Part shown: positions 1 to 64,000 of the stretch, one piece after another
How the letters are laid out: every line of letters starts with the position of its first letter
Numbering within the stretch: position 1 is the stretch's first letter
The notes under the pieces: generated by a model
Seen by the model: the letters and a program-made list of their open reading frames with translations, nothing else
Database searches by the model: none
What the model was told of the DNA's origin: nothing
Made by a program: the position numbers and the translations under genes
Assembly (NCBI GenBank): GCA_033648345.1
Contig: GCA_033648345.1_4121.1
Reading direction: 5' to 3' (one strand)
Source: a phage
DNA length: 64,000 nucleotides

Positions 1-794
1 GATGCTGCTGTGCTGCCTGGAGTTTTATTTGAATAAATTGAAATATACAAATTATCAGGTGTTTGGTTATGTTCAGACGCGGGGATAGTAATGGTGTATT
101 CATCACTAGATACTACCCAATCCGCTTGGTTAATTAATTTACTATAAGGTACTGTCATTGTTGTTGCTCCTATGATGTTGACTTTGACACTTGTATAATC
201 AGTGATTTGACCAATAACACCAATCGTAATGTCACCAATACCACTCACAGTGACGTTAGTTTGGAATACAGTGTCAAGTGGGATGTTACCAGGATCACCC
301 TGTAGCTGAACCATAATATCTGGCCCACGACCATGTACTGATTCAGGTAAAGAATAAGTATATTGATCTGTTGTTCCAGGAACTAATGTAAATGCCGATA
401 CAGGAACGATTTCAGTAGTAACGTAAGAACTATCAGTACCTGGAGTTGTGCTTTGGAGAGGCTTCCAAACACCAAGGTCTTTAATATAGATCTGAATAAT
501 ATTAGTACTGTCAACTAAGAAGTAAGCGTCACCATCTACACCGATTGATTCAGATGGTGCAATAGTTCCACGTAAAATACCGGAACCGCCACCACCACCG
601 CTATGTGTATTCAAATAACCCAATGTAACCAAGTGTGTATTTGCGGTTGGGTCACCTGCTGAAACAGGAAGAAGTTGTGTACCCGTGTAGTTCTGGATTT
701 GAACAACATTACCATTAGTGGCAATTTGTGCACCATTTTTACCAAGTATGAAGGTCTTCTTCATGGTTCCTTCTAAATTAGAAAAAACTGCCAT
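1..794 (-). CDS. Tail fiber protein, 5' partial in window (C-terminus lies beyond position 1)
   Basis: ATG at 794 (reverse strand) preceded by AAGGAG; frame open to the window edge; N-terminus MAVFSNLEGTMKKTFILGKNGAQI nearly identical to the N-terminus of the next gene; poly-Gly linker GGGGGSG typical of fibers. Confidence 0.6.
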   Translation of the reverse strand, partial: MAVFSNLEGTMKKTFILGKNGAQIATNGNVVQIQNYTGTQLLPVSAGDPTANTHLVTLGYLNTHSGGGGGSGILRGTIAPSESIGVDGDAYFLVDSTNIIQIYIKDLGVWKPLQSTTPGTDSSYVTTEIVPVSAFTLVPGTTDQYTYSLPESVHGRGPDIMVQLQGDPGNIPLDTVFQTNVTVSGIGDITIGVIGQITDYTSVKVNIIGATTMTVPYSKLINQADWVVSSDEYTITIPASEHNQTPDNLYISIYSNKTPGSTAA

Positions 795-808
795 TTTTAT
801 AATCTCCT

Positions 809-2950
809 TTAAGATAGGGTGATATATGTTATTGGTTGAGCAGCTTTCAATAATGCCCCTGCTGCGGTAGCAGTAACAATCGGATCGGCAATATCGATAC
901 GATACGCATTATTAACAACATAAACTGCTCTAGTGATATATGTTTTTAAATCTTCGCCATTTTCCCCTGCTCCTGTGATTAGGATTTCGGTTCCAGCAGC
1001 TTTAGCATATTGATTATCACCCCATGATACACCCAATGCTTCGATATAAGTTTGTCCTGCAACTGTTTGTCTAATTGTGTCATATCGACCAAAGAAAGAA
1101 CCACCTACTGTAACAATAAATTTTCCACCTGATTGTTTATGGATAATTGTTCCTGCTGGGAAATATCTCCCACCAGGAAAAACATCATAAGGCACGTAAT
1201 ACTGTTCAACTACAGGTATTACTACAGGTCCACGATGACCCGTTCCATCAATTGCAGTGGTTACTTTAAAGTTATTAGATGATTGGTCAATACGGTCAAC
1301 ATACATTCTTGAGAAACTATATTTTGATATGTTACAATCATCTTGAACAACACAATTAGTCCAGTTGGTATATGTATATTTAGAGCGAGTATATAAGCCC
1401 CCTCCTTCACCTTCAGTTGCAAGGTGTTGTCCAATAACATCAAGTTCTTTAGTACTGATATTATTAAACTTGGAAGATGACGGCAATCCACGCCATTGAA
1501 TTCTACTACATGTAATATTAGAAAGTTCAGTAGTATTTAGCCAATTATCAGAGCCTGAAGTATACACAATAATAGACGACTCAGGAATGTGGAGATTACA
1601 TAATTTAAAGTTTCGTGGAGGACCAGCAAATTTACCAGATGTTACGCCCCAGTTAATAGAAACCATACGGTTAGTTACTGATGGATCATTTAATAGATGC
1701 CCAGATAGGCCATCAATAATAAAATCAACAGAACCATAAGTAATTACACCAGCGGTTGTCAAACCAGTACCAATTGATACCAACGTTGATGGATAAACTT
1801 CATTATTGAGAATTTTAAAGTCTTTACCCAACTCAACGTGAATACATTGACGGACATTGTACAAGCGGTTATTTTTTATAACGAATTTTTTTACATATTG
1901 TGAATCATCAGCATTCACATCATAAGGACCAGAACCTGCAACACCGATACCAATACCCCAGTTTGAAAGAGGAATTGGTGCATTTGTACCATCTACGTTT
2001 TCAATCAAGTTACCTTCTATTACAAATCCGTCTGGGTAATGTGAGTTGACTACGTTCAATTCAATTGCATCACCATATATATCATGGATGTGGTTGTATG
2101 AATAACGCCCAACGGTCATTTTCTCACCAGTGCCTTGCTGAAGAACACCGTACTTACATTGTGTCATTTCATTAAAGCAGAAGTCGATAGTACCTGATTC
2201 AGTCATACCTTGCATTAGAAATGCAGCAGTACTTGTAATATTAATAAATTTATTAAAATAAAATTTACCATTACCACCAAAGAATTTTAAATAACATCCT
2301 GTTAATGTTGCTTGTTGGATTGTACTATTCAGTACCGATACCATTGTGCCACCGTTACCAGTGATTGTACCACCAAACCATTGAATATCATTCAAATAAA
2401 CAGCAGTTCTGATACGATAATTACCACCAGCTTGAATTTGGATTTTGTGTTCTTTAGCATAAACTGCACATGCGTTAACCGCCGCCGTGTCATCAGTGAT
2501 GCCATCACCTTTTGCACCAAACTCTTCTGGAGTTATGTAAAACTGTGCCTGTTGAAGTGTTCCTCCAGTAATAAGTCCGATATAATCAGCACCGTTAACA
2601 CTGGAAAGGACATTTTTATTAATGTATAATGATTTTACCCAAACATCATTTGTTTTTGCAAAGATATCAACAATACCCTCAGAATCAACTTGAAAATAAG
2701 TGTTGTTATTTTTACCAATGTCATTTGTTGGTGGAAGTACGCCAAATAAAGCATTTGGGTTATCTTCAAGATACCTAACGTTTACTGCGGAATCATCGTC
2801 ATTAGGAGTTCCCACCTTAACAGGTAGGAACGTTTCGCCTAAAAAGTCTTTGATTGCGACAGAATCGTTTACAAAATTAATAGAAGCACCACGTTTACCC
2901 AACTTGAATGTTGGCATCATGGTCCCTTCTAAATTGGAAAAAACTGCCAT
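809..2950 (-). CDS. Tailspike / tail fiber with pectate-lyase-like beta-helix (putative polysaccharide depolymerase)
   Basis: 713 aa; FGAKGDGITDDTAAV motif typical of the pectate lyase superfamily; shares the N-terminal module with the upstream fiber; GAGGG RBS. Confidence 0.7.
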   Translation of the reverse strand: MAVFSNLEGTMMPTFKLGKRGASINFVNDSVAIKDFLGETFLPVKVGTPNDDDSAVNVRYLEDNPNALFGVLPPTNDIGKNNNTYFQVDSEGIVDIFAKTNDVWVKSLYINKNVLSSVNGADYIGLITGGTLQQAQFYITPEEFGAKGDGITDDTAAVNACAVYAKEHKIQIQAGGNYRIRTAVYLNDIQWFGGTITGNGGTMVSVLNSTIQQATLTGCYLKFFGGNGKFYFNKFINITSTAAFLMQGMTESGTIDFCFNEMTQCKYGVLQQGTGEKMTVGRYSYNHIHDIYGDAIELNVVNSHYPDGFVIEGNLIENVDGTNAPIPLSNWGIGIGVAGSGPYDVNADDSQYVKKFVIKNNRLYNVRQCIHVELGKDFKILNNEVYPSTLVSIGTGLTTAGVITYGSVDFIIDGLSGHLLNDPSVTNRMVSINWGVTSGKFAGPPRNFKLCNLHIPESSIIVYTSGSDNWLNTTELSNITCSRIQWRGLPSSSKFNNISTKELDVIGQHLATEGEGGGLYTRSKYTYTNWTNCVVQDDCNISKYSFSRMYVDRIDQSSNNFKVTTAIDGTGHRGPVVIPVVEQYYVPYDVFPGGRYFPAGTIIHKQSGGKFIVTVGGSFFGRYDTIRQTVAGQTYIEALGVSWGDNQYAKAAGTEILITGAGENGEDLKTYITRAVYVVNNAYRIDIADPIVTATAAGALLKAAQPITYITLS

Positions 2951-2964
2951 TTATCAACCCTCTT

Positions 2965-4092
2965 TTAAATGTTATCTTGAATAGGCTGAATAGGTGCTTG
3001 CCATGATAAAGTACAAACGATCTTCATTTCACCAAATGAACTGTTGTTTACGGAATCATTGAATACACAAGAAATGATTTCATCTTTACTTGATACTTCG
3101 TGGTTGGTTTCGTTAACAATGTAACGCATTTTGCGGTTGATATCGAAATAATCAACAGGTGCAATTACAGTACCACCAATATCTTCTTGTGCTTCACCAC
3201 CGAAACGTACAAACATTTCATTTACTGGTTCATCATATGCTTGGTTAATATCAACTTCGATATTAGTTACTAGGTATCCAGCAGGGCATGTACCAATAAC
3301 TAACAATGCGTTAGTCCATGAATGATCAATAGTGTTGATGATAACAACTGTATCTTTACCTGGTTCACCCTGAATACCTTGTTCACCTTGCTTACCTTCT
3401 TCACCGTCTTTTCCACGGAATAAGATACCAGCACTCCACTCTTTAGTTGGGGTTGATGATGTAGTTACGATATCGACATAATACAAATTACCATCTGTCG
3501 TGTTATAGAAGCAATAATCTTGTGGTAGATTATCAATGCTTGGGAATTGACTACCAGTACTATCAATATGGAAACGACCACGTAGACCTTGTTCACCACG
3601 GAAAGGAATACCATCACTCCATGTTGCAGTTACGCTTTGATAGAAATATAATTTACCATCTTCAGTATTATAGAATGTGTAATTATTGAAAAGACCAGTT
3701 GTTGGAAACACCGTACCAGAACTGTCAATGTGGAATGGTTTACCAGTTTCACCAGTATCACCTTTACCAAACTCTACACGGTTCCAAGTACTAATTGCTT
3801 CTTGTGCATCGTTTGATTTAAAATATAAAGTACTAGTGCCATTTGCAAGACTAAGATAACACCACCCTAGTTCTTCACCAACACGGAAGAGTTCATTAGG
3901 AACTTCAAAACCTATCTCATTTGGATAAAAGTTTCTACCGTTAGCACCATTTTGTCCAACCACTAGACCTAGGTCTTGGATTGTATTGTCGGAATAGGTT
4001 ACAATTAAATGTCCAGCAGCGTTAATAACTAAACTTTTGATGCCAGAATTATTACATGAACCACCTGACCCATTGTTGAATGAAATTGTCAT
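2965..4092 (-). CDS. Tail fiber protein with collagen-like G-X-Y repeats
   Basis: Track ORF starts at TTG 4128; ATG at 4092 has AAGGGAAA RBS; collagen-like stretches (GEQGLRG, GKDGEEGKQGEQGIQGEPGKD) and internal repeat FYNTEDGKLYF / FYNTTDGNLYY. Confidence 0.6.
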   Translation of the reverse strand: MTISFNNGSGGSCNNSGIKSLVINAAGHLIVTYSDNTIQDLGLVVGQNGANGRNFYPNEIGFEVPNELFRVGEELGWCYLSLANGTSTLYFKSNDAQEAISTWNRVEFGKGDTGETGKPFHIDSSGTVFPTTGLFNNYTFYNTEDGKLYFYQSVTATWSDGIPFRGEQGLRGRFHIDSTGSQFPSIDNLPQDYCFYNTTDGNLYYVDIVTTSSTPTKEWSAGILFRGKDGEEGKQGEQGIQGEPGKDTVVIINTIDHSWTNALLVIGTCPAGYLVTNIEVDINQAYDEPVNEMFVRFGGEAQEDIGGTVIAPVDYFDINRKMRYIVNETNHEVSSKDEIISCVFNDSVNNSSFGEMKIVCTLSWQAPIQPIQDNI

Positions 4093-4201
4093 AATATTTC
4101 CCTTGTATGAGTTAATGTCATATACCAATATTTATCAGTACAAAATACATTTCGTTGCCATTAATAAATAAATGAAAGTTCACTACTAAAAGGGCTTAAC
4201 A

Positions 4202-4699
4202 ATGGCATTAAGATCAAAAGACTTCCTCTTCAAAAGAAAAACTAAAGATGGTTCATGGCAAGAATTTCCTGAATCAGATAGCTGGTATCCTGCTAACTTA
4301 GATTATCATTGGAACGAACAAACATTACCATTAGCTAGTGGCGGCTATTATGGTAGTACTACAGGATTACATACAATATCCTTTACCCTACGTAACTTCA
4401 TTGGTAGAATTTACGTACTCGCTACACTGGCAAGTAATCCATCTGACGATGATTGGTTCCCAATTAAATTTACCGAAAGCTGCAACTTCTATCTTGAATT
4501 TACTGATAATGTCATTCTTAACCCAAATGGCGGCGACCTTATTAGAGAACAAGGTACAACTGGTACATTCGCTGAAACCTTAACCGGAAACTTTACCTAT
4601 CTGAAAGTTGGTATTGACCGTGATTACATTAGCAAGTATCCATCTGATGTACAAAAAAGTTTAGCTGGTAAGTTAGAACAAATTTTAATTAACTACTAA
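4202..4699 (+). CDS. Hypothetical protein
   Basis: 165-aa ORF with AAAGGG RBS; no recognisable motif. Confidence 0.5.
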   Translation: MALRSKDFLFKRKTKDGSWQEFPESDSWYPANLDYHWNEQTLPLASGGYYGSTTGLHTISFTLRNFIGRIYVLATLASNPSDDDWFPIKFTESCNFYLEFTDNVILNPNGGDLIREQGTTGTFAETLTGNFTYLKVGIDRDYISKYPSDVQKSLAGKLEQILINY

Positions 4700-4708
4700 G
4701 GATTAGAA

Positions 4709-5317
4709 ATGAAATTAGAAACAGAACAACCAAAACTATTTGTTAAGGGTCATGTACTAATTACTGACGTTACTGATCCATCTAACCAAAAAATCGTTTT
4801 GGATAAATCAAACGCAATTCACCCTGAAAATATGAGTACTGCTATTGCTAATGCGTTGGCTTATAATCAAGATAGTACTGGTATTCCTATTGGATCTATT
4901 AGTGAGATGCGTTTTGGTAATGGTGGAACAGTAGTTTTGAGTACTGGTCGTATCACATACAAGAAACCACGCGTTACTTCTTTCGGTGGTCTATATTCTC
5001 AGACTTATCTGAAAAAAATCAACCCACGTATCTCTGCTGGTATTGATTCACAATATAACAACATTACAACTGTTCACATTCCAGGCCAAGCTTACACTGA
5101 TATCGTCTGTATTTGTACATTAGGTTTAGGTGAGCCATCTGACCAAGGTGTTAGCTCTGGTACTAGCATGGATGGGACATATGTATTTGACGAATTGGGT
5201 TTATATACAAATGGTGATAGCGGTATTCCACTTACCCATATTATTTTTCACCCAGTTGAGAAAAGTGCTAACCGTGTTTTGCAAATCAAATACACAGTTC
5301 GTGTCCAACTACAATAA
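4709..5317 (+). CDS. Hypothetical protein
   Basis: 202-aa ORF with AAGGA RBS; tightly packed with neighbours. Confidence 0.5.
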   Translation: MKLETEQPKLFVKGHVLITDVTDPSNQKIVLDKSNAIHPENMSTAIANALAYNQDSTGIPIGSISEMRFGNGGTVVLSTGRITYKKPRVTSFGGLYSQTYLKKINPRISAGIDSQYNNITTVHIPGQAYTDIVCICTLGLGEPSDQGVSSGTSMDGTYVFDELGLYTNGDSGIPLTHIIFHPVEKSANRVLQIKYTVRVQLQ

Positions 5318-5329
5318 TAAGGTGATGAT

Positions 5330-6430
5330 ATGAGTGTAAGTTATACAATTTATAGAAGTAATGGTAGCGTTTATGCTACCATCCCAAATAACGTAATATT
5401 AGGACCAAACCAACCTGGTAGTAACCCAGTACCGTTAAACTTTGCAGGTCGAAATAAAGTTGGTTACGGTCAAGCATGGAACGAAAACTTCCTCCACTTG
5501 GTTGAGAACTTCAGTGGGGCTACTGCACCTCGTGGTAACGTTAATGGTCAGATTTGGTACAGAAATACTGGCAACACTGGCGAACTACTTCTTGCATTAG
5601 TTGATAATGCTCGTCAACCAGTAGATACTGCATCTGAAGCTGACTGGGCATCTATCCCAATGATTTCAATTTTCAACACAGTACCAGATGGTGAAAATAG
5701 TATTATGGGTCGTATGGTTCTTACCAGTAATGGTGATTCCCTTCGTGTCCTAATGAAAAATAAAGAATGGCGTGAAATTCAAACATCTCGTCCAGAAAAT
5801 AAAGAGTACTCCACACTACTTGATATCAACTATGATACAGGTAAGAAATATATTGAATTTACACAAAGTAACAGTACTAAGCCATTAGCGTACTTCAATA
5901 TGGGTGGTACTTCACAGGTTGATTCAAATAACTGGACAACATTCACAAATGGTACTGGTGTGTTTGAATTTGGTAGTAACTATTTTTATGAATTGAAAAT
6001 TATGATTCGTGAAGTTAGTGATTCATCAGGTGAAATTGTTTCTCTTCCGTATAATTCAAAAACATTTTTCATTAAAGGTCAGTTCTATGTTGATAACCAA
6101 GGTACATTTGTTCCCGGTTCAATTGGTGCAAGTCAGATTCCAGACCCACGTCGCATAACACAACTAGAATCAATCAAGGATGTAATTACAAGTAGTCGCC
6201 CTAATTGGGATGTATCTATGGTAATTAATGGTGTTGACCCAACTCTCCCAAATCCGAATGGTATTACAAAAGCGGATTACGAAAACTGGGTGGTTAACTC
6301 TCTTAACTCTAATAAAAACTTAGGGTTCCGCGTCGATGGTATAGTAAACAACCTTTCGGCAGGTGAGTCGGTTAAGCTTCAAGCATCTGTTCTACTTAAT
6401 ATAACAGGTATCCCACTAATTGGGGTATAA
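5330..6430 (+). CDS. Hypothetical protein (possibly structural / fiber-associated by context)
   Basis: 366-aa ORF with AAGGTGA RBS; followed by a terminator hairpin. Confidence 0.5.
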   Translation: MSVSYTIYRSNGSVYATIPNNVILGPNQPGSNPVPLNFAGRNKVGYGQAWNENFLHLVENFSGATAPRGNVNGQIWYRNTGNTGELLLALVDNARQPVDTASEADWASIPMISIFNTVPDGENSIMGRMVLTSNGDSLRVLMKNKEWREIQTSRPENKEYSTLLDINYDTGKKYIEFTQSNSTKPLAYFNMGGTSQVDSNNWTTFTNGTGVFEFGSNYFYELKIMIREVSDSSGEIVSLPYNSKTFFIKGQFYVDNQGTFVPGSIGASQIPDPRRITQLESIKDVITSSRPNWDVSMVINGVDPTLPNPNGITKADYENWVVNSLNSNKNLGFRVDGIVNNLSAGESVKLQASVLLNITGIPLIGV

Positions 6431-6462
6431 AAAGAAAAAAGGAGCCAATGGCTCCTTTTTTA
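6431..6462. terminator. Bidirectional intrinsic terminator between convergent genes
   Basis: A-run, hairpin GGAGCC-AAT-GGCTCC (6441-6455), T-run. Confidence 0.6.
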
Positions 6463-6927
6463 TTAATATCGATATGGTAAGCTGTTGACAAACTGTGTAC
6501 CTTGTCGTATACTTTCCCACAATGAATAGAAATCCTTCATTAAATTTGTGTTGAGTAATGTGTTTTTTGCACCAGGATGTAATGGTTTGGGCCATGAGCC
6601 AATCTTAACCCATGCATAACCAGAACTCTCATGATTTAAAGTAGGTACGAATTCATTTTCAACTACAATGACAAATGAATAATATTTAAATTTACCATTC
6701 TTCGTACAAAATACATCAAATGGTATAATATCTATTATCGTTGGAATAGAATCACCTAGCTCTTCTTTAATCTCACGCATAAGACCCTGTAACGGAGTTT
6801 CATTATACTCAAGCTTCCCACCAACAAATGCCCAGTTGTTAGAATACGTACTTCTTTCTGATCTCAAGTTTAACATCATGTGTCCAGTACTTTTAGATAA
6901 AAATATAGCACCTACTGCTTCATTCAT
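6463..6927 (-). CDS. Nudix hydrolase
   Basis: Complete Nudix box GGKLEYNETPLQGLMREIKEELG (GX5EX7REUXEEXGU); strong AAGGAGGTG RBS. Confidence 0.8.
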   Translation of the reverse strand: MNEAVGAIFLSKSTGHMMLNLRSERSTYSNNWAFVGGKLEYNETPLQGLMREIKEELGDSIPTIIDIIPFDVFCTKNGKFKYYSFVIVVENEFVPTLNHESSGYAWVKIGSWPKPLHPGAKNTLLNTNLMKDFYSLWESIRQGTQFVNSLPYRY

Positions 6928-6939
6928 AACAACACCTCC

Positions 6940-8283
6940 TTATTTGTCAGTGAAAGTTATTTTCCAATATCCCTGACGATATACTGACATAATACTCTTA
7001 TGCCATTTGAATTTGTCATTATATCTATAATATCCACTATCTTCCATATTATAAACATAGTTGTGTACTCGCGATGGCTCAATAAGTTCTGCTCCATCAT
7101 TGGTAATTTTAAACAAATAGTTCGCTGGGATTTCAGTCTCTTTGTAAATGATGTTATGTATGCTATTATTTACATAATATTGTTCAGGTAGTGCGTTATA
7201 TAATAAAGAGTCTTTACTAATGAATCCATGTATTGTATAATCAACAGTATAATTACTATTATCAAGCTGAACTACAATCTTGTTAGAATCAGCCCCTTCC
7301 CCAAATGAAGAGATATGTCCTTTTAGTGGGTTATCCTCTTCTATAGCTTGTTGGAATTTAATACCTACAGTCTTGTCTTCATATTCTGGGTCCAAGTACT
7401 TAAGGTATTTTTCCCATGAATAAATCCCACCATTTGGTGATGTTTCCGATAGTGATTGACTAACAAGAGTGAGTTGGTAAGTATCTGGAATATTAAGTTC
7501 AGAGTTTGTTATTTCATCAACTTTAATACATAAGTTCTTTGGTGTGAATACATCAGTAATGATATCCGAGTAATTACCAATTTCAAAATCAAGTTCATCA
7601 CGAGCACCTTTAATATTGGTGGTGATTTGTTGGATAAGTTTTGGTTTCTCAACAATAGCTGGCAAAGAGAACCAAATTGTGGTTTCAAATGTCAATACCA
7701 TTATATCCAAATCACTATCGGTTCCTTGTGGGAAACCACGAGTAGTAAATTGACAGTCAATCAACTCCACATCACTCAATGATGTCCAATCCAATGGGTT
7801 CTCGGAGAGTTGTAGTTGAATACTAGGAGCAAACAATGTTGAAATTTGCTCAAATAGTTCCATTTTAGTTTGTGTTTGTGTAACCCAAATATTAACATCA
7901 AACGTAAATGTCCAAGGTACTGGGTTATGACGAGTTACTTTATACTGTTTATCTAAGTCTTTAGTATATTCGTTAATTCCAGGGGACTTGTTAGTCCCCA
8001 TAACTAATGTTTCATTTGCGTTTGAACGAACTGACTTGCGATCTAGTTTAAGTTGGTTTACACTAATGGTCATGATTGGTGCTGTTGGAAGCACGTTCTC
8101 ACTGTTACCATTAATAATTGCGGCTGCCATACGTGAAATATCTGCATAGCGGCAAGGAACTTTCTTATATTTTGGTTTTCCGTCAGCATCAACACCATTT
8201 TGTACTTGAAATTCACCAAACACTCTGATAAGATGTTTCAGTACTCGACGAAATTGACCATCATAATAATAATCTATTTTCAT
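6940..8283 (-). CDS. Hypothetical protein
   Basis: 447-aa ORF; ATG at 8283 overlaps the stop of the upstream gene; AAGGA RBS. Confidence 0.5.
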   Translation of the reverse strand: MKIDYYYDGQFRRVLKHLIRVFGEFQVQNGVDADGKPKYKKVPCRYADISRMAAAIINGNSENVLPTAPIMTISVNQLKLDRKSVRSNANETLVMGTNKSPGINEYTKDLDKQYKVTRHNPVPWTFTFDVNIWVTQTQTKMELFEQISTLFAPSIQLQLSENPLDWTSLSDVELIDCQFTTRGFPQGTDSDLDIMVLTFETTIWFSLPAIVEKPKLIQQITTNIKGARDELDFEIGNYSDIITDVFTPKNLCIKVDEITNSELNIPDTYQLTLVSQSLSETSPNGGIYSWEKYLKYLDPEYEDKTVGIKFQQAIEEDNPLKGHISSFGEGADSNKIVVQLDNSNYTVDYTIHGFISKDSLLYNALPEQYYVNNSIHNIIYKETEIPANYLFKITNDGAELIEPSRVHNYVYNMEDSGYYRYNDKFKWHKSIMSVYRQGYWKITFTDK

Positions 8284-9776
8284 TCTGAATCCTTATGTAT
8301 ACGATACGCTGTATTAGGTTTAACTGCATCATGTAATGGTACACGGTTCGGGCTATTAACAAATTCTGTTAGAGCAAGATCTGCACCTTCCCACGGTTTT
8401 CTACCACCGTAATCGAAAATCACCCAAGAATTCTTGGACGCACTGTATTCCCATAGGGTTACTGGTGTATAATCGGTACGATAGTAGTAATCACCATCAA
8501 CTGCATCACTTGGGAACATATTACCTTCAGGAACTGTACCTCGTGCTGGAGGAATCTTAGGACGATAATCTTGTTGTGAATCGATATTTCCATAAACACT
8601 ATTAGAAGTGAATGGGTCATTAACGTAAGTTACTTCTGGTTCTCCCCATTTACCATTTAAGTACTGATAAATGTGTGGTTCTTTGTATTCAATATAAAAA
8701 TCATCAACCCCTTGTGGTGGTGTGCTTTCTGTAGTATACTCAACATCACAATTTAGCCACTTTTTGGCAGATTTATCGTATTGATACAATGAGAAGCCAG
8801 TGACATCAGCCTCGTTTTCTTTAAAGAAGAAGTCACCATCCATCGGTTTGCGAGGAAAGATTGTTCCACGCTTGACTTCTACAGAAATCCATGTATCATT
8901 AGATAGTTCTTTCAGTACTGGGTAAGTTTTCTTGAGGAAATACATTTTATTTGCTGGTTCCTCTGGTAATTCGTATCCATTTAGCATATACTTAGACAAA
9001 TCAACAGTATCTGGTCTGTCATCGAACAAGTGTTCGTTAGTAAAATGAATGTATGGTACTTCATCATCAGCTTGCATAATGATACGGTTCATAATATCCA
9101 TTTCATTACCATAGCTGCTGTTCTCTGAAGAGCCATCATCAGTATTACCATTGCCGTTGTTTGGATCATCTGGGTCATCAGGGTAGTTATTGTTACCTAG
9201 AAGGTCAGAGTACTCTGGTGAATCAGTAAGAGGTTTAACACGGAGTTTGTAAATGTGATGTTGCCATGTAACTGAGTAACCTTCTGACGTTCTAAACCCA
9301 TCTTGTACTACATAGAAGCGGTTTAAACCAGAATCTTTACCAAGTACATCAAAATCACGTAAGTTAGGAAGTTCGATTACGTCACCTGGCATAATTTTTC
9401 TTCCCAAACGCTGAATCATTGTGTTATAATGAATTGTGATGTCCATAGTGTTAAAGTTGAAGAACAATCCTGGGATTTTCAAGTCAGGAGTTGCTTCTTG
9501 GACTTGGTAGACGCAACTTAAGGTGATAGCTTCGAGATTATAGTTACGACTTGGAGTGTCACCAAAAATTAAATCACCAATGCTTGACACAACGGTACTA
9601 TCTGATCCATAATAATCACCGCCGTATGATAAATCAGTGTTATCAGCGACTTGTTTTGGTCCGACATAGGCATAAAGCCACATGTCAACACCACCGATGT
9701 TGTATTGTTCTGCTATGGCAGAGTCAATGAACTTGTAATCATTGGTTCTACCTTTTTTCCACATTCTATATGCCAT
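8280..9776 (-). CDS. Hypothetical protein
   Basis: Track start 9788 is TTG; ATG at 9776 preceded by GGAGAC; 498 aa. Confidence 0.5.
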   Translation of the reverse strand: MAYRMWKKGRTNDYKFIDSAIAEQYNIGGVDMWLYAYVGPKQVADNTDLSYGGDYYGSDSTVVSSIGDLIFGDTPSRNYNLEAITLSCVYQVQEATPDLKIPGLFFNFNTMDITIHYNTMIQRLGRKIMPGDVIELPNLRDFDVLGKDSGLNRFYVVQDGFRTSEGYSVTWQHHIYKLRVKPLTDSPEYSDLLGNNNYPDDPDDPNNGNGNTDDGSSENSSYGNEMDIMNRIIMQADDEVPYIHFTNEHLFDDRPDTVDLSKYMLNGYELPEEPANKMYFLKKTYPVLKELSNDTWISVEVKRGTIFPRKPMDGDFFFKENEADVTGFSLYQYDKSAKKWLNCDVEYTTESTPPQGVDDFYIEYKEPHIYQYLNGKWGEPEVTYVNDPFTSNSVYGNIDSQQDYRPKIPPARGTVPEGNMFPSDAVDGDYYYRTDYTPVTLWEYSASKNSWVIFDYGGRKPWEGADLALTEFVNSPNRVPLHDAVKPNTAYRIHKDSE

Positions 9777-9818
9777 GTTTGTCTCCAAAATAAATCGGGT
9801 ATATCTTTATTTACCTTG

Positions 9819-9846
9819 TTGACAAACGCAAAGAATGTGATATAAT
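9819..9846 (+). promoter_or_regulatory. Sigma70-type promoter for the ClpA-like gene
   Basis: TTGACA (9819-9824), 16-nt spacer ending TGa, TATAAT (9841-9846). Confidence 0.6.
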
Positions 9847-9884
9847 GTTTATTAATTAGAGTGACTACTCATTTAGGAGAATAC

Positions 9885-12173
9885 ATGAATCTTACCCAAT
9901 TATTCAAAAAAAGCGACGAACTGGCAACTTCTCTGGGTCATACCTTCTTGACTATTGACCATCTAAGTGCTACAGTACTGACAATCGATAGCATCAAAGC
10001 AGTATTTGAAGATATGAACATCGATGCAGACAACCTACACGGTCGTTTGATTGCATATCTGAAGAATACAACATTCCCACATGCACCTAAAAGTGCTGAT
10101 GGTGATGAAGCGAACCGCACATCACTTCTCGTGAACCGTGTAGTTCAGGAACTTTCTAAGAAATCAGTAATTGAGCAACTTAAACGTGATGATTTCTCAA
10201 TTGATGCTTATTTTGTACTGTTTGAGTGTTTGTCCTTCCCAAATACTGCACTAGAAGCAGCATTGCGTGAAGAGGGTATCACTTGTACTGAAGCAGCACG
10301 AACTCTACAGAAGCACGTAGAAGCAATCGACAACGGAATCAACCTTCAAAGCATTAGTGATGAGCCAACTGGGGAGAAAAAAGTGGCACAACAACAACCA
10401 TCGTCCAAACAAAAAGGTTTAGAAGATTACACCACTAACCTAACCGCACTTGCAAAAGAAGGTAAACTTGACCCAATGATTGGTCGCCAGAAAGAGCTTT
10501 CTGCACTGATTGAAACTCTGGCCCGTAAGACTAAGAAGAATGCTATCCTGACTGGTGAAGCTGGTGTTGGTAAAACTCAAATCATTGATGGTCTAGCACA
10601 GGCAATCGCTGATGGTGAAGTACCAGAGCATCTTAAAGATGTTGAAATTCTGTCTCTGAACGTAGGTGCACTGACTGCTGGTACTAAGTACCGTGGTGAG
10701 TTCGAAGAACGTATCGATAACCTACTAAAAGAACTGAAGAAACGTGAAAACACTATTGTGTTCATCGATGAAATCCATATTATGGTTGGTGCTGGTTCAG
10801 CAAGCAACGGTTCTATGGATATGAGCAACATGCTCAAACCTGCACTATCTCGTGGTGAGATTCGTGTAATCGGTGCAACAACTTACGATGAATATCGTAA
10901 AAACATCGAAAAAGATAGTGCACTAACTCGCCGTTTCATGAAAATTGATGTAGTTGAGCCAACAATTGATGAAACCCGTGCGATTGTGAATGGTTTGAAA
11001 TCTACTTATGAAACTTTCCATAACGTAGAGTTCAGTACTGAAGCAATGGATGCAGTTATTACACTAAGTGATAAGTTCCTGAAGAACAAACACTTCCCTG
11101 ACAAAGCAATCGACCTAATGGATGCGGCAGCAGCGAAAGTACGTTCTCGTGAAACTGATGATAACATCATCACTGTTGCACTGATTCAAGAAGTTGTTGC
11201 AGGTATCGCAAACCTAGATATTAATGTGGTTGCTTGCACTGAAAGTGAACGTATGCGTAATCTACCAGATGCACTCCGTTCTCGTGTATACGGTCAAGAA
11301 GAAGCAGTACAGAAACTGGTTGATAACGTGATGGTAGCTCGTGCTGGTCTGCGTGATAAATCAAGTGTTCAAGGTGCATTCATGTTTGTTGGTCCATCTG
11401 GTACTGGTAAAACTGAAATTACCAAAGCACTGGCTGATGCAACTGGTTCTGAACTGATTCGTTTCGATATGTCCGAGTTTTCACAGGAACATACTGTTGC
11501 TAAACTGATTGGTTCACCTCCAGGCTATGTTGGTCACGATTCTGGTAACGGTCTGCTACTCGACAAGATTGAGCAGTTCCCGAATGCAGTACTGTTGCTT
11601 GATGAAATCGAAAAAGCTGATCGTAAAGTACTACTAACCTTCCTACAGGTTCTGGACGAAGGACGTTTGACTGGTTCACAAGGTAAAACTGTTTACTTCA
11701 ATAACGTAACTGTTATTATGACGACTAACCTTGGTGCAGCAGATTCAACCAAGCGTAGTATTGGGATGAGCGGTAGTGATACAGCACAAGATAAAGCTAT
11801 TAAAGCATTCTTGCCACCTGAATTCATCAACCGTATCGATAGTATTGTGACATTCAAAGACCTAAGCAGCGAAGCGATTGACAGCATCATTGATAAGTTC
11901 ATGGGTAGTCTGAATGAACAAATCAAAGACCGCAAAGTTAAAGTTTCCCTGACTAAAGCGGCACGTGAGTGGTTGGCAACAAATGGTGTTAAAGTTGGGA
12001 TGGGTGCACGTCCAATGAAACGCACTATTGAGCAAAACATCCGTGTCCCACTAGCTAAAGAGATGTTGTGTGGTTCTCTGGTTAATGGTGGTAACGTAAC
12101 GTTTGATGTGATTGATGGTAAATTGGCTATCAAACCTAAACGAACTAAAGCAGTAGAAAAAGTTATTGCGTAA
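9885..12173 (+). CDS. clpA: ClpA-type ATP-dependent Clp protease ATP-binding subunit (N-domain plus two AAA+ modules)
   Basis: Near-colinear with E. coli ClpA from memory: two Walker A motifs (GEAGVGKTQ, GPSGTGKTE), GARPMKR sensor, candidate ClpP-docking tripeptide IGM; track start GTG 9861 replaced by ATG 9885 with AGGAGA RBS. Confidence 0.85.
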   Translation: MNLTQLFKKSDELATSLGHTFLTIDHLSATVLTIDSIKAVFEDMNIDADNLHGRLIAYLKNTTFPHAPKSADGDEANRTSLLVNRVVQELSKKSVIEQLKRDDFSIDAYFVLFECLSFPNTALEAALREEGITCTEAARTLQKHVEAIDNGINLQSISDEPTGEKKVAQQQPSSKQKGLEDYTTNLTALAKEGKLDPMIGRQKELSALIETLARKTKKNAILTGEAGVGKTQIIDGLAQAIADGEVPEHLKDVEILSLNVGALTAGTKYRGEFEERIDNLLKELKKRENTIVFIDEIHIMVGAGSASNGSMDMSNMLKPALSRGEIRVIGATTYDEYRKNIEKDSALTRRFMKIDVVEPTIDETRAIVNGLKSTYETFHNVEFSTEAMDAVITLSDKFLKNKHFPDKAIDLMDAAAAKVRSRETDDNIITVALIQEVVAGIANLDINVVACTESERMRNLPDALRSRVYGQEEAVQKLVDNVMVARAGLRDKSSVQGAFMFVGPSGTGKTEITKALADATGSELIRFDMSEFSQEHTVAKLIGSPPGYVGHDSGNGLLLDKIEQFPNAVLLLDEIEKADRKVLLTFLQVLDEGRLTGSQGKTVYFNNVTVIMTTNLGAADSTKRSIGMSGSDTAQDKAIKAFLPPEFINRIDSIVTFKDLSSEAIDSIIDKFMGSLNEQIKDRKVKVSLTKAAREWLATNGVKVGMGARPMKRTIEQNIRVPLAKEMLCGSLVNGGNVTFDVIDGKLAIKPKRTKAVEKVIA

Positions 12174-12206
12174 AAAAGAAAAGGAGAGCAAATGCTCTCC
12201 TTTTTG
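12174..12206. terminator. Bidirectional intrinsic terminator
   Basis: Hairpin GGAGAGC-AAAT-GCTCTCC (12183-12200) flanked by A-run and T-run; near-identical hairpin recurs at 57509-57526. Confidence 0.65.
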
Positions 12207-15200
12207 TTATTTAACTTCTAATAGATTTTTAATGTCATTACCACTTATTTGCAAACTATCGGAGTAAACAGATAGTTCGATTGGATAACTGTTAACACTA
12301 TAACGTTTTAGTAAATTAACTTTACCTAAGTTCAAGCCATTAAATGAATATGTCACATTCTCTTTAAAGTCGTGTTCTGCACTATACATTACCCCACGGA
12401 GTAAGTTATTTGCAAAACGTACTTCAACTTTTTCAAAACCAAGAGAAATAATATCATTCATACTTGCACCAGCACCAGATAGAACATTATTAGTAACACT
12501 ATATGGACTAACTGAATCTGGTTGTGAAACATAAGTAGTATTTTCTTCACTGATAGCAGTAATGTTAGTTACTGTTCCACCAACTACACCAATATATGTA
12601 TCACTAACTAGTGGATATGCATATTCCCATACCCCTTCAGTATTCAGTACTGGTTGAATAATACCAACATCATACTCGAACACGTTAATTTCCACACTAT
12701 CAGTCATTTTGGTTCTCACTAACTCACTAAGAACACCTGCACCAGTAATTGGTAAGTTATATCCGTTATCAATGGTAACACCATCAACTTCAAATATCTC
12801 GTTAGACACTACCCAAACATCAACGTCATCTGGTGTAATTCCATCATTATAAGAACCACCGTATAGTGTTGTGTCGTAGAATACTTCATAGTTCATTGCA
12901 TCGATAGCATAGTTTCTATTTGTTTCATACAACTTAACACCATCAACCAAGAATTCTGGATCAGCAAAGGTTCTAATACGAACAATGTTCAATGCTAGAG
13001 GTATTGCTGGTTCATTCTGTTGTTGTTTAGTGATGTTATCATAACGAAGTACAACTCCAGTACTATCTAGTAGTTCTACAGTTCCGTTCGCAGTGTTTCT
13101 TACTGTGTACAAGGTTGGTGTGGTGTCAGTTTTGATTTTTGATACACTCAAGATGGTTTCCCATGCATTGTTTTGGTATCTCACATAATCTTCACCATCA
13201 GTTGTGAATATCATAACCTTATCACCATCAGATAGGGTATTGTCAATTACTTCAGCTTCTGTATCACTAACAATTGATTTAATTTTATAGAAGTATTTTT
13301 CATCATACTTACTGTATGATTTACTAATATCATTTTCAATCTTAGCGTAAGAAGGAATACTAACAATTGCTTCTGTTGTTTTATAAGGGTTGATAATAAC
13401 CATACCTTCAGTTTTATATCTACTATTGTCTCTCAATTGAACTAGTGAAACACTATTGAATCCATAACCATCAACTGTGAAGCGAATCTGACCAATCTTT
13501 CTTCCTGATGGGTTAATATCAGAAATGTCGATTATGTACGGATCTACTTCGTCACCTTCAACTTCCCATTTTAACTCGGAAGTTTGTGATTCAAGTGCTA
13601 GGTTATCAAATGCATTCATATCATCGTAGTACTTAGCATCGGTGATGCTATCTAGGATGTGCTGATAATCACTGTACATTGGGTTATTTCTATCAAGAGG
13701 TAAGTCATCAAGATTTATTTCTGCCAATTGAACTAGTTGACCGTCAGTTATGAATTTGTCTTCCATGAAATCATCAATGCTTTGGTCATCTGGGATACTC
13801 TCGTATACACCATTAACATTAACATAAACATATTTTCGTGGCATCATAGTAAATGCATGAATATCAATAGGCATTCTACTTAGTATTTCTTCAGCCTTTT
13901 CATAATGGTCGGTAGCATCTTTGTCATACAAACCACGCATACCGGACAATACATGAATTGCGTCATTGTAGAATCGTTGATTTCCATCTTCATCTACATG
14001 GCGATATGAATAAACACCATATTCAACTTCAAGTATAATTCTAACTTCATCATCAGTTGCAGTAGTATTGTTTTCTTTAATTAAAGAAACATACTTTTTA
14101 TACAACTCACTACTAACTTCAAAGTAACCAAAGTTATAATCAGTACTGGATGCATAACCAAACGGTAGTCTGGTGCTTGGATTATCATCATAGGTTAACC
14201 CACTAAATCCACATCCAACTTCATCATGAATTACTTCATCATCTGCACCTGTGTACAATTTCAAACGGTTAGAGAGTGTGTTATACTGAACGTAATGATT
14301 TACGTCATTAAACATTTCATTTTGTGTTGATTCTTTATATACACGATTCAACGTTTCTGTGAATTCTGCGGTTGCTACCAAATCATCTGCATGGTCTGCA
14401 TACCATTGGTTAACACCGTAAGCAATCCCTAGAGTTACGTTCAATTCTGGGTAATACAATTGCATCTGATAAGCAACCAATAGGTCGAAATCTTCATCAC
14501 TGTATTCTGGGAATGTATATTTGTAACGTTGTAATTCAAAATTACTAACAACATCTTGTGCATTAGATTGATATTTCTTATTCACTTCTTCCAATACATC
14601 AACACTTGCCAAATTATCATTTGGTTTACATTGAGTGTTGTCGTAGTGCATGATAACATCAATTTCTTGGAAACGGCGATTAGGTGTTACGAAATCACTT
14701 GGCAATTCACCAACTTGCTCCCAACGTTGAGTTACCTCATTGAATTGAGCATATTCATAATCCCAAATGTCTTTTTCCGTTTTAACCCAAGTCCCATCTG
14801 CAAATATATAGCCATTAGGATCTAAATCATTACACAAACCTTTAATTAAATCATCATCTGAAGTTTTCTGTTCAATCTGGGAACGAATCTTAGTTCTATA
14901 TGGTTTAACTTCTTCAAAGTACTCAACGATTTGATTAATCAAGTTGTCGTTGGAATAGTTCTGTACTAATGATTGTTCTAAACCTACAATATAAATGTAA
15001 GATGTTTTGAATACCCAATCAACAACGCTTTGTTCTACGTGAACATACTTAACCATATCAAACACAATTTCACTCTGATGTAAGTCGAATGAGTTCTTCA
15101 ATAAAGCTAGTGCTTTACGAACGTTAATCTCACGATTACTCAACGAACCATTAGCATCACGAACTGTATAGTCAGCGTATAACATATCATTCAATTCAAC

Positions 15201-18200
15201 TGTACTATTTTCACGACCAATTGCTTTCCAGTAAACTGAATCACGTGATTGTGCTTTAATGTACAATGTCCAGATGCCATCAACATCTGTAATTCTGATA
15301 ATGTCACCAACTTGATAGTTCTTAGTGTTTGCATCTTCTAGGCTGGATTCTTGTGTATATGCAGTATTTTTATCGTAACCAATATCATACCAATCTGCTA
15401 GTGACCAGTACTGGGTCATGTCCAATGAAGTTCCTAGTGCTTCAACATAGTCTGATTGTTTAATCATTTTCTGTTGACCTTCACCACGGTTTTCCAATGT
15501 AATGGTAACCACACTACCAGCACTTGATGGACTATTCATTAGATGAATATAACCATTAGCATCAATATGCACAAAATATACAGAGCTAGTTGATAGTGGG
15601 TTAGGTAATACACCACTAGTACTTACTAGTACTGCGTCATTTTCTTTGAACTTGTCACTTTCAGGTGCAATGACTAATTCACTATTGTAAGTTAGTACAC
15701 GATATGATACTTCATTCGGGTTAACTTCAGTAGTTTTAACATTAAACACTTCGTCCATTAGAACAGTGTTAGTTGTTATATTCTGTGAGCGATAATAGTT
15801 ATTTGCACTTTCTACAAAGTTTCTACGAGCTTCAATTACATCTTGGAACCAAGTCTTATTAGAACCTAAACCGTTTGGTACTAAAGGATATAGTAAATCA
15901 ATAACAGTTCCTGATTCAGTAGTTTCTTGACCAATCATAGAATTCCACATAGAAGTCCAGATTGATGGATTGAAGTTATAGCTATCACCTTCTTTACATA
16001 ATTGATACTGGTCATGTTTAATAACTTCAGTATTATCCATGTAATAAGAAACAGTTAAAATACTTGTGTCATCGTTGACTTCAAATTGCATATTACTTAG
16101 AATGAACGAGCTTTCATTGATTGGTGCAAACCAAGGAATGTTAAGCTGTGCTGGTTCTTTAATAATACGAGCAATATCAGTACAAGATTTAGTTCTGGAA
16201 TGCAATGGTGGTACATAGATTGTATCACGAACCCAGAAATAGTATTTTGTAACATAAGTATCAGTTGTGCTATCATATTCTAAGAACGTACTATAATTAT
16301 CTTCCAATGCGGTTCCGCTTGGTAGGTACATAGTGTTGTTTTTATTTTTGTTAGCAACGTCTTTACAGTATTTGTCCCAGTTATATGGTTCAACTGGCGA
16401 ACATACCCATTCAAGAACATCAACAGTACTGTGCGGTAGCAATCTGCCCCAGTTATAACGTTTATATTCATTTGTTGCATCAACATCCACATTACCATCA
16501 GCATCATAGATTGCACGAGTGTAATCTAAGTAGAAAGCAGTGCTGGTGTTCCACCAAACCTGACCAACTTTATCAGCACCCCATGCTTGAATCAATTCAC
16601 CATTGCTGTTGTATTGTGCTGGGTCAACTGGAGATGTGTAGGTAACGTTCTGCATCGCTGCACCAGGAATAACACCGTTGATTGGGTCAAACACGTTTAG
16701 GTACAACGCAGTAATGTTAGTACGCTCATCATATGTGGTTGGGCGGTCAAACAAAGTACTTTGTGGAGCTTTAAAACTATATTTTCTGTCAATGTATTCC
16801 TGACGCATCTCTTCAGTACTGAATCGTGAAACATAACGATACAAGCGTGGGCGAGTATCAGGATCAGTGAAGTCAATAGTGATTGAAGTGTCAAACGGAA
16901 CTACCATAACTCTAGGGTCATTACCCGCAGTATAATATTGACTTTCTATAGTCAATGTATCTGGCATAAAGTTAGTTTCATCAACAAAGTAATAATAATC
17001 ACCATCATTTAGTGGGATATCATCACTTAGAGTTACTTTACAGAATTGTTCTGCATATACATCGGTATTTTCAATTGGAACGATAGAGAGCATCTCAACT
17101 TCAGTGTCTATTAGTTCGAAAATATTCCACAAATCATTACCATCTTTAAACATCCATACAGAATCTGGGATTTCACCACTGTTATTCATATAATTGATAC
17201 GATCATTATATGCAGTACTGAAATCTTTAGTAACGTATGAAATTTCATCTAGTGTCACAGGACCAATGTCTGGAAGTTGGATATTCTCACTTCTTCCACT
17301 ACGCATTGGGAATGAAAACTTACCATTTGGACGAGTAATCCAGCGTGAGTCAACCCCTTGTTCACCGTAATAAACAATACCATTACCAGTACCATTTGAT
17401 GTAGCATTAACATCAAACGAAACCATCTGTGGTTGTTGTTTAAATTGGTCATTGATTAGTTTAAATTGTAGATTTTTCTTACCATTGATATTACCATAAG
17501 TACCAATCTTAAATGCCCATTCCTGAAGTGCTTTATATTCATCAGTGTCGTAAGATTTAGAAACGCGTAGTACTTTTTCCATTACTTGGTTAGTACCTTT
17601 GTCATGAATGAATCCTTTATAGAAATCAACACGACTAACATCACTACTAATCATACGTTGTAGATAATCACGAGTTTGATAGCCAATCAAGTGATTTGAT
17701 AACTCTTGAAGCTGAACATCACTCACAGGAGTTTCACTATTATAATATAATTCAAAATCAGTTACTAATTTTTCAAATGATGGTAAAGTTCCTGCTTCTA
17801 GTATAATGAAACCAGGTGCTTGTAGGCGACCAGTCCATGACCCAGTAATGTAACCATACATTTTAATCAATTCTTGAATAGCACCATAAGTTGGTTGGTA
17901 AATGTAATCACCAAAGATAGTTTTATCATCAAAAACAACTGCGTGTTCATATGAACTTAGGCTCAAACGAATCAACGCCATACGTTTTTGTGATTCGGAT
18001 GTAGTTCTCACTGTGAATACGTTACCGATACGCGAAGTTTCGATTTCATATTGACGGATACCTTGGTTTTCATCATCGAGTAGTGACCAAACACCACCAC
18101 TATTCTGTGTAACAGATTGAACTGAACCAAAATCCGCACCAAATTTAGCATTAGCTGCACTTGGAGTACAGGAGATGAACTCACCAGTACTTAAATTATT

Positions 18201-21200
18201 CTGACTCCAAATAACAAAGTCTTTAGCAATAGTTGTCCAGTCTTGTTGAGTACCACTATCATTTACATCTTCAAAAATCCAGCCATGTTCTTTTAGATAT
18301 TCACCATATCCACAAATGAAAGTATAAACTTCTTGGTATGTATTGAATATTTTACCATATTCTAACGTACCTTCAGATTTCCATTCATTGTAATGAACAA
18401 CAGTTCTGTCTTCCAATTTAAGAGTTACTTTTCTTCCATTTTTAACTGGAATTTTATATTTAAATTTAGCACCAACTAAATCATAACCATCAATTTGATA
18501 TGCACTACCATTCCAAGTAATTTTTACTGCACTCATTTGCTCATCGCGAATGTTATTGGAACGAACTAGACCGATAGTTTGGTTTTCTTGTGAAATCAAA
18601 CCGAAAGATTTAGCAGTGAATGTCAATTGGTCTGCTTTAGTAAAGCCACCAATTTTGTGAGCAACATTAACATAAGAAGAACGAACAACGTCACCGTATT
18701 TGGTGGTAATGTTCTTATTCTGATACATCAAATAGTCACTAACAAACATTTGATAACCGATAGTACGGGTATTTTTCTCACCATGTACTAATGTAGTACT
18801 GTCAAAGTTTAGACGCTTACGAGTTTCACCATAAAGGAACTGTGAACCATCAGTATAAACTGGTTTAAGGTTATCATTACGGGTATCCCAGTAATAGTTT
18901 GCAAACTGTGCTGGTTTTGCTTTGTATAGAAGAAGCATTTGGTCATAAGCAAACATCGCAGTGTTCATGTAAGTGAATTCCATGTCACCCATGTCACCAT
19001 AAGCCCACGGTTCTGCACGATGATCTAAATTACCACTAACAAGACCTAAAACTTCAGGTGCAATATATTCAACTTCACAAATATCAATACCAGTACTGGT
19101 TTTCTCGCCAGTCTTAGTGATTTTAAATGGCTGTACACCGAAACGCTTGTATTTGTCATATTGACCACGGCGTTCACCGGACAAAATAGTACCAGTGCTG
19201 CTGTCACCGATAGTACCATCAATATCCCACAATCCACTTGGGACCAAATCACCACTTTCATTCATTACTAGTGCTTCATACACATAAACAACATCACCCT
19301 CACGTTCACCAACTTGAACTGCGGTTGGTTCGTATTCTTGGTTCCACCAAGTAGGACGTTGAGAGAAGCCCATCATTTCCCACGGGTGGGTTGCTGGACG
19401 ATATGTTCCGTATTGATCAGTATAGATTGCACGCCATGAACCACGAGCAGGAATTTCAGTACGTTGACCATCAACAACATAATAACTACCAGTATAGTTC
19501 CAAGTTCTCCAGTTATTTGCATCATAATCATGAGTACTGTTACTAATACTATTGGTTGCTGTGAAGTTAATGTAACCACGTAGTAATAGAGTTTTCTTTT
19601 CTTCTGCACTATAATCAGTACCAGTGAAATATGGAGTTGGGAATAGGTCTTCACTGTTTAGTACTGGTTTATAATCAATATCCTTGAAAGTAAGGTCAAT
19701 ACTATTAAAGATACGATTCTCCAATTCGAAAACAACGTCATCCATTTTATCAACACCATTGATAACACGGTATGCTTTTGAAATAATACCAGTATGACTG
19801 ATATTATACCAGCTAGATTTACTACCAGCAGTTAAGAATGTTGCTTTTTGTGGTGTATAAGCTTGCAAAATACCCAAGAACTGTGGAGTTGGTGGGACAA
19901 ATGCACGAATAAACCCAGCAGTGCTTGCAACGTTGTCATAGTAGAATGGGAATGTACTATCACGTCCCATATTAATAGCTGTTAGAATCGCATCTACGAT
20001 GTTTGATGCACTATTACCAAGAAAAGCACTTGGGTCTTCTTCATACAAACGAAGCATTTGAGTGTTGAACTTGTTAATGAAGCGGAAGTATTCTGCTTGC
20101 ATAAACATGATTGATTCAAACAAATCAATATCTTCATTAGCGGTATGTGCCATTAGTGGTAATATGGACGCTTCGTTTTGAATAATTTTAGTGCCTACAC
20201 CATTATTAACCAAACCAGCAGCCAAACGTTCTTCGTAATTGTTAAAGTCATCAGCAGAACCAGATGTAATATTCTTTTGAATAATATCTTGGAAGTGCAG
20301 GGTGTAATCACCTTGGTTGATGTATTCAATGTTTGAATTATATGGGTTATTTTGTAGGTTAATTGGAACTTCATATGCACCCAACTCTTTATTAGGAGTG
20401 ATAGTGCTACTATAAGTTCTGATTTGTACAACAGAATCTTCATCCAAATCAACAGAACTATCAATTGTAATACTTTGTACTTGATTATTAACTACAGTTT
20501 TGGTGTATTCTTTTATTTCCACACCATCAACAACTAGTTCGATAATATCATCAGAATTATCTAGTACTTTTTGTGCCAATTCAAATGTATGATTGTACTT
20601 AACGCTTTGTACCCCATCACCAACGATAACATGCCAATCAAGATATGTTTCACGTTCTGCTTTGTAATATTGATAAGTTCTGTCAACTTCAATTACATAA
20701 GCATACATTCCTTCAACTGGGTCTTTGAAACTTTCCATGTCATAAACAGTACTGAACACGCGGAACATTACTGTACGTTCAACCTGTGGAGTTTGTTTAA
20801 CATATTGTTTGGAGTATTCAGTACTACGAACCCAATCAGTTTCTAGGTTCATTGTATTACCTTCACCAATTACGTTATAGTAATATAGTCCATCAATTTC
20901 AACTTCCACACCCAAATGCTCGTAAGTATAACGAGTTGATTGTAGGAAATTCTCATAGGTGTAATAATTGTAATCACCTAGTTCAATGTTATAACCATAA
21001 ACGCTATCGGTTGCATAATTATAGTTAATTTTAAAACCAAATAATGAAGAACCAGTAAAAGTACTTGATGGATAGGTAGTAGTGTTGTTTAGTTTAACAC
21101 CATTACGGTCATACAATTGGAATTGTGGAAATACGTTCACAGAAGTTTTAGACTGTGCTTGAATCCAATGAGAACCGTCCCAATACATGGAACTGTTACC

Positions 21201-22178
21201 AAATTCATTACCTTTGATAATAAGAACTACGTCACCATCTTGTGGTTCACCACTCGGACGGCTTTCAGATTCTTCGTCTGGATCTAATGCTAGACCATAC
21301 ACACGTGTTCCATCTTGCATACGTTTAACATATACTTTATAAATTCGGTTGTTTTCACCATTGTTACCAATACTGGTGAAAAGAATACGCATACCATCTT
21401 GTGGAATAATACCATCAATACGTATACCGCTGTTAATATCTTTTTGTACGATATCTTCAGGTTTAATAATATCAGAGAACAAATCAACTGTCCCACGGAA
21501 TTTAGTACCGTAGTTCATTAGTTCGATATTTTTATTGTATTCGATAATTGGTGCACGAGCACGAACAAAACGGGAATCTTGCATTAGTTCTTCAGTTAGG
21601 ATAGTACCATCTTCTAAAGTTTCACCTAATGTGTACCAGAAGTTTTGTAGTGACCAAGTGTTACCATTTTCTGCACCACGTTCCATTACAATATAATCTG
21701 GAGTTGTGATATTATAGCTATTCTTGGAATCCCATAGGTATGAACTGTAGTTGTTCATTTTATTTGGGTTAATTGGTGGGGTCCATGAATAGAACTTACC
21801 ATTAAACAAACGGCTTTCATTTTCGGTTAGTGCACCGTAATGATTCATATAGCCAACTAGATCATCATAAAATTGAATTGAACGAATGCTGGAGTCATCA
21901 TTTCTTGAGACATACGCAGTGGACAACTGATATAGTTGACGTGCGACTGTTGACTCGTGTAAGAAGATGTTCCCTGCTGCTGCCGGAGAACCCATGTCAC
22001 CAATGTAGCCGTCAACTAATTCGTTTTCAGCCGGATTAAACCATTGTTGGATAACATCATCACTGACTTTCTGAATATCTTCTAAGCCTTGCATCCACTC
22101 AGGCAATCTTTTTATGAAAAGCTTCTTCTGTACTGCTTCAGCCATCTGTGTAGGTTGAAACTTAAAATTATTAGTCAT
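12207..22178 (-). CDS. Giant protein (~3323 aa) of unknown function, in the baseplate/tail module
   Basis: Uninterrupted 10 kb ORF; ATG at 22178 has GGAG RBS (track start 22208 has none); no enzyme motif recognised; followed by a gp25-like gene and a spike gene. Confidence 0.7.
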   Translation of the reverse strand: MTNNFKFQPTQMAEAVQKKLFIKRLPEWMQGLEDIQKVSDDVIQQWFNPAENELVDGYIGDMGSPAAAGNIFLHESTVARQLYQLSTAYVSRNDDSSIRSIQFYDDLVGYMNHYGALTENESRLFNGKFYSWTPPINPNKMNNYSSYLWDSKNSYNITTPDYIVMERGAENGNTWSLQNFWYTLGETLEDGTILTEELMQDSRFVRARAPIIEYNKNIELMNYGTKFRGTVDLFSDIIKPEDIVQKDINSGIRIDGIIPQDGMRILFTSIGNNGENNRIYKVYVKRMQDGTRVYGLALDPDEESESRPSGEPQDGDVVLIIKGNEFGNSSMYWDGSHWIQAQSKTSVNVFPQFQLYDRNGVKLNNTTTYPSSTFTGSSLFGFKINYNYATDSVYGYNIELGDYNYYTYENFLQSTRYTYEHLGVEVEIDGLYYYNVIGEGNTMNLETDWVRSTEYSKQYVKQTPQVERTVMFRVFSTVYDMESFKDPVEGMYAYVIEVDRTYQYYKAERETYLDWHVIVGDGVQSVKYNHTFELAQKVLDNSDDIIELVVDGVEIKEYTKTVVNNQVQSITIDSSVDLDEDSVVQIRTYSSTITPNKELGAYEVPINLQNNPYNSNIEYINQGDYTLHFQDIIQKNITSGSADDFNNYEERLAAGLVNNGVGTKIIQNEASILPLMAHTANEDIDLFESIMFMQAEYFRFINKFNTQMLRLYEEDPSAFLGNSASNIVDAILTAINMGRDSTFPFYYDNVASTAGFIRAFVPPTPQFLGILQAYTPQKATFLTAGSKSSWYNISHTGIISKAYRVINGVDKMDDVVFELENRIFNSIDLTFKDIDYKPVLNSEDLFPTPYFTGTDYSAEEKKTLLLRGYINFTATNSISNSTHDYDANNWRTWNYTGSYYVVDGQRTEIPARGSWRAIYTDQYGTYRPATHPWEMMGFSQRPTWWNQEYEPTAVQVGEREGDVVYVYEALVMNESGDLVPSGLWDIDGTIGDSSTGTILSGERRGQYDKYKRFGVQPFKITKTGEKTSTGIDICEVEYIAPEVLGLVSGNLDHRAEPWAYGDMGDMEFTYMNTAMFAYDQMLLLYKAKPAQFANYYWDTRNDNLKPVYTDGSQFLYGETRKRLNFDSTTLVHGEKNTRTIGYQMFVSDYLMYQNKNITTKYGDVVRSSYVNVAHKIGGFTKADQLTFTAKSFGLISQENQTIGLVRSNNIRDEQMSAVKITWNGSAYQIDGYDLVGAKFKYKIPVKNGRKVTLKLEDRTVVHYNEWKSEGTLEYGKIFNTYQEVYTFICGYGEYLKEHGWIFEDVNDSGTQQDWTTIAKDFVIWSQNNLSTGEFISCTPSAANAKFGADFGSVQSVTQNSGGVWSLLDDENQGIRQYEIETSRIGNVFTVRTTSESQKRMALIRLSLSSYEHAVVFDDKTIFGDYIYQPTYGAIQELIKMYGYITGSWTGRLQAPGFIILEAGTLPSFEKLVTDFELYYNSETPVSDVQLQELSNHLIGYQTRDYLQRMISSDVSRVDFYKGFIHDKGTNQVMEKVLRVSKSYDTDEYKALQEWAFKIGTYGNINGKKNLQFKLINDQFKQQPQMVSFDVNATSNGTGNGIVYYGEQGVDSRWITRPNGKFSFPMRSGRSENIQLPDIGPVTLDEISYVTKDFSTAYNDRINYMNNSGEIPDSVWMFKDGNDLWNIFELIDTEVEMLSIVPIENTDVYAEQFCKVTLSDDIPLNDGDYYYFVDETNFMPDTLTIESQYYTAGNDPRVMVVPFDTSITIDFTDPDTRPRLYRYVSRFSTEEMRQEYIDRKYSFKAPQSTLFDRPTTYDERTNITALYLNVFDPINGVIPGAAMQNVTYTSPVDPAQYNSNGELIQAWGADKVGQVWWNTSTAFYLDYTRAIYDADGNVDVDATNEYKRYNWGRLLPHSTVDVLEWVCSPVEPYNWDKYCKDVANKNKNNTMYLPSGTALEDNYSTFLEYDSTTDTYVTKYYFWVRDTIYVPPLHSRTKSCTDIARIIKEPAQLNIPWFAPINESSFILSNMQFEVNDDTSILTVSYYMDNTEVIKHDQYQLCKEGDSYNFNPSIWTSMWNSMIGQETTESGTVIDLLYPLVPNGLGSNKTWFQDVIEARRNFVESANNYYRSQNITTNTVLMDEVFNVKTTEVNPNEVSYRVLTYNSELVIAPESDKFKENDAVLVSTSGVLPNPLSTSSVYFVHIDANGYIHLMNSPSSAGSVVTITLENRGEGQQKMIKQSDYVEALGTSLDMTQYWSLADWYDIGYDKNTAYTQESSLEDANTKNYQVGDIIRITDVDGIWTLYIKAQSRDSVYWKAIGRENSTVELNDMLYADYTVRDANGSLSNREINVRKALALLKNSFDLHQSEIVFDMVKYVHVEQSVVDWVFKTSYIYIVGLEQSLVQNYSNDNLINQIVEYFEEVKPYRTKIRSQIEQKTSDDDLIKGLCNDLDPNGYIFADGTWVKTEKDIWDYEYAQFNEVTQRWEQVGELPSDFVTPNRRFQEIDVIMHYDNTQCKPNDNLASVDVLEEVNKKYQSNAQDVVSNFELQRYKYTFPEYSDEDFDLLVAYQMQLYYPELNVTLGIAYGVNQWYADHADDLVATAEFTETLNRVYKESTQNEMFNDVNHYVQYNTLSNRLKLYTGADDEVIHDEVGCGFSGLTYDDNPSTRLPFGYASSTDYNFGYFEVSSELYKKYVSLIKENNTTATDDEVRIILEVEYGVYSYRHVDEDGNQRFYNDAIHVLSGMRGLYDKDATDHYEKAEEILSRMPIDIHAFTMMPRKYVYVNVNGVYESIPDDQSIDDFMEDKFITDGQLVQLAEINLDDLPLDRNNPMYSDYQHILDSITDAKYYDDMNAFDNLALESQTSELKWEVEGDEVDPYIIDISDINPSGRKIGQIRFTVDGYGFNSVSLVQLRDNSRYKTEGMVIINPYKTTEAIVSIPSYAKIENDISKSYSKYDEKYFYKIKSIVSDTEAEVIDNTLSDGDKVMIFTTDGEDYVRYQNNAWETILSVSKIKTDTTPTLYTVRNTANGTVELLDSTGVVLRYDNITKQQQNEPAIPLALNIVRIRTFADPEFLVDGVKLYETNRNYAIDAMNYEVFYDTTLYGGSYNDGITPDDVDVWVVSNEIFEVDGVTIDNGYNLPITGAGVLSELVRTKMTDSVEINVFEYDVGIIQPVLNTEGVWEYAYPLVSDTYIGVVGGTVTNITAISEENTTYVSQPDSVSPYSVTNNVLSGAGASMNDIISLGFEKVEVRFANNLLRGVMYSAEHDFKENVTYSFNGLNLGKVNLLKRYSVNSYPIELSVYSDSLQISGNDIKNLLEVK

Positions 22179-22226
22179 TTTTGGACTCCATATAATTCGT
22201 TCATTCATTTGATTTATTTATGATAT

Positions 22227-22250
22227 AAAAAAGACGTTCCGAAGAACGCC
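22227..22250 (-). terminator. Intrinsic terminator (minus strand) with UUCG tetraloop
   Basis: Minus-strand RNA GGCGUUC-UUCG-GAACGUC followed by U6. Confidence 0.5.
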
Positions 22251-22258
22251 TTAATGTG

Positions 22259-25200
22259 TTATGAACCAATGTTAATGTTACTCTTAGCCAAGGAATTGAC
22301 TATCTGTACGTTATCAACTGATGCAGTACTTAAGAAAATCTGGTCAGAACGTGAAGGGATTTCAAATAGTGAGCCAAATTTAGAGTTAGGGTTTTGAGCT
22401 ACGATAACAATAGTACTAATATGTCGTCCTAATTGGGAGTGAATGTATGTACACAAGTCAGTGTAATAGAAACTTTCACCAAAATCCCAGTTGTCAACAT
22501 TAAAATACTCGTTAGTTAGTGCTACGACATTTTGACGAATTTCATCATCACTCATTGTACTGTTAGGCAATTTGACGACTTTGAAATCTGCTTTATAATC
22601 TTCAGCAGCACTCGCACCAAATAATGGTAGATATTCTGCACTATGCCAAATAATACTGTCACTGATGACTATTTTTTGTTCAACTTCTTTAAAAATGTCT
22701 TTCAATTCAACAGATGTTGGTGGTTTAGGCATATTACCTTGTGTTCCATTCTTCAACCATACATCAACTTCAGTTTTGTATGAATTGGTTAATACATACA
22801 TGTCAATCAAGTTTGTTCTACTTGGGTCAATGCGATTATCATCTGGTGCATAATGTTTCCAGTGGAAATCAATACCAGTTCTTGCATTCGTTTTTACGGT
22901 ATATTGTGAAGTTACATCTTTATAACCATAATAATCTAACTTTTGGTTAACATCAGCATTAGTACCGATATTAACAATAGCACGATAAAACGCAAGTTCA
23001 GGAGTTGCAGCAGTTGTATCATCAGAATAGGTCAAGTTCTCAATTAATTGGTTTAAACGGTCATTATTATTACCAACAGTTTGTTCTATGAAGTAATATT
23101 TACCATCGTATTTAAAGCCAACCATAAAGCCTGAACCTTTACTATAGATACCACTCAATGTTGTTGAGCGAATAGCATTATTGCGAACAAATTCACTTCT
23201 CTTATACGCATTAGTTTCTGCAAGTGCCTGATCCATTGTATAAGCCCATGAAGAATCAAGAATAGTGAAAGTATCGCTCGGTAATGACAGTACTGATATA
23301 GTGAAATCATCGTTTTCTTGGAAAACCAATATACCACCATATTTAACTGAATCTTCACCAGTCCAATTTGGTACAATTTCTCTGAATTGATTAGGTTCTA
23401 GTGGGATTCCATTACTATCAACGTTTTCAGAGGTGATAACCACACGAGAACCATCAAGATACCCGTTTTCTTGTTGAATTGTGTCATAAATTTGGAAATC
23501 TATGTTACTTGTCAACCCAGCATTACTATTGCTTGTGGTATTTGATGATAAAATTTCAATTTTGTCACTTTGAACACTACCAGTACTAATATCAGTTATC
23601 TTTTTAGAAGAAACGAAGTAAAAACGAACTTTATCACCACCAACGAACACATATTCAACGCCATTCGCATCAAATTCCCAGGTTTCAGCAGTATATTTGA
23701 TGTTAATCATAACAAGAACTTCATTTCCATTATAAGAAATAGTATCTTCATCAGTACTGATTTCTAATGGAATCCAAGAAGTTGTTTCTTTATCATGAAT
23801 AATAACAAAATCTGTCTTTTTATCAAGCATTGCAGCGATTGCTTGCACTTCGACACTATTAAAACGTGTTCTGTATTGTAAAATGTACTCTTGTGCTTGC
23901 ATATTTGATGAAACTGAAGTACTTAGAACGTAATATCCATTATCAAGAACACTAACAATACTAGCCCACACAGTAGTTCCGGCATTTGAAAACTTAATCA
24001 ACGTACCAACTTGATAATTTCCGAATACGTTACCTGTTGCCCCCATAATACGACCATACGTATTAGTTGCGTAATTAGAATTGTATTCAGGTGTCCATTT
24101 TTGTTGAATTTCAATACCAATTGTATTCGGTGGATATGCTTGATAACGTTGGATTACAGCATTCTCACCAATCAATGGCTGAATATTATCAATTACAATA
24201 CTAGCATTTGTTTTGGTAGTTGGTAATTGTAAAGATTTATTAAATTGTGTGTTTTCTTGATACATTGAACCATCATCACTAAACACATCAGTGTTTTGAT
24301 ACTTACCAGTTGGATCATTAATATCAATGAATCGTGACTGTCCACTATATAAACGGTTAATTGCTTTAGATTTAAGAACTGTGTTACCCAAACTCAACGG
24401 AGCAATGTTATAGTCTTCGCCGTTAACAAAACGGTTTTGAGTGTAATACATTTGTGGAGCACGAGCCTTAATTTGTTCAATTGTTTCTGCACTTTGTGCA
24501 CGATCTGATTCATATTGCAATGTGAAACGAATATCCAAAGTACTGGATTCATAGCTTGATTGTGTTTTGGTTCTATAGGTGTATTTTACACTTTTGTTCT
24601 GGATTTCAGACGTTTTAATGTTGTATGTTTCACCATTACTAACACGATACCATACACGATACGTCCCACGAGGAACAACACCACTACGAGAATCAGGATA
24701 CTTAATAGTAATCTGGTCTTTATCACGAGTTGTGACAGCAAAGATTGTTTTTAGTTGACGGTTAACAGTATTGTATGCGATACTTTCCATAGATGGAACT
24801 TTGGTCCATTTAGTACGTACAATACCATCTTCGTTGATTTCCTGAACCCAAACATCAGTTTCGTTGATATTATCTACGTTGATGTCTTGGATACGGTTTT
24901 CTTCACGAATATTATATTGGTAATCTTGGTATGTCAATGTCCCTTGAACAAAATAAACGAAGAAACCAGTATTTGGTGAACTAAATCCGTTACCATCATT
25001 CTGATAAACGATATATTTTTGCTCTTGTGGTTCAGGGTGACGCTCTTCAACACCAACTGCTGTAATATCAGGGTTGACAACTTCAAATGTCATCGATTCA
25101 CCATTAACTGTAGCTGTGAATGGAAGACTTGGTGCTGACATTGGAATTGTATTCATACGATATAGCTGACGAGAAACACCATTGATATCGATACGTTTAA

Positions 25201-25720
25201 CCGGATTACCAAACTGGTTAGTACTGACAAATGAACTGTTCATAACTAGAATGAAGTTCTCATACCAGTTTGTGTCCATTGGGTCATTCCAACGAATGAT
25301 TTTATCCTTAAGTGATTCGTTAAAACTATTACGAACGTCTTGGTTGGTTTTTATTTCTGTTAATTTAGCAACTGCACGACCTGGATATGAACGGCGTGGA
25401 GAGTAAGAAATCATTTTTGCGAGTTTCAGTACTGATGCACGACGAGTAGCAGTATCTAGGAAGTTCTCACGAGTGTTTAAATCCATACGGAATGCTAAGT
25501 TCTGGCCTAGCATAGAAATGGTATCTAGAATAAAGATGAACTGGTCGTTTTCGATCCAGTCGTTGAAAGAATCTGGGTACGTAGCACGTAGATAGTCAAT
25601 CATACTTTGACGGATTGTATCAAAGTCATAAGCTGTTAGATTGATCTTATAAAAGCTTTCATATACTTGAGTCCAATCTTCACCAGCGTATAAATTTGAT
25701 TGCCTTTTTTGTTGTGACAT
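22259..25720 (-). CDS. Large hypothetical protein (1153 aa), possibly a baseplate wedge component by position
   Basis: Long ORF with AAAGGAA RBS; sits between the gp25-like gene and the giant gene. Confidence 0.6.
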   Translation of the reverse strand: MSQQKRQSNLYAGEDWTQVYESFYKINLTAYDFDTIRQSMIDYLRATYPDSFNDWIENDQFIFILDTISMLGQNLAFRMDLNTRENFLDTATRRASVLKLAKMISYSPRRSYPGRAVAKLTEIKTNQDVRNSFNESLKDKIIRWNDPMDTNWYENFILVMNSSFVSTNQFGNPVKRIDINGVSRQLYRMNTIPMSAPSLPFTATVNGESMTFEVVNPDITAVGVEERHPEPQEQKYIVYQNDGNGFSSPNTGFFVYFVQGTLTYQDYQYNIREENRIQDINVDNINETDVWVQEINEDGIVRTKWTKVPSMESIAYNTVNRQLKTIFAVTTRDKDQITIKYPDSRSGVVPRGTYRVWYRVSNGETYNIKTSEIQNKSVKYTYRTKTQSSYESSTLDIRFTLQYESDRAQSAETIEQIKARAPQMYYTQNRFVNGEDYNIAPLSLGNTVLKSKAINRLYSGQSRFIDINDPTGKYQNTDVFSDDGSMYQENTQFNKSLQLPTTKTNASIVIDNIQPLIGENAVIQRYQAYPPNTIGIEIQQKWTPEYNSNYATNTYGRIMGATGNVFGNYQVGTLIKFSNAGTTVWASIVSVLDNGYYVLSTSVSSNMQAQEYILQYRTRFNSVEVQAIAAMLDKKTDFVIIHDKETTSWIPLEISTDEDTISYNGNEVLVMINIKYTAETWEFDANGVEYVFVGGDKVRFYFVSSKKITDISTGSVQSDKIEILSSNTTSNSNAGLTSNIDFQIYDTIQQENGYLDGSRVVITSENVDSNGIPLEPNQFREIVPNWTGEDSVKYGGILVFQENDDFTISVLSLPSDTFTILDSSWAYTMDQALAETNAYKRSEFVRNNAIRSTTLSGIYSKGSGFMVGFKYDGKYYFIEQTVGNNNDRLNQLIENLTYSDDTTAATPELAFYRAIVNIGTNADVNQKLDYYGYKDVTSQYTVKTNARTGIDFHWKHYAPDDNRIDPSRTNLIDMYVLTNSYKTEVDVWLKNGTQGNMPKPPTSVELKDIFKEVEQKIVISDSIIWHSAEYLPLFGASAAEDYKADFKVVKLPNSTMSDDEIRQNVVALTNEYFNVDNWDFGESFYYTDLCTYIHSQLGRHISTIVIVAQNPNSKFGSLFEIPSRSDQIFLSTASVDNVQIVNSLAKSNINIGS

Positions 25721-25786
25721 AATTTATTCCTTTAAATCAGTAAAGTACTAGTTCAGTACTGGGAATTATATATAGAAATATTTATC

Positions 25787-25814
25787 CAAAAAGAAAAGCA
25801 CCCCGAAGAGTGCT
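25787..25814 (-). terminator. Intrinsic terminator (minus strand) with UUCG tetraloop
   Basis: Minus-strand RNA AGCACUC-UUCG-GGGUGCU followed by UUUUCUUUUU. Confidence 0.5.
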
Positions 25815-25822
25815 TTTATAAT

Positions 25823-26218
25823 TTACAAAGATGATACAGAATAGGTAGCCATTCTGTTGTTACTTCTTGCATCAAAAACTATAGTTAATTCTTCAAGAGT
25901 ATTGAGAACAACATATTCAAGTACTATATCCATCTGATAACCGTACTCAATTCTTGATATTTGAAGTTTCTTTAAGCTTAAACGTGGGTCCAAGCTAATA
26001 ATTCTACGGGCATCTGCTTCCAAAAGGTTGATTGTATTATAACCATCCAATTCAAATAGCAAATCCCACGCAATGAACCCATAATCAGCATCAAATGCAC
26101 GTTCACCTTTTTTTGTATTGAAATGATTCATTAAATCCTGACGAACCAATTCACTGTCATACAATGTTTCAGTTCTTCCAACTACTGGTGTTGAAAAACC
26201 TTTAAAAACAATTGCCAT
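25823..26218 (-). CDS. Baseplate wedge protein, gp25 / GPW-like
   Basis: 131 aa; KGERAFDADYG...LLFE and EADARRIISLDPRL resemble the T4 gp25 family; adjacent to the spike gene. Confidence 0.55.
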   Translation of the reverse strand: MAIVFKGFSTPVVGRTETLYDSELVRQDLMNHFNTKKGERAFDADYGFIAWDLLFELDGYNTINLLEADARRIISLDPRLSLKKLQISRIEYGYQMDIVLEYVVLNTLEELTIVFDARSNNRMATYSVSSL

Positions 26219-26233
26219 TATGTGTTTCCTTTA

Positions 26234-26722
26234 TTATACGGATTCGACGATGCGAGCCATCTTCTCCGCTCTGGATGTGGTTTGTTTGTACCACGAACTA
26301 TCACGCATTTCTTTACCAGCAGTTTTATAATCACCACGACCGAGAGCAGCCATCGCTTTTTTGAAATTTAAAACTTTTGATTTACCCATTTGGAACACCA
26401 TAAACCACAATACACGCTGAACCTGTACTGGAGCAGTCATTCCAAATTGATCATAGATTGATTTTGCGTCATTGTAAGCGGTCTGAGCATCTTTTATAAG
26501 GAGAGCATCAGCTTCTGCTTCAGTGAGTCCATTTTTGAAACTTTCACCCTTAAGTACAAGGTGACCGTAACCAATGGTATCAAGACCTAGACTGTCTTTA
26601 TATACCCAAAACTTATCATTTTTAAAATAACCAAGTTTTTTCTGATACGCAATAGTACCTTCAAATTCTTTAATTTCTTTAAAAAATTGTTCGTCGGTAT
26701 TTTTGATTTCCCATTTACTCAT
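26234..26722 (-). CDS. T4-type lysozyme (GH24 endolysin)
   Basis: 162 aa; catalytic Glu (KEFEG), Asp (YKDSLG), Thr (DTIGYGHL) and VFQMG as in T4 lysozyme; GAGGAAA RBS. Confidence 0.8.
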   Translation of the reverse strand: MSKWEIKNTDEQFFKEIKEFEGTIAYQKKLGYFKNDKFWVYKDSLGLDTIGYGHLVLKGESFKNGLTEAEADALLIKDAQTAYNDAKSIYDQFGMTAPVQVQRVLWFMVFQMGKSKVLNFKKAMAALGRGDYKTAGKEMRDSSWYKQTTSRAEKMARIVESV

Positions 26723-26759
26723 AAAGATTTCCTCATTATTATTTATAGTACTGAAATAT

Positions 26760-29423
26760 TTATTGACATGCCTCTAATCTACGTGCCATTAATTCAGCAC
26801 GGCGTGTAGTTTGACGATACCAAGCTGAATTTCGAATTTGAGCAGCAGCTTGCTTGTAGTTACCTTTAGCCATTTCAGATAGCATTGACTTAAATTTCAT
26901 TACACCACCTTTACCCATCTGGAATACCATTTGACATAGAACTTGTTGTGCCATGTAAGGTGTTTTCATCTTATAAGAAGCGTAAATGGATTTTGCGTCA
27001 TATATAGCCTTACTACTATCACGCACCAACATATCATTGGCTTCCTGTTCGGTAATCCCACCAGAGAAGTTTTCACCACCAACAATCAAGTGACCGTAAC
27101 CAATAGTTGGGAATCCACGACTATCCAAATATCTCCAAAATTTGCCATTACGGTAATATCCTTTAGCTTGTTGATACGCCATTGTTCCTTCATATTCTTT
27201 CAATTCAGAAATAAATTGTGAATCACCCGGAACAACTTTCCAATCAATTGCAGTCTTATCAACATTACCCACATTGTATGATTCTTGTGCAGTAGGTACT
27301 GGAGTACCACCTGAACGTTGTGTTCTTCTACGACGAGGGACATGACGAGAACCACGTTGAGAATACCCAGTACCGATAGTTTTAATTTTAGTTGTTACAA
27401 CTAATTCATCACTATCAACAGAAGGTTGAACAACAGCTTTCGGTGCTGCTTGGTTCGTTGCTTGTCCTGCAATTAATGTTTTATTTCCCGCTTCAGAACC
27501 TGTACCAGTCTGGGATGCATAGAATAATCCAGGGTCAACTGAACCACTAAATCCTAGTACGTTGGCAGAGGTAACTCTTATTTCAAATTGAATAACACCA
27601 TTAGCTTTACCGATAACTTGACCTTTTTGAACAACGTCTTTATTGAGCAAATCTGATTGAATATTATAAAATACAGATTTATATCCAGACTTATGTTGAA
27701 CCAATAAAGCACCATTAGTGATAACAACTACACCGCCATCTGGAGCTACAACATCACCCTTGCACTGTATTTCCCAGCCACTTCTATCAGCTTTACCACC
27801 ACCACTAGTCGGGACACCTTTCCCCCAATAACCGTATTGGCGAATGGTTCCACTACACGGCATGAACATATGAAGACCTTCATATGTAATGCTATAACCA
27901 GTCATACCAGGATCAGAAGTCATTAAATCTTGTGTTTGAACTTGTTCTGTTTCTGTTGTATAATTTACATATTGAATTGCTTCAGTGTCCTGTACTGGAG
28001 CTAAAGTTGGAGCTACATCATTAGCAGGTTCAGGTTGAACTGGGGATTCACTATTCCCACTACCACCACCTTGACGTGGAGGTTCAACAGTACTGCCGTG
28101 ATTCTCAGCATCAACCCAAGCCGATATATCATGTATATGATCATTCAAGCCAGCAGATGGGGTGCGGAAGTTTGGTGCATTAAATTCAGCAGTACCACTA
28201 TTACCACCACTGTTAACAGTAAGAGTTTGACCACCACCACTAATAATAGCTGATGAAGAACCAATGAGATTAGCACTGGTAGCAGCAGAGATTGACGCAT
28301 TAGAACCAGCAGTTATATCAGTACTGCTACCACTTTGCATACGTAATGAAGCTGCTGTTACTAAACGTAAATCTGCTCCAGCGTTAATAACAACCTGACC
28401 ACCAACTTTAGCATCCAATGCACCAACCAAATCTAGTTTAGTGTTTGCACCAACACGAGCATTGAAGTCTGCTCCACTTTCAATATTATATGAGCGTCCA
28501 GCCACCATGTTAATATCTTGACCTGCACGAATGTTAATATTCTTATCACAGTGCATTTCAATATCACCTTCACCAGTGAATTTAATACGTGCAGTACCAT
28601 CACGGTTAATTAAAAGAACATCACCAGAGGCTTCAGATAACAACAACTGTGCACCACTACGTGTTTTAATTACAACGCCTTCATTTTTACGAGAACCAAC
28701 ACGAGTATCGTTCACTGGGTTATTGAATTGGGTATCCTGATAACCATCTGGATCTTGATCCCATGTAGGTGCTGTTAATTCTTCTTCTGTGTAACCATCA
28801 TCAATAATAAAACTGTTACCACGAGGTGAGGAAAGACCATAAACAGTACTGGTGGTCTGGCGAGTACTGCTACGGTTAGCAACACCCGCTTCCTCATCAT
28901 AAAGTAAGTTTTGTTTTTTCAGACCTGCAATAATTGGAACGTTTGCATATTTGTCTTGAGTACTGGTAGAAATTGTATTACGGTCATAATCAGTTACGGG
29001 TAATGGCATATCAGTACCAGCATAGTTGCTTATTTCAGTAGCCATCCCAGGAACCATCGTATTCATACGTTGGTCATAAACACAACCAATCCAATACGCT
29101 TGGAATGTTCTTGCTTGTGCAAATATAACAACAACAGTACATCCGACATCAGGTGGAACCGCCCAAAAACCATATCCCTTTGGATATTGACCATAAGCAT
29201 CAGCACTTGGTATCCCTGGAGTTTTGCCAGCGAATGGAGACATGTATGATGCTTCAATCCATGACTCTTTTGAATTTTTATCACTTTGTGAACCTTGAAT
29301 CCACACTTTTAGCTTACCGGATTTAGTTGGGTCACGGTTATCCATCACGGTTGCTAGTTGTGGATACGAAGGGTCAAAACGACCCAACTGTTGTTGGGCA
29401 TATTTCTTACTTGTATCTGCCAT
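26760..29423 (-). CDS. Baseplate central spike protein with beta-helix, degenerate M23-like domain and C-terminal GH24 lysozyme domain
   Basis: 887 aa; beta-helical repeat region; M23-like fold lacking HxxxD/HxH zinc ligands (VIQFEIRV); C-terminal 150 aa paralogous to the adjacent free lysozyme with conserved E/D/T. Confidence 0.7.
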   Translation of the reverse strand: MADTSKKYAQQQLGRFDPSYPQLATVMDNRDPTKSGKLKVWIQGSQSDKNSKESWIEASYMSPFAGKTPGIPSADAYGQYPKGYGFWAVPPDVGCTVVVIFAQARTFQAYWIGCVYDQRMNTMVPGMATEISNYAGTDMPLPVTDYDRNTISTSTQDKYANVPIIAGLKKQNLLYDEEAGVANRSSTRQTTSTVYGLSSPRGNSFIIDDGYTEEELTAPTWDQDPDGYQDTQFNNPVNDTRVGSRKNEGVVIKTRSGAQLLLSEASGDVLLINRDGTARIKFTGEGDIEMHCDKNINIRAGQDINMVAGRSYNIESGADFNARVGANTKLDLVGALDAKVGGQVVINAGADLRLVTAASLRMQSGSSTDITAGSNASISAATSANLIGSSSAIISGGGQTLTVNSGGNSGTAEFNAPNFRTPSAGLNDHIHDISAWVDAENHGSTVEPPRQGGGSGNSESPVQPEPANDVAPTLAPVQDTEAIQYVNYTTETEQVQTQDLMTSDPGMTGYSITYEGLHMFMPCSGTIRQYGYWGKGVPTSGGGKADRSGWEIQCKGDVVAPDGGVVVITNGALLVQHKSGYKSVFYNIQSDLLNKDVVQKGQVIGKANGVIQFEIRVTSANVLGFSGSVDPGLFYASQTGTGSEAGNKTLIAGQATNQAAPKAVVQPSVDSDELVVTTKIKTIGTGYSQRGSRHVPRRRRTQRSGGTPVPTAQESYNVGNVDKTAIDWKVVPGDSQFISELKEYEGTMAYQQAKGYYRNGKFWRYLDSRGFPTIGYGHLIVGGENFSGGITEQEANDMLVRDSSKAIYDAKSIYASYKMKTPYMAQQVLCQMVFQMGKGGVMKFKSMLSEMAKGNYKQAAAQIRNSAWYRQTTRRAELMARRLEACQ

Positions 29424-29436
29424 CTTAAATTATTCC

Positions 29437-31692
29437 TTATTCAATTATACTATCGTGACGTTTGAGTGCACGAATTACAATTGCAGCCTGAATTTGTTGT
29501 GTAAATGAACCACCTGCACCAAAATCATGAACAATTTTGTTTACACGATAAACAGTTTGGTTAAATGTAGTTGGGGTATTAATATCAAGAACACCAGTGT
29601 TATCATTTATAGAAACTACAGGTTGTAATTTCAATAAAAGATATGCTTCAGATGTAATGTAGTTTGCTACATGGTAATCTTCTGGATTAATTTCCATATC
29701 TTCTCCATTAATTACCTGTTCAAGATATTGGATATATGAATAATCACTCCAACCTAACCAATATGGGTCACCAACTACACGCATATCCAATTTACACAAG
29801 AATGGACGATTGTAATAGTTGTCACGAATTTTACGGCGGTCCATTTCATATGTACTACTGTTATCGTTCAATGATGCAGATAATGTTGTTTCATTATTGG
29901 TTGCTTCAGTTGGCATTGTGAATACTTCACCATATCGATGACCAATTCCATCGGTTCCACCGTCATTTTCTTCATATGTGGTTACATAATCTTCAATATA
30001 CTGTGGTAGAACGTTTACTTGATAGTTATTATAACGATCCTGTTCTTCAGCATTACCAACCTGCATTTGTTCTCTTGCTAAAGTTTCTACTCGATTTAAA
30101 AGTTGCTCTTGTGCCTGTGTTAATATACCACCAAGATCACGTGTGACGCGTAAATCACTTGTTTTTGCCCACGCATCTGGTATACTGTTGTACTGAACAC
30201 CTTGGATATTCAATTCTTGTGATGTGTGTGTACCAGCATGGTTCGCAACGTCCTGTATTGGACCAGGGTTACGAGTTGTAGCTACAAAGAATTGCTGATC
30301 AAACTTCAAATCAAGGTCTAGAATCTCACTATTGAGTCCACTAAACTGATAATTGTAAGTTTTCATGTTAATCTTTGGTTTTTGGTCATTTGGGTCTACA
30401 TATTTCTCGGCATTTTCAAAGAAATACTCAAATGTAAAGTTTTCTGGCTGTAAATCGGATTCATGAACAATATCACCAATTTTAAAACGAACTATATAGA
30501 AAACAACTTTATAAACTGACGTGTTTCGGTAATTATCAAATCCAACATACTGTTTAAGTGGGATTATATTAACAAATTGACGAACACTAGTACTATCATC
30601 AGCCTGTACAGTACAGGTATCTATTACGTCATCGATAATTCGAGAAATTGGAGTACTTGGATTCCATGAAAAGTTTTTAGAACCCTGTGCACCACTTTTT
30701 GTAGCTCCAGCTTCTGCCATCTGTTTAGAATCATAGTTTATAAACAAATCCTGTAAATCTGGTGCAACTTTAAATTCAAAGAACTTCCCTTCTGCTAACT
30801 CACCAAATTTATAACGCAAATAACCATATTGCTGGTCTGCCATTTGATTCAATTTATCTTCCAAATCAAAACAAAAATCACCAAAGTTTTCTGCTGTGCA
30901 GTTAAATGGTTCTTTAAGAGTCCATTCCACATTATCCACTAGAGCCGCACGGTTATGAACAAGACTCATAGAATACATCATAGTACTACCACTTTGTGAT
31001 GCACTAGCGGTAACACTGTTAATCTTCACGGACCATCTACGAGTTGTTTCTGGTATAGTTTCAGGTACACCATTAGTATTGAATCCAATAAATTTCAATT
31101 CTAATATCAAAGGTAAGTCCATGAACTTATGATACCTTAGTTTATTACTTAAAGAAATTAGTTCATCATATAAACTCATACTATTGTTTTCTGAAAGGTT
31201 CAGTACTGCTGTGTTGAAGCAATAGTTGGTTGTCATCCCTGGAGTTGAAGGACCAGCTTGCGTCATCTGAACACTTGTGATATTATACTTTCCAGTTACA
31301 CCACTTTCAGAGATGACATGACGTTGAACTTCAGCATCTGGGTAAAGCCAGAAGTTTTTGAAATCATCCTTGTCTAATGCGAAAAGGGAAAAGTGCCAAG
31401 TTGGATTGTCATACTTTAACAATTTATTGTCATAAGGAATAACAAACTCACTTAGATCCAAGTCTTCATACACTTGGTCAACGCTTGCACTTTGCTTTGG
31501 TAAAGACTGTACGTTACTAACCTTAGCTTTAAAATTGTTTTTTACTTTTTCAAGATCATTTTGCAAAGTATTAGCAGTGGCTTTTAAGCTTTCAATAGTA
31601 CTTGTTGCAGTTTCTTTTGCTGCCTTTGCAGAACTTGTGATGTTTGAAATATCATTTTTAAAATTATCAACAGAACTTTGTAAATCTGCCAT
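29437..31692 (-). CDS. Hypothetical protein (751 aa), probable baseplate/hub-associated structural protein
   Basis: N-terminal coiled-coil-like segment; GGAG RBS; immediately upstream of the spike gene. Confidence 0.5.
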   Translation of the reverse strand: MADLQSSVDNFKNDISNITSSAKAAKETATSTIESLKATANTLQNDLEKVKNNFKAKVSNVQSLPKQSASVDQVYEDLDLSEFVIPYDNKLLKYDNPTWHFSLFALDKDDFKNFWLYPDAEVQRHVISESGVTGKYNITSVQMTQAGPSTPGMTTNYCFNTAVLNLSENNSMSLYDELISLSNKLRYHKFMDLPLILELKFIGFNTNGVPETIPETTRRWSVKINSVTASASQSGSTMMYSMSLVHNRAALVDNVEWTLKEPFNCTAENFGDFCFDLEDKLNQMADQQYGYLRYKFGELAEGKFFEFKVAPDLQDLFINYDSKQMAEAGATKSGAQGSKNFSWNPSTPISRIIDDVIDTCTVQADDSTSVRQFVNIIPLKQYVGFDNYRNTSVYKVVFYIVRFKIGDIVHESDLQPENFTFEYFFENAEKYVDPNDQKPKINMKTYNYQFSGLNSEILDLDLKFDQQFFVATTRNPGPIQDVANHAGTHTSQELNIQGVQYNSIPDAWAKTSDLRVTRDLGGILTQAQEQLLNRVETLAREQMQVGNAEEQDRYNNYQVNVLPQYIEDYVTTYEENDGGTDGIGHRYGEVFTMPTEATNNETTLSASLNDNSSTYEMDRRKIRDNYYNRPFLCKLDMRVVGDPYWLGWSDYSYIQYLEQVINGEDMEINPEDYHVANYITSEAYLLLKLQPVVSINDNTGVLDINTPTTFNQTVYRVNKIVHDFGAGGSFTQQIQAAIVIRALKRHDSIIE

Positions 31693-31703
31693 ACTTTACT
31701 CCA

Positions 31704-32018
31704 TTAACCTATGTTACGAGTACCGTTCAAATAGTTTTGTACTCGTTGATTTGAGGGAACACGAATTGTGATACCACTATTAAAATTGTATATTGGGTCT
31801 TCTCCTAATATATCAGGATTCAATAGGGCAAATACATAATACAGACGTTCATTACCATACATTTCGTATGCTAAACGCCAAGGTTGATGCTCATACTTCA
31901 ATGGAATTACATAGAAGTCGTCAGTATCAGCAGGAACCATATCACGTGGTAAATTGTAACCAAGATACCACGTTTGTTTAACCTTTGCATAAGGAGAGTA
32001 TTGACTATAATTGGACAT
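31704..32018 (-). CDS. Hypothetical protein
   Basis: 104-aa ORF; GGAGGA RBS; start overlaps upstream stop. Confidence 0.45.
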   Translation of the reverse strand: MSNYSQYSPYAKVKQTWYLGYNLPRDMVPADTDDFYVIPLKYEHQPWRLAYEMYGNERLYYVFALLNPDILGEDPIYNFNSGITIRVPSNQRVQNYLNGTRNIG

Positions 32019-32749
32019 TAGATAAATCCTCCATTACGTAATAGTTCACCACGCTTAAATGCATTTAGGTTGAACTTTTTAGTCATGTAATCAGATGTTG
32101 GTTGTTCTTCAAGTTGAAGCATTACAGATATTTTCTGTGGAACCCATACCTCATCTTGTGGATTCATATATCCAGTACTTCTAAGCTGTTCGAAGAATTT
32201 ACGACTATCCATATCAGATAAATTAAAAGTACTATCACTACTATTCAATGGAACCTGAATGTAAGAAACATCATTTGGATATGTAAAATTATATGCTTTC
32301 AAAATAACAGGAATATCATTATATGTATAACGACCATACCCACTTAATAGTAAAATTGGCGGTGGTGCACCTGCAATTGCTAGTTCGGGATTATTAGCAG
32401 ATGCTGCTTGACGACCAAAGTCCATTAAGGACACGGAACGAATAAAATGAACACAAGCCAATGCATACATTGCTTCAGCAGCAGTGTTCGCATAAAACTC
32501 ACCTTGAATAGTGAAAACAGTGTTTGTTGTATTCTTGTAGTTGTTGTAGATACTGTTAGTATGTATAGGGGACTGTGTTTCATATTGAACCGACCTTTGT
32601 TCAGTTACAGTTGGGGTTACAGTCCAAACCAAACCATTTGTTGGACGCAGAAACGATAGCAATGTTGGCTCTGAACTGTTGCCAAAATCACCATACACAT
32701 AGTTAGCACCTGCGGTTTTAGGTCTTAATCGGATTCTACGATCAATCAT
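32018..32749 (-). CDS. Hypothetical protein
   Basis: Track ORF starts at TTG 32839; ATG at 32749 has GGAGAA RBS, leaving a divergent promoter region at 32750-32880. Confidence 0.5.
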   Translation of the reverse strand: MIDRRIRLRPKTAGANYVYGDFGNSSEPTLLSFLRPTNGLVWTVTPTVTEQRSVQYETQSPIHTNSIYNNYKNTTNTVFTIQGEFYANTAAEAMYALACVHFIRSVSLMDFGRQAASANNPELAIAGAPPPILLLSGYGRYTYNDIPVILKAYNFTYPNDVSYIQVPLNSSDSTFNLSDMDSRKFFEQLRSTGYMNPQDEVWVPQKISVMLQLEEQPTSDYMTKKFNLNAFKRGELLRNGGFI

Positions 32750-32794
32750 CTTTTTGATTCTCCATAAGAAGGGAACATTTGATGTATTTATACG

Positions 32795-32823
32795 TGGGAC
32801 AAAGACGTTTTTGGTGCTATAAT
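32795..32823 (+). promoter_or_regulatory. Early/middle-type promoter upstream of the gp55-like gene
   Basis: TGGGAC, 17-nt spacer ending TGC, TATAAT (32818-32823); member of a recurring family. Confidence 0.45.
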
Positions 32824-32880
32824 AACATTGATGGTACAAGGAATGTACCTATTGGATTTAAAACATGGAGAGTTGAAATA

Positions 32881-33720
32881 ATGACAAATAGGCCGAAGCG
32901 TAAAAAGTATCTTAACAATGCTGATTTACTTCGTGAGATACAAAAAAGTAAAATCTCATATTGCTGGTTACTTGATAAGTGCTACAGTATGTACGATTAT
33001 ATCGTTTTTGATGAATCCGAAATCACAGCAGAACTTTTAGATAAAGCTAAAGCAGCACGTATTAAACGTCTCAACAATGAAATGCTTGATGCAATTCGTG
33101 AAAAAGAAGGTATGAGTGCGAAGAAAGCGAAGGAATACGCAGATGAGCACAATTTAGTACTGACTGATGTACCTATCGATGAGGTGGTTATTCGTGTAAT
33201 TACCGATGAACATATCCCAGCAGATACAAGAGTTAATTTTGAACCATTCAAACATTACATTGTAGATGAAGAAGGTATTCTGTACGAAGTCGTTCGTTCT
33301 CACTGGAAAGGTGATCTTGAAGACGGAGAATTCAGTACTGTTCATGGTAAAATCACTAATGAACTAGGTAAAATGTTCATTAAACTGGCAGAGGAAATCT
33401 CACACAAATCCAACTATAGAAACTATACATATTTGGATGAAATGATGGGTGATGCCAGAATACAATTAGTTAAAAACGCACTTCTCTTTAAAGAGAGTAT
33501 TCTTTACAAAAAAGATAAACCAGCAGTACAGTTGAATCCTTTCTCTTACTATACTTCGTTCGTTAACAATAGTTTCCGTTCTATTCTTAATAGTGAGAAA
33601 AATGTTCGTAACATCCGAGACGATTTACTTGAGATGCATGGTTTTACACCATCACACACTCGTCAAATCGAAATTGAAATGAACATGATTGAAAGGAAAA
33701 ACGAAGATGGCTCTATTTGA
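32881..33720 (+). CDS. Late-transcription sigma factor, T4 gp55-like
   Basis: KYLNNADLLREI, YTYLDEMMGDARIQLVKNALLFKE and NPFSYYTSFVNNSFRSILNSEKNV match T4 gp55 blocks from memory; about 100 aa longer than T4 gp55; GGAGAG RBS. Confidence 0.7.
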   Translation: MTNRPKRKKYLNNADLLREIQKSKISYCWLLDKCYSMYDYIVFDESEITAELLDKAKAARIKRLNNEMLDAIREKEGMSAKKAKEYADEHNLVLTDVPIDEVVIRVITDEHIPADTRVNFEPFKHYIVDEEGILYEVVRSHWKGDLEDGEFSTVHGKITNELGKMFIKLAEEISHKSNYRNYTYLDEMMGDARIQLVKNALLFKESILYKKDKPAVQLNPFSYYTSFVNNSFRSILNSEKNVRNIRDDLLEMHGFTPSHTRQIEIEMNMIERKNEDGSI

Positions 33721-34738
33721 TAAAGCAATTACATTTACTGATATTCATTTAGGATTAAAGAATAACAGCAAGCAGCACAACGAAGATTGTTTGAACTTCA
33801 TCAAGTTTATGATTGAACTTGCTAAGAAAAATGGTATTACTGTATGCGTGTTTATGGGAGATTACTTCCATAACCGCAGTAATATTAACATTCAAACATT
33901 AAACTATGGTTTACAAATTCTACAATTACTAAATGACAACTTTGATAAGGTTTACTTCTTAGTTGGGAACCATGACATGTATCATAAAAATAAACGTGAC
34001 ATTACTAGTATTAATATGGCACAAGTTTATGAGAACATCGAGTTCATTAATGAAATCACAACATTTGATGATTGTACTTTCATTCCATTTATGATTGAAG
34101 ATGAATACAAAGTTCTACCTCAACTTAAAAGCAAGTATGTTTTTGGTCACTTAGAGTTACCTGGCTACTTGCTTAATAAAATGGTTGAGATGCCAGATCA
34201 TGGTAAAGAGACTGAAGGTTCTTTTGGTGGTTGTGAGTATGTTTTTAGTGGACATTTCCATAAGAGACAAGCAAAAACAACATCAAAAGGAACTCGTGTA
34301 ATTTACACAGGTAACTGTTTCCCACATAACTTTTCTGATACTTGGGATGATGCAAGAGGTGTGATGATTTTAGAACATGGCAAAGAACCAACTTTCCATT
34401 CTTGGTCAGAAGCACCAAAATATAGAACATTTACACTTTCAGAACTATTAACAGATCCAAGTTATTATCTTCAAGACAATACTATTTCAAAGGTTCAAGT
34501 TGATATTGCTATCACTACTGATGAGATTAGTTTTATTCGTGATACTTTTACTAAACTTTATAACATTCGTGAGTTTAACGTTGTTACTAGCAAGCAAAGT
34601 ATCAAAGAACTTATTGAAGATGGTGAAAGCTTTGAAAGTACTGAGTCAGTTGATGAGATTGTGTTACAACAAATCATGGAAATTGATTCACCTATGTTCG
34701 ATAAAAATCTTCTAATCCAAATTTACAGATCACTATAA
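33707..34738 (+). CDS. Recombination nuclease subunit, Mre11/SbcD-like (T4 gp47-like)
   Basis: Calcineurin-type phosphoesterase motifs (GDYFH, VGNHD, GHLE, SGHFH); track start TTG 33689 replaced by ATG 33707 with AGGAAA RBS. Confidence 0.8.
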   Translation: MALFDKAITFTDIHLGLKNNSKQHNEDCLNFIKFMIELAKKNGITVCVFMGDYFHNRSNINIQTLNYGLQILQLLNDNFDKVYFLVGNHDMYHKNKRDITSINMAQVYENIEFINEITTFDDCTFIPFMIEDEYKVLPQLKSKYVFGHLELPGYLLNKMVEMPDHGKETEGSFGGCEYVFSGHFHKRQAKTTSKGTRVIYTGNCFPHNFSDTWDDARGVMILEHGKEPTFHSWSEAPKYRTFTLSELLTDPSYYLQDNTISKVQVDIAITTDEISFIRDTFTKLYNIREFNVVTSKQSIKELIEDGESFESTESVDEIVLQQIMEIDSPMFDKNLLIQIYRSL

Positions 34739-34750
34739 GGGAAATTTATT

Positions 34751-36898
34751 GTGCTAAACATTACACGTATATCAATGAGGAACTTCTTTTCATTTGGCAA
34801 TGCACCACAAGTAATTGATTTGTCTGGTGCTGATATATCGTTAGTTCTTGGTCAAAACAATGATGCAGTTATTGAAGGTGGTGATAGTTCCGGTCGCCGT
34901 AATGGTGTTGGTAAAAGTGCCATCATTCAAGGTTTAGTTTTTGGTTTGTTTGGAAAAAGTATTGGTAACGATATCAAAATTCCAAACTTAGTTAATAAAA
35001 CTAATGCTAAAAACTGTGAAGTATCTGTTGAGTTCGAGAAAGATGGTGTACAATATCTCGTCGAGCGTGGGAGAAGTCCCACGTATTTCAACTTTATTAC
35101 ATTAGGTAAAGATAATAAGGTCGAAGATGAGTCAAGAGGGGAGAAGAAAGATACACAAGAAGATCTAAACGAGATTCTTGGGATTTCTCAACTACTATTT
35201 GAACATATTGTAGTACTTAATGCTAACGTAGAGCCGTTTCTTGCATTATCATCACAGAAACAACGTGATATGATTGAGGAACTTCTGGGTATCACACAAT
35301 TAACAGAGAAAGCTGAACTATTAAAGGATATGTATAAAGATTCTAAACGTTTAGCTGAACAAGAAAAGTTCAAAATTGAAACTGTGGCTGCAAGTAATGA
35401 ACGTATTCAAAAAAGTATTGAATCATTACAAGAACAAGCTAACCAATTTGAGATTGATAAAAATAATAGAGTATCTAAGTTGACTGAAGAATTGAATATC
35501 TACAAAACTTTAGACTTCAACGATCTCTATGATTTGGCAGAAGTGAAAGAGAAAGCTCTTATTCATAATGCTGCTCGTGATCAAATAGAAAGACGTGTAC
35601 AAGAGTTAGCTTTGAAGTATGATGCATATGACCGTGAACTGGCAACAGCAAAATTAGCATTAAATGTAAGTATTGATAAGCTAAAAACTATTGATATCAG
35701 TACTGAATTAGAAAATCACAATGAGTTGGAGATATGGAAACAGTTGGAGGGTATTCTAAAAGAGAATAATAACCAAAAACGTTTCAAAGAACAAAAACTT
35801 AACGCATTAAAGGTGGCTTTAAATGGTCATGAGAGTTCGTTACGTGCTGAGGTGGACAAATTAGCAACAGTGGAGAGTAGTAAATGTCCACTTTGTATGT
35901 CCGAATTAGAACATAATGAACATACTTCGTCTATTAAAGATAAAATTCAAAATACTATTAATGAACTTCAATCGAAAATTGATAGTTCCACTTCTGAAAT
36001 TGAAACATTACTTCAGGAAATTGATAGTATTGAGATTTTTGATATGCCACCTAAGCCTGTGACATTCTATTCTACACTAACTGAAGCACAAATGCATGAG
36101 CATAAGCTTCAAGAACTTATTAAAAAGAGTGAAGAAGAGCAAATTAACATCTATGCTAATGAACTTATGTCATCATATGAAGAACTGAACGCACATGTTC
36201 TTCAAGAAGTACCAGATACATTGAATAAATCTGAAGTAAAAGAGTTAGAAATGACAGTAACTTCATTATCACAGCAATTAGATCGTGAATTGAAAACTAC
36301 TAACACATTTATTGGACAAATTAATACACTTACGACCGATTCATTAGTACCAATCGACTATAGTGACTATAATAACCTTGATAAGATGGCAAATCACCAA
36401 GATTTCTTGGTTAAATTGTTGTTAAACAAGGATTCTTATGTCCGTAAGCGTATTATTGAACAAAACATTTCGTATCTGAATACACGTCTTCAATATTACA
36501 TTGATATGTGTGGTTCTGAACATAATGTTGTGTTCTTGAATGATTTGAGTGTAGAAATTGAGAAAAGTGGTCAGTACTTTGACTATAAACAGCTTAGTCG
36601 TGGTGAGCGTACAAGGGTAAACATTGCTTTATCTTGTGCTTTCCGTGATACATATGAGTCATTGTATCAAAGTATCAATATTCTTATCATTGATGAGATG
36701 ATTGACCAAGGTCTTGATTCAAGTGGTGTTCTTCGCGTGTGGTCTATCTTCCAAGATATGGCTGCTGTGCGTGGTAAGAATGTATATGCCATTTCTCACA
36801 GAGAAGAATTGCTTTCTAAGACTGAGAAAATCCTAAAAGTAGTTAAAGAGGATGGTTTCAGTACTGTTGAGTATACAACTCTTGATGATGTATTCTAA
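34751..36898 (+). CDS. Recombination nuclease ATPase subunit, Rad50/SbcC-like (T4 gp46-like)
   Basis: Walker A GRRNGVGKSA, long coiled-coil region, CPLC zinc-hook, Walker B ILIIDEMIDQGLD; GTG start with AAGGGAAA RBS. Confidence 0.8.
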   Translation: MLNITRISMRNFFSFGNAPQVIDLSGADISLVLGQNNDAVIEGGDSSGRRNGVGKSAIIQGLVFGLFGKSIGNDIKIPNLVNKTNAKNCEVSVEFEKDGVQYLVERGRSPTYFNFITLGKDNKVEDESRGEKKDTQEDLNEILGISQLLFEHIVVLNANVEPFLALSSQKQRDMIEELLGITQLTEKAELLKDMYKDSKRLAEQEKFKIETVAASNERIQKSIESLQEQANQFEIDKNNRVSKLTEELNIYKTLDFNDLYDLAEVKEKALIHNAARDQIERRVQELALKYDAYDRELATAKLALNVSIDKLKTIDISTELENHNELEIWKQLEGILKENNNQKRFKEQKLNALKVALNGHESSLRAEVDKLATVESSKCPLCMSELEHNEHTSSIKDKIQNTINELQSKIDSSTSEIETLLQEIDSIEIFDMPPKPVTFYSTLTEAQMHEHKLQELIKKSEEEQINIYANELMSSYEELNAHVLQEVPDTLNKSEVKELEMTVTSLSQQLDRELKTTNTFIGQINTLTTDSLVPIDYSDYNNLDKMANHQDFLVKLLLNKDSYVRKRIIEQNISYLNTRLQYYIDMCGSEHNVVFLNDLSVEIEKSGQYFDYKQLSRGERTRVNIALSCAFRDTYESLYQSINILIIDEMIDQGLDSSGVLRVWSIFQDMAAVRGKNVYAISHREELLSKTEKILKVVKEDGFSTVEYTTLDDVF

Positions 36899-36900
36899 TT

Positions 36901-36932
36901 AAAAGGAAAGGGAGCCTTAGCTCCCTTTTTTT
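36901..36932. terminator. Bidirectional intrinsic terminator
   Basis: Hairpin GGGAGC-CTTA-GCTCCC (36910-36925) with T7 run; the stop codon of the minus-strand gene lies in the loop. Confidence 0.65.
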
Positions 36933-37408
36933 ATATCTACCATATTTAATTTACCTTCCTTGATAAGCTTTCTGGCTTGCTTAACACGAGCAGCATTGTT
37001 TGCACCAGGGATAACACCTAACTCTTCCAGTATTGCATTCTGTTGTCCTGCTGGAAGCCTTTTAAACTTATTCGTATCGATTGTTAGTGCAGTGTGATGT
37101 ATAACTTGCTCATCTTCAGGAATGCTGTTATTACGCTCCAGATAATCCGCAAGATTTCGTAGTACCTCGTATAAGGGTTTATCGGTTAAGTGCTTCATAT
37201 AGCGATTAAAGCTGTTCTGTACTTTACCTTCCCATGCGTTCACTTCGTTCTGGAGAACTTCACGACAGTGTTGATTCTCGAAGTGATAGTGATCAAGTAC
37301 TGGCTTAGTTATTGGTTCCTTAATTATAGGATCAATTCCTTTTTGCTTCTTTAGTAATTCATTTCGATAGTTTGCAGCTTCTTTACTATCTTTTAATCTT
37401 TTCTTCAT
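36917..37408 (-). CDS. Endonuclease VII-like (HNH-type) protein, T4 gp49-like
   Basis: LDHYHFEN...NEVNAWEGK resembles the Endo VII LDHDHE...N..EG core; the zinc-binding cysteine pairs seem absent; GGGGA RBS. Confidence 0.45.
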   Translation of the reverse strand: MKKRLKDSKEAANYRNELLKKQKGIDPIIKEPITKPVLDHYHFENQHCREVLQNEVNAWEGKVQNSFNRYMKHLTDKPLYEVLRNLADYLERNNSIPEDEQVIHHTALTIDTNKFKRLPAGQQNAILEELGVIPGANNAARVKQARKLIKEGKLNMVDIKKGS

Positions 37409-37501
37409 AAATCCCCACTAAACTAATTCTTATCAAAATATTTATGCGTTACTTCAATGTTCAAGAATTATGTACTTTTTATAAATTTTTTATCATAATA
37501 G

Positions 37502-37530
37502 TGAGACACTTTTGAATTTGGTGCTATAAT
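37502..37530 (+). promoter_or_regulatory. Promoter of the early family, in an ORF-free region
   Basis: TGAGAC, 17-nt spacer ending TGC, TATAAT (37525-37530). Confidence 0.4.
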
Positions 37531-37992
37531 GTTAATTGTAGTGATGACAATCCTGTTGAATGCAGAAATGCATATAAATTAGAACCTGATCCTATCGAAA
37601 ATGTAGATGGCAGATGAGCAGTTCAACAGTGCGATGAGCAGAAGAAACCCGTTAGATGTGGGCATAGTTTGAACCCCTCACGGCGACACGGCTCAATAAA
37701 GAACTCCGATAAGCATACAGAGAGTTCCTCGATAGATGTATAAGGATCGCACCTTACCAGATTTGCTAAGGGAGTTTATTAAGTGATTTAATAAACAGCC
37801 TGAAGTTTGATTGTATAGACTTTCAGGTGAGTGTCAGGATGATTAAGACTGACGACCGTTGCACATGACTGCGATAGAGAGAAACAGAGCAACCCGCTTT
37901 CGTTCTTAATGAATTTTAAGAAATTCGCAATACAATAAATGCTGAAACCATCAGCGTCAAGAATTAAGAGACTTAATTGTCTCTTTTTTATT
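37531..37992 (+). ncRNA. Candidate ~460-nt non-coding transcript, function unknown
   Basis: Bounded by a promoter and a plus-strand intrinsic terminator; only very short ORFs without RBS; direct repeat GATGAGCAG at 37613 and 37633. Confidence 0.3.
37967..37992 (+). terminator. Intrinsic terminator (plus strand)
   Basis: Hairpin AGAGAC-TTAATT-GTCTCT followed by T5. Confidence 0.45.
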
Positions 37993-38199
37993 GTCTTCAT
38001 TCCCCTGCGGGGGGATGAAAATGTCTTCAACAAATCCCGTCAAGTATTAAATCTTTTAAAGTTCTTTATAATTAATTATAAGAAATGAATATGAGTTACG
38101 TAGTAACGAATATTCTTCAGCTAACGAATGAAATGAGTTAGATGAGTTCACTATAAAATAATTAATTCCTTTCATAATTCAATTCAATCAATTCTGTAG

Positions 38200-38233
38200 T
38201 TTAAAACCAAAAAAACCAGCAACAATGTGCTGG
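38200..38233 (-). terminator. Intrinsic terminator (minus strand)
   Basis: Minus-strand hairpin CCAGC-N8-GCUGG followed by U7. Confidence 0.5.
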
Positions 38234-38244
38234 CTCCTTGTGAG

Positions 38245-38454
38245 TTAGTGCTTCTCGTTTTGTTTTTTAATTTTCTTATTAAAAGACTTAACTAATAAGT
38301 CTCTATCAATTAGTGGCATATTAAGTAGTGTTCCGTAATCAACACTTTCCATATAAACAGAACACTCCATTAATGCAGTTTTAATATCTGACTTATTCAA
38401 CTCAAATTCCTTAAGTACTTCTTGTATTTCTTCAGGAGATGAGTGGAGAAGCAT
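38245..38454 (-). CDS. Hypothetical small protein (69 aa)
   Basis: ORF with TAATG stop/start overlap to the upstream gene. Confidence 0.4.
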   Translation of the reverse strand: MLLHSSPEEIQEVLKEFELNKSDIKTALMECSVYMESVDYGTLLNMPLIDRDLLVKSFNKKIKKQNEKH

Positions 38455-39290
38455 TATGCGAAAAAATGACTTGGGTCATATTTCAGTCCATTAATTTCCC
38501 ATTGATGATTACAGTCACTGCATTCAACTTCCATAGTATGGGAAACACCAATTTCAAGTACTTCATCCATTTTTTCACGAATTATTTTAAGTGTTCCTTT
38601 GGACTGCTGACCTAGCCATTCAGAAATGAATTCATTTTCAGTTACTTCATCACCTTCAGGTGTAATTACCTTAGCAATAACTCCTGCGATCATATCAAAG
38701 TTGAGTTGTGCCATACTTTCAAATACTTCACCAAACACTTTAACTTTTTCTTCCTGCTCCATTTCGGCAGTTTCAAGGAATTTAGTTTTTTGTTGTTCTG
38801 TAAACATTCTTTCTGCGAAGTTAGAATATTCCTTCCAAGTAAGTGGTCTAAACTCTAAACTTAGTCCATTATCCAATTGTACAGTAGGAACTTCACTGAA
38901 AGTTTGTGCTGTTTCTAGTAGATATGATAAGCTACGCTCAAAACGACCTTCTTTGTTACATTCAGGGCATGTCACATTAATATCATATGATTCTTCTTTA
39001 GAAGCTACTTTAATAGCGATAAGTAGTTGCTCTACGTCATTTACATAAAGTTCATCTGCATCAAGTACGTTAGGTACGCAGTTTTCAATAACACGAGCAA
39101 TTGCATCACCATTTAGAAGCATATCTGGTGTATTGAGTGTCATTTCATCACGTGCACTACGAGCACAAATGCCACATTTGATACCTTTAGAGCCAAGAAC
39201 TCCTTCTTTATAAGGAATCACGCCATTTGTGACCAATTTTGTACCAAGTTCTTCAATTTTAGTATACTTAGCTAGTGGGTTCATTGCCAT
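38454..39290 (-). CDS. Hypothetical protein with three CxxC pairs (putative zinc-ribbon protein)
   Basis: CGIC, CPEC and CSDC pairs; ATG at 39290 with GGAG RBS preferred over the track start 39359. Confidence 0.5.
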   Translation of the reverse strand: MAMNPLAKYTKIEELGTKLVTNGVIPYKEGVLGSKGIKCGICARSARDEMTLNTPDMLLNGDAIARVIENCVPNVLDADELYVNDVEQLLIAIKVASKEESYDINVTCPECNKEGRFERSLSYLLETAQTFSEVPTVQLDNGLSLEFRPLTWKEYSNFAERMFTEQQKTKFLETAEMEQEEKVKVFGEVFESMAQLNFDMIAGVIAKVITPEGDEVTENEFISEWLGQQSKGTLKIIREKMDEVLEIGVSHTMEVECSDCNHQWEINGLKYDPSHFFA

Positions 39291-39435
39291 TTTATTAAAT
39301 CTCCATGTAATAAATGTCTTTGTAGTATTTATTACCAAAAAATGGGACAAATTGGACAAATGTTATAGATGGGTCTTTTTTATTCGTTATAGATTCATAA
39401 ATATTTCTATAATACATCTATTAAAAGGGAATGTT

Positions 39436-41634
39436 ATGGCTGTCAATACAAGTGATTACCTACTACAGCAGTTGGTTAATCAAACTAAAGATAACAATGA
39501 TAGTTTGACTGCTATCCGTGAGTTATTAGCTGAAAATATAAAGAATGATAAGAAAAAATCAGGTTCAAATAGTAAAAAGAATGGTTCCAGTTCCAGTTCT
39601 TCCAGTAATCGTGGAAATCGTGGAAGTGCACAAGCCGATGACGGGAAAGCATTTGGTAAATTGTTCAAATCACTATCTTCTGAAGTTTCTAATGTAAGCA
39701 AAACAATGATGAACTCCAGTACCAACGTAAGTACTGTAGTAAACTCATTAGGCGTTAGTGCATCATCATTTGCTGGTTCATTAGCAATGATGCCAGGTCC
39801 AATTGGTGCAGCGGCAGCAGCATTTAAACTCGTTACTGGTGCTGGTCTTGCTGTATATAACGCACTTAATGCACAATTGGAAGTATATACCAGAATTAAC
39901 AGTGCTGGTGTTGCATTGGCTGAAGGTTATGGTTCAGTACTGAAAGGTGCAGGTGCATCTATGTTGAGTATGGATGCATTCAGTGAAGCTCTACAAACAC
40001 ATAGTTCTGTAGTAGCTCAATTGGATGGGGCATATGGTGATGGTGTTGCTACCTTTGGTAAATTATTAGGAACTGTTCAACAAGCTCAAAATGAACTTGG
40101 CCTTTATGGTATTTCTCAAAAAACATTAACTGATTTAACTGCAAGAAACATTAAGTTCCAAAAACAATATGGTGGTCGTGAAGCTCTTCGTAGTATGGAC
40201 CAAGCTAAAAGTACTGAACAATTCATCATGAGCATGACTAAATTCAGTAAAAGCATGGGTGAATCCGTTGATGCATTACTAAACAAAACACAAAACCTAG
40301 ATAAATCACTCGATACGCGTTCTATGCAAATTGCATTGCAGAACTACTCTGGACTATCCAGTAAAGCTGCTGTAGCAACATCTAAGGCGTTCAACGAAGC
40401 TGCGGGTGCAATGGGTGATGCAGGTGCAGATTTCCTCCGTTTGATATCACACAGATTGTCTATTGGTGGCGTACCGGATGACCTACTCACTCCAGTACTG
40501 AACCAGTTCGCTGATTTAGGTGAAAATCTTGTGCGTAGTGGTGTAACTGATTCACAAGAAATTCGTCGCCAACAATTAGAATTCGTTAAAAAGAATAAAG
40601 AATTAATTAAGCAAGATTTGCTTAACCAGATTCAATTAGGAAACACAACTGCTGCAACCTTCTACCAACAACTATTGGATATGGAAGCAACCGTAAATGA
40701 ACCTAAAAATAATCCCGCTGATAAATTAACTCAATTTACTAACCGCTTCAATATGTGGATTAGTAAAGAATTCACTGAACCATTTAATACAATGTATGCT
40801 AATACACAAAATTCAATTGTGGATTATCTTTCAGACATTGCAGACAGAACTGATGGTGCATGGGAGTTTATTGGGGAATTGGCTCTTGATGGATTTGGGT
40901 TAGTACCTATTGCTAAAGATGCAATTGCTTACCTTGATCGTATTGGTGCTGAATTTACAGCTTGGTTGGATGGATTGGGTGCAGATATATTCGGTTCAGG
41001 TTACTCTAAAGTGTCAGAAGCATTTGATACCTTTATGAATAACTTAATGGATTTACCTGGTAACCTATGGAATTCTGTTAAAAGTTGGTTCGGTGGTGGT
41101 TCTGATAATGATATAAAACTCAATAACAGTACTGAAACCCCAGCAGAAAGCGTAAACAACATCATTGACAACGGTGTAAATAGTGTTAGTGATTATTTTG
41201 CAGGGATGTGGGATAAGTTCAACAAATGGAACACCTCACGTAACTACAAAGAACCAAAACCACTACCATCTGATTATGCTGACAGTTTATTCAACCGTCC
41301 AGGAGTAGAACGTATTCGTCCTGTTATTGAAAAAACCAATAACGTTGCTCCAGAAATAACTGTATCTCGTAAAGATTTTGATAAAACTGCATGGGCACCA
41401 GGTGAACCACCAGTTCCACCAAAACCTGACGATACAGAGGCAATTAAGAAGATGATAAATAATGGTAGTGCAGTGACATCGAGAACTGGACCACCAGCAC
41501 CGATTTCTGATGAAATGAAAGAAATACTCAAAAAGCTTGCCGATGTTAATGAACAATCACTATCTGCTGTACAACAGACAAATAATTATCTAAGAACTAT
41601 CTCTGAAAACACCCAAGGTGAGAGAAACAGTTAA
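39436..41634 (+). CDS. Hypothetical Ser/Ala/Gly-rich protein (732 aa), possible virion internal or tail-assembly protein
   Basis: Track start 39229 replaced by ATG 39436 with AAGGGA RBS; poly-Ser run, low-complexity segments; immediately upstream of the portal gene. Confidence 0.5.
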   Translation: MAVNTSDYLLQQLVNQTKDNNDSLTAIRELLAENIKNDKKKSGSNSKKNGSSSSSSSNRGNRGSAQADDGKAFGKLFKSLSSEVSNVSKTMMNSSTNVSTVVNSLGVSASSFAGSLAMMPGPIGAAAAAFKLVTGAGLAVYNALNAQLEVYTRINSAGVALAEGYGSVLKGAGASMLSMDAFSEALQTHSSVVAQLDGAYGDGVATFGKLLGTVQQAQNELGLYGISQKTLTDLTARNIKFQKQYGGREALRSMDQAKSTEQFIMSMTKFSKSMGESVDALLNKTQNLDKSLDTRSMQIALQNYSGLSSKAAVATSKAFNEAAGAMGDAGADFLRLISHRLSIGGVPDDLLTPVLNQFADLGENLVRSGVTDSQEIRRQQLEFVKKNKELIKQDLLNQIQLGNTTAATFYQQLLDMEATVNEPKNNPADKLTQFTNRFNMWISKEFTEPFNTMYANTQNSIVDYLSDIADRTDGAWEFIGELALDGFGLVPIAKDAIAYLDRIGAEFTAWLDGLGADIFGSGYSKVSEAFDTFMNNLMDLPGNLWNSVKSWFGGGSDNDIKLNNSTETPAESVNNIIDNGVNSVSDYFAGMWDKFNKWNTSRNYKEPKPLPSDYADSLFNRPGVERIRPVIEKTNNVAPEITVSRKDFDKTAWAPGEPPVPPKPDDTEAIKKMINNGSAVTSRTGPPAPISDEMKEILKKLADVNEQSLSAVQQTNNYLRTISENTQGERNS

Positions 41635-41646
41635 GGACGAACAATA

Positions 41647-43383
41647 ATGAGTTGGAAACGACATATGACAATGGGGAGATCGAAGTTATCGGTCGTCCCT
41701 AATCAGTCCAGTAATAGCAACAAATCAACAGGAACGAAAACCAATTTCGCTTCCTATCTTCCAGTAGTATACAATGGTTTAGCTAACCGTACTGAACGTT
41801 ATAGTCAGTATGAACAGATGGACCAAGATCCTGAAATTAGAACAGCACTTAATATCATTGCTGACTTCTGTACACAAAGTACTGAAGATTTTGGTCTTCC
41901 ATATAAAATCAAATATAAAGATGATATTGGTGATACAGAAGTAACTACTATTGAAGACCGTTTGGATGCATGGACTGAACAAAATGATTTTAAAACCAGA
42001 ATGTATGAAATTGTACGTGGCCTATTAAAATACGGTGACCAATTCTTCATTCGTGACCCAGAAACATTTGACTGGTACTGGGTAAGCCCAAAAAACGTTG
42101 AACAAGTATTCGTTAACGAAGCAACCGGAAAAACCCCTGTAATTTATTATATCCGTGACGTATCTTTGAATCTTAAAGATAAAGTGTTTAGTAACTTGCA
42201 AGTTGGTTTTGACAAAACTGCATATCCTGGTGCAATCCCTACCACATTAGGTGGCGGTGGTTCAGTAGCAGCAGGTGGTGCATCTGGCTTTACTAACCAA
42301 GGAAACTCTGCTGACCCATTCAGTACTAACGGTCGTCTTGATGTTATTCCAGTTGGTGCAGAACACGTAATTCATCTAACCCTAAATACAGGACAAGATG
42401 GAGTTTGGCCTTTTGGTACTAGTATACTTGAAGATGTTTTCAAAGTCTATAAACAAAAAGAATTACTTGAAGATAGTATTATTATCTATCGTGTTCAACG
42501 TGCTCCAGAGCGTCGTGTATTTAAAATCGACGTTGGTGATATGCAAACTCACCAAGCAATGGCATACGTAGAACGATTCAAAAATGAAATTCACCAAAGA
42601 CGTATCCCTTCAAATAAAGGTGGCAGTACTTCTCTAATGGATGCAGCATATAATCCATTAAGTATTCTAGAAGATTACTTCTTCCCACAAACTTCTGAAG
42701 GTCGTGGTTCAGATGTACAAACACTTCCTGGTGGTGATAACTTAGGTCAGATTGATGACTTGCGTTACTTCAACAATAAATTGATTCGTGGATTGCAAAT
42801 TCCAGCTTCATATCTACCGCAAGGTCCAGATGATGGTGGTGTATCACTATTTGGTGATGGTGCAACACAAGCAATGGCAAGTGAATTACGTTTTAATAAC
42901 CAATGTATGCGTTATCAACGTTTGGTTGCAAAACTATTTGATGCAGAATTTAAACGTTTTATGGTTAAAAATGGATATAACATTAGTACTTCATCTTTTG
43001 AAGTAATTATGAATCCACCTATTAACTTGGCTTCTTATCGTAAAGCGGAACTAGATGCTAAACTAATTAACACCTATCTCCCACTTAACGATCTGCCATA
43101 TATGGCAAAACAAACTATTCTTGAAAAAATGGGCTTCTCTAAAGCTGATATTGTTAAGAATGAGCAAATGTGGCTCCAAGAAAATCCACAAGATGGTTCT
43201 GCTCCGTCAAGTGGTGAAGAAGATGCTGCTGGGTTGCAATCTGTTGGTATAGATGCTCCTAACGATCCTGGTATGGATTTGGGTATTGATGGTGACGGTA
43301 ACTTAGAAAGTGCCGATGCTGAATACCAAGAACAACAAGGAAGTGCAGGTTTTAACCCGAATAATTTAGGCGATTCTTTTTAA
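41647..43383 (+). CDS. Portal protein (T4 gp20-like)
   Basis: 578 aa; IYRVQRAPERRVFKIDVG block resembles T4-type portals; first gene of a head module in T4 order; AAGGA RBS. Confidence 0.65.
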   Translation: MSWKRHMTMGRSKLSVVPNQSSNSNKSTGTKTNFASYLPVVYNGLANRTERYSQYEQMDQDPEIRTALNIIADFCTQSTEDFGLPYKIKYKDDIGDTEVTTIEDRLDAWTEQNDFKTRMYEIVRGLLKYGDQFFIRDPETFDWYWVSPKNVEQVFVNEATGKTPVIYYIRDVSLNLKDKVFSNLQVGFDKTAYPGAIPTTLGGGGSVAAGGASGFTNQGNSADPFSTNGRLDVIPVGAEHVIHLTLNTGQDGVWPFGTSILEDVFKVYKQKELLEDSIIIYRVQRAPERRVFKIDVGDMQTHQAMAYVERFKNEIHQRRIPSNKGGSTSLMDAAYNPLSILEDYFFPQTSEGRGSDVQTLPGGDNLGQIDDLRYFNNKLIRGLQIPASYLPQGPDDGGVSLFGDGATQAMASELRFNNQCMRYQRLVAKLFDAEFKRFMVKNGYNISTSSFEVIMNPPINLASYRKAELDAKLINTYLPLNDLPYMAKQTILEKMGFSKADIVKNEQMWLQENPQDGSAPSSGEEDAAGLQSVGIDAPNDPGMDLGIDGDGNLESADAEYQEQQGSAGFNPNNLGDSF

Positions 43384-43456
43384 TCATAAATAACAATGTA
43401 TAAGAATGAGGGTACATTAGTTGCCCTCATTATAATGCATATTCAAAGGAGATGAA

Positions 43457-43684
43457 ATGTTAAAGGACATCTTTGAATCTAGCAGTGATTCTTTATACGA
43501 CCCTGAAGATGATCAGAACGTATATAAAATTACTGATTCCAGAAAACCAAAACTAACATTACAAGTACTTAATAATTTAAGAAAGTACCGTGAATTTAAA
43601 GCTAATGAAGAACAACGACGCAAAAATGTTGTCGCTGTTGTTTATGCAGCAGCACCATCCGGTGATGGTTCAGGATTAATGTAA
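43457..43684 (+). CDS. Small prohead core protein candidate (gp67/68-like by position)
   Basis: 75-aa ORF with AAAGGAGA RBS between portal and core/protease genes. Confidence 0.4.
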   Translation: MLKDIFESSSDSLYDPEDDQNVYKITDSRKPKLTLQVLNNLRKYREFKANEEQRRKNVVAVVYAAAPSGDGSGLM

Positions 43685-43720
43685 ACAAAAATCGCACTTT
43701 TTAAAGCTTTTAAAAATGGC

Positions 43721-43751
43721 GAAATTTTTCAGTACTAAATAATATCATACT
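43721..43751 (+). promoter_or_regulatory. Late-promoter-like element (TAAATAATAT box)
   Basis: 31-nt block GAAATTTTTCAGTACTAAATAATATCATACT, nearly identical to the block upstream of the capsid gene. Confidence 0.45.
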
Positions 43752-43784
43752 TTATATGAATGTAATATATCTATGGAGGATATA

Positions 43785-44615
43785 ATGGCGAATTTAAAAC
43801 TACTACAAGAAGCAATTGAAGCGTTTGCAAACGGCGAACAGGATGTTGCTGATAAAAAAATGCGTAAGTACTTTGTTGAGCAAGCTCAAGAAATCAATAA
43901 AGAACTAGAAGAAAGCATGGACGAAGAAGAATGTGAAGTTGAAGTCAAAGACGAAGAAAAACTTGACGAAGACTTTGATGTTCAACCAGACGCTGGTCTA
44001 AATGCTGAAATCGAATACACCCTAGGTGAAGAAGATGAAAGTGCCGAAGAAGAAGTTGAATTCTCTGCTGATGCTGATGGCGAAGAAGTTGACGCTGAAG
44101 CAGAAGTTGGTGCAGAAGTTCCTTCCGAAGACCAATGGGAATCTATTCAAGATGCTTTCCGTGGCCTACAACAAATGTTTGACGAAATCGGCGGTGATGA
44201 AGTTGACCTAGGTTCTGAAGACGAAGTTGAAGTTGGTGCGGAAGAAGAATTCGGTGCTGATGGTGAAGAATCTGAAGACGAATTTGCTGATGTACAATTC
44301 GGTGATGAGAAAGTTGGTGAGTCTTTCAAACTTAAGCAAGTTGCTGCGGTTGATAAGAAAGAAAAAGCTGGCGTTAATACCAAGTCTCCAGTTGCTCCAG
44401 AAGCTAAATCTCCAGTTCAAGGTGTTGCTCCAGTGAAATTCGCTAAAGCTTCCGAAAAACAAGTAGATTATGATTTTGAAAACGAAGATGCTATGTCTCA
44501 CACTGATGAAGACCTAGGTAAAAATGCTCGTGGCGAAATGAAAGATGTTGCGAAGCCAAAAAATACCGCTTCTAAATCTCGTTCTCCACTACCAAAATCA
44601 CAACCAAAAATCTAA
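43785..44615 (+). CDS. Highly acidic prohead core / scaffold-like protein
   Basis: Asp/Glu-rich 276 aa; ATG 43785 with GGAGGA RBS preferred over track start 43773. Confidence 0.5.
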   Translation: MANLKLLQEAIEAFANGEQDVADKKMRKYFVEQAQEINKELEESMDEEECEVEVKDEEKLDEDFDVQPDAGLNAEIEYTLGEEDESAEEEVEFSADADGEEVDAEAEVGAEVPSEDQWESIQDAFRGLQQMFDEIGGDEVDLGSEDEVEVGAEEEFGADGEESEDEFADVQFGDEKVGESFKLKQVAAVDKKEKAGVNTKSPVAPEAKSPVQGVAPVKFAKASEKQVDYDFENEDAMSHTDEDLGKNARGEMKDVAKPKNTASKSRSPLPKSQPKI

Positions 44616-44646
44616 CACTAAATAAAGAAAAGGAAAGGAGATCATT

Positions 44647-45267
44647 ATGAGTATGATTCGTGAATGGTCTTCATTCAATGATTCTAAAGTTGTTTTGGAA
44701 CATCGTGATAATGGACTTGGTGGGCGTGATTGCTATCTTCGTGGTATTGCTATTCAAGCCGATCAAAGAAATTTAAATGAGAGAATTTACCCTTTAGCCG
44801 AAATTACTAAAGCTGTTAATAATATGGCTCAACGTTTGGCTAAAGGTGAAAGTATTCTAGTTGAATGTGACCACCCCGAAACACTAACAATTAACCTTGA
44901 CCGTGTAGCAGCAATGATTACTAAGGTCTGGATGGAAGGTGCTAACGGCATGGCAGAAATCAAACTACTTGATACTGCTCATGGTACTAATATTCGTAAA
45001 ATGCTAGAAGCTGGTGTGAAACTTGGTGTAAGTTCTCGTGGTTCCGGTAACGTGGATTACAATGGAATAGTTTCTGATTTTGAAATTATCACAATTGATA
45101 TTGTTGCTCAACCTAGTGCTCCAGAGGCATACCCTACTGCGGTTTTTGAATCTCTGATGAGTAAGTACGGATCACCTTGTAATAGTCCTAAAAAAATCAC
45201 AGAATCTAAAACAGTAAATAATGTAGATTCTGAAATTTACGATTTTTTCAAGAAATTAAAAGGTTAA
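44647..45267 (+). CDS. Prohead protease candidate (T4 gp21-like by position)
   Basis: 206 aa; conserved His (VECDHPE) and Ser (VSSRGSG) candidates; strong AAAGGAAAGGAG RBS. Confidence 0.5.
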   Translation: MSMIREWSSFNDSKVVLEHRDNGLGGRDCYLRGIAIQADQRNLNERIYPLAEITKAVNNMAQRLAKGESILVECDHPETLTINLDRVAAMITKVWMEGANGMAEIKLLDTAHGTNIRKMLEAGVKLGVSSRGSGNVDYNGIVSDFEIITIDIVAQPSAPEAYPTAVFESLMSKYGSPCNSPKKITESKTVNNVDSEIYDFFKKLKG

Positions 45268-45333
45268 CATTTTAAAAATATAAATATTTGTATGTTGAAG
45301 TACAGATATTTCAGTACTTAAAGGAGAGAACGA

Positions 45334-46449
45334 ATGTCTAAATTAGAAAAGCTTCTAAAAGAATCATCTCTTTCTGATGAGGCAAAACAGCTAATTCAGG
45401 AAGCATGGAATGAAGAAAAAAACACACTTGCCGCAGAAATGCGTGAAGAAATGAAAGGCCGCTACAAACAAGATTTGTCTGAGCTAACCGAAGGTCTAAA
45501 TACTATGGTTACTCAAGTTATCGCTGAAGAAATGGGTGCAGTATATGAAGAGAAAAAACGTCTTGTAGAAGATCGTGTAACTCTCCGCAAAACCCTAAGT
45601 AATTTCTCTGCGTTTTCTAACTCTGTTTTGGCTGAAGAAGTTAAACAAATGCGTAAAGAACGTAAGCATCTTCAAGAATGCATGGGTAAATTCGTTAATT
45701 TCTCTAACGGTATCCTAGCAGAAGAGCTAAAAGAATTCCACATCGAGAAACGTCAACTAGTTGAAACTCGCGTTAAACTACTAGCTGAAGGCTCCCGTCA
45801 AATTGCTGAAGCACGTAACAACTTCATCAAACGTACATCTGAAAGTGCTGCTAAATATATTGCAGAAACTACTCAGAAAAACCTATACGCTTTGAAAGAA
45901 GATCTTGTTGAAGCAAAACAAAATATGTTTGGTCGTAAAATCTTTGAAGCATTTGCTCAAGAGTTTAATGTCAAACAATTTAATGAGAATTCACTACTAC
46001 GTTCCCTAACTGAATCAATCAAGTCTAAAGAAGACGAAATTGCTCAAGTTAAGAAAGAACTAAATGAAACTGTAAGTGAAGTTAAAGCTGCTAAAACCAA
46101 ACTACGTATTATGGAAGATTCACAAGCTCGTAATGCGATTATGTCTGAACTAGTTAAGCCACTAACTACACAACAGAAACAAATTATGGAATCCCTTCTA
46201 GCTACTTCTCCTACAGAAAAGCTTAAAGACGATTTCAGCAAGTACCATAAGTCAGTACTTAACGGTACTAAAGTAAATGAATCTGCTACCACTCGTCAAG
46301 CAGTTCAGTCTTCCGCTAAGAGAACTCTTGCAGAAGGTAAAGTAATCACTGGCAACCGTCAGGCTATTGTTGAAAGCGAAGAAATGACCGCTGACGATAT
46401 GGCATTCCTAAAAGAACTCGATGTTCTTTCTGGTATCAATAAAAAATAA
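45334..46449 (+). CDS. Scaffold protein candidate (T4 gp22-like by position)
   Basis: 371 aa, charged coiled-coil-like composition; AAAGGAGAG RBS; directly upstream of the capsid gene. Confidence 0.5.
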   Translation: MSKLEKLLKESSLSDEAKQLIQEAWNEEKNTLAAEMREEMKGRYKQDLSELTEGLNTMVTQVIAEEMGAVYEEKKRLVEDRVTLRKTLSNFSAFSNSVLAEEVKQMRKERKHLQECMGKFVNFSNGILAEELKEFHIEKRQLVETRVKLLAEGSRQIAEARNNFIKRTSESAAKYIAETTQKNLYALKEDLVEAKQNMFGRKIFEAFAQEFNVKQFNENSLLRSLTESIKSKEDEIAQVKKELNETVSEVKAAKTKLRIMEDSQARNAIMSELVKPLTTQQKQIMESLLATSPTEKLKDDFSKYHKSVLNGTKVNESATTRQAVQSSAKRTLAEGKVITGNRQAIVESEEMTADDMAFLKELDVLSGINKK

Positions 46450-46472
46450 ACATTTTAAAGCATTTTAATAAT

Positions 46473-46505
46473 CAAATTTTTCAGTTCTATAAATAATATC
46501 ATACT
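46473..46505 (+). promoter_or_regulatory. Late promoter with exact T4-type TATAAATA box
   Basis: TATAAATA at 46488-46495, 45 nt upstream of the capsid ATG, inside a block shared with 43721-43751. Confidence 0.5.
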
Positions 46506-46539
46506 GAAAAACGAATATAACATCTTTAAGGAGATAATA

Positions 46540-47715
46540 ATGTCACAACTACTAAATGAATCCAAATGGGTAGCAGTTAAAGAGAAACTAGTTGAAGGTC
46601 TACAAGGTACTCGTAAGTCCGTAATGGAAACCGTACTTGATAACCATCGTAAACTAATGCTAAACGAATCTGCTACTTCTGGTGCAACCACCGCTGGTAA
46701 CATCGCTACTCTAAACAAAGTGATTCTACCAATTATGCGTCGTGTTATGCCAACCGTAATCGCTAACGAAATCATCGGTGTTCAGCCAATGACTGGCCCA
46801 GTTGGTCAGATCCACACCCTACGTGTTCAATATGCTGACAACGCTCCTGGTGTTATCGCTGGTGAAGAAATGCTTTCTCCATACAAAATCGCTAAGTCTT
46901 ATACTGGTGACCTAAACGCAGACAACAGCAACCCACAAGCTGCTCCTACTAGCCAACTAGAAGGTACTATGGGTCGTCGCGTTAACATCCGTATTCTACG
47001 TGAAACTGTTGAAGCGAAATCTCGTCGTCTATCTGCACGTTGGACTGTTGAATCTGCACAAGATGCACAATCCCAACATGGTATCGACGTTGAAGCTGAA
47101 CTAATGGCTGCAATCGCTCAAGAAGTTACCGTTGAAATCGACCAAGAGCTACTAAGCCGTCTACGTGCACTACCTGGTGCTGCTGCTGTAACTTATGACC
47201 AATCTAAAGTTACTGGTGTTGCGACCTTCGTTGGTGACGAGCACGCTGCTCTAGCTACCCTAATCAACCGTCAAGCGAACGAAGTTGCTCGTCGTACCAA
47301 ACGTGGTGCTGCGAACTGGGCTGTTGTTTCTCCAACCGCTCTAACCATTCTACAGTCTGCAACTACTTCTAGTTTTGCACGTACTACTGAAGGTACTTTC
47401 GAAGCTCCAACTAACGTTAAATTTGTTGGTACTCTAAACAGCACCATGCGTATCTTCGTTGATACCTATGCAAGTGATGTTGAAGATATCCTAATTGGTT
47501 ACAAAGGTAACGCTGAAACTGATGCTGGTGTGTTCTATTGCCCATACATCCCACTAATGGCTTCCGGTACTGTAATGGACCCTAACACTGGAGAACTCGT
47601 TACAACTTTCTTAACCAGATACGGGTATGTTCAGTTGACCGATAGCACCAGTTCACTAGGTAACGCTGCTGACTACTACAGTAAAATCGCTATCAAAAAC
47701 GTTACTTTCATGTAA
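46540..47715 (+). CDS. Major capsid protein (T4 gp23 family)
   Basis: IMRRVMPTVIANEIIGVQPMTGPVGQ, EAKSRRLSARWTVESAQD and GYKGNAETDAGVFYCPYIPL match gp23 blocks from memory; 391 aa. Confidence 0.85.
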   Translation: MSQLLNESKWVAVKEKLVEGLQGTRKSVMETVLDNHRKLMLNESATSGATTAGNIATLNKVILPIMRRVMPTVIANEIIGVQPMTGPVGQIHTLRVQYADNAPGVIAGEEMLSPYKIAKSYTGDLNADNSNPQAAPTSQLEGTMGRRVNIRILRETVEAKSRRLSARWTVESAQDAQSQHGIDVEAELMAAIAQEVTVEIDQELLSRLRALPGAAAVTYDQSKVTGVATFVGDEHAALATLINRQANEVARRTKRGAANWAVVSPTALTILQSATTSSFARTTEGTFEAPTNVKFVGTLNSTMRIFVDTYASDVEDILIGYKGNAETDAGVFYCPYIPLMASGTVMDPNTGELVTTFLTRYGYVQLTDSTSSLGNAADYYSKIAIKNVTFM

Positions 47716-47738
47716 TAATAAAGAATTTAAATATACTA

Positions 47739-47768
47739 GGGACTCTTCGGAGTCCCTTTTCTTTTTTC
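47739..47768 (+). terminator. Intrinsic terminator after the capsid gene (UUCG tetraloop)
   Basis: GGGACUC-UUCG-GAGUCCC followed by a U-rich run. Confidence 0.65.
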
Positions 47769-47779
47769 AGAAAAAAAGC

Positions 47780-47808
47780 TTGACAAGTAGATTTTAATTA
47801 TATATAAT
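47780..47808 (+). promoter_or_regulatory. Consensus sigma70 promoter
   Basis: TTGACA (47780-47785), 17-nt spacer, TATAAT (47803-47808). Confidence 0.6.
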
Positions 47809-47843
47809 TACCACATACCAAAAATCACAAAGAGACAAATAAA

Positions 47844-48950
47844 ATGCCAAAAGTAAGTATCGACAAAGAAAAATTCATTGAAGAGATGAACAACAAGTAT
47901 GGAGCATATGGTGAATTTGATTTCAGCACTTTAGTATTCAAAGCCAGTAAGACAACAGTTAAATGTAATAAATGCGGAAAAGAAAATACTAAACCTGCAC
48001 TACGTCACATTTCATGTACATGTTCTTCATGTTATTCAAACATGTCACAGCGTTCGAACAACGAAAAATTTATCAGCACGGTAGAAACTAAATTTGGAAA
48101 AGATAAATTCAAATTTGATAAACTAAATTACATTAACGCTATAACAAAAGTAACCATACTCTGCACAGACGAAGAACATAACGATTACTTTGAAATTACA
48201 CCAAACAAATTTCTTACTGGTAAGGGATGTCCTATATGTAATAAAAATGAAGCATACAGTACTGAAGAATTCGTAGAAAAAGTAAAAGAAAATTATGGTG
48301 ATTCATTAGATTTAACTAACACAGTATATGTAAATCAAAAAACTAAAGTAACTGTGTATTGTAAAGCGGGTAACCATGAATGGACAGTTGATCCGAAAAC
48401 TTTACTTGTTGGTAAGACTGGTTGTGGTACATGCTCCGGTAAAGGTGGTCGCAGTACTGAACGTTTCATTGAACTGGTATCACCTATCCATAACCATAAG
48501 TATGATTATAGTTTGGTTGAATATACTATAAGCGAGAATTATGTTGATATTGTATGTCCAACTCATGGTGTTTTCTCCCAACAACCAAAAGCACATATGG
48601 CTGGTAAAGGATGCCCATCATGTGGTGAATATGGATATCAGCCATCAAAACCTGGATATTTCTATGTTCAAAAACTAACTAATAAAGATAAGACAGTGTA
48701 CAAGTATGGAATCACTGGTGATATGAAACGCCGTGTAAATGAGCAAAGTCGTCATTCTGGTTTTGAACACACAGTACTGATAGAACGTTACTTTGAAGAT
48801 GGAAATCAACCATTACTGTTGGAAAAGTTCATAAAGAAATACATTGAAAGTGGTGTTGTAAGTACTGAAGAGTTGCCATCAGGATTTACTGAAACTTTTG
48901 ATGCTAAGTATCTTGAAAGTGTTTTAGAAATTGTAAATACTTTTAAGTAA
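47844..48950 (+). CDS. Protein with tandem zinc-ribbon repeats plus C-terminal T5orf172 (GIY-YIG superfamily) domain
   Basis: Three to four ~60-aa repeats each ending GKGCPxC / GCGTC with paired Cys; C-terminal GYFYVQK...YKYGITGDMKRRVNE block matches the T5orf172 pattern. Confidence 0.6.
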   Translation: MPKVSIDKEKFIEEMNNKYGAYGEFDFSTLVFKASKTTVKCNKCGKENTKPALRHISCTCSSCYSNMSQRSNNEKFISTVETKFGKDKFKFDKLNYINAITKVTILCTDEEHNDYFEITPNKFLTGKGCPICNKNEAYSTEEFVEKVKENYGDSLDLTNTVYVNQKTKVTVYCKAGNHEWTVDPKTLLVGKTGCGTCSGKGGRSTERFIELVSPIHNHKYDYSLVEYTISENYVDIVCPTHGVFSQQPKAHMAGKGCPSCGEYGYQPSKPGYFYVQKLTNKDKTVYKYGITGDMKRRVNEQSRHSGFEHTVLIERYFEDGNQPLLLEKFIKKYIESGVVSTEELPSGFTETFDAKYLESVLEIVNTFK

Positions 48951-48973
48951 ACAACCATAAGGAGTTGACACGG

Positions 48974-49324
48974 ATGTTAACTGTATACATTTTTAAGAAA
49001 GAAGAGTACTTAAAGAGTCAGTACTCAAAAATTGAGATTAACGTTCCATACGGGACTTTAGTTGGTTATGATGAAGCTAGTGAAACTTTGTATTATAATG
49101 ATGATAGACTGGACTATAGTATTGATTCATTTATTGAAGACATACTTAATAGTAACACTGAAGATATGTTGTATGAAGAATACTTAGATAAGTACAAAGA
49201 ACGTATGTCAAAGTTACATGCTGATGCTCCAGTACTGAACATTTCAAAAACTCCTTCTGAATTCGAGCCACAAAACCCATTCCAACGCCTAATTGATGCT
49301 GGGGTAAATTTCCGAATTACTTGA
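48974..49324 (+). CDS. Hypothetical protein
   Basis: Track start TTG 48965; ATG 48974 with AAGGAG RBS; 116 aa. Confidence 0.45.
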   Translation: MLTVYIFKKEEYLKSQYSKIEINVPYGTLVGYDEASETLYYNDDRLDYSIDSFIEDILNSNTEDMLYEEYLDKYKERMSKLHADAPVLNISKTPSEFEPQNPFQRLIDAGVNFRIT

Positions 49325-49363
49325 TTAATAAATATCTTCATATTACTGATGGAGATATTTTCT

Positions 49364-49672
49364 ATGTCACAGATATGTTATGTTATAGTAAATGATGCAT
49401 GGCCTGATTATGTTAAGATAGGATTTACCAGTAAATCTGAAATGACAGAACGTTTAAGGACATATCAAACTGCTACACCTTTTAGAGATTTTGTGGTATA
49501 CCATGAAGTACACTTTGAAGATGCACGTTTAGCAGAGAAAGAAATTCACAAAAGACTAAAACAAATGAACGCAGTAAGGCAACCTAACACCGAGTGGTTC
49601 AAGATGCCTAAGAAGATAGCAGCGAACATCGTTGATTCTGTTCTTGACGATATGGAAAACGACTTGCTATAG
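49364..49672 (+). CDS. T5orf172 (GIY-YIG superfamily) domain protein
   Basis: CYVIVNDAWPDYVKIGFTS...ERLRTYQTATPF...EWFK pattern; ATG 49364 with GGAGA RBS preferred over 49349. Confidence 0.6.
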   Translation: MSQICYVIVNDAWPDYVKIGFTSKSEMTERLRTYQTATPFRDFVVYHEVHFEDARLAEKEIHKRLKQMNAVRQPNTEWFKMPKKIAANIVDSVLDDMENDLL

Positions 49673-49713
49673 TAATAAATATAGTATATATTAATCATTA
49701 AAGGGATTTATAC

Positions 49714-51426
49714 ATGAGCATAAGTTTTAATAACCCACTGGATACTATGACTAGTACTGGTGCTAATGGATCTTTAGAACTAATAGTGCTTGGTGGTACA
49801 CCAACTAATCCAAGACCTATTCGTTTTAATTCATCTTCTGTCATTTTACCAGTACAGGCATTGCCAGCAGGTGAGCAAGGTGCTATGGTATTTGATAGAA
49901 ATGAGTTGGTGTTAAAATACCACAACGGGACAAGTTGGATTGCAGTATACGATACTGATACAATTCTTGAACCAATCCGTATTTCACTCGATGAAGTGAA
50001 CCGTAAACTGAATTTAAAAGTTGAAACAGTAACATATAGTAGTAGTGCTGTTCCAAGTGCGAGCATTAGTGGTACGAATTTAAATATCGTATTCCCTACT
50101 CCATCAAGTAGCGGTAGTGGCCCAACAGGTCTTTACACTTCAATGAAGCCTGGTGCAATTACCCAGTACTCATTGACTTCTGGACAAACTGTTGCTAGTA
50201 TTCGTGAACAGATGTCTGGAGTAACTAATGGTCAAAGTGGTCGTAATGGTACACAAGGTTCTCCGTGGAAAACTTCTGATGGTTGGTGTTTTGCTGATGG
50301 AATGTGGTGGCAATGGGTTGGTGAAAATGGTACAATCACTAAACAAGTTCCAAATCTTAACCAAGAAGCATACTTGAAAGGCATTACCACATCAGGCGTA
50401 ACTAAAACTGATAGTGTGATTGCAAGTAGTGCATCAATTAGTGGTACTGCGATATCAATTGCTCAACTTCCACCGCACTCATTTAGTTTCAGTGGAACTA
50501 CTGGTGCTGCTGGTCGTCATGGTCATAGCCAAGCACTAAAAGGTATGGACAGAAGTGGTCTTAATGCGTTAACATCCAGTAACGACAACGGAATCCCAAC
50601 TGTAATTAATAACATTAACGAAGCACCTGATCACGTGCATAGTTTCAGTGGTTCTACGAATACTGTTGGTAGTGGTCAAGCACACAGCCACGGAATTAGC
50701 AATATTGACGTACCACACTTTAATGTGGCATACTTATATAACATTGCAGAGTCTAACGTTGCATTGAGTGAAAAAGTTGCAAACACCCGTTATGTACTGA
50801 AAACTGGTGATACAATGTCTGGTTCATTGACTATTGCTAACAGTGCAACAATTCGTTCGAATGATACTTCATTAGTACTTTACTTCCGTAACGCTACTAA
50901 TGGTGAACGTGCAGCAATTTATCATAATTCATCTAACAATACATTACGTTTGAGAAGTAATGGTGGTTCTGAAGTTTCTATCAACTCTTCAGGTGTACTA
51001 ACTTCCCCATCGTTAGTTGTTAGTTCTAACTCTGCAACAGTTTCTGGTAAAAACATTGTACGTTCAGTTAACGGTACTGCGGCAGATGCAAGTGGTAATG
51101 TAACTATATCTACCACAACAACTTCTGCGTCATTGACACAAAATGGCTGGCATAAAGATAACAATACTGGTATGATTACCCAGTGGGGATACTTAACTGT
51201 TGGTGACGACTCTTATGTTACTGTAAACTTACCAGTTGCATATCCTAATGCTTGTTTAAATCTACAAGTAACTGGTAGAGTATCCAGAGCACCAGGTAAC
51301 CGTACTTCATTTGCTGGTCATGGTAACATTTTAAGTAACTCACAAATTGCTGTTGGTGCAGCTAACCCTGGTAGTGACGGTGACCACAATGGGCTAGGAG
51401 TGTACTGGACAACAATTGGTTATTAA
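49714..51426 (+). CDS. Tail fiber protein with His-rich HxH motifs
   Basis: 570 aa, Ser/Thr/Gly-rich; HGHSQ and HVHSFSGSTNTVGSGQAHSHGISN resemble metal-binding HxH motifs of T4-type fiber tips; AAAGGGA RBS. Confidence 0.6.
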   Translation: MSISFNNPLDTMTSTGANGSLELIVLGGTPTNPRPIRFNSSSVILPVQALPAGEQGAMVFDRNELVLKYHNGTSWIAVYDTDTILEPIRISLDEVNRKLNLKVETVTYSSSAVPSASISGTNLNIVFPTPSSSGSGPTGLYTSMKPGAITQYSLTSGQTVASIREQMSGVTNGQSGRNGTQGSPWKTSDGWCFADGMWWQWVGENGTITKQVPNLNQEAYLKGITTSGVTKTDSVIASSASISGTAISIAQLPPHSFSFSGTTGAAGRHGHSQALKGMDRSGLNALTSSNDNGIPTVINNINEAPDHVHSFSGSTNTVGSGQAHSHGISNIDVPHFNVAYLYNIAESNVALSEKVANTRYVLKTGDTMSGSLTIANSATIRSNDTSLVLYFRNATNGERAAIYHNSSNNTLRLRSNGGSEVSINSSGVLTSPSLVVSSNSATVSGKNIVRSVNGTAADASGNVTISTTTTSASLTQNGWHKDNNTGMITQWGYLTVGDDSYVTVNLPVAYPNACLNLQVTGRVSRAPGNRTSFAGHGNILSNSQIAVGAANPGSDGDHNGLGVYWTTIGY

Positions 51427-51433
51427 AAAATAT

Positions 51434-51462
51434 TGAGACAACTTTTAAAGTAGTGATACAAT
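51434..51462 (+). promoter_or_regulatory. Promoter of the early family
   Basis: TGAGAC, 17-nt spacer ending TGA, TACAAT; upstream context AAAATATTGAGACAA mirrors 55375-55390. Confidence 0.4.
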
Positions 51463-51523
51463 GTAGTCATCTTACAGCGGTTGTGAGATGACATTTTTTC
51501 AAAACACATGGAGAAGCAAACAA

Positions 51524-51829
51524 ATGGCAAAAGCTAAAAAAGAAGTTAAAGTTGAAATTCGTGACCTAAATGATGAACAACGTAAACGTCTAGGTGATGC
51601 ACTAAACAACGCAGTAGTACAACTTACTTTTATTGACGACACCAAAGCATCCTATGCAGATTTCATTAGTTCCATCTCTGATGAACTAGGTATTGATGCA
51701 TCCGATATCAAACAAGCCGCTCAACGTATCTACAAAGGCGATTACTTTGATAAACAAAACAAACTCGATAACATCGAAACTATCCTAAGTGTTACTAACA
51801 ATTTACCACAAGCAGATGACGATTACTAA
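51524..51829 (+). CDS. Hypothetical protein
   Basis: ATG 51524 with GGAGAAG RBS (track start 51488 has none); followed by a hairpin/T-run. Confidence 0.45.
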   Translation: MAKAKKEVKVEIRDLNDEQRKRLGDALNNAVVQLTFIDDTKASYADFISSISDELGIDASDIKQAAQRIYKGDYFDKQNKLDNIETILSVTNNLPQADDDY

Positions 51830-51911
51830 TAAGTACTAAAAACTAAACTTTATAGCCTCCAATGAATGGGGGCTTTATTTTTAACTTAATAAACGTAAAG
51901 GAATACAAACG

Positions 51912-54900
51912 ATGTATATCGATGCTTATATGGAACGTAAACGTACTGGTGATATTTTGCACGTAGCAGAACGTAAAAACGGTAAACGTATTCTACGTCA
52001 GTTGGACCCAGTATATGAATATTATGTTGAATCTCCTACTGGTGAACACAAAACAATTTATGGAACCAACGCAAAGCATTTGGAGTTTGAAACTCAATCA
52101 CAGATGAATAAAAGCGTTGAGCAACATAAAAATGAAGGTCTACGTATTTTTGAAAGTGATTGCAACATTACCTTCAAAACGTTGGCTAGAGAATACATGG
52201 GTAAAGGTTCGCCGGATTTGAACGTAGCATTTTTCGATATCGAAACCGACTTCCATAAGAAGTTTGGTTATGCTCCACCATCAGATCCATTCAACCGTGT
52301 AACTGCAATTTCTCTATATCAATCATGGACTGGTAAGGATTATGTACTTACTTTGCCACCAACTGATATGGAAATGTACGAAGCACAAGATATTGTTCGA
52401 CAGTTAAACGAAGAAACTAACGACCCTAACAGTACTGTCATCCTTTATACGGATGAGAAAGAAATGTTTATGGAGTTCTTTAGTCTAATCGATGACTCTG
52501 ATGTAATTTCAGGTTGGAACAGTGAATTCTTTGATATTCCATATATGGTAAACCGTACCAAGAAAATCTTCAACGAAGCAACTACTGCTCGTTGGTGTTT
52601 GTGGAATAAAAAACCAAATGCTCGTGAAGCTGATAACTTTGGTAAAACTGTAGTAACATATGATCTTATTGGTCGCGTACACTTAGACTATCTTGCTCTT
52701 TATAAGAAACATGCTGGTCAAGTTGAACAGTCGTACAAACTAGATTATATTGCTGAAAAAGTAACTAAAGAAAACAAAGTATCCTATGAAGGTTCATTGG
52801 ATAAACTATACCGTGAAGATTACATTACATTCTTGCGTTATTCTAAGCAGGATAGTATTCTTCTAAAGAAAATTGATGCTAAATGTGACTTTATCAACCT
52901 GCACAACCGTCTTGCTCATAAAGAATGTGTACTAATTAGTACTACAATGGGTTCGGTTGCACTAATCGACACTGCTATCATCAACCTTGCTCACAGTCGC
53001 GGTGAAGTTGTTTTTAACAAAGCACCGAAGGATGATTTTGAGTTAGATCCAGAGATGGAGTACTATGGTGAAGAAGGTGATGAAGAAGATGAGAAAATCA
53101 GTGCAAAAGCTGCTGGTGCATGGGTTCAAGATCCAGTTCTTGGCCTTGTTAGCGATTTGGGATGTACAGACTTTAACTCATTGTATCCAACTGTACTACG
53201 TACACTTGGCATGAGTACTGAATGTATTCTTGGACAACTTCGTCAAGACTACACTGATGCATATCTTGCTGCTAAAGTACAAGAGCAAAAAGCTAAATCC
53301 AAATCTAAAGCGTTTGAACCTGATTGGACCGCTGCATGGCATGGTTTATTTGCTGCTGTAGAATTTACAATGGTTCATGAAAAATCTGACAAAACTTTGA
53401 TTGTTGATTTAGAAGATGGTAGTTCGTTCAATGCAACTGGTAAAGAATTGTATGATATTATCTTTGCTGAAGACAGTACTATTGTACTAAGTGCTAACGG
53501 AACACTTTTTGATAAGTCTAAGTATGGTGTAATTCCAGATATTCTTACTCAATGGTATTCTGAGCGTAAAGCACAACAAAAAATGGTAATCGACTACAAA
53601 CACATGTACAGTGATGGGTGGGAATTCAATGGTTCTGAGAAGGTTGAACCTTTGCTATCTAACTACACAAGTGGTACAATGTTCCGTACAAACTTACATG
53701 ACAATGATCCTGTTTACCTATTACGTATTGCTATTGGTAAAGGTCAATGGGAAGAAGTTGCAAAACTCATTGTGGAAAATGGTTTAGTACTGAAAGATGG
53801 TCGTATTTTCTGTGCAACGGAAGATAAGAATTACTTCAAACAGCAAAGTGCATTCTGGAAACAGAACCAGCAAATTCGTAAGATTCTTCTAAACAGTCTA
53901 TATGGTGCACTATTGAACAAAGGTTCACGTTTCTTTGATAAGCGTTTAGGTCAGTCCGTTACCTTAACTGGTCGTTCTATGACTAAACATATGGCAAGCC
54001 GTATCAATGAAATCACTACTGGTGTTTATAATCACCAAGGTGGCTCTGTAATTTACGGTGATACTGACTCCGTTTACTTCAGTGTAACTCATTACCTGAA
54101 AGAACAAGGTATTCCATATAATCTTTCGAAAGAAGAAATCGTTGACATGTATATCAAAATCGGTGATGAAGTTGGTGAATCATTCCCTTCATTCATGAAC
54201 GAAATGTTCAATACTGGTATTGAGAAAGGTAAGATTGTTGGTGCAGACCTAGAGATGGTCGGTTCCCGTGGTCTATTCCTGAAGAAAAAGCGTTATGCAA
54301 TTCTCAAGTACTGGGAAGATGGTTTCCGTAAAGATGTTGATGGAAAGCCTGGTGAAATTAAAGCGATGGGTCTTGAAATTAAACGTTCAGATACGCCAAA
54401 ATACATCCAGAACTTCCTAGAAGAGACTCTAATTGCATTGCTGGTGGGTGAGTCTGAAGCTCAACTTAAACAGCGTGTACGTGACTTTAAAGAGGTATTT
54501 AAAGACATGCCTGTACACGAAAAGGGTTCACCGAAAACTGTTAAGAACTATACCAACTTAGAAGCAGAATATGAAGTTTCTGGTAAATGTAAAGTTGGTC
54601 ACGTATTAGCAGGTATTCAATGGAACCGTCTACGTGAAGTATATGATGACAAAACTGTACCTGAAGTAACTGACGGTACAAAAGTAATTGTATGTAACTT
54701 AAAAGATAACCCGATGGGTATCAAAGCAGTAGGTTATCCAATTGACTGTGTGGAATATCTACCTGAATGGTTCTTAGAACTACCATTTGATACAGAGAAA
54801 ATGGAAGAAATAGTTCTAACTAAAAAATTAGAAAACATTTTTGGTATTCTGGATATGGATATTGGTATTCATGAGAAAAGTACAGCAGCCGTTAATAACG

Positions 54901-54917
54901 GATTCTTCACCTGGTAA
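51912..54917 (+). CDS. DNA polymerase, family B (T4 gp43-like)
   Basis: Exo I FFDIETD, motif A DFNSLYP, motif B KILLNSLYGAL, motif C YGDTDS; 1001 aa; AAAGGAA RBS. Confidence 0.9.
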   Translation: MYIDAYMERKRTGDILHVAERKNGKRILRQLDPVYEYYVESPTGEHKTIYGTNAKHLEFETQSQMNKSVEQHKNEGLRIFESDCNITFKTLAREYMGKGSPDLNVAFFDIETDFHKKFGYAPPSDPFNRVTAISLYQSWTGKDYVLTLPPTDMEMYEAQDIVRQLNEETNDPNSTVILYTDEKEMFMEFFSLIDDSDVISGWNSEFFDIPYMVNRTKKIFNEATTARWCLWNKKPNAREADNFGKTVVTYDLIGRVHLDYLALYKKHAGQVEQSYKLDYIAEKVTKENKVSYEGSLDKLYREDYITFLRYSKQDSILLKKIDAKCDFINLHNRLAHKECVLISTTMGSVALIDTAIINLAHSRGEVVFNKAPKDDFELDPEMEYYGEEGDEEDEKISAKAAGAWVQDPVLGLVSDLGCTDFNSLYPTVLRTLGMSTECILGQLRQDYTDAYLAAKVQEQKAKSKSKAFEPDWTAAWHGLFAAVEFTMVHEKSDKTLIVDLEDGSSFNATGKELYDIIFAEDSTIVLSANGTLFDKSKYGVIPDILTQWYSERKAQQKMVIDYKHMYSDGWEFNGSEKVEPLLSNYTSGTMFRTNLHDNDPVYLLRIAIGKGQWEEVAKLIVENGLVLKDGRIFCATEDKNYFKQQSAFWKQNQQIRKILLNSLYGALLNKGSRFFDKRLGQSVTLTGRSMTKHMASRINEITTGVYNHQGGSVIYGDTDSVYFSVTHYLKEQGIPYNLSKEEIVDMYIKIGDEVGESFPSFMNEMFNTGIEKGKIVGADLEMVGSRGLFLKKKRYAILKYWEDGFRKDVDGKPGEIKAMGLEIKRSDTPKYIQNFLEETLIALLVGESEAQLKQRVRDFKEVFKDMPVHEKGSPKTVKNYTNLEAEYEVSGKCKVGHVLAGIQWNRLREVYDDKTVPEVTDGTKVIVCNLKDNPMGIKAVGYPIDCVEYLPEWFLELPFDTEKMEEIVLTKKLENIFGILDMDIGIHEKSTAAVNNGFFTW

Positions 54918-54927
54918 GGAAAATATT

Positions 54928-55068
54928 ATGATTATTGCAGACGAAACTAAACTAAAATATGACGAAGTAAATGACGTATTCTCTGATGAATCACTAGCAC
55001 TGTCTGAGGACAGTGTTAACGAGGCGTGGGAACAGTACGTTTTATGGAGTGCATCCCAAGGAGAGTAA
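54928..55068 (+). CDS. Small acidic protein (46 aa)
   Basis: ATG with AAGGAAA RBS directly after the polymerase stop; Asp/Glu-rich; coding status uncertain. Confidence 0.35.
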   Translation: MIIADETKLKYDEVNDVFSDESLALSEDSVNEAWEQYVLWSASQGE

Positions 55069-55069
55069 T

Positions 55070-55372
55070 ATGGAAAATATATATAAGCGTGTTGGTGCAG
55101 TACTGGAAGATAGTACTATCGTAAATTCAGTACTTGCATACAATAATGATGATGAAGTTGTTCTAATGTCTGCTGGTTTCACCAGAACTGGCTCTGTTGA
55201 AATTGACGGTGAGATTGTTGACGTCTATTCTATTGAAAAGAAACGCAAAGTTGTCATTGTTGAAGATGTTAACACGTTAAAAGACTTAGAACATCTACGT
55301 TACAAATTCAACATTGGTGCAGGTGCAAACGCTGATAAGCCGTACCTTAAACGTTGGAACACAAAATACTGA
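55070..55372 (+). CDS. Hypothetical protein
   Basis: ATG 55070 with AAGGAGAG RBS (track start 55013 overlaps the upstream ORF); 100 aa. Confidence 0.45.
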   Translation: MENIYKRVGAVLEDSTIVNSVLAYNNDDEVVLMSAGFTRTGSVEIDGEIVDVYSIEKKRKVVIVEDVNTLKDLEHLRYKFNIGAGANADKPYLKRWNTKY

Positions 55373-55380
55373 TAAAAAAT

Positions 55381-55409
55381 TGAGACAAGCATCATTCACG
55401 AGATATAAT
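55381..55409 (+). promoter_or_regulatory. Promoter of the early family
   Basis: TGAGAC, 17-nt spacer, TATAAT (55404-55409). Confidence 0.4.
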
Positions 55410-55476
55410 GGTGCTTGTAGTAATCTGAAGCATACAAAAACATTTTTGATTAACAAATAAAACGGAGAATTATATA

Positions 55477-56208
55477 ATGGATCTACGCAACGTACTACGT
55501 GACCTAGTTAACACTACCAACGGCATCGACTTTTCTTGTATCGCAGTTAGCAGTGAAGACCGTGGTGATGGACAGCGTGTTTACATGGAAGCATACACCG
55601 ATGACCGCACCCTAGTTATGCGTGCTCACACTAAAGAAGACGTACCAGAAGTTCAAGGTCGTTTTGGTCTTGGTAACCTAGGTCTTCTACAGGGTCTAAT
55701 GTCTCTAAAAACTTATAGTACTGAAGGAACTACTATCACTTCTAATTTGAAAGATGGTGCAGTTAAGAGCCTAGCATTCAAAGCAGAAGATGCAAGCACT
55801 ACTTTCATGGTTCAACCAGAAAAACTAATTCCAGCCCAGCCTCGTTTCCATGAACAACCATATGACGTACAGGTTACACCTAGTGCAGCTAAAGTTCAGG
55901 AACTAAAAAGTTTCTCTGGTGTGTTTAAATCTTTCAGTTCTCTAGTAACTCCATACACTGAAGGTGATACTCTTTACTTCCACGTTGGTGAGAAGAATAA
56001 AAGTAACCACGTTGGTGCACTAGCATTCTCTAAAACTGAAGGTGAACTAGGTCTTGGTTTTGGTTATAACATTGACCGTGTTCTACAAGCTCTATCCCGC
56101 GTTTCTAACGCAGAATCTGTTACCCTTGGTATTACCAAAACTGGTATGCTAAACGTAACTCTAGACACTGGTATTGCGGTATACAAGATTTACGTAACAG
56201 GTTGCTAA
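55477..56208 (+). CDS. Hypothetical protein; weak resemblance to a sliding clamp (gp45-like), unverified
   Basis: 243 aa with GGAGA RBS; N-terminal LVNTTNGI segment loosely recalls the T4 gp45 N-terminus; followed by hairpin GGGGAAC-ATGGA-GTTCCCC. Confidence 0.5.
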   Translation: MDLRNVLRDLVNTTNGIDFSCIAVSSEDRGDGQRVYMEAYTDDRTLVMRAHTKEDVPEVQGRFGLGNLGLLQGLMSLKTYSTEGTTITSNLKDGAVKSLAFKAEDASTTFMVQPEKLIPAQPRFHEQPYDVQVTPSAAKVQELKSFSGVFKSFSSLVTPYTEGDTLYFHVGEKNKSNHVGALAFSKTEGELGLGFGYNIDRVLQALSRVSNAESVTLGITKTGMLNVTLDTGIAVYKIYVTGC

Positions 56209-56274
56209 TATAAATAATGGGGAACATGGAGTTCCCCAAATTTTTGATTTAAAAATAAGTAAAGGAAGACAAAA

Positions 56275-56481
56275 ATGCCATTATATACATATCGTTGTGA
56301 AAAAGAAGAATGTAAACACAGTTTAGAAAAGATTGTAAAAATTGCCAATCGTGAAGAACCTCATGATTGTCCTCAATGTAATGGTGAGAAGACTATGAAG
56401 TTGGAAGTTTTTACCCCAGGTGATAAAGGTGCAAATCTTTATTTCCGTGGTAAATGGTTTGCAAACACTGGAGGTTACTGA
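56275..56481 (+). CDS. FmdB-type zinc-ribbon protein
   Basis: MPLYTYRCEKEECKH...CPQCNG matches the MP(I/L)YEYRC..C...CP.CG zinc-ribbon pattern; AAAGGAAG RBS. Confidence 0.55.
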   Translation: MPLYTYRCEKEECKHSLEKIVKIANREEPHDCPQCNGEKTMKLEVFTPGDKGANLYFRGKWFANTGGY

Positions 56482-56482
56482 T

Positions 56483-56785
56483 ATGAAAATTAAAATGATT
56501 AACGATTATGTACTGGTTCGTCAAATTGAAGCACAGAATAAAAGTACTGGTGGTATTATCCTAGGAAACGTTGAACCACCATGTGTTGGTATGGTGATTT
56601 CAGTTGGTGAAGGTAAAGTACTACCTAATGGGCAAATTGCAGAACATAATATTTGTGTTGGTGATATGGTTGTATTCGGTCGTTCATCACTAAACACTCC
56701 TATCACTGAAGATCTTGGTGGTGGTGAAGACACATATTATGTGATGAAAATTGAAGAAATTTTTGGTAAGAAATCAAATGGCTAA
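56483..56785 (+). CDS. groES: Co-chaperonin GroES (Cpn10) homolog
   Basis: MKIKMINDYVLVRQIEAQNKSTGGIILG...VGDMVVFG colinear with bacterial GroES including the mobile-loop region; GGAGG RBS; 100 aa. Confidence 0.75.
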   Translation: MKIKMINDYVLVRQIEAQNKSTGGIILGNVEPPCVGMVISVGEGKVLPNGQIAEHNICVGDMVVFGRSSLNTPITEDLGGGEDTYYVMKIEEIFGKKSNG

Positions 56786-57503
56786 AAAAAGGTTTATTCC
56801 TTTCTGGATGGTCCCCGCTCATTGGGGACTTTCTGGTAAAGCGAAAGAGATTGCGAAAGCATACTACTATAACGATGATTATGAAGCTGATATGTTAGTT
56901 GCAGAACTTACATATCTAACACCATATGAAGTTGATGTAGCACAGTTGGATATCAAAAAGAAATACAATGTATTAGAAACTCTTGATTATCTAATAGCAC
57001 AGGCAGATGTACAATTGAAGTATTCCAAGATTACCCGTGATGAGTATAATGTAAAATTACTTGATGCTAAATTAAGTACTGGTGCAATTACTCAAAAAGA
57101 GTATGATATGGAAGTAATCGAACTAATGCCTGATGGTGATGACAAACGTCTTAAAGCTATCGAGTTTGCATATCGTTATGAAGAGATTACACAACAAGAG
57201 TATTCAAAGGAAATCTTTACTTTACGTAAAGAACCTTGGATTGATTTGGATGTAGTACTTAATCCAGAAACAAATGAAGTTGAATTTGTTTTTGATTATA
57301 ATGAATACTTTTGGAAAAAGTTAAAAGCGGAAGGTCATCCAGGTAATGACGAAGAAGAAATTATTGACAACTTCGTTAGAGACATGGGGCGTAAACTAGC
57401 TACGGATGATTTCAGTGATGATTATGACGTAAAGCTAGTGAATGCGAACGAAGGGTTAGAGAATCTACCTGGTTTACCTGAAGGGTTCCGTTCATACAAA
57501 TAA
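56778..57503 (+). CDS. Hypothetical protein
   Basis: ATG overlapping the GroES stop; 241 aa; followed by a terminator. Confidence 0.5.
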   Translation: MAKKRFIPFWMVPAHWGLSGKAKEIAKAYYYNDDYEADMLVAELTYLTPYEVDVAQLDIKKKYNVLETLDYLIAQADVQLKYSKITRDEYNVKLLDAKLSTGAITQKEYDMEVIELMPDGDDKRLKAIEFAYRYEEITQQEYSKEIFTLRKEPWIDLDVVLNPETNEVEFVFDYNEYFWKKLKAEGHPGNDEEEIIDNFVRDMGRKLATDDFSDDYDVKLVNANEGLENLPGLPEGFRSYK

Positions 57504-57504
57504 A

Positions 57505-57537
57505 AAAAGGAGAGCAAAAGCTCTCCTTTTCTTTTAT
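57505..57537. terminator. Bidirectional intrinsic terminator
   Basis: GGAGAGC-AAAA-GCTCTCC (57509-57526) with flanking A and T runs. Confidence 0.65.
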
Positions 57538-57547
57538 CTTTAATTTA

Positions 57548-58237
57548 TTAAACCATCGCTGGGATGAATTTGAATAGTTTGATACCGAAGTCACCAGCAG
57601 CATCAGCAGCTTGGGAACGTAGAACAACTTCAGTAACACCATCTTTAGCGAGTAGTGGAACTGCGGTTAGGTCATCAATTAGTAGACGGCCTTCTTCGAT
57701 CTCAGTACTTGGAACGCCTTGGAAAGATTGAATATCTTTATCAAATACGTTAGCACGTTCAACGAGGAAAGTAACTACTGAAGCACTAGCGATATCAACA
57801 GACCCAACACTTAGGATACCGTCAGCAGCGTTGGTAAAACCAGTAACTGCAAATGGCTCAGCGTCGTTGCCAGCGATTTCGGAAGTAGCGATGATAACTG
57901 CACGTTGTTGAACAACATCAACGATACGTTTAACGTTAGTTTGTGCAGCGTAAGCAGCGTTATAATCAGCTTCTAGAGTTGCTGCTTCAAATGGAGTACC
58001 ATCGACACGGATGATACCTTTTTCGTTTAGATATGCAACGATTTCATCAGCTACGTCAGTGTTTAGGAAACGTTGTAGACCAGCGAAAGAACCAACTGCA
58101 CCAGTAACACGCACGTTAACATTACCAATTTTACTAATTGCGATAGATGCTAGGGCGTTTTTACCACAGAAGTAACCTAGAATTTTATCAAAGGAATAAC
58201 CATTGATACGTTCAAAAGAAGTATTAGTATTAGACAT
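57548..58237 (-). CDS. Putative virion structural protein (paralog A)
   Basis: 229 aa, Ala/Val/Thr/Gly-rich; shares QQRAV...TS...ER.NVFDK blocks with the adjacent gene; AGGGGGA RBS. Confidence 0.55.
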   Translation of the reverse strand: MSNTNTSFERINGYSFDKILGYFCGKNALASIAISKIGNVNVRVTGAVGSFAGLQRFLNTDVADEIVAYLNEKGIIRVDGTPFEAATLEADYNAAYAAQTNVKRIVDVVQQRAVIIATSEIAGNDAEPFAVTGFTNAADGILSVGSVDIASASVVTFLVERANVFDKDIQSFQGVPSTEIEEGRLLIDDLTAVPLLAKDGVTEVVLRSQAADAAGDFGIKLFKFIPAMV

Positions 58238-58252
58238 ATTGTAGTCCCCCTA

Positions 58253-58852
58253 TTATAGTTGTACTGGTAGAGCAGCACGAACTTTAATTGCAACAGCGTC
58301 AGCGGCAGCAGCATCACCAACACCATCAGTACCTAGAGCAACATAAGATTTGGTACGGAAGAATTTAGCTTGTGCAATAGCTTTAGCTAGTTCAACAGTT
58401 GGATCAACTGGAACAGAGTAAGCAGCACCTGGGCGAACTTCTTGTTTGTCAAATACGTCTTGACGTTCACAGATGAAGGTTAGAGCAACAGAACCAGCAC
58501 CACCTGTAACATCAGCACCACTAGTACCAAACGCGATTACGTTACCACCAACGGTTTTAAAGTCAGCAGGGATAACAACAGCGGTGTCTAGAGCTAGTAC
58601 GGAAGTAGTAACTAGTACTGCACGTTGTTGTAGTAGTTGGGTAATCATGAATTGGTTGTATTGAGCATTGCTGATTGCAGTTTGTAGTGCTTCATCTTGA
58701 ATTTCGGAACCGTCAGAAGTAACAGCGGTAGTACCAACTTCAACATCTGCTGGTAGATCAACAACGATGGTTACGAAACCATTGTTACCACCCCAGTATT
58801 CACGAGCAGTAGCAGACATACCATAGTTACGGTTAAAAGAATTAAGACTCAT
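58253..58852 (-). CDS. Putative virion structural protein (paralog B)
   Basis: 199 aa paralog of the downstream gene; AAGGAG RBS; late-promoter boxes upstream. Confidence 0.55.
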   Translation of the reverse strand: MSLNSFNRNYGMSATAREYWGGNNGFVTIVVDLPADVEVGTTAVTSDGSEIQDEALQTAISNAQYNQFMITQLLQQRAVLVTTSVLALDTAVVIPADFKTVGGNVIAFGTSGADVTGGAGSVALTFICERQDVFDKQEVRPGAAYSVPVDPTVELAKAIAQAKFFRTKSYVALGTDGVGDAAAADAVAIKVRAALPVQL

Positions 58853-58894
58853 AAAAATCTCCTTGTCAAATTTTGTGCAGGAACACCCTGCTTA

Positions 58895-58972
58895 ATATTA
58901 TTTATCAAAAAATATAAACCACATTTAAATTTAAGGCAATATTCCCTGATCTCTATGATATTATTTATCAAA
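58895..58972 (-). promoter_or_regulatory. Two tandem late-promoter-like boxes (minus-strand TTTGATAAATAATAT)
   Basis: Identical 15-mers at 58895-58909 and 58958-58972 (plus coordinates), 63 bp apart; proximal copy ~43 nt upstream of the ATG at 58852. Confidence 0.4.
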
Positions 58973-58974
58973 TC

Positions 58975-64000
<5,026 letters not shown>

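Follow-up and report, generated by a model that had tools for sequence, protein, structure and literature searches.

Tail genes closely related to those described here are known from the Asteriusvirus jumbo coliphages 121Q, where they are gp572, gp573 and gp574, and PBECO4, in which the counterpart of the middle gene is labelled 'putative colanic acid degrading protein'. Kim et al. 2015 (AEM 81:900) is cited for PBECO4 gp547 by PMC10059673 and is not counted as evidence here. The enzyme portion has a crystallized homolog in gp150 of phage phi92 (PDB 6E0V/6E0W; Justusliebigvirus orthologs), which is reported to hydrolyze the β-1,4 Glc-Fuc bond of colanic acid (Xu et al. 2025, via PMC13450770). 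CBA120 TSP1-4, the KP32-type proteins RBP1/RBP2 and RaK2 gp526-gp534 join a conserved N-terminal particle-binding part to an exchangeable distal one with an enzymatic or binding role, with several such proteins per virion (PMC10253068, PMC13352976). Finally, collagen-like phage fibers and bacterial collagen-like proteins (PF01391) show G-X-Y periodicity followed by a globular C-terminal knob.

The window, a stretch of phage DNA of 64,000 nucleotides, opens with three tightly packed genes at positions 1-4092, all on the minus strand and at the coordinates given in the original prediction:

1..794, minus strand: p1, 264 codons from the start of the gene for a conserved virion protein of 299 aa; the 3′ end is beyond the window (PHROG 10468)
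809..2950, minus strand: p2, predicted 713-aa colanidase tailspike, ortholog of 121Q gp573 (phi92 gp150 homology, PHROG 6117)
2965..4092, minus strand: p3, conserved 375-aa 'tail protein' built as beads on a string (PHROG 13565)

Megablast finds 99.7% identity over 4200 nt to the Asteriusvirus jumbo coliphages WPEC5 and fEgEco12, and about 80% identity to 121Q and PBECO4. These genes begin the tail-fiber region of an Asteriusvirus jumbo coliphage (121Q/PBECO4-type, Rak2-like), whose sublineage is that of WPEC5/fEgEco12/Ecwhy_1 (99.4-99.7% identical). An N4-like phage, first suggested by a 3333-aa ORF, was rejected on the megablast result. The 121Q genes gp572/gp573/gp574 are direct orthologs of p1/p2/p3, alike in order and lengths; the p2 proteins of 121Q/PBECO4 are 78.6% identical to that of the window in the anchor and 88.8% identical in the catalytic part. 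No differences of substance separate the two systems. The locus is a tail operon of three genes already known from 121Q-type jumbo phages of E. coli and not a new type of system; what is found in it is ordinary and had largely been annotated before. It is a clear case of modular tail evolution. The interpretation originally offered for the locus is, as a whole, partly supported.

The three genes are co-oriented, with gaps of 14 nt both between p1 and p2 and between p2 and p3, and they are probably co-transcribed. A promoter and terminator scan of positions 1-4400 returned sites no more numerous than in shuffled sequence. RaK2, GAP32, CBB, XaC1, Munch, EJP2 and 121Q all keep one order of genes: gp15-like sheath completion protein, NUDIX, three structural genes on the reverse strand, p3, p2 where present, p1, long fiber. 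In WPEC5, the relative examined, the long-fiber gene is duplicated just outside the equivalent of the window.

Core virion proteins p1 and p3

PHROG 10468 matches p1 with an E-value of 1.9e-92, and orthologs are found in 121Q (gp572), CBB (CBB_227) and GAP32 (GAP32_221). The full-length protein has 299 residues in WPEC5 and is divided as follows:

600..794, minus strand: p1 anchor, residues 1-65 (alignment to p2, cross-genus conservation)
459..599, minus strand: p1 Gly-rich linker and fiber-repeat unit, residues 66-112 (conservation, profile, model)
3..422, minus strand: p1 distal part, two Ig-like β-sandwich domains, residues 125-208 and 217-298, the second truncated at the window edge (residue 264)

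The 64 p1 homologs are 203-309 aa long and 42-97% identical, and the protein is conserved at near-constant length across all Rak2-like genera irrespective of host. The exception is RaK2/K64-1, where only the anchor of p1 is left, in a 115-aa ORF; RaK2 ORF060w, considered as the detached C-terminal half, was rejected because similarity is absent. Mass spectrometry has identified CBB_227 in the CBB virion. p1 is a core structural protein, and not a swappable receptor-binding domain or variable fiber.

The third gene product, p3, is matched by PHROG 13565 'tail protein' (E 8e-213), and its 59 homologs (353-387 aa) all belong to the Rak2-like group; they include 121Q gp574, CBB_228 and RaK2 ORF062w. 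Two orthologs have been detected in virions by mass spectrometry: CBB_228 with 13 peptides and phAPEC6 gp253 with 65.6% coverage. We place the start at an ATG; an alternative TTG at 4128 (+12 residues) is disfavored by the PHROG profile and by the annotations of relatives. The N-terminus of p3 has nothing in common with that of p1 or p2. Its G-X-Y runs and distal knob are located as follows:

3931..3957, minus strand: G-X-Y run 1, GQNGANGRN, residues 46-54 (G46, G49 and G52 nearly invariant)
3736..3762, minus strand: G-X-Y run 2, GDTGETGKP, residues 111-119 (G111 and G114 invariant, G117 nearly so)
3571..3597, minus strand: G-X-Y run 3, GEQGLRGRF, residues 166-174 (G166 and G172 invariant, G169 nearly so)
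3352..3414, minus strand: longest collagen-like run, GKDGEEGKQGEQGIQGEPGKD, seven triplets, residues 227-247
2968..3351, minus strand: C-terminal jelly-roll knob, residues 248-375

The G-X-Y repeats for which p3 had been called a collagen-like fiber are real, but they amount to only 16 triplets in four interrupted runs (3, 3, 3 and 7). Across 57 homologs the glycines at every third residue are invariant or at least 90% conserved, with residues 227, 230, 233, 239 and 242 of the longest run invariant or nearly so. The Pfam Collagen model (PF01391) reaches 16.7 bits against a cut-off of 27.2 (E 0.0063) and covers residues 239-257 only. In the monomer model, run 1 is an inter-domain linker and the longest run has low pLDDT, and the runs serve as linkers between small β domains. 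They are too short for the whole protein to be called a collagen-like fiber: p3 resembles the PF01391 proteins in its G-X-Y periodicity and globular C-terminal knob, whereas its bulk consists of small β domains. Both p1 and p3 are core virion proteins of every Rak2-like phage, and, RaK2/K64-1 p1 excepted, every genus of the group has orthologs of constant length and position.

The N-terminal module shared by p1 and p2

The two proteins share an N-terminus, but their distal parts are unrelated: p1 continues with Ig-like domains, p2 with a gp150-like enzyme. This follows the logic of the CBA120, KP32-type and RaK2 tailspike systems, each of which places several such proteins on a virion. A common stretch of about 20 residues had been predicted, and it is real (17 of the first 21 residues identical, 81%, including all of the first 11). 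The similarity extends further, however, to about 110 residues, and is significant (45/110 identities, 41%, E 2e-20, BLASTP); 30 of the first 65 residues are identical (46%), and BLASTP detects no similarity past residue 110. The corresponding segments of p2 are:

2756..2950, minus strand: p2 anchor, residues 1-65 (MAVFSNLEGTMMPTFKLGKRGASI...), homologous to the p1 N-terminus
2621..2755, minus strand: p2 fiber-repeat unit, residues 66-110 (G..P....G....Y...D....I.....W), at profile positions 65-112

Two elements make up the shared region: an anchor, which is specific and about 65 residues long, and a fiber repeat of wide occurrence. Conservation across genera is highest at the extreme N-terminus, with M1, A2, F4, S5, N6, G9, T10, M11, F15, G18, K19 and G21 invariant, and p2 keeps these residues. 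The p1 monomer model has β strands at residues 14-35 and leaves residues 1-10 disordered, as expected of a docking peptide.

It is highly improbable that the similarity amounts only to the common tail-fiber repeat (G..P....G..GD.Y..D......Y.K....W), with no specific anchor. A word-index search started from the anchor alignment yielded just 7 short proteins, uninformative on architecture, and an exhaustive profile search of 1.84 billion representative proteins was used instead. Profile positions 65-112 match dozens of unrelated long proteins, in up to 14 tandem copies each, and similar units recur within p3, all of which would suit a repeat-only origin. Residues 1-65, however, lie upstream of the repeat and show the identities given above. 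By themselves, these positions match the N-termini of proteins of 99-1366 aa (library-wide E down to 1e-17), and among isolated phages they are confined to the Rak2-like jumbo phages. The repeat thus explains residues 66-110 but not 1-65.

Metagenome proteins that bear the anchor carry as distal parts a KP32gp37-like depolymerase with an S74 chaperone domain (Peptidase_S74), Beta_helix, or BNR repeats, and one metagenomic contig (L012) holds two anchor-bearing spikes in one cassette. These fusions to other depolymerases and to propeller-containing fibers support a single anchor with swappable distal parts. The predicted scheme of an anchor with swappable receptor-binding domains stands for such modules, but does not extend to p1. 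Pfam PF27114 'Phage_tail_beta' is among the precomputed matches of both L012 spikes.

Identity between the p2 anchor and any p1 anchor is 40-48%, compared with 52-69% among the p1 anchors of different genera. A recent intragenomic duplication of the anchor was rejected because the p2 copy is equally distant from all p1 anchors. The same figures mean that the two anchors could have diverged for different sites, and we regard it as a possible, if somewhat doubtful, alternative that p1 and p2 bind different partners and are not rivals for a single site. p1 would then be an adaptor of the neighboring long tail fiber, its anchor seated in a baseplate or long-fiber socket, and the p2 anchor would bind another site, or p1 or p3 in a branched arrangement. 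Branched docking-peptide systems are known in Klebsiella phages (PMC13352976, PMC10253068). RaK2, which lacks a CBB_226-type long fiber (PMC5259590), has only the anchor-only p1, which points to a joint role for that fiber and the Ig-like half of p1. On the other hand, the identical N-terminal residues and the retention in p2 of those invariant across genera argue for one conserved binding surface.

The predicted colanidase tailspike p2

The remainder of p2 belongs to a different family:

815..2665, minus strand: catalytic and C-terminal portion of p2, residues 96-712 (homology to the crystallized region of phi92 gp150)

Residues 96-712 align end to end with the crystallized part of gp150 (6e0v_A chain residues 11-623, E 4.3e-233, phmmer against the PDB), and against the gp150 ortholog of phage Paula (residues 189-801) the identity is 57% over 617 residues. 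PHROG 6117 'colanic acid degradation' covers residues 94-711 (E 3.5e-252). The motif FGAKGDGITDDTAAV at residues 143-157 aligns with FGAIGDGVTDDTQAI of the gp150 structure, and both proteins contain FGA.GDG.TDDT. The Pfam Pect-lyase_RHGA_epim match (E 0.005, 17 bits) falls below its 27-bit cut-off; it is the 57% identity to the solved gp150 structure that leads us to infer a β-helix fold. Homology to the gp150 colanidase thus bears out the predicted polysaccharide-depolymerase tailspike, whose activity is expected to be that of an endo-glycanase on colanic acid. Colanic acid is the slime polymer of most E. coli, K-12 included. With this slime the most likely substrate, a K-capsulated host is not implied, and the encapsulated host that had been proposed does not follow.

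The N-terminal 188 residues of gp150 have no similarity to p2, which instead carries the Rak2-like module of about 105 residues. Judged from these alignments, p2 is a chimera that joins an anchor of Rak2 type to an enzyme of the phi92 gp150 type, with a breakpoint at approximately residues 96-110, as similarity to gp150 starts at 96 and similarity to p1 stops at 110. The phages that encode the two enzymes differ, gp150 coming from a 148 kb phi92-type myophage and p2 from a 350-380 kb jumbo myophage. The gp150-family colanic-acid glycanase has moved between phage lineages, and the depolymerase module is present in at least 256 sequenced phages of several lineages. In the Rak2-like group the gene is an accessory insertion, limited to 121Q-type coliphages and decayed in several of them. 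Only 121Q-type coliphages have two anchor copies per genome, all other genera having one. EJP2 lacks p2; the gene is split in vB_Ec-M-J, no more than a stump remains in JNE01 (P0007), and the copies of JP4 and P0005 have internal deletions.

We consider it probable that p2 is an accessory colanidase tailspike, docked in the Rak2-like virion through the anchor of its p1-paralogous module and cutting colanic-acid slime. The near-invariant first 20 or so residues and the anchor as a whole would attach p1 and p2, presumably as trimers, to the same or equivalent sites on the baseplate or fiber apparatus; a structure search found no solved Rak2-like baseplate. The virion-borne enzyme would cut the slime layer (in gp150, at the Glc-Fuc β-1,4 bond), so that other phage fibers could reach an outer-membrane or LPS receptor. 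It may in this way widen access to mucoid, Rcs-induced cells without defining the host, which fits the patchy presence and repeated decay of the gene in close relatives.

Alternatively, p2 could be a soluble depolymerase, freed at lysis to strip colanic acid or biofilm matrix around the burst, with its N-terminus serving in folding, trimerization or chaperone recognition. This we judge unlikely. The category assigned to PHROG 6117 is 'moron, auxiliary metabolic gene and host takeover', and the mass-spectrometry table of the phAPEC6 virion (62 proteins) does not list the p2 ortholog, gp254; nor does it list the p1 ortholog, gp255. Both ORFs are intact in phAPEC6 and unannotated in its GenBank record, which makes their absence from the table hard to read. 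Against a soluble enzyme, the p2 module is homologous to that of p1, whose CBB ortholog is in the virion; the gene lies within a structural operon, flanked by two genes for virion proteins; the closest characterized relative is described as a tailspike; and modules of the p2 type head other tailspike-like proteins as well.

Implications for Rak2-like phages

For annotators, the 713-aa gene is better recorded as a predicted colanidase tailspike than as the 'colanic acid biosynthesis protein' of several records; it is no sign of a K-capsulated host, and the flanking 'fibers' are core virion proteins. With its mapped breakpoint, p2 offers a clean case of a circulating depolymerase module grafted to a lineage-specific anchor, and the delimited anchor could guide the engineering of jumbo-phage receptor-binding proteins. 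Overproduction of colanic acid is a known route to phage resistance, and virion-borne colanidases are therefore relevant to phage therapy.

A broader and more tentative proposal is that Rak2-like jumbo phages, and uncultured phages related to them, have a general docking socket, defined by the module of about 65 residues and open to any distal module. It is conceivable, at a similarly guarded level, that p1 is the default occupant of this socket and the 115-aa RaK2 protein a bare plug, with colanidases, capsule depolymerases and propeller-containing fibers as optional cargo. Were this true, the anchor would serve as a portable tag by which new enzymes or binding domains could be mounted on the virions of jumbo phages, and it would explain how specificity for surface polysaccharides changes while the core baseplate is left untouched.

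The probable p1-p2-p3 operon and its surroundings

The three genes at the start of the window lie on one strand, are separated by gaps of 14 nt, and each have a plausible ribosome-binding site before the start codon:

1-794, minus strand: p1, 264 codons inside the window, the gene continuing past the edge (299 aa in near-identical phages)
809-2950, minus strand: p2, tailspike of 713 aa
2965-4092, minus strand: p3, 375 aa counted from the ATG

Promoter- and terminator-like sites were no more numerous in a consensus scan of this region than in shuffled sequence. The simplest reading is a single operon that diverges from the plus-strand genes beginning at 4202. A megablast search with window 1-4200 matched 56 phage records, with Escherichia phages WPEC5 and fEgEco12 at the top (99.7% identity) and 121Q, PBECO4, phAPEC6 and others at ~80%. 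The matched phages belong to Asteriusvirus, a genus of jumbo myophages (350-385 kb) within the Rak2-like group. In 121Q, GAP32, CBB, XaC1, Munch, EJP2, and RaK2, the genes of this neighbourhood keep one order: a sheath completion protein like T4 gp15, a NUDIX hydrolase, three structural genes on the reverse strand, p3, p1, and the long tail fibre.

Directly left of window position 1, WPEC5 carries two giant fibre genes encoding 1644 and 1906 aa (L002:6843-11777 and L002:973-6693 in its locus). Their products have in common a second, different N-terminus, MYSIKTDLD[IV].G..VGKDLLVKG.AVF, plus much of their length; 121Q has one giant fibre gene of that kind (gp571). WPEC5 labels the 1644-aa fibre "colanic acid-degrading protein", apparently in error. 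On L012, a metagenomic contig, a 199-aa protein (13149-13748) begins with a motif similar to the giant-fibre N-terminus, MAYNVKSDLDVATG. Elsewhere in the window, a minus-strand ORF of 3333 aa (12207-22208) is followed by one of 1153 aa (22259-25720); for the former, vB_Ec-M-J and WPEC5 have a matching ORF, which carries the annotation virion structural protein or hypothetical protein.

The shared N-terminal anchor

The original prediction gave p1 and p2 a common N-terminus of ~20 residues. The similarity exists (BLASTP, 45/110 identities, E 2e-20) but is longer than claimed, extending over ~110 residues, beyond which BLASTP detects none between the two proteins. Identical residues number 17 of 21 at the N-terminal end and 30 of 65 over the anchor; M1, A2, F4, S5, N6, G9, T10, M11, F15, G18, K19, and G21 are invariant in ten sequences from seven phages. 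At the nucleotide level, the first 11 codons (window 764-794 and 2920-2950, minus strand) differ at 2 of 33 positions, the ribosome-binding regions resemble each other (TTAAAGGAG and TTAAAAGAG), and the codons after the first 11 are only about 55% identical. Strong constraint on these 11 codons, or local gene conversion, could account for their near-identity.

A profile of the anchor region was searched exhaustively against 1.84 billion representative proteins. Positions 1-65 match N-termini only, in proteins of 99 to 1366 aa. Positions 65-112 correspond to a common repeat of fibre proteins, which many unrelated long proteins carry in tandem, with as many as 14 copies; the p3 interior also holds units of this kind. 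Among isolated phages, the 1-65 module is confined to Rak2-like jumbo phages, with the anchor at two sites in each 121Q-type coliphage genome and at one site in each genome of every other genus (tblastn). Every p1 anchor shares 40-48% identity with the p2 anchor, compared with 52-69% between p1 anchors of different genera, which points to an old duplication or to fast divergence of the copy. The two anchors, which would dock to the virion, may use distinct sites. Candidate partners are the proteins of three divergent plus-strand genes at window 4202-6430 (165, 202, and 366 aa), whose place beside p3 is conserved in all the Rak2-like phages examined; the latter two have orthologues among the virion proteins of phAPEC6 (gp251c, gp250c) and CBB (CBB_230, CBB_231).

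In metagenomic proteins, the anchor heads a 780-aa spike (P0022) with a body 33% identical to KP32 gp37 and a Peptidase_S74 chaperone end, a 705-aa Beta_helix spike (P0026), BNR-repeat fibres of 1200-1366 aa, and several further proteins of about 280-620 aa. P0022 and P0026 share one fibre cassette on a 120-kb contig, which supports the general notion of one anchor bearing exchangeable distal parts. Precomputed Pfam results list PF27114 "Phage_tail_beta" for both anchor-bearing L012 spikes (8001-10343 and 16571-18343; Logan SRR18476386), so a curated Pfam family may already exist for the anchor or for the neck domain next to it.

The p2 tailspike as an accessory enzyme

Residues 96-712 of p2 match the crystallised phi92 gp150 (6E0V/6E0W; E 4.3e-233), described as a colanidase tailspike. 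They share 57% identity with residues 189-801 of the orthologue of gp150 in phage Paula (804 aa), of which residues 1-188 are unrelated to p2. Residues 94-711 match PHROG 6117, "colanic acid degradation" (E 3.5e-252). Being p1-like up to residue 110 and gp150-like from residue 96, p2 is, on its sequence, a chimera of a Rak2-like-lineage anchor and a gp150-type enzyme, with the junction at about residues 96-110. The catalytic module is widely travelled, occurring in 256 phage records that include Justusliebigvirus, rV5/phAPEC8-like myophages, and ~41 kb phages such as J8-65 and forsur.

According to Xu et al. 2025, as cited in PMC13450770, gp150 hydrolyses the beta-1,4 Glc-Fuc bond of colanic acid. 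Membership of this family suggests the same colanic-acid-cleaving activity for p2, which by homology to the solved gp150 structure would adopt a beta-helix fold; its own Pfam pectate-lyase-like match is below threshold. An encapsulated host, as originally proposed, does not follow. Colanic acid is the M-antigen slime made by most E. coli, K-12 included, so a K-capsulated host is not implied. Relatives have been recorded on hosts that include K-12 MG1655 and O157:H7.

The colanidase gene is absent at the p2 position in EJP2, GAP32, CBB, XaC1, Munch, and RaK2. It is split into two CDS in vB_Ec-M-J (L001:12809-14951), reduced to a 141-aa stump in JNE01 (P0007), and internally deleted in JP4 and in P0005 (201 aa). 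Such damage in several close relatives suggests that the gene is dispensable under some propagation conditions. p2 is accessory, and p1 and p3 are core. The intact gene is named "colanic acid biosynthesis protein" in several GenBank records and "MutT/NUDIX hydrolase" in CRJP21.

Conserved proteins p1 and p3

Homologues of p1 (n = 64, 42-97% identity) span 284-309 aa save one fragment, and nearly all 59 p3 homologues span 353-387 aa. Mass spectrometry places the CBB orthologues of p1 and p3 (CBB_227 and CBB_228) in the virion (PMC5259590), and the p3 orthologue gp253 reaches 65.6% coverage in the phAPEC6 virion proteome (mass 40.99 kDa, vs 41.27 kDa calculated here). The 713-aa and 298-aa ORFs of phAPEC6 (L011:5001-8055; gp254 and gp255 by numbering) are intact but lack CDS features in GenBank, and neither is listed in the virion proteome table; p2 is therefore a putative virion protein. 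Both p1 and p2 presumably form trimers.

RaK2 and K64-1 keep only a 115-aa, anchor-only p1 ORF and have no CBB_226-type long fibre, a hint that this fibre and the Ig-like half of p1 function together. Proteins consisting of anchor and repeat unit with no distal domain (113-115 aa) are found in these Alcyoneusviruses (RaK2 ORF061w, L003:6001-6348) and in some metagenomic relatives; P0003, P0006, and P0012 are of this form. The next RaK2 gene, ORF060w (510 aa), was considered as the p1 C-terminal half and rejected as unrelated.

The description of p3 as a collagen-like fibre holds for its conserved G-X-Y repeats but is overstated, with only 16 triplets and a sub-threshold Pfam collagen score. 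The glycines vary little or not at all across 57 homologues, making it plausible that the runs are short triple-helical linkers in a trimer.

Overall, the original observation stands and its interpretation is right in part: the idea of exchangeable distal parts on one anchor is supported, but p1 and p3 belong to the conserved core and are not host-range cassettes. The locus itself is not new, since this tail operon is known and annotated in a phage lineage already sequenced, and p2 is a member of a tailspike family whose structure and biochemistry have been characterised. To this are added, modestly, a mapped chimera junction, a delimited anchor family of ~65 residues, the spread of that anchor, in uncultured phages, to further kinds of distal module, and the identification of p1 and p3 as conserved core proteins.

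Follow-up and report, generated by a model that had tools for sequence, protein, structure and literature searches.

A close counterpart of the proteins considered here is the N-degron protease of Escherichia coli, ClpAPS, in which an unfoldase (ClpA), a peptidase (ClpP) and an adaptor (ClpS) are combined. Bacterial ClpA, as represented by the E. coli protein, the family model TIGR02639 and the structures 1ksf and 6w1z, is arranged in the order N-domain, D1, D2 and D2-small. It lacks the coiled-coil domain in the middle, which sets it apart from ClpB and ClpC. The role of its docking loop, together with the list of ClpP pocket residues used below, is taken from bioRxiv 10.1101/820209, where a basic residue and a histidine that follow the tripeptide region in E. 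coli are seen to contact E26 and R192 of ClpP. The adaptor of E. coli has a disordered N-terminal extension that acts in the hand-off to ClpA (PMC9663308).

Clp proteins are also found in phages. Phage-encoded ClpA, ClpP, ClpS and ClpX have been reported from other jumbo phages, in Agrobacterium phage Atu_ph07 and in the survey of Iyer et al. (2021), with host-protein degradation or virion assembly as the proposed roles, and ClpA is conserved in most Rak2-like phages (Attai et al. 2018). Papers on other jumbo phages, where their text is searchable, list the genes with no analysis of the docking interface or promoter class and no statement of a universal co-occurrence of the three genes in Rak2-like phages, and a search of the literature for experiments on ClpA, ClpP or ClpS from phages returned genome descriptions only. 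The Rak2-like homologues (PHROG 4871; RaK2, GAP32, CBB_235, PBECO4, 121Q and fEgEco12 g327) form one family at 61-100% identity, carry the ClpA annotation in GenBank, and share genomic position, extended -10 promoter and terminator, whereas the ClpA of PA5oct stands further off (41% identity), has retained the canonical IGF, and is encoded behind a DnaJ-like gene.

The DNA considered here, referred to as the window, is a stretch of 64,000 nucleotides; where it aligns with the genome of the jumbo coliphage fEgEco12, which is related to PBECO4 and 121Q (Asteriusvirus), the identity is ~99.4%. The clpA-like gene of the window is a member of the Rak2-like group with no essential difference from the others; the product is 100% identical to that of fEgEco12 g327, which is annotated as ClpA, and both the presence of the gene and its annotation are already known. 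The main practical gain of the present analysis is the correction that a ClpP and a ClpS-like adaptor exist outside the window; the altered interface and unusual adaptor are modestly interesting.

The gene and its transcriptional setting

The gene (Table 1) is the only one on the plus strand amid minus-strand tail and baseplate genes. An earlier note on this DNA, made from the sequence alone, had described an isolated gene between structural blocks, with a near-consensus sigma70 promoter of the extended -10 type and a strong terminator, and this description stands: the flanking structural genes, both on the minus strand, occupy 8280-9788 and 12207-22208 (the latter a 3333-aa ORF), the promoter matches at 12/12 positions and has the additional TG, and the terminator is strong. 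The product is slightly shorter than the 763 aa then given. The ORF list has an entry at 9861..12173 (+) with a GTG start, but all homologues begin MNLTQLF and the start was therefore set at the ATG at 9885, giving 762 aa.

Table 1 Features of the clpA-like locus; coordinates refer to the window.
Feature	Position	Strand	Details
sigma70-type promoter	9819..9846	+	-35 TTGACA 9819-9824; 16-nt spacer; extended -10 TGaTATAAT 9838-9846 (TG 9838-9839, TATAAT 9841-9846)
Shine-Dalgarno AGGAG	9875..9879	+	5 nt ahead of ATG; same GGAG spacing in relatives
clpA-like CDS	9885..12173	+	762 aa plus stop; ORF, Pfam, NCBIfam, PHROG and PDB matches
Divergent N-domain, aa 1-150	9885..10334	+	Clp_N repeat detected at aa 11-59
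D1 AAA+ module	10545..11171	+	Pfam AAA and AAA_lid_9; Walker A 10554-10577, KYRG pore loop 10686-10697, Walker B 10755-10778, RRF arginines 10929-10937, lid domain
D2 AAA+ module	11373..11846	+	Pfam AAA_2 3.3e-49; Walker A 11391-11414, GYVG pore loop 11523-11534, Walker B 11592-11612, Arg finger NRID 11829-11840
IGM tripeptide, aa 626-628, ClpP-docking loop	11760..11768	+	aligns with E. coli ClpA I617-G618-L619
D2-small C-terminal domain	11862..12101	+	Pfam ClpB_D2-small 1.3e-21; sensor-2 GARP 12003-12014
Bidirectional intrinsic terminator	12178..12205	.	12-bp stem, T-runs on both strands; common to the convergent giant structural gene

The clpA promoter is the sole 12/12 match within 5-24 kb, and its site is the only match in the 64-kb window to the full extended pattern with at most one mismatch, a pattern for which 0.16 matches are expected by chance and at least one match was obtained in 15 of 100 shuffles. 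The extended -10 upstream of clpA is kept in PBECO4, KP13-7, fENko-Kae01, CBB, GAP32, Serratia BF and Yen9-03, and all relatives examined have an equivalent terminator hairpin. With such signals clpA would be transcribed by the host sigma70 RNA polymerase as a unit of its own, apart from the surrounding late structural genes. The early expression proposed in the earlier note was an inference that the CBB data do not favour, as the equivalent promoter there, published as Porf_235, is of a class common to replication genes and not of the very-early class.

Architecture of the protein

The earlier note had claimed a full-length phage ClpA with both Walker A motifs, and the product is indeed collinear with bacterial ClpA. 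The best NCBIfam match is the ClpA model TIGR02639 (E 8e-226, 751.6 bits), which aligns residues 3-741 of the protein with positions 5-733 of the 734 in the model in one stretch; the best match in the PDB is E. coli ClpA 1ksf (E 5.6e-178), and PHROG 4871 is matched at 1020 bits. Because the scores lie under the equivalog cutoffs (751.6 against 993.15 for TIGR02639, 648.7 against 1350 for PRK11034) while ClpA is still the top-scoring family, the protein, on these model scores, is a divergent member of the ClpA family and not an equivalog. Identity as ClpB, ClpC or ClpV was rejected since those models match in two pieces with lower scores, and the ClpB, ClpV, ClpK and ClpG models all match the product only as two separate stretches. 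There is no middle coiled-coil domain, the alignment with E. coli ClpA crossing the D1-D2 junction with a two-residue insertion only.

Within D1 the Walker A motif reads GEAGVGKT (aa 224-231) and the Walker B motif IVFIDEIH, accompanied by KYRG and RRF, and within D2 the corresponding motifs are GPSGTGKT (aa 503-510) and LLLDEIE, with GYVG and NRID and the GARP that follows. Thus, as read from the alignment, the ATPase, pore-loop, Arg-finger and sensor-2 motifs are all intact. The N-domain is 19% identical to that of E. coli ClpA and 68% identical to that of RaK2, and Pfam Clp_N detects a single repeat within it at 21.2 bits (cutoff 20.7). In ClpA a domain of the Clp_N type is where ClpS and substrates dock. 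Precomputed Clp_N matches are present for many members of the phage ClpA clade.

The docking loop and a phage ClpP

The docking helix-loop-helix insertion is in the same position in phage ClpA as in bacterial ClpA, between MTTNxG and PEFxNR. The earlier note had placed an IGM tripeptide where ClpA has IGL, and had raised the possibility that the loop would be lost on careful alignment; the IGM does align there, and the insertion, which is absent in ClpB, is retained. Although IGM is of the form hydrophobic-Gly-hydrophobic, its third residue, Met, falls outside the canonical Phe/Leu of [LIVM]-G-[FL]. The flanking contact residues also differ from those of bacterial ClpA, the phage loop not having kept the basic residue and histidine through which E. 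coli ClpA meets ClpP E26 and R192. Every phage homologue keeps the insertion, and the tripeptide varies across the phage clade, with IGM, IGV, IGA, IGG, MNM, LGH and others. The degenerate motifs of some relatives (IGG, IGA, MNM, LGH) could mean that docking has been relaxed or lost in them.

The absence of ClpP that the earlier note reported is true of the window, where tblastn searches with ClpP, ClpS and ClpX of E. coli and with the ClpP and ClpS-like proteins of the phage found no match but ClpA itself, but it is not true of the genome. A search of the rest of the genome for ClpP and ClpS, as the note had advised, finds both in fEgEco12: g207, ~87 kb upstream of clpA, is a ClpP, and g414, ~82 kb downstream, is a ClpS-fold protein. 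The match of g207 to Pfam CLP_protease (1.3e-41) reaches 143 bits against a cutoff of 20.2, and the protein is 36% identical to E. coli ClpP. All seven phage ClpPs aligned have the Ser-His-Asp triad, and the N-terminal axial-loop motif of the phage protein, IPYVVEK..ERTYD, aligns with LVPMVIEQ..ERSFD of E. coli, so that g207, to judge from these matches, is a canonical ClpP (peptidase S14) with an intact triad.

The hydrophobic pocket in which canonical IGF/IGL tripeptides dock was scored over 12 residues (A52, L48, F49 and F82, with L23, Y60, Y62, I90, M92, F112, L114 and L189), and in the phage ClpP two of these are identical, six conservatively replaced and four non-conservatively (A52S, Y60T, F82S, L114G). 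Three large hydrophobic residues of the E. coli pocket are lost in this way (Y60T, F82S, L114G), R192 is replaced by Pro, and the phage protein has a conserved C-terminal extension of ~22 aa. The altered pocket and the variable tripeptide suggest that the two phage proteins have an interface that evolves between them and may in part be insulated from the Clp partners of the host. Covariation between the ClpA tripeptide and the ClpP pocket was considered over seven phage pairs, which are too few and vary too little for inference.

A ClpS-like adaptor and the co-occurrence of the three genes

The Pfam ClpS model matches 17 of 19 homologues in the g414 family, and the family profile, when compared with the PDB, has only ClpS among its top matches (E 4e-5). 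An AF2 model of g414 (pLDDT 84) retrieves ClpS as the top 34 matches in Foldseek, the best with a target-normalised TM of 0.88-0.91 and an rmsd of 1.2 A to E. coli ClpS. The predicted structure of g414 thus has the ClpS core fold. Residues N34 and H66 of E. coli ClpS, which we take to be the N-degron contacts, align with the invariant D82 and N114 of g414, so that by alignment these pocket residues are missing. The AF2 model likewise lacks a disordered N-terminal extension: where E. coli ClpS has its ClpA-pore-threading segment, the phage adaptor is predicted to have a folded domain of ~65 aa, residues 1-65 being conserved and modelled as three strands and two helices (pLDDT 72-88).

ClpA (at least 60% identity) is found in 71 phage records, against 70 for ClpP and 72 for the ClpS-like protein. 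It is largely one set of ~70 Rak2-like records that holds all three genes, whose divergence from fEgEco12 is broadly parallel. Strong sigma70-like promoters precede clpA, clpP and the operon of IF3 and the ClpS-like gene, the last of these also with 12/12 matches; that of clpP is TAGACA-16-TGaTATAAT, with a -10 ending ~35 nt before the ATG. The extended -10 subtype GTGATATAAT is common to clpA and clpP, and has 23 plus-strand occurrences and 0 on the minus strand.

What the phage ClpA might do

Why should a phage encode a complete ClpA? Probably, in our view, ClpA is the double-ring AAA+ unfoldase in a phage-supplied protease, formed with the phage's own ClpP and possibly with the ClpS-like protein. 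All three component types of ClpAPS have a match in the phage, in the unfoldase, in a ClpP with triad and axial loop, and in an adaptor of the ClpS fold. In such a protease ClpA hexamers would dock through their IGM loops onto tetradecamers of the phage ClpP, and would unfold selected proteins and feed them into it, with the choice of substrate set by the divergent N-domain and the ClpS-like adaptor. Candidate substrates would be host proteins, defence proteins included, or proteins of the phage that are removed so as to time the infection cycle.

Some observations run against a protease. The clpA, clpP and ClpS-like genes are scattered over ~170 kb and do not form one operon, and the Met in the third position, the degenerate tripeptides of relatives and the lost pocket residues of the phage ClpP all bear on the docking itself. 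The place of clpA within the tail/baseplate cluster is the same in every relative, which fits a role in assembly as well.

The partner proposed in the earlier note was the ClpP of the host, on which phage ClpA would dock, instead of or besides the phage ClpP, and which it would redirect to new substrates. We regard this as unlikely. The docking loop is there, IGM is one residue from the IGL of the host, and host ClpP is presumably at hand from the start of infection, ahead of any accumulation of the phage enzyme; however, an intact ClpP is encoded by every relative checked, and since fEgEco12 has its own ClpP and ClpS-fold adaptor the redirection of host ClpP is unnecessary, though it may occur as well. 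Enterobacterial ClpP is expected to be nearly invariant, and a tripeptide that ranges over IGG, IGA, MNM and LGH among phages of enterobacteria is hard to reconcile with docking on it. The residues that meet E26 and R192 in E. coli are not conserved in the phage loop either.

A further alternative is that ClpA acts with no ClpP, as a chaperone or remodeller in virion assembly that handles very large tail and baseplate proteins (for instance the adjacent 3333-aa protein) or serves as a translocase, while the phage ClpP works elsewhere. A translocase or assembly function was suggested by Iyer et al. 2021 (PMC7824862), and E. coli ClpA alone remodels RepA (10.1101/820209, introduction). In all Rak2-like genera examined clpA stands alone between one and the same pair of structural genes, and in PA5oct it comes directly after a gene for a DnaJ-like chaperone. 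The argument from synteny is weak, however, because gene order is broadly conserved across Rak2-like genomes in general. The promoter is of the sigma70 type, on the strand opposite the late structural genes and in a class that CBB uses for replication genes, and the ClpP-docking insertion, present in every homologue, is absent from pure disaggregases such as ClpB. Such a ClpP-independent role seems improbable.

A protease supplied by the phage, if that is what these genes encode, would offer a tractable virus with a complete machine for regulated, ATP-dependent degradation, beyond the adaptors and inhibitors of host proteases, and a natural experiment in the re-tuning of a hexamer-heptamer docking interface. 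The identification of substrates could expose targets of host takeover or anti-defence in a group of widespread jumbo coliphages that are therapeutic candidates. A bolder form of the phage protease is put forward as a speculation that we rather doubt: a self-contained, orthogonal ClpA-ClpP-adaptor protease throughout Rak2-like phages, whose docking interface (tripeptide, ClpP pocket and C-terminal extension) would have drifted towards preferential phage pairing and escape from host ClpX, ClpA and ClpS, and whose adaptor, by means of a new N-terminal domain, would single out particular host proteins, such as those of defence or housekeeping, to be destroyed before the late stage.

Relatives and descent

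Within the phage ClpA clade identities run without a break from 100% to 53%, after which there is a gap to bacterial ClpA at ~40%, and the gene, unlike its bacterial counterparts, belongs to a lytic jumbo phage and has been inherited within the phage clade. Against PBECO4 the dN/dS is 0.04; by this measure the phage clpA is under strong purifying selection. That it might be a recently captured host gene (a moron) with no phage-specific adaptation, as the labelling of some database entries as Escherichia coli might imply, is effectively refuted, those entries being 350-kb phage contigs in bacterial assemblies, and the gene showing 40.8% overall identity to E. coli ClpA, low N-domain identity, a score under the NCBIfam ClpA cutoff, the gap between the clades, a phage-like GC3 of 31.6%, no megablast match in 5,426 complete E. 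coli genomes, and a synteny conserved over at least four genera.

Proteomic records and other annotated proteases

LC-MS/MS found the ClpA homologue of fENko-Kae01 in the >300 kDa fraction of a lysate (PMC11218385), which speaks for expression of the protein but does not imply packaging, and in the records of that phage a mass-spectrometry note is attached to the ClpA entry and none to the ClpP entry. The tables of virion proteins for phAPEC6 and CBB, in so far as they are legible, do not include ClpA, and packaging of ClpA in the virion is unsupported by these lists and by a detection in lysate. In the mass spectrometry of CBB virions ClpP is represented by one peptide only.

Some GenBank records label the phage ClpP as a head-maturation protease. 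This was rejected as the primary reading, given that a T4 gp21-type Peptidase_S77 gene lies between the portal and major capsid genes; this prohead protease is fEgEco12 g348 (Peptidase_S77, 8e-21), in the region covered by the window and distinct from g207. Other fEgEco12 products annotated as proteases were also set aside: g214 has a borderline match to the ClpP fold (20.6 bits), g216 and g518 have no Pfam match, with a weak similarity to HslV in g216 (E 0.16), and the 'peptidase' g432 is an Rv2179c-like exoribonuclease domain.

A probable phage-encoded Clp protease

The ClpA encoded by this phage is probably part of a phage-encoded ClpA-ClpP protease, perhaps served by an adaptor, that would be expressed from sigma70-type promoters, and this is the best-supported model of its function. 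The earlier note had proposed an orphan ClpA that redirects host ClpP. Its claim that ClpP is lacking is correct for the window, in which E. coli ClpP, ClpS and ClpX had no match by tblastn, and incorrect for the genome: a search of the whole genome of the near-identical jumbo coliphage fEgEco12 found both a ClpP (g207) and a ClpS-like protein (g414). Use of host ClpP by the phage ClpA is therefore unlikely, because the phage encodes a peptidase and a ClpS-like adaptor of its own.

The g207 product (Pfam CLP_protease, 1.3e-41) is 36% identical to E. coli ClpP, with a short propeptide, the axial-loop motif at the N-terminus and the Ser-His-Asp triad. That it is the head protease was rejected, as a T4 gp21-type Peptidase_S77 gene sits between the portal and capsid genes. 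The g414 product is annotated as a protease adaptor, and Pfam ClpS matches 17 of the 19 members of its family; searched against the PDB, the family profile gives ClpS for all of its top 10 matches (E 4e-5). The AlphaFold2 structure predicted for a homologue at 96% identity (pLDDT 84) superposes on E. coli ClpS with a target-normalised TM of 0.88-0.91 and an rmsd of 1.2 A, and its top 34 Foldseek matches are all ClpS.

ClpA (at least 60% identity), ClpP and the ClpS-like protein occur in 71, 70 and 72 phage records, respectively. Their respective identities to the fEgEco12 proteins are 93, 96 and 86% in the PBECO4/121Q group, 75, 74 and 64% in the Klebsiella group, and 62, 70 and 38% in CBB, a pattern consistent with joint inheritance of the three genes. 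Phages of the PA5oct type likewise encode a ClpA (41%) together with a ClpP (34%).

Identity and ancestry of the phage ClpA

Judged by its sequence, the protein is a genuine, functional-looking ClpA-family unfoldase. Its top family is ClpA (TIGR02639, E 8e-226), matched as one collinear stretch over model positions 5-733 of 734; the score of 751.6 bits does not reach the curated equivalog threshold of 993. The ClpB, ClpV, ClpK and ClpG models match in two pieces only, the signature expected because the middle domain of those families is absent. Among solved structures E. coli ClpA is the top match (E 5.6e-178), and PHROG 4871 matches with 1020 bits. The ATPase and pore-loop motifs are intact: each ring has Walker A and B, the pore loop is KYRG in D1 and GYVG in D2, and the arginines RRF and NRID and sensor-2 GARP are present. 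These matches and motifs bear out the earlier note's reading of a full-length, collinear ClpA with both Walker A motifs. Its length of 763 aa becomes 762, with the start at the ATG at 9885, since MNLTQLF is the N-terminus in all homologues. Over its whole length the protein shares 40.8% identity with E. coli ClpA, with 50% in D1, 44% in D2 and 19% in the N-domain, where two bacterial ClpAs compared likewise share 61%; the Pfam Clp_N match is marginal (21.2 bits; cutoff 20.7).

Nine deposited jumbo coliphages, among them vB_Ec-M-J, Ecwhy_1, fEgEco12 and EC.P1, match the region at 99.0-99.5% identity, and the PBECO4/121Q group (Asteriusvirus) matches it at 84%; 62 kb aligns to fEgEco12 158192-221493 in three blocks (99.4, 99.5 and 98.0%). 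A published list of jumbo-phage genes includes ClpA and ClpX chaperones, ClpP and ClpS (Iyer et al. 2021, PMC7824862), Attai et al. 2018 note that ClpA is kept in most Rak2-like phages, and clpA was thus already known and annotated in an established phage group; no experimental work on its function was found in the literature searched. The phage homologues form an unbroken clade that starts at 100% identity and ends at 53% (837 bits); below it comes a gap with one sequence at 45%, and then the ClpAs of gammaproteobacteria at about 40%, none scoring above 584 bits. A recent copy of a host gene is ruled out by this gap, by GC3 (31.6% in clpA, 25.8% in the adjacent phage gene; window GC 36.6%) and by the lack of any megablast match in 5,426 complete E. 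coli genomes. Against PBECO4, dN/dS is 0.04 with dS of about 1.07.

The predicted ClpA-ClpP interface

The IGM reported at the docking position stands up on alignment, I626-G627-M628 corresponding to I617-G618-L619 of E. coli ClpA; this tripeptide belongs to a helix-loop-helix that inserts into ClpP pockets (bioRxiv 10.1101/820209). Bacterial neighbours have IGF, MGF or IGL, and the phage clade has IGM, LGL, LGM, IGA, IGV, IGG, MNM, MSM, LGF, MGM, LGH, VGM, IGF, VGF, IGL and IGY. In E. coli ClpP the pocket comprises A52, L48, F49 and F82 of one protomer and L23, Y60, Y62, I90, M92, F112, L114 and L189 of its neighbour, with E26 and R192 as electrostatic contacts (10.1101/820209). At these positions, in the same order, the phage ClpP has S, V, W and S, then M, T, Y, V, M, L, G and I, and lastly D and P. 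Y60T, F82S, L114G and R192P recur among the Rak2-like ClpPs with small variations only, and host ClpP is expected to be nearly invariant. The variable tripeptide and altered pocket suggest an interface evolving within the phage ClpA-ClpP pair and would argue against obligate docking on host ClpP. The changes could equally mean weakened docking; a ClpP-independent role for the phage ClpA, in assembly or as a chaperone, appears about as improbable as use of the host peptidase. If the interface is instead remodelled within a phage-encoded ClpA-ClpP protease, the phage system is possibly orthogonal to that of the host.

About 22 aa extend the C-terminus of the Rak2-like ClpPs (..GPRNEEGKYLVKRRGGVEEWV); this extension is conserved in g207 and the homologues on L017-L021 and is missing from E. 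coli ClpP and PA5oct-type ClpP. The C-terminal strand of ClpP is part of the docking pocket.

The adaptor is itself a variant. The positions of E. coli ClpS N34 and H66, which we take to be N-degron contacts, are occupied by invariant D82 and N114. The first 65 or so residues of the adaptor form a conserved domain that the AlphaFold2 model predicts to be folded, whereas the N-terminal extension of E. coli ClpS is disordered and enters the channel of ClpA (PMC9663308). This variant adaptor and the strongly diverged N-domain of ClpA together suggest phage-specific substrate selection.

Gene setting and expression

As the earlier note described, clpA is an isolated plus-strand gene between minus-strand structural genes, with a sigma70 promoter, here found to match at 12/12 with TG, and a strong terminator, a 12-bp GC-rich hairpin that also terminates the convergent gene. 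The lone gene lies between the same 1.5-kb and 10-kb minus-strand genes in all relatives covered (Asteriusvirus, Alcyoneusvirus, Mimasvirus, Eneladusvirus and the unassigned fENko-Kae01), every one with an extended -10 element 35-48 nt 5' of the ATG and a hairpin 3' of the stop. The 3333-aa protein has 10-kb homologues in all relatives and no function in the annotation; its phAPEC6 homologue (gp245, 382 kDa) is a virion protein by mass spectrometry.

The clpA promoter is the sole 12/12 match within 5-24 kb of the window, and the sole match to the full extended pattern in all 64 kb even at one mismatch (0.16 matches expected; at least one in 15 of 100 shuffles). In fEgEco12, sigma70-consensus matches of at least 11/12 number 135 on the plus strand versus 13 on the minus strand, concentrated where small ORFs of early type lie. 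The motif GTGATATAAT is present at 23 plus-strand sites, among them those preceding clpA, clpP, g214, the AAA-like ATPase gene g308 and the gp32-type SSB gene; the minus strand has none. The clpP promoter is TAGACA-16-TGaTATAAT, its -10 ending about 35 nt 5' of the ATG, and that of the IF3/ClpS-like operon matches at 12/12. The subtype xGACA-N16 with GTGATATAAT occurs within the window only at 9819-9846, and a tandem pair of perfect promoters precedes g308. The published class of the CBB clpA promoter (Porf_235) is 'divergent RpoD-like'; the gene for the gp55-like late sigma factor has a promoter of this class too, and most members of the class lie upstream of a region rich in DNA-synthesis genes. 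From the promoter matches and the CBB class, host sigma70 polymerase probably transcribes clpA ahead of late-gene expression; of the early, high-level expression once proposed, the sigma70-type promoter and probable pre-late timing stand, and the timing may be early or middle. The fENko-Kae01 homologue was detected as protein in a >300 kDa lysate fraction, and ClpA is absent from the legible parts of the phAPEC6 and CBB virion protein tables.

Features of the window and of fEgEco12 (L003-L007, pieces of that genome; g, its genes)
Feature	Position	Strand	Remarks
Tail sheath stabiliser, T4 gp15-like	6940-8283	-	Pfam 4.7e-22
Structural gene	8280-9788	-	502-aa ORF
clpA promoter	TTGACA 9819-9824; TG 9838-9839; TATAAT 9841-9846	+	16-nt spacer; 12/12
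clpA ORF as listed	9861..12173	+	GTG start
Shine-Dalgarno AGGAG	9875-9879	+	5 bases 5' of clpA ATG
clpA terminator	12178-12205	both	T-runs either side; after stop codon
Structural gene	12207-22208	-	3333-aa ORF; convergent with clpA
Insertion ORF	47844-48950	+	368 aa; several CxxC zinc-finger repeats
Large terminase	60581-61267, 61239-61583, 61546-62883	+	3 overlapping ORFs, each +1 frame shifted
GroES (Cpn10)-like, first	~56.5 kb; fEgEco12 213976-214278 (L005:23976-24278)
GroES (Cpn10)-like, second	L006:23530-23856
DnaJ-type zinc-finger protein	L003:26618-26845		small
ClpP g207	fEgEco12 80543-81238 (L003:31543-32238)		231 aa; ~87 kb upstream of clpA
g214	L003:35170-35778		borderline ClpP-fold, 20.6 bits; hydrophobic N-terminus; outside window
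g216	L003:36128-36721		begins MT; weak HslV similarity, E 0.16; outside window
g518	L007:17560-18057		begins MT; weak HslV similarity; outside window
ClpS-fold g414	fEgEco12 251795-252340		181 aa; ~82 kb downstream of clpA

Other genes

With ClpA, ClpP and the ClpS-like protein, the two GroES (Cpn10)-like proteins (Pfam 1.1e-16 and 1.1e-4) and the DnaJ-type protein make a sizeable proteostasis gene set; g216 and g518 are annotated as protease and HslV. In PA5oct (193241-196146) the ClpA homologue, which retains the canonical IGF, follows a DnaJ-like chaperone gene on its own strand at a distance of 10 nt, and in Atu_ph07 ClpA adjoins DnaJ too (PMC6102473).

About 1.2 kb at 47732-48973, directly 3' of the major capsid gene, is missing from the otherwise 99.4%-identical fEgEco12 and looks like a mobile homing-endonuclease insertion; its 368-aa protein has a weak T5orf172/GIY-YIG-like C-terminus. 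The three terminase ORFs, which have their counterpart in three terminase pieces of the fEgEco12 annotation, may reflect a split gene, programmed frameshifting or sequencing errors common to both.

What the first reader, a model, noticed from the sequence alone, without database searches (positions are those of the whole stretch)
12207..22178. 3323-aa giant ORF embedded in the baseplate/tail module
A single ~10 kb uninterrupted reading frame with its own terminator and an upstream late-type ATAAATAAAT box. No polymerase or enzyme motifs were recognised by eye, and its position next to the 1153-aa protein, gp25-like protein and spike argues for a giant structural or adhesin-like baseplate/fiber protein rather than an N4-type virion RNA polymerase. 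Proteins of this size are rare in T4-like modules.
Basis: partly seen in the sequence, partly recalled or inferred. Interest (0 to 1): 0.55.

Follow-up and report, generated by a model that had tools for sequence, protein, structure and literature searches.

The report
Giant baseplate protein of jumbo coliphage
The 10-kb reading frame is real and is the already catalogued 380-kDa "virion structural protein" of 121Q/RaK2-type jumbo phages; it most likely builds the outer part of the tail baseplate, and it is not a polymerase or other enzyme.

Summary
A minus-strand ORF runs from 22178 to 12207 (3323 aa, 380.5 kDa). It has its own Shine-Dalgarno sequence, an upstream ATAAATA late-type box, and a terminator on each side.

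The window is an Asteriusvirus-type jumbo coliphage, more than 99% identical to Ecwhy_1, WPEC5 and vB_Ec-M-J. The protein is a full-length member of PHROG 10938, "virion structural protein". Mass spectrometry has found orthologs in virions of phAPEC6 (gp245) and CBB (CBB_236), and the PA5oct record carries an ESI-MS/MS note.

The family is large: 824 clusters at 50% identity, and nearly all members are 3,000-7,300 aa. Gene order is almost fixed. In 68 of 70 metagenomic loci a gp6-like wedge gene lies directly upstream, and a gp25-like gene precedes it in 36 of 36 loci with enough sequence. This is the slot held by gp7 in T4, gpI in P2 and gp48 in Mu.

No Pfam, PDB-sequence, profile-profile or fold search found a polymerase, an enzyme, T4 gp7 or a fibre fold. 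The first ~2,500 aa are conserved across the family. The last ~820 aa evolve quickly.

Best reading: a single-chain baseplate wedge and periphery protein, with a lineage-specific outer module. The gene is already known, but its exact place in the virion has not been shown.

The parts
12207..22178 (-). Coding sequence of the giant protein (3323 aa, 380.5 kDa, pI 4.5). The stop codon is at 12207-12209.
   Evidence: Full-length match to PHROG 10938 (E=0, 5470 bits). 99.0-99.6% nucleotide identity to ten deposited Escherichia jumbo phages.
22186..22189 (-). GGAG ribosome-binding site, 7 nt upstream of the ATG at 22178.
   Evidence: Read directly. The same start is annotated in GenBank relatives.
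22215..22221 (-). ATAAATA box resembling the T4 late promoter TATAAATA, 37 nt upstream of the start codon.
   Evidence: 16 of 20 copies in the window are intergenic and upstream of same-strand genes. A gp55-like late sigma factor is annotated at the position matching 32779-33720.
22231..22252 (-). Intrinsic terminator of the upstream gp6-like gene. It separates that gene's transcription from the giant gene.
   Evidence: 9-bp stem, 4 GC pairs, T-run.
12179..12204 (-). Intrinsic terminator of the giant gene. It is bidirectional and shared with the convergent ClpB-like gene.
   Evidence: 11-12 bp stem, 5 GC pairs, T-runs on both strands.
14679..22178 (-). Conserved core, aa 1-2500. It is alignable in all family members in blocks at about aa 20-470, 550-950, 1050-1700, 1810-2130 and 2250-2450.
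   Evidence: The AlphaFold model of aa 1-1040 has mean pLDDT 79, and aa 130-470 score around 90.
12210..14678 (-). Fast-evolving C-terminal module, aa 2501-3323. The model shows a helical domain followed by beta-rich domains.
   Evidence: Identity drops stepwise at about aa 2500 (for example 72-87% falling to 39-70% in P0004), and distant relatives cannot be aligned there. Model.
21789..22118 (-). aa 21-130. Strongly conserved but modelled with low confidence as a monomer. Candidate inter-subunit contact, possibly the N-terminal helix of a wedge core bundle.
   Evidence: The analogy is to the N-terminal three-helix bundle of the phiKZ wedge (PMC13250141). This is inference.
14859..15071 (-). 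aa 2370-2440 (VDWVFKTSYI...EVKPYRTKIR). Contains two of the three most conserved 10-residue blocks examined in the two modelled stretches (block conservation 0.68 and 0.72), predicted helical with pLDDT below 40. Second candidate inter-subunit contact.
   Evidence: This is inference.
22259..25720 (-). Upstream partner gene: 1153-aa gp6-like baseplate wedge protein.
   Evidence: PHROG 219 E=3.4e-21 over aa 26-125. Collinear weak match to the T4 gp6 N-terminus. A homolog lies directly upstream of the giant gene in 68 of 70 metagenomic loci.
25823..26218 (-). gp25-like sheath-initiator / wedge protein.
   Evidence: PF04965 E=1.5e-8. Present upstream of the gp6-like gene in 36 of 36 loci with enough sequence.

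Best explanation
The ORF encodes a late-expressed, non-enzymatic structural protein of the tail baseplate. It fills the genetic slot that T4 gp7, P2 gpI and Mu gp48 fill in other contractile tails.

Proposed working (inferred, not shown):
- One copy per wedge, so six per virion.
- The copy joins two copies of the 1153-aa gp6-like protein, plus the gp25-like and gp53-like proteins.
- The join uses conserved segments that do not fold confidently on their own (aa 21-130 and/or aa 2370-2440).
- The conserved 2,500-aa core forms the intermediate and outer baseplate. T4 builds that layer from gp7, gp8, gp9, gp10 and gp11, and phiKZ builds it from many small proteins.
- The variable 820-aa C-terminal module faces outward. 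It either docks the lineage-specific branched fibres and tailspikes or forms the six short baseplate fibres seen by electron microscopy.

Shown here or in the literature:
- The gene and its transcription signals.
- Membership of the family.
- Presence of orthologs in virions.
- The invariant synteny.
- The split between a conserved core and a variable C-terminus.
- The absence of enzyme or fibre signatures.

Inferred: location in the baseplate, copy number, binding partners and the role of the C-terminus.
For: Family and virion presence. Full-length PHROG 10938 match. Orthologs detected in purified virions: phAPEC6 gp245, 381.9 kDa, 17 peptides, 7.6% coverage; CBB_236, 21 peptides, 7.7%. The PA5oct RefSeq record carries an ESI-MS/MS note on its 3857-aa homolog. 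The low coverage, compared with 24% for the neighbouring gp6-like gp244, fits a low-copy component.

Synteny. The order spike / gp25 / gp6-like / giant is found in this window, in two metagenomic contigs with homologs at 24-27% identity, in PA5oct and in Atu_ph07. In IMG/VR, 68 of 70 loci have a gp6-like ORF abutting the giant ORF, and 36 of 36 also have the gp25-like gene. In four distant loci, fibre genes follow the giant gene directly or within a few small genes. This is the P2 (V-W-J-I-H) and Mu (45-46-47-48-49) order, from established knowledge.

Expression. The gene has a late-type promoter box and its own terminators.

Architecture. The 2,500-aa core is conserved across 824 clusters, whereas the C-terminus is variable. 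Distant members carry CBM_5_12, FG-GAP_2 and Laminin_G_3 inserts, which suggests surface exposure.

Missing T4 parts. The CBB study found only gp5, gp6, gp25 and gp53 among T4 baseplate homologs.

Against: The position of the protein in the virion has never been imaged. Mass spectrometry shows only that it is in the particle.

Two other conserved virion proteins of unknown role sit in the same module (751 aa at 29437-31692 and about 243 aa at 32018-32839). Either could be the true gp7 counterpart.

aa 1041-2139 were not modelled. The two proposed contact segments rest only on high conservation combined with low pLDDT.

Reported baseplates of relatives are modest in size (about 35 nm wide), so part of the protein may extend as arms instead of lying in a plate.
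Confidence: 0.6

Rival explanations
1. It is a tail fibre or adhesin: a receptor-binding protein that extends from the baseplate, for example the six short baseplate fibres. Under this reading it is not an integral wedge or plate component.
Confidence: 0.2
2. It is a virion-packaged internal or ejected protein. Examples would be an N4-type virion RNA polymerase, an inner-body component, or a protein that forms a trans-envelope conduit.
For: Its size resembles N4 gp50. Mass spectrometry shows only that it is in the particle. phAPEC6 and 121Q have an inner body whose proteins are unassigned.
Against: No polymerase or any other enzyme family was found by Pfam, PHROGs, PDB sequence or profile searches, or fold searches. 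There is no hydrophobic segment (best Kyte-Doolittle 19-residue mean 1.12). The gene is locked to gp25 and the gp6-like gene in 68 of 70 loci, not to head genes. The phage encodes a gp55-type late sigma factor.
Confidence: 0.05
3. It is a tail-length or tail-decoration protein: a tape measure, or the anchor of the tail 'hairs' seen in CBB and phAPEC6.
For: It is very large, lies in a tail gene region, and those phages carry unusual hairs.
Against: A separate tape measure gene is annotated in the close relative vB_Ec-M-J, at the position of the window's 801-aa ORF 39229-41634. The RaK2 description mentions no tail hairs, yet RaK2 has the protein at about 70% identity. The model is made of globular beta and alpha domains, not one long helix.
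Confidence: 0.03

Closest known systems
Giant 'virion structural protein' of RaK2-like / Asteriusvirus jumbo myophages (PHROG 10938; 121Q gp582, PBECO4, phAPEC6 gp245, RaK2, GAP32, CBB_236, PA5oct gp128/PQE65_gp355)
   Same: Same family end to end (E=0, profile positions 1-3324 of 3324). 99% identical at the DNA level to ten deposited phages and 82% to 121Q and phAPEC6. Same neighbours. Orthologs detected in virions.
   Different: Nothing of substance differs. Unlike most metagenomic relatives, this lineage separates the gene from the gp6-like gene with a terminator and a promoter box, where the others have overlapping ORFs.
T4 gp7 baseplate wedge protein (Pfam PF21427, PF21428, PF21456)
   Same: Encoded directly after the gp6-type gene. 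Late and virion-borne. The largest protein of the wedge module. Multi-domain, without enzymatic motifs.
   Different: Three times larger. No sequence, profile or fold similarity detected. The (gp6)2-gp7 core bundle could not be tested.
Minimal gp7-type wedge proteins: P2 gpI, Mu gp48, T6SS TssG, phiKZ gp128
   Same: Same slot in the conserved order spike / gp25 / gp6 / gp7 / fibre. In phiKZ the N-terminal regions of gp128 and of two gp87 copies form the three-helix core bundle (PMC13250141). The giant protein has a conserved helical N-terminus that is not confidently folded on its own.
phiKZ outer baseplate periphery (gp27, gp26, gp139, gp130, gp157)
   Different: phiKZ uses many copies of five small or medium proteins. 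Here the proposal is that one 380-kDa chain per wedge does the job. The two are not homologous.
N4 gp50 virion RNA polymerase
   Same: Size class (about 3,300-3,500 aa) and presence in the virion.
   Different: No polymerase signature in any search. Baseplate context instead of the podovirus early-gene logic.

Membership tests
RaK2-like giant virion structural protein (PHROG 10938) | Full-length sequence match to the family profile | tested here: met
   E=0, 5469.8 bits, protein 1-3320 against profile 1-3324 of 3324. 237 homologs, all 2,780-5,638 aa.
RaK2-like giant virion structural protein (PHROG 10938) | Encoded directly downstream of the gp25-like and gp6-like baseplate genes | tested here: met
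   Window. Distant loci. 68 of 70 and 36 of 36 IMG/VR loci.
RaK2-like giant virion structural protein (PHROG 10938) | Physically present in purified virions | not testable with these tools
   Shown for the phAPEC6 and CBB orthologs in the literature, and noted as ESI-MS/MS in the PA5oct record. Not shown for this phage.
T4 gp7 family | gp7 sequence domains (PF21427, PF21428, PF21456) | tested here: not met
   0 Pfam hits at E<=1 for the protein and for 13 diverse relatives. These domains are present in all 120 listed T4 gp7 homologs.
T4 gp7 family | Profile-profile homology to gp7 | tested here: not met
   hhalign probability 0.4% (family against T4 gp7) and 0.2% (family against an 18-sequence gp7 alignment).
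gp7-type wedge proteins in general (gp7, gpI, gp48, TssG) | Gene immediately follows the gp6-type gene | tested here: met
gp7-type wedge proteins in general (gp7, gpI, gp48, TssG) | Forms a three-helix core bundle and trifurcation unit with two gp6-type subunits | not testable with these tools
   Only monomer prediction was available. Candidate segments aa 21-130 and aa 2370-2440 are conserved but have low pLDDT.
gp7-type wedge proteins in general (gp7, gpI, gp48, TssG) | Fold similarity to a solved gp7-type protein | tested here: inconclusive
N4-type virion RNA polymerase | Single-subunit RNA polymerase domain or motifs | tested here: not met
   No Pfam or PHROG polymerase family. No PDB sequence or profile match. 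No polymerase among the fold matches.
Phage tail fibre / tailspike | Trimeric fibre signatures: repeats, collar, beta-helix, Gp34_trimer, Peptidase_S74 chaperone | tested here: not met
Tape measure protein | The sole long helical ruler gene of the tail module | tested here: not met
   A separate tape measure gene is annotated at the position of window 39229-41634. The models are multi-domain alpha/beta.

The most novel reading that the evidence does not exclude
The family is a new architectural solution for contractile-tail baseplates. Under this reading a single 3,000-7,300-aa polypeptide per wedge replaces the whole multi-protein intermediate and peripheral baseplate (T4 gp7+8+9+10+11, or the phiKZ star-lobe network). 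It would be built largely from folds with no solved counterpart, and it would be used by a very large and mostly uncultured clade of jumbo phages.
Probability: 0.4. Interest if true: 0.55.

Novelty: already known. Interest (0 to 1): 0.3.

Why it matters
The gene itself is not new. It is annotated in dozens of GenBank records, and its product has been found in virions since the RaK2, CBB and phAPEC6 studies. In the papers I read it is listed only as a structural or hypothetical protein with no role assigned.

This analysis adds four points:
- The gene is the most constant companion of the gp25 / gp6 wedge genes across a very large clade of jumbo phages (824 clusters at 50% identity, members up to 7,307 aa).
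- It has no detectable relative among solved structures.
- It splits cleanly into a conserved 2,500-aa core and a fast-evolving 820-aa end.
- That split makes it the obvious missing piece for any structural model of how these phages mount their branched fibre and depolymerase arrays, which matters for engineering the host range of therapeutic Klebsiella and E. coli jumbo phages.

For genome annotation, "baseplate wedge/periphery protein (gp7 position)" would be a more informative label than "hypothetical protein".

Tried and rejected
Searches that found nothing:
- Pfam on the protein at E<=1: no hit. Pfam on 13 diverse relatives: only scattered CBM_5_12, Gp18_dom_I and single-member hits.
- PDB sequence search with the protein and with a full-length family profile: nothing better than E=0.6.
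- Foldseek against the PDB with the aa 1-1040 model: no hit at E<=0.001.
- hhalign against T4 gp7, as a single sequence and as an 18-sequence family alignment: no similarity.
- Self-BLAST and hydropathy: no repeats and no membrane segment.
- tRNA and Rfam scans of an unannotated gap elsewhere in the window: nothing.

Searches that failed for technical reasons:
- A homolog search with only the C-terminal 823 aa returned one fragment, because candidate pre-selection saturated. It was uninformative and cost one capped search.
I replaced it with a back-translated motif scan.

Papers that held nothing relevant:
- The phiKp24, fEgEco12 and phage TnSeq papers say nothing about this protein.
- The T4 baseplate structure paper is not in the library. 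My recollection that the gp7 core-bundle helix lies near residues 830-880 is therefore unverified, and no conclusion rests on it.

Hypotheses rejected: N4-type polymerase, tape measure, tail-hair anchor and repetitive adhesin. Reasons are given under the rival explanations.

Full report
OBSERVATION. The window carries a minus-strand open frame from 22208 (first ATG) to the TAA at 12209-12207, and its translation has no internal stop. GGAG sits at 22189-22186, 7 nt upstream. GenBank annotators chose the same start in vB_Ec-M-J and phAPEC6. The methionine is nearly invariant in a 30-sequence family alignment. At 36% GC about 7% of random codons are stops, so a 3,323-codon frame cannot arise by chance (about 1e-104, my calculation).

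Transcription signals. A strong hairpin with a T-run follows the stop at 12204-12179. It is bidirectional and also serves the convergent ClpB-like gene. A second terminator at 22252-22231 closes the upstream 1153-aa gene. Between that terminator and the start lies ATAAATA (22221-22215). The heptamer is not over-represented in the window (20 copies against 27 expected). However, 16 of the 20 copies lie in the 8% of the window that is non-coding, typically 15-60 nt upstream of a start on the same strand. The relative vB_Ec-M-J has a gp55-type late sigma factor annotated at the matching position. The box therefore behaves like a T4-type late promoter element (T4 consensus TATAAATA, from established knowledge).

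WHAT THE SEQUENCE IS. The 10-kb gene is 99.0-99.6% identical at the DNA level to ten deposited Escherichia jumbo phages (Ecwhy_1, WPEC5, Turkey3, vB_Ec-M-J, fEgEco12 and others). It is 82% identical to 121Q, PBECO4 and phAPEC6, which belong to the genus Asteriusvirus. The protein matches PHROG 10938, "virion structural protein", from end to end (E=0). It is 380.5 kDa and acidic (pI 4.5). It has no internal repeat and no hydrophobic segment.

VIRION PRESENCE (literature). The phAPEC6 ortholog gp245 (381.9 kDa) was identified in purified virions with 17 unique peptides and 7.6% coverage. Its neighbour gp244, the 131-kDa "baseplate wedge", reached 24% coverage (PMC7247149). CBB_236 was found with 21 peptides and 7.7% coverage (PMC5259590). 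The PA5oct homolog carries an ESI-MS/MS note in RefSeq.

NO ENZYME, NO POLYMERASE. Pfam gives no hit at E<=1 for the protein. For 13 relatives spanning 25-58% identity it gives only sporadic CBM_5_12, Gp18_dom_I and single-member hits. PDB sequence searches with the protein and with a full-length family profile find nothing.

FAMILY AND ARCHITECTURE. A word-indexed search found 237 homologs, all between 2,780 and 5,638 aa. An exhaustive HMMER search with aa 1-480 found 824 clusters at 50% identity (623 at E<=1e-10). Of the best 150, 104 are at least 3,000 aa, the median is 3,565 aa and the maximum is 7,307 aa. The matched domain is always near the N-terminus.

Cultured carriers are all jumbo myophages. 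They include Asteriusvirus, RaK2 and K64-1, Munch, CBB, GAP32, Serratia BF, fHe-Yen9-04, XaC1, Vibrio 2.275.O, the PA5oct group, Atu_ph07 and RsoM2USA.

Conservation is blockwise over aa 20-2460. Identity then drops in a step at about aa 2500. For one relative it falls from 72-87% to 39-70%, and distant relatives cannot be aligned at all beyond that point. Two segments are highly conserved yet poorly predicted as a monomer: aa 21-130 and aa 2370-2440, the latter containing the VDWVFKTSY...EVKPYRTKIR motif. This pattern is typical of segments that fold only against a partner, but that reading is an inference.

GENOMIC CONTEXT. Upstream on the same strand lie:
- a gp53-like protein (weak PF11246 match; PHROG 7145);
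- a 751-aa virion protein;
- a gp5-type spike with an OB fold, a weak (sub-threshold) M23 peptidase match and a lysozyme domain;
- a free-standing lysozyme;
- a gp25-like protein (PF04965);
- the 1153-aa protein.

The N-terminus of the 1153-aa protein matches the gp6-type PHROG 219 (E=3.4e-21) and is collinear with the T4 gp6 N-terminus.

The order gp25 / gp6-like / giant recurs in two metagenomic contigs whose giants are only 24-27% identical, and in PA5oct and Atu_ph07. The two contigs and PA5oct also show the gp53-like, 750-890-aa and spike genes upstream and fibre genes downstream. In Atu_ph07 the region upstream of the gp25-like gene differs.

To quantify this, I back-translated an invariant motif of my own window (HPWEMxGF...P.WW) and scanned IMG/VR. 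At least 120 loci matched. In 70 of them the 5' end of the giant frame lies inside the locus. In 68 of those 70, a homolog of the 1153-aa protein ends within 136 nt of it, usually overlapping by a few bases. All 36 loci with at least 4.2 kb of upstream sequence also have the gp25-like gene directly before the gp6-like gene. One exception has only 18 nt of upstream sequence. The other, L081, is a shorter member of about 2,457 aa.

Spike / gp25 / gp6 / X / fibre is the canonical order in P2 (V, W, J, I, H) and Mu (45-49), where X is the gp7-type wedge protein (established knowledge). The giant protein occupies that slot.

MECHANISM (best supported, largely inferred). I propose a late structural protein present once per wedge, so six copies per virion. 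It would assemble with two gp6-like subunits and with the gp25- and gp53-like proteins. Its conserved 2,500-aa core would form the intermediate and outer baseplate. Its variable C-terminal 820 aa would be the outward-facing adaptor for the lineage-specific branched fibres and tailspikes, or would form the six short baseplate fibres seen by EM.

Several points fit this proposal. The CBB study found no T4 baseplate homologs beyond gp5, gp6, gp25 and gp53. In phiKZ the wedge is a heterotrimer whose N-terminal regions form a three-helix bundle, and a separate multi-protein periphery carries the fibres (PMC13250141). In this window the giant gene has its own terminator and promoter pair, whereas most relatives have overlapping gp6-like and giant ORFs. 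The separate signals could tune the stoichiometry of the two proteins.

COMPARISON WITH KNOWN FAMILIES. The protein is a member of the RaK2-like giant virion protein family. It is not demonstrably a member of the T4 gp7 family:
- the gp7 Pfam domains are absent;
- profile-profile probability is 0.2-0.4%;
- no gp7-type fold was found.

"Works like gp7 plus the peripheral baseplate" therefore remains a positional and functional analogy. The defining (gp6)2-gp7 core bundle could not be tested with monomer-only prediction.

The rival readings are less well supported:
- Fibre or adhesin: the protein is non-repetitive, has no fibre signatures, and 75% of it is conserved across unrelated hosts.
- N4-type polymerase or internal protein: there is no polymerase signal, and the gene is locked to baseplate genes.
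- Tape measure or tail-hair anchor: a separate tape measure gene exists, and the RaK2 description mentions no tail hairs although RaK2 carries the protein.

CAVEATS. The location in the virion has not been observed. Two other unassigned virion proteins in the module (751 aa and about 243 aa) could be the true gp7 counterpart. aa 1041-2139 were not modelled. The alignments used for prediction held only 22-23 sequences.

VERDICT. The gene and its virion association are already known, so novelty is low. What remains open, and moderately interesting, is the structure and exact role of a very widespread family of giant baseplate-module proteins with no solved relative.

Noticed in passing
window 9861-12173 (+): A ClpB/ClpA-like double AAA+ ATPase (AAA_2, AAA, ClpB_D2-small) converges on the giant gene and shares its bidirectional terminator. 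GC in 10001-12000 is 0.42, against about 0.35 in the surrounding DNA, which hints at foreign origin. It is not next to the giant gene in distant relatives, so it is probably not a dedicated chaperone.
   Followed up: partly
window, 20 sites (e.g. 4164, 25779, 26740, 37439, 45280, 46489, 49328, 49675, 58899): The heptamer ATAAATA is slightly under-represented overall. Yet 16 of 20 copies are intergenic and lie 15-60 nt upstream of same-strand structural genes, so it is a late-promoter-type signal of this phage.
   Followed up: yes
IMG/VR loci L014-L128 compared with window 22179-22258: In 68 metagenomic relatives the gp6-like ORF and the giant ORF abut or overlap (typically -4 to -25 nt), which suggests translational coupling. 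In this window an 80-nt spacer carrying a terminator and a promoter box separates them.
   Followed up: partly
L081 (IMGVR_UViG_3300045988_149940), about 3629-11000: An unusually short family member of about 2,457 aa, roughly the conserved core alone. No gp6-like ORF lies in the 1.2 kb upstream.
   Followed up: partly
proteins P0327 (7307 aa), P0376 (7020 aa), P0307 (6342 aa); P0078, P0091, P0109: Family members reach 7,307 aa. Marine and metagenomic members carry CBM_5_12, FG-GAP_2 and Laminin_G_3 inserts between the conserved blocks, with inserts of up to about 1,200 aa after block 1460-1700.
   Followed up: no
window 26760-29423 (-) and 26234-26722 (-): The gp5-type spike combines an OB fold, a DUF2345 beta-helix, a weak M23 peptidase match and a C-terminal lysozyme. 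A second free-standing T4-type lysozyme gene follows it.
   Followed up: no
window 37409-38244: A 0.84-kb stretch with no annotated gene in the close relative vB_Ec-M-J. There is no tRNA and no Rfam match near a gathering score. Only short ORFs are present, the longest being 81 aa with a TTG start.
   Followed up: partly
GenBank OQ411014.1 (phage EJP2), 148474-151761: The ortholog is annotated 'D-alanyl-D-alanine carboxypeptidase'. Nothing in the Pfam or PDB searches supports this, so it is probably a misannotation.
   Followed up: no
protein P0121 (NCBI WJW27_005741, 461 aa, 'Escherichia coli'): A partial protein filed under E. coli is 71% identical to the C-terminal module. It is most likely jumbo-phage DNA inside a bacterial assembly.
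   Followed up: no

Follow-up and report, generated by a model that had tools for sequence, protein, structure and literature searches.

Why does a densely packed phage genome keep an interval in which no gene is evident? The interval in question occupies positions 37409-38244 of the window analysed here, that is, of the whole 64,000-nucleotide stretch of phage DNA. An earlier note, made from the letters of this window, had found no credible open reading frame (ORF) in it and had proposed a phage non-coding RNA read from the plus strand. This proposal is supported by covariation, by the lack of a coding frame and by the lack of a match to any known family: positions 37501-38146 of the plus strand form a complete gene, promoter included, for a large non-coding RNA with an elaborate fold. 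That this gene is real and functional, and that its structured RNA belongs to a family not described before, is almost certain.

The interval contains only short ORFs, as the note had stated; the longest encodes 81 amino acids (aa) on the minus strand from a TTG start, and the next ones 49, 39, 28 and 28 aa. It is flanked by minus-strand genes on both sides, and the intrinsic terminator of the convergent operon, annotated as such in phage G17, forms its boundary outside the RNA (Table 1). It is very improbable that the interval codes for one or more small proteins and is conserved at the protein level. One to four 'hypothetical protein' CDSs are placed over the region in some GenBank records, and the 81-aa ORF of the window could be counted with them, but these calls are inconsistent or missing, and the annotated ORFs change strand and position from record to record. 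Across the family the median length of the longest ORFs is 68 aa, in regions of about 709 nt, and their positions are not conserved. A conserved small coding frame in the homologous regions, which by the note would have counted against its proposal, was looked for and not found. Substitutions with a 3-nt periodicity were looked for in the family alignment and not found, the mean column entropy being equal in the three codon phases (0.779, 0.789 and 0.750). Indels occur all along the alignments, and the compensatory substitutions in helices described below would be unexpected under coding.

The gap is not a one-off island but holds a member of a multi-copy family that is also present in bacterial islands. 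By blastn the region was found in 71-72 phage records, i.e. in every matching record, all of them jumbo phages of 310-386 kb, or two fragment records of one, which are grouped with RaK2 in the literature. The RNA core is 68-76% identical across genera. Genomes of Asteriusvirus, the phage type of the window, carry four diverged, roughly evenly spaced copies on the same strand, and related giant phages carry 4-5 copies each. In phage TH47 the four copies are spaced by 97, 116, 84 and about 56 kb around the genome and lie on the strand that bears approximately 85% of the genes. Each paralogue holds its genomic position across several jumbo-phage genera, and the orthologues of copy A, to which the window copy belongs, are the best-matching copies across genera. 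No paralogue was found within the window by blastn of the interval. The three other Asteriusvirus copies lie among co-oriented genes, so that a transcript antisense to the flanking genes, as the note had it, holds for the window copy but not for these.

In small chromosomal islands of Enterobacterales, among them those of E. coli LR-29-1 and Serratia fonticola GTA-SR07, a single copy of the RNA adjoins an integrase gene; the island neighbours are integrases, cI-like and cro-like regulators, a membrane protein, LprI and ParB-like proteins, and the island copies converge on the cI-like gene. The jumbo phages have no homologue of the ORF downstream of the RNA in the E. coli island. A dedicated partner protein was considered and rejected, the neighbouring genes varying from copy to copy. 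Among 72,556 plasmids, none carried a family member. A co-oriented ORF begins within approximately 170 nt downstream in 32 of 47 representatives, where the RNA is therefore at least physically a 5' leader. It is absent in the other 15, and the copy-A orthologues of every genus examined, together with the island copies, have no co-oriented downstream gene.

Structure conservation was evaluated mainly on 54 non-redundant homologues aligned with MAFFT L-INS-i. In this set 94.7% of the cells in predicted pairs were standard pairs, against 35-46% when the partners were slid. Compensatory double changes occurred in 60 of the 92 pairs, and the covariation score was 0.449, a value reached by none of 500 shuffles, against about 0.07. 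RNAalifold applied to 26 sequences gave 81 pairs, among which 50 showed compensatory changes, and the 610-nt RNA folds better than 20 out of 20 shuffles (z = -3.69). Since G.U pairs are numerous, the structure is specific to the plus strand. For a leave-out test, an nhmmer profile and a covariance model (R1) were built without any Asteriusvirus sequence. The profile gave a single match in the window, at 37521-38044 on the plus strand (E 8.5e-112), and model R1 likewise matched the window only once, at 37794-37934 (107.8 bits, E 5.6e-20). The compensatory changes that the note had proposed to look for in related phages were thus found on a massive scale, in paralogous as well as orthologous regions. 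A non-functional spacer or degraded gene, with promoter, terminator and hairpins arising by chance in AT-rich DNA, would agree with the promoter-like hexamer matches of the interval, which are not above chance (5 found, 3.5 expected from shuffles). It is at odds with the core identity of 68-76% between genera, with the family members in bacterial chromosomes, with E-values down to 1e-112 and with a covariation that far exceeds the controls; this explanation is extremely improbable, and conservation and covariation have already refuted it.

In the predicted fold 19 or more helices covary and two pseudoknots form, PK1 and PK2; the window sequence pairs in helices 1-19 and in both pseudoknots. 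Within the 5' domain, both-side changes were found in 7 of 8, 5 of 5 and 7 of 8 pairs of helices 1, 2 and 3, respectively. The conserved 5' hairpin has CUGA and GAUGAG at its flanks. These may form tandem G-A pairs in a k-turn-like arrangement; by reading of the alignment, some members have A-U, C-G or G.U in place of the G.A where CUGA and GAUG face each other. A long-range helix between GAUG (from 37613) and a distal CGUC, given by the first RNAalifold run, was rejected, since GUUGAG variants are uncompensated, GAUGAG covaries with the upstream CUGA instead, and the distal CGUC pairs with the GAUGA adjoining the GC hairpin. The 9-bp direct repeat GATGAGCAG pointed out in the note is indeed present (37613-37621 and 37633-37641) but is incidental and not a feature of the family: its second copy reads GAAGTGCAG or similar in most homologues and the repeat is therefore a lineage-specific by-product of two helices. 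The central domain has double changes in 6 of 6 pairs of helix 7, invariant single-stranded blocks that include CGGCAAUnCGGC, GAUAGAnAUAUAAGG and UAAGGGAG, and a variable insertion site 3' of AAGGGAG. PK1 is paired in 99.5% of cases, against 23-41% with slid partners, with both-side changes in 7 of 7 pairs and a covariation of 0.727. The hairpin that follows the two pseudoknots is formed by GACGA/UCGUC in other members, and in one of them (L098) a change of CGUC to CGAC is matched by a change of GACGA to UCGAU.

Table 1. Features of the RNA gene and its surroundings in the window
Feature	Position	Strand	Basis
Endonuclease VII gene (flank)	36917-37408	-	
Promoter: -35-like GTGAGACA, spacer, extended -10 TGCTATAAT	37501-37530	+	consensus scan
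5' domain, three-way junction	37553-37629	+	pair counts in alignment
Helix 1	37553-37560 with 37622-37629	+	
Variable hairpin inside helix 1	37561-37573	+	
Conserved hairpin inside helix 1, loop GAAAAUGUA	37586-37596 with 37606-37613	+	
Central domain	37635-37796	+	alignment pair counts, helices 5-10
Central-domain helices	37635-37639/37691-37695; 37649-37652/37680-37683; 37701-37706/37722-37727	+	
Central-domain helices, continued	37741-37744/37753-37756; 37774-37777/37793-37796	+	
3' core with two pseudoknots	37797-37936	+	
Helix 11 (hairpin)	37797-37809/37816-37828	+	
Helix 12	37831-37836/37849-37856	+	
Helix 14	37870-37874/37925-37929	+	
Helix 15	37877-37881/37897-37901	+	
Helix 17	37904-37906/37919-37921	+	
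PK1: helix-11 loop AUUGUAU with AUACAAU	37810-37816/37930-37936	+	
PK2: GUUGC with GCAAC	37858-37862/37889-37893	+	all-against-all column scan
Hairpin UGCUGA/UCAGCG with first conserved CGUCA motif	37940-37956	+	alignment reading
Terminator-like hairpin AAGAGAC-loop-GUCUCUU and U-run	37966-37992 (stem 37966-37985)	+	scan
GC hairpin (CCCC-UGC-GGGG in UUCAUUCCCCUGCGGGGGGAUGAA) and helix 19, on which it stacks	37996-38041	+	
Helix 19: GAUGA with partner strand	38014-38018 with 38037-38041	+	
AU-rich spacer between core and 3' domain, variable in length and sequence	38044-38086	+	downstream alignment
3' domain	38087-38146	+	alignment reading
GAAUAU with AUAUUC around hairpin 38095-38107	38087-38092/38110-38115	+	
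Final hairpin: CUAAC with GUUAG	38121-38125/38137-38141	+	
Intrinsic terminator of the convergent operon (69-aa gene and baseplate hub); boundary, outside the RNA	38208-38239	-	terminator scan
69-aa gene and baseplate hub (other flank)	38245-39359	-	

Where the RNA ends is a separate question. The note had placed an intrinsic terminator at 37967-37992 and expected a plus-strand transcript of approximately 460 nt. The hairpin and its T-run are there, the interval containing 4 terminator-like sites against 0.4 expected, and the stem shows compensatory changes, but this site is probably not the end of the RNA, conservation at the RNA level continuing for approximately 150 nt beyond it. Among 54 representatives, 26 have the hairpin with a U-run, 5 the hairpin without it and 23 neither, so that it is an optional peripheral, internal element of the family. 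The GC-rich hairpin seen earlier at 37997-38018 was recovered as TTCATTCCCCTGCGGGGGGATGAA (37996-38019); it occurs nowhere else in the window, had no match in 100 shuffles and is nearly invariant across the family. Both CAACAAAUC and the second CGUCA motif lie inside helix 19. Pairing reaches 98.6% in helix 18 and 91.9% in helix 19, with mostly one-sided variation, and no member lacks the region of the GC hairpin and helix 19, whether or not it has the terminator. The 3' domain of jumbo-phage and bacterial copies comprises GAAUUGA, a stem with the loop ACGAAGUGA, then CGAAAAUUC and the final hairpin; by reading of the alignment, its stems differ wholly in sequence between copies and keep their pairing. 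The RNA thus measures approximately 455 nt if counted to the internal U-run and approximately 610 nt if the whole conserved 3' domain is included. Structure and conservation extend beyond the 'terminator' as far as about 38146, which makes a functional RNA of more than approximately 460 nt probable. Of the transcript expected in the note, the RNA gene and its strand therefore stand and the length probably does not.

The early-family promoter reported in the note at 37502-37530 was found again by the promoter scan, which gave GTGAGA or GAGACA, a spacer of 16-18 nt and a TG-preceded TATAAT at 37501/37503-37530, and we infer a transcription start near 37537. It is kept at the same position in homologues of other genera, 10-40 nt upstream of the first helix, and lies just upstream of nearly all members; a few, such as copy D of TH47, have no recognisable -10 element. 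The class G[AG][AG]AC-N-TGnTATAAT has 3 sites in the window and 23 in the closely related phage TH47, all on one strand, and appears to correspond to the 'divergent RpoD-like' promoters of phage CBB (PMC5259590). A conserved antisense promoter, with TTGACG (the complement of CGUCAA) as a possible -35, was considered and rejected; its putative -10 overlaps the covarying PK1 strand and, by reading of the alignment, is not conserved.

The RNA is a new class, absent from the RNA databases and the literature searched. A covariance-model scan of the 64-kb window against Rfam 15 (4227 families) at gathering scores gave no match, and a search at E up to 10 with the window copy and two divergent members gave only scattered chance matches of 12-35 bits, far below threshold. 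The families covered include GOLLD, ROOL, OLE, HEARO, raiA, 6S and RNase P, as well as group I and II introns, riboswitches and self-cleaving ribozymes. ARAGORN found no tRNA or tmRNA gene in the window, in line with the absence of a tRNA cloverleaf from the note, which had also seen no group I intron core. A group I intron was rejected on the grounds that the RNA has its own promoter directly upstream, sits between complete genes and has no Rfam match. RNase P RNA was considered because ACAGAGCAACCCGC resembles ACAGAGAGCAAACCGC of M1 RNA by eye. Local alignment with the M1 sequence was no better than with shuffles (score 19, shuffle mean 17.9, maximum 28), candidate P4 strands were not complementary by sequence reading, and Rfam gave no RNase P match. 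Neither a description of this RNA nor a transcriptome study of these phage genera was found in the literature searched.

What might such an RNA do? The explanation that we favour as a whole, at slightly under an even chance, is a structured non-coding RNA gene whose product is made early, folds and acts in trans as a particle. Host sigma-70 RNA polymerase would transcribe the gene early in infection. The internal hairpin and U-run would either stop transcription incompletely or serve the structure alone, and the longer RNA with the GC hairpin and the 3' domain would therefore be made. The folded RNA itself would be the product, acting as a compact particle of RNA alone, as an oligomer or together with protein, either in host take-over or in phage-host conflict. 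The several gene copies would provide dosage, and their divergence of approximately 30% outside the core would follow from recombination-driven replication, which would delete long identical direct repeats. An early-made product that folds into a particle and works in trans is a tentative claim, somewhat below an even chance, and we hold just as tentatively that the RNA acts in trans and not in cis at its own locus. The copy-A orthologues and island copies, with no co-oriented downstream gene, suggest a function independent of any gene. Against action in trans, 4-5 copies at conserved, roughly even positions on one strand are not obviously needed, and such an arrangement would suit a cis element, either an origin or the leader of a transcription unit. 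The frequent co-oriented ORF downstream also speaks against it, as do neighbouring genes that are not the same from copy to copy.

One such cis element would be a long structured 5' leader at the head of several long transcription units, acting by modification of RNA polymerase (antitermination), by gating read-through of its own terminator or by stabilising the downstream mRNA. The put RNA of phage HK022 modifies the RNA polymerase that makes it, resulting in processive antitermination; like the new RNA, it is structured, lies close to a promoter, has several copies in a genome and often precedes a terminator, and it acts where it is made. The RNA lies directly 3' of the promoter in nearly all members, 26 of 54 representatives have the hairpin with U-run straight behind the core, and 32 of 47 have the co-oriented ORF, the Shine-Dalgarno sequence of which often lies 10-25 nt past the last hairpin. 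The downstream genes vary (ADP-ribosylglycohydrolase, DNA methyltransferase, unknowns), as would fit a portable module, and paralogues would have been retained because a cis element is needed wherever it acts. Nevertheless, the copy-A orthologues, the window copy among them, head into a convergent operon and a terminator that works in both directions, and the island copies converge on the cI-like gene, a third of the members having no co-oriented downstream gene at all. Furthermore, where about 85% of the genes share a strand, a downstream gene is co-oriented by default. Among the 54 representatives, 23 would have no terminator to deal with (28 do not combine the hairpin with a U-run). In TH47 the RNA is missing from at least 19 of the 23 promoters of this class, and it is about ten times larger than put. 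We consider this explanation unlikely. If antitermination were the function, it would explain how transcription of giant genomes is organised, to which no answer was found in the papers searched.

Replication offers the other cis role: the structured transcript would form a persistent RNA-DNA hybrid and prime leading-strand synthesis, the 4-5 copies being multiple origins of a 350-kb genome. ColE1 RNA II, of about 555 nt, is a structure-dependent origin primer, and oriF and oriG of phage T4 are origins made of a promoter and an unwinding element. The comparison with the former rests on a promoter-driven transcript of approximately 0.5 kb whose fold matters, that with the latter on several promoter-based candidate origins scattered over a T4-type genome; G-run and C-run elements near the 3' end are a further likeness. 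The distance from the promoter to the U-run/G-run, about 455-480 nt, is similar to the length of RNA II, and an invariant C4/G6 hairpin is followed by the AU-rich spacer of variable length. The spacing of the four TH47 copies on the majority strand, the constant place of each paralogue across genera, the island copies without a dependent gene and the phage-encoded RNase H, UvsW-like and Dda-like helicases and primase would all be compatible with origins. So would the promoter class, which is found upstream of DNA-synthesis genes in CBB (PMC5259590). However, no origin signal was found at gene-strand switches or in the GC skew, which just tracks gene direction and does not shift at the four loci. 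The 19 covarying helices, two pseudoknots and invariant loops far exceed what an origin transcript is known to need and are far more elaborate than those model origins. RNA-level structure also continues 3' of the putative unwinding spacer, an antisense copy-control RNA is not evident, and no plasmid carries a member. An origin seems unlikely; if true, it would explain where the replication of giant genomes starts, for which the papers searched gave no answer, and islands with one copy could be replicated by an infecting jumbo phage.

For abundant long non-coding RNAs from ORF-less gaps of phages there are precedents: one of about 800 nt in phage ICP1 (PMC7567579), the gap-derived non-coding RNAs of phage PA5oct (PMC7318152), and the large phage RNAs GOLLD and ROOL (PMC12286853). 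In ICP1 and PA5oct, the latter called related to this phage group by its authors, RNA-seq shows strong transcription from the ORF-less gaps (PMC7567579, PMC7318152). The likeness to ICP1 and to ncRNA001-004 of PA5oct lies in an ORF-less gap of approximately 0.6-1 kb in a dense lytic phage genome; conserved structure and a multi-copy family, in contrast, are not reported for those RNAs. PA5oct ncRNA002 and ncRNA004 were rejected as homologues, giving no match with nhmmer or model R1, and no Vibrio phage was among the blastn results. GOLLD and ROOL, large 'ornate' RNAs, share with the new RNA a size of approximately 0.5-0.8 kb, many covarying helices and pseudoknots, and stand-alone transcription units of phages or prophages with no known function (PMC7567579, citing Harris & Breaker 2018; PMC12286853). 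The new RNA differs from them in matching no Rfam model even at E up to 10, in the absence of tRNA genes from its 64-kb window, in its 4-5 diverged copies per genome and in its occurrence in Enterobacterales and jumbo phages, whereas GOLLD and ROOL come from Firmicutes and from rumen and lake metagenomes.

The structural support for the new class is unusually strong, with 60 covarying pairs and two pseudoknots, and several copies are present in every matching record of the whole 310-386 kb phage clade. In several GenBank records the finding also exposes 'hypothetical protein' calls as false. To our knowledge, large, highly structured RNAs of bacteria and phages are rare, with few classes such as OLE, GOLLD, ROOL, raiA and HEARO. 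Such classes have each led to work in structural biology, on RNA-guided enzymes or on RNA-only assemblies. The host of phage Sharanji, an Asteriusvirus as are G17 and 121Q, is recorded as E. coli K-12 MG1655, so that the system is directly open to experiment. The presence of the same RNA in islands of Enterobacterales, the order of the phage hosts, hints at a conflict or a dependence between phage and island. In a bolder reading, which we regard as a little more doubtful than action in trans as such, this ornate, double-pseudoknotted RNA of approximately 0.6 kb, shared by virulent jumbo phages and islands, would have a specific biochemical activity that is central to jumbo-phage infection. It would be catalytic, assemble from RNA alone or form the core around which an RNA-protein particle is built, and islands would have captured it with its phage-type promoter to parasitise jumbo phages or to resist them.

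The RNA gene at 37501-38146 (+) belongs to a new class of large structured RNAs: a multi-copy family of promoter-equipped, non-coding RNA genes with strong structure, common to jumbo phages and host islands. The earlier note had proposed a phage non-coding RNA of no obvious known class, and this is supported. The source of the window is a jumbo phage of Asteriusvirus type. Eight E. coli phage records (e.g. EC.P1, BF17 and Ecwhy_1) match the interval flagged as ORF-free in that note (37409-38244) at 99.5-99.9% identity, and 121Q, PBECO4 and G17 match it at 92-93%. The order endonuclease VII, RNA, baseplate hub is kept in Munch, EJP2, Hallingskeid, CBB and GAP32. Salmonella phage Munch has an extra 318-aa ORF, CPT_Munch_274, between endonuclease VII and the RNA promoter, absent from the other genera (L002 513-1469).

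Features at and around the RNA gene (window positions, except for TH47)
Feature	Position	Strand	Remark
Same-class promoter	32796-32823	+
gp46/gp47-like nuclease genes	upstream of interval	+
Endonuclease VII gene	36917-37408	-	flank of interval
Promoter	37501-37530	+	TG-extended -10 box
9-bp direct repeat	37613 and 37633		GATGAGCAG
PK1 (pseudoknot)	37810-37816 with 37930-37936	+	helix-11 loop; double changes in 7/7 pairs, 99.5% paired
PK2 (pseudoknot)	37858-37862 with 37889-37893	+	from all-against-all column scan
Terminator-like hairpin and T-run	37966-37992
GC hairpin	37996-38019		single occurrence in window
69-aa gene and baseplate-hub gene	38245-39359	-	other flank of interval
Same-class promoter	51435-51462	+
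RNA copies in phage TH47	about 49.4, 146.0, 262.0 (window's copy) and 345.5 kb

The interval holds short ORFs only, the longest of 81 aa, and across the family their positions are not conserved. No 3-nt periodicity of column variability was found in the family alignment, and GenBank annotation of the region is missing or inconsistent between records. Scans recovered the promoter, terminator-like hairpin and GC hairpin previously read from the sequence, the last never arising in shuffles. The 9-bp repeat is present as claimed but is not conserved among homologues and is incidental.

Rfam 15 gave no match in the whole window at gathering scores, and with E up to 10 three members returned sub-threshold chance matches only; ARAGORN found no gene in the window. 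A resemblance to RNase P RNA noticed by eye was rejected by a shuffle test, and the PA5oct lncRNAs were rejected as homologues. One of these, ncRNA004, is an RNA-seq-defined lncRNA of 619 nt on the plus strand between two minus-strand genes (L093 517-1135) and ends in a similar C-run/G-run hairpin (UUUCCUUCCCAAACGGGGAGGAAA), but homology to the jumbo-phage family is not detectable. A literature search found no description of the RNA, nor is it mentioned in the CBB, PA5oct and ICP1 papers or in a 2026 jumbo-phage review.

By blastn the region was matched in 71-72 phage records, all of 310-386 kb genomes save two fragment records of one such genome, which the literature places with RaK2. Their host labels are Escherichia, Klebsiella, Salmonella, Erwinia, Yersinia, Serratia, Cronobacter, Pectobacterium and 'Xanthomonas', and core identity across genera is 68-76%. 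Each record has 4-5 matching places, the window one copy. A family-profile scan of the whole genome of TH47, an unannotated relative, found exactly four copies, spaced by 97, 116, 84 and about 56 kb and all on the strand holding about 85% of the genes. For 121Q, an Asteriusvirus, three of the four copies could be placed: 326.6, 192.8 and 90.3 kb. The copy at 90.3 kb (90289-90777) is directly 3' of a phage RNA-polymerase sigma-factor gene, and its counterpart in RaK2 (Alcyoneusvirus) likewise lies directly downstream of such a gene (L211 864-1000). The RaK2 record labels this copy hypothetical protein ORF245, a gene call that is probably false. Paralogues are mutually only about 70% identical, each with orthologues at corresponding positions in other genera. 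Metagenome and IMG/VR scans yielded further jumbo-phage contigs with the RNA. In Eneladusvirus-type phages one paralogue is directly 5' of an ADP-ribosylglycohydrolase gene (Serratia phage BF, L005 2102-3031), and another paralogue, in Yersinia phage fHe-Yen9-04, precedes an ORF in which a DNA-methyltransferase DPPY motif was read by eye; both are accessory gene kinds frequently tied to anti-defence.

Among 185,579 species genomes, eight bacterial contigs matched a degenerate pattern of the invariant core, and all are full-length members (nhmmer, E between 1e-70 and 1e-80). They come from Serratia fonticola (complete chromosome), Serratia sp., Silvania, Enterobacter chinensis, Buttiauxella, two Enterobacteriaceae and a 'Clostridium' MAG. 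The 2.8-kb 'Clostridium sp.' contig (DPOH01000171.1, L100) carries an enterobacterial-island-type copy clustering at >=93% identity with Enterobacteriaceae copies, and is probably mis-binned. The RNA was also found in 2 of 5426 complete E. coli genomes, in an island adjoining ffs, and in none of 72,556 plasmids. On the eight contigs the RNA lies in small integrative islands, 3' of a tyrosine or large serine integrase and usually convergent with a cI-like S24 repressor, beyond which genes for a cro-like regulator, a membrane protein and an LprI-like protein follow. In bacterial contigs L094, L096 and L101 a conserved module reads integrase, RNA, cI-like S24, cro-like, a 286-aa protein, LprI-like; no family match was found for the 286-aa membrane and coiled-coil protein. 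With no phage structural genes in view around it, the module is possibly not a prophage but a satellite or a defence island. Other genes in the ffs island of E. coli LR-29-1 (L209 12037-13768) code for DUF4326, DUF488 and dual-OB (DuOB) proteins and for a small resolvase; the island's integrase is interrupted by IS3. In S. fonticola, where the island encodes a large serine recombinase and carries two ParB-like genes, two tandem rof genes (L099 4775-5038, 5227-5490) beside the RNA-bearing end suggest integration in or next to rof with target duplication.

The promoter class (G[AG][AG]AC, 12-17 nt, TGnTA[TC]A[AC]T) occurs at 23 sites in TH47, every one on the dominant gene strand, and bacterial copies retain the phage type, TGAAACA-N-TGTGCTATACT. 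The class resembles promoters of phage CBB that were described as 'divergent RpoD-like' and have TGAAACG as their -35 box (PMC5259590).

Alignment of relatives revealed extensive compensatory changes. From 26 sequences, RNAalifold predicted 81 pairs, and 50 of these carry such changes. In the alignment of 54 representatives left after clustering at 93% identity, 92 predicted pairs in 19 helices were 94.7% paired, against 35-46% when pairing partners were slid by 1-3 columns; both sides had changed in 60 of the 92, against 32-40 in the slid controls, and the covariation score was 0.449 against about 0.07 (observed values reached by 0/500 shuffles). Scanning all columns against one another gave the helices again, together with two pseudoknots. 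G.U pairs are frequent, which ties the structure to the plus strand, and folding of the 610-nt window RNA gave z = -3.69. The 5' domain is a three-way junction with one arm bordered by CUGA and GAUGAG; replacement of G.A there by A-U, C-G or G.U shows that these strands are juxtaposed, and a k-turn-like element is possible. A hairpin module whose conserved loop is GUACAAUAUAG(A/U)UCCGUC occupies one of two alternative sites differing between members, after AAGGGAG or within helix 17 (about columns 415-530 and 675-700 of the family alignment, as in L006 and L005). The window copy lacks this hairpin, which may be a swappable peripheral element or binding site.

The terminator-like hairpin, an optional helix at the periphery, has a U-run in 26 of the 54 representatives, lacks one in 5 and is absent from 23. 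Further 3', all members have the GC hairpin, helix 19 and the motif CAACAAAUCnCGUCA. Beyond an AU-rich spacer lies the 3' domain, GAAUU/AAUUC around a hairpin with loop ACGAAGUGA and then the last hairpin; phage copies share it with bacterial ones, the pairing being kept although the stem sequences are unrelated. As the hairpin is optional and conserved elements continue to near 38146, where this domain ends in the window, the functional RNA is likely about 610 nt, longer than the ~460 nt proposed earlier. A terminated form of 455 nt may exist as well.

How the RNA acts can be stated only tentatively. We favour, at somewhat less than even odds, action in trans as a folded RNA, because conserved loops, two pseudoknots and three domains make up an architecture of the ribozyme, RNP-core or ornate-RNA kind, and because the orthologues of the window's copy, which match best between genera, and all island copies serve no downstream gene. 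Multiple diverged copies would then provide dosage while sparing a replicon driven by recombination long direct repeats of identical sequence.

Functions in cis that depend on position are the main rivals. An RNA-primed replication origin would agree with the even spacing, single strand and conserved positions of the copies, with the G-run followed by an AU-rich spacer and with carriage by islands, but no skew signal was found and known origins make do with less elaborate structure. A leader or antitermination module would suit the promoter-proximal location, the terminator present in roughly half the members and the gene directly downstream in two-thirds of them; this reading does not work for the window copy or the islands. 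Whether in trans or in cis, the function of the RNA is directly testable in E. coli.
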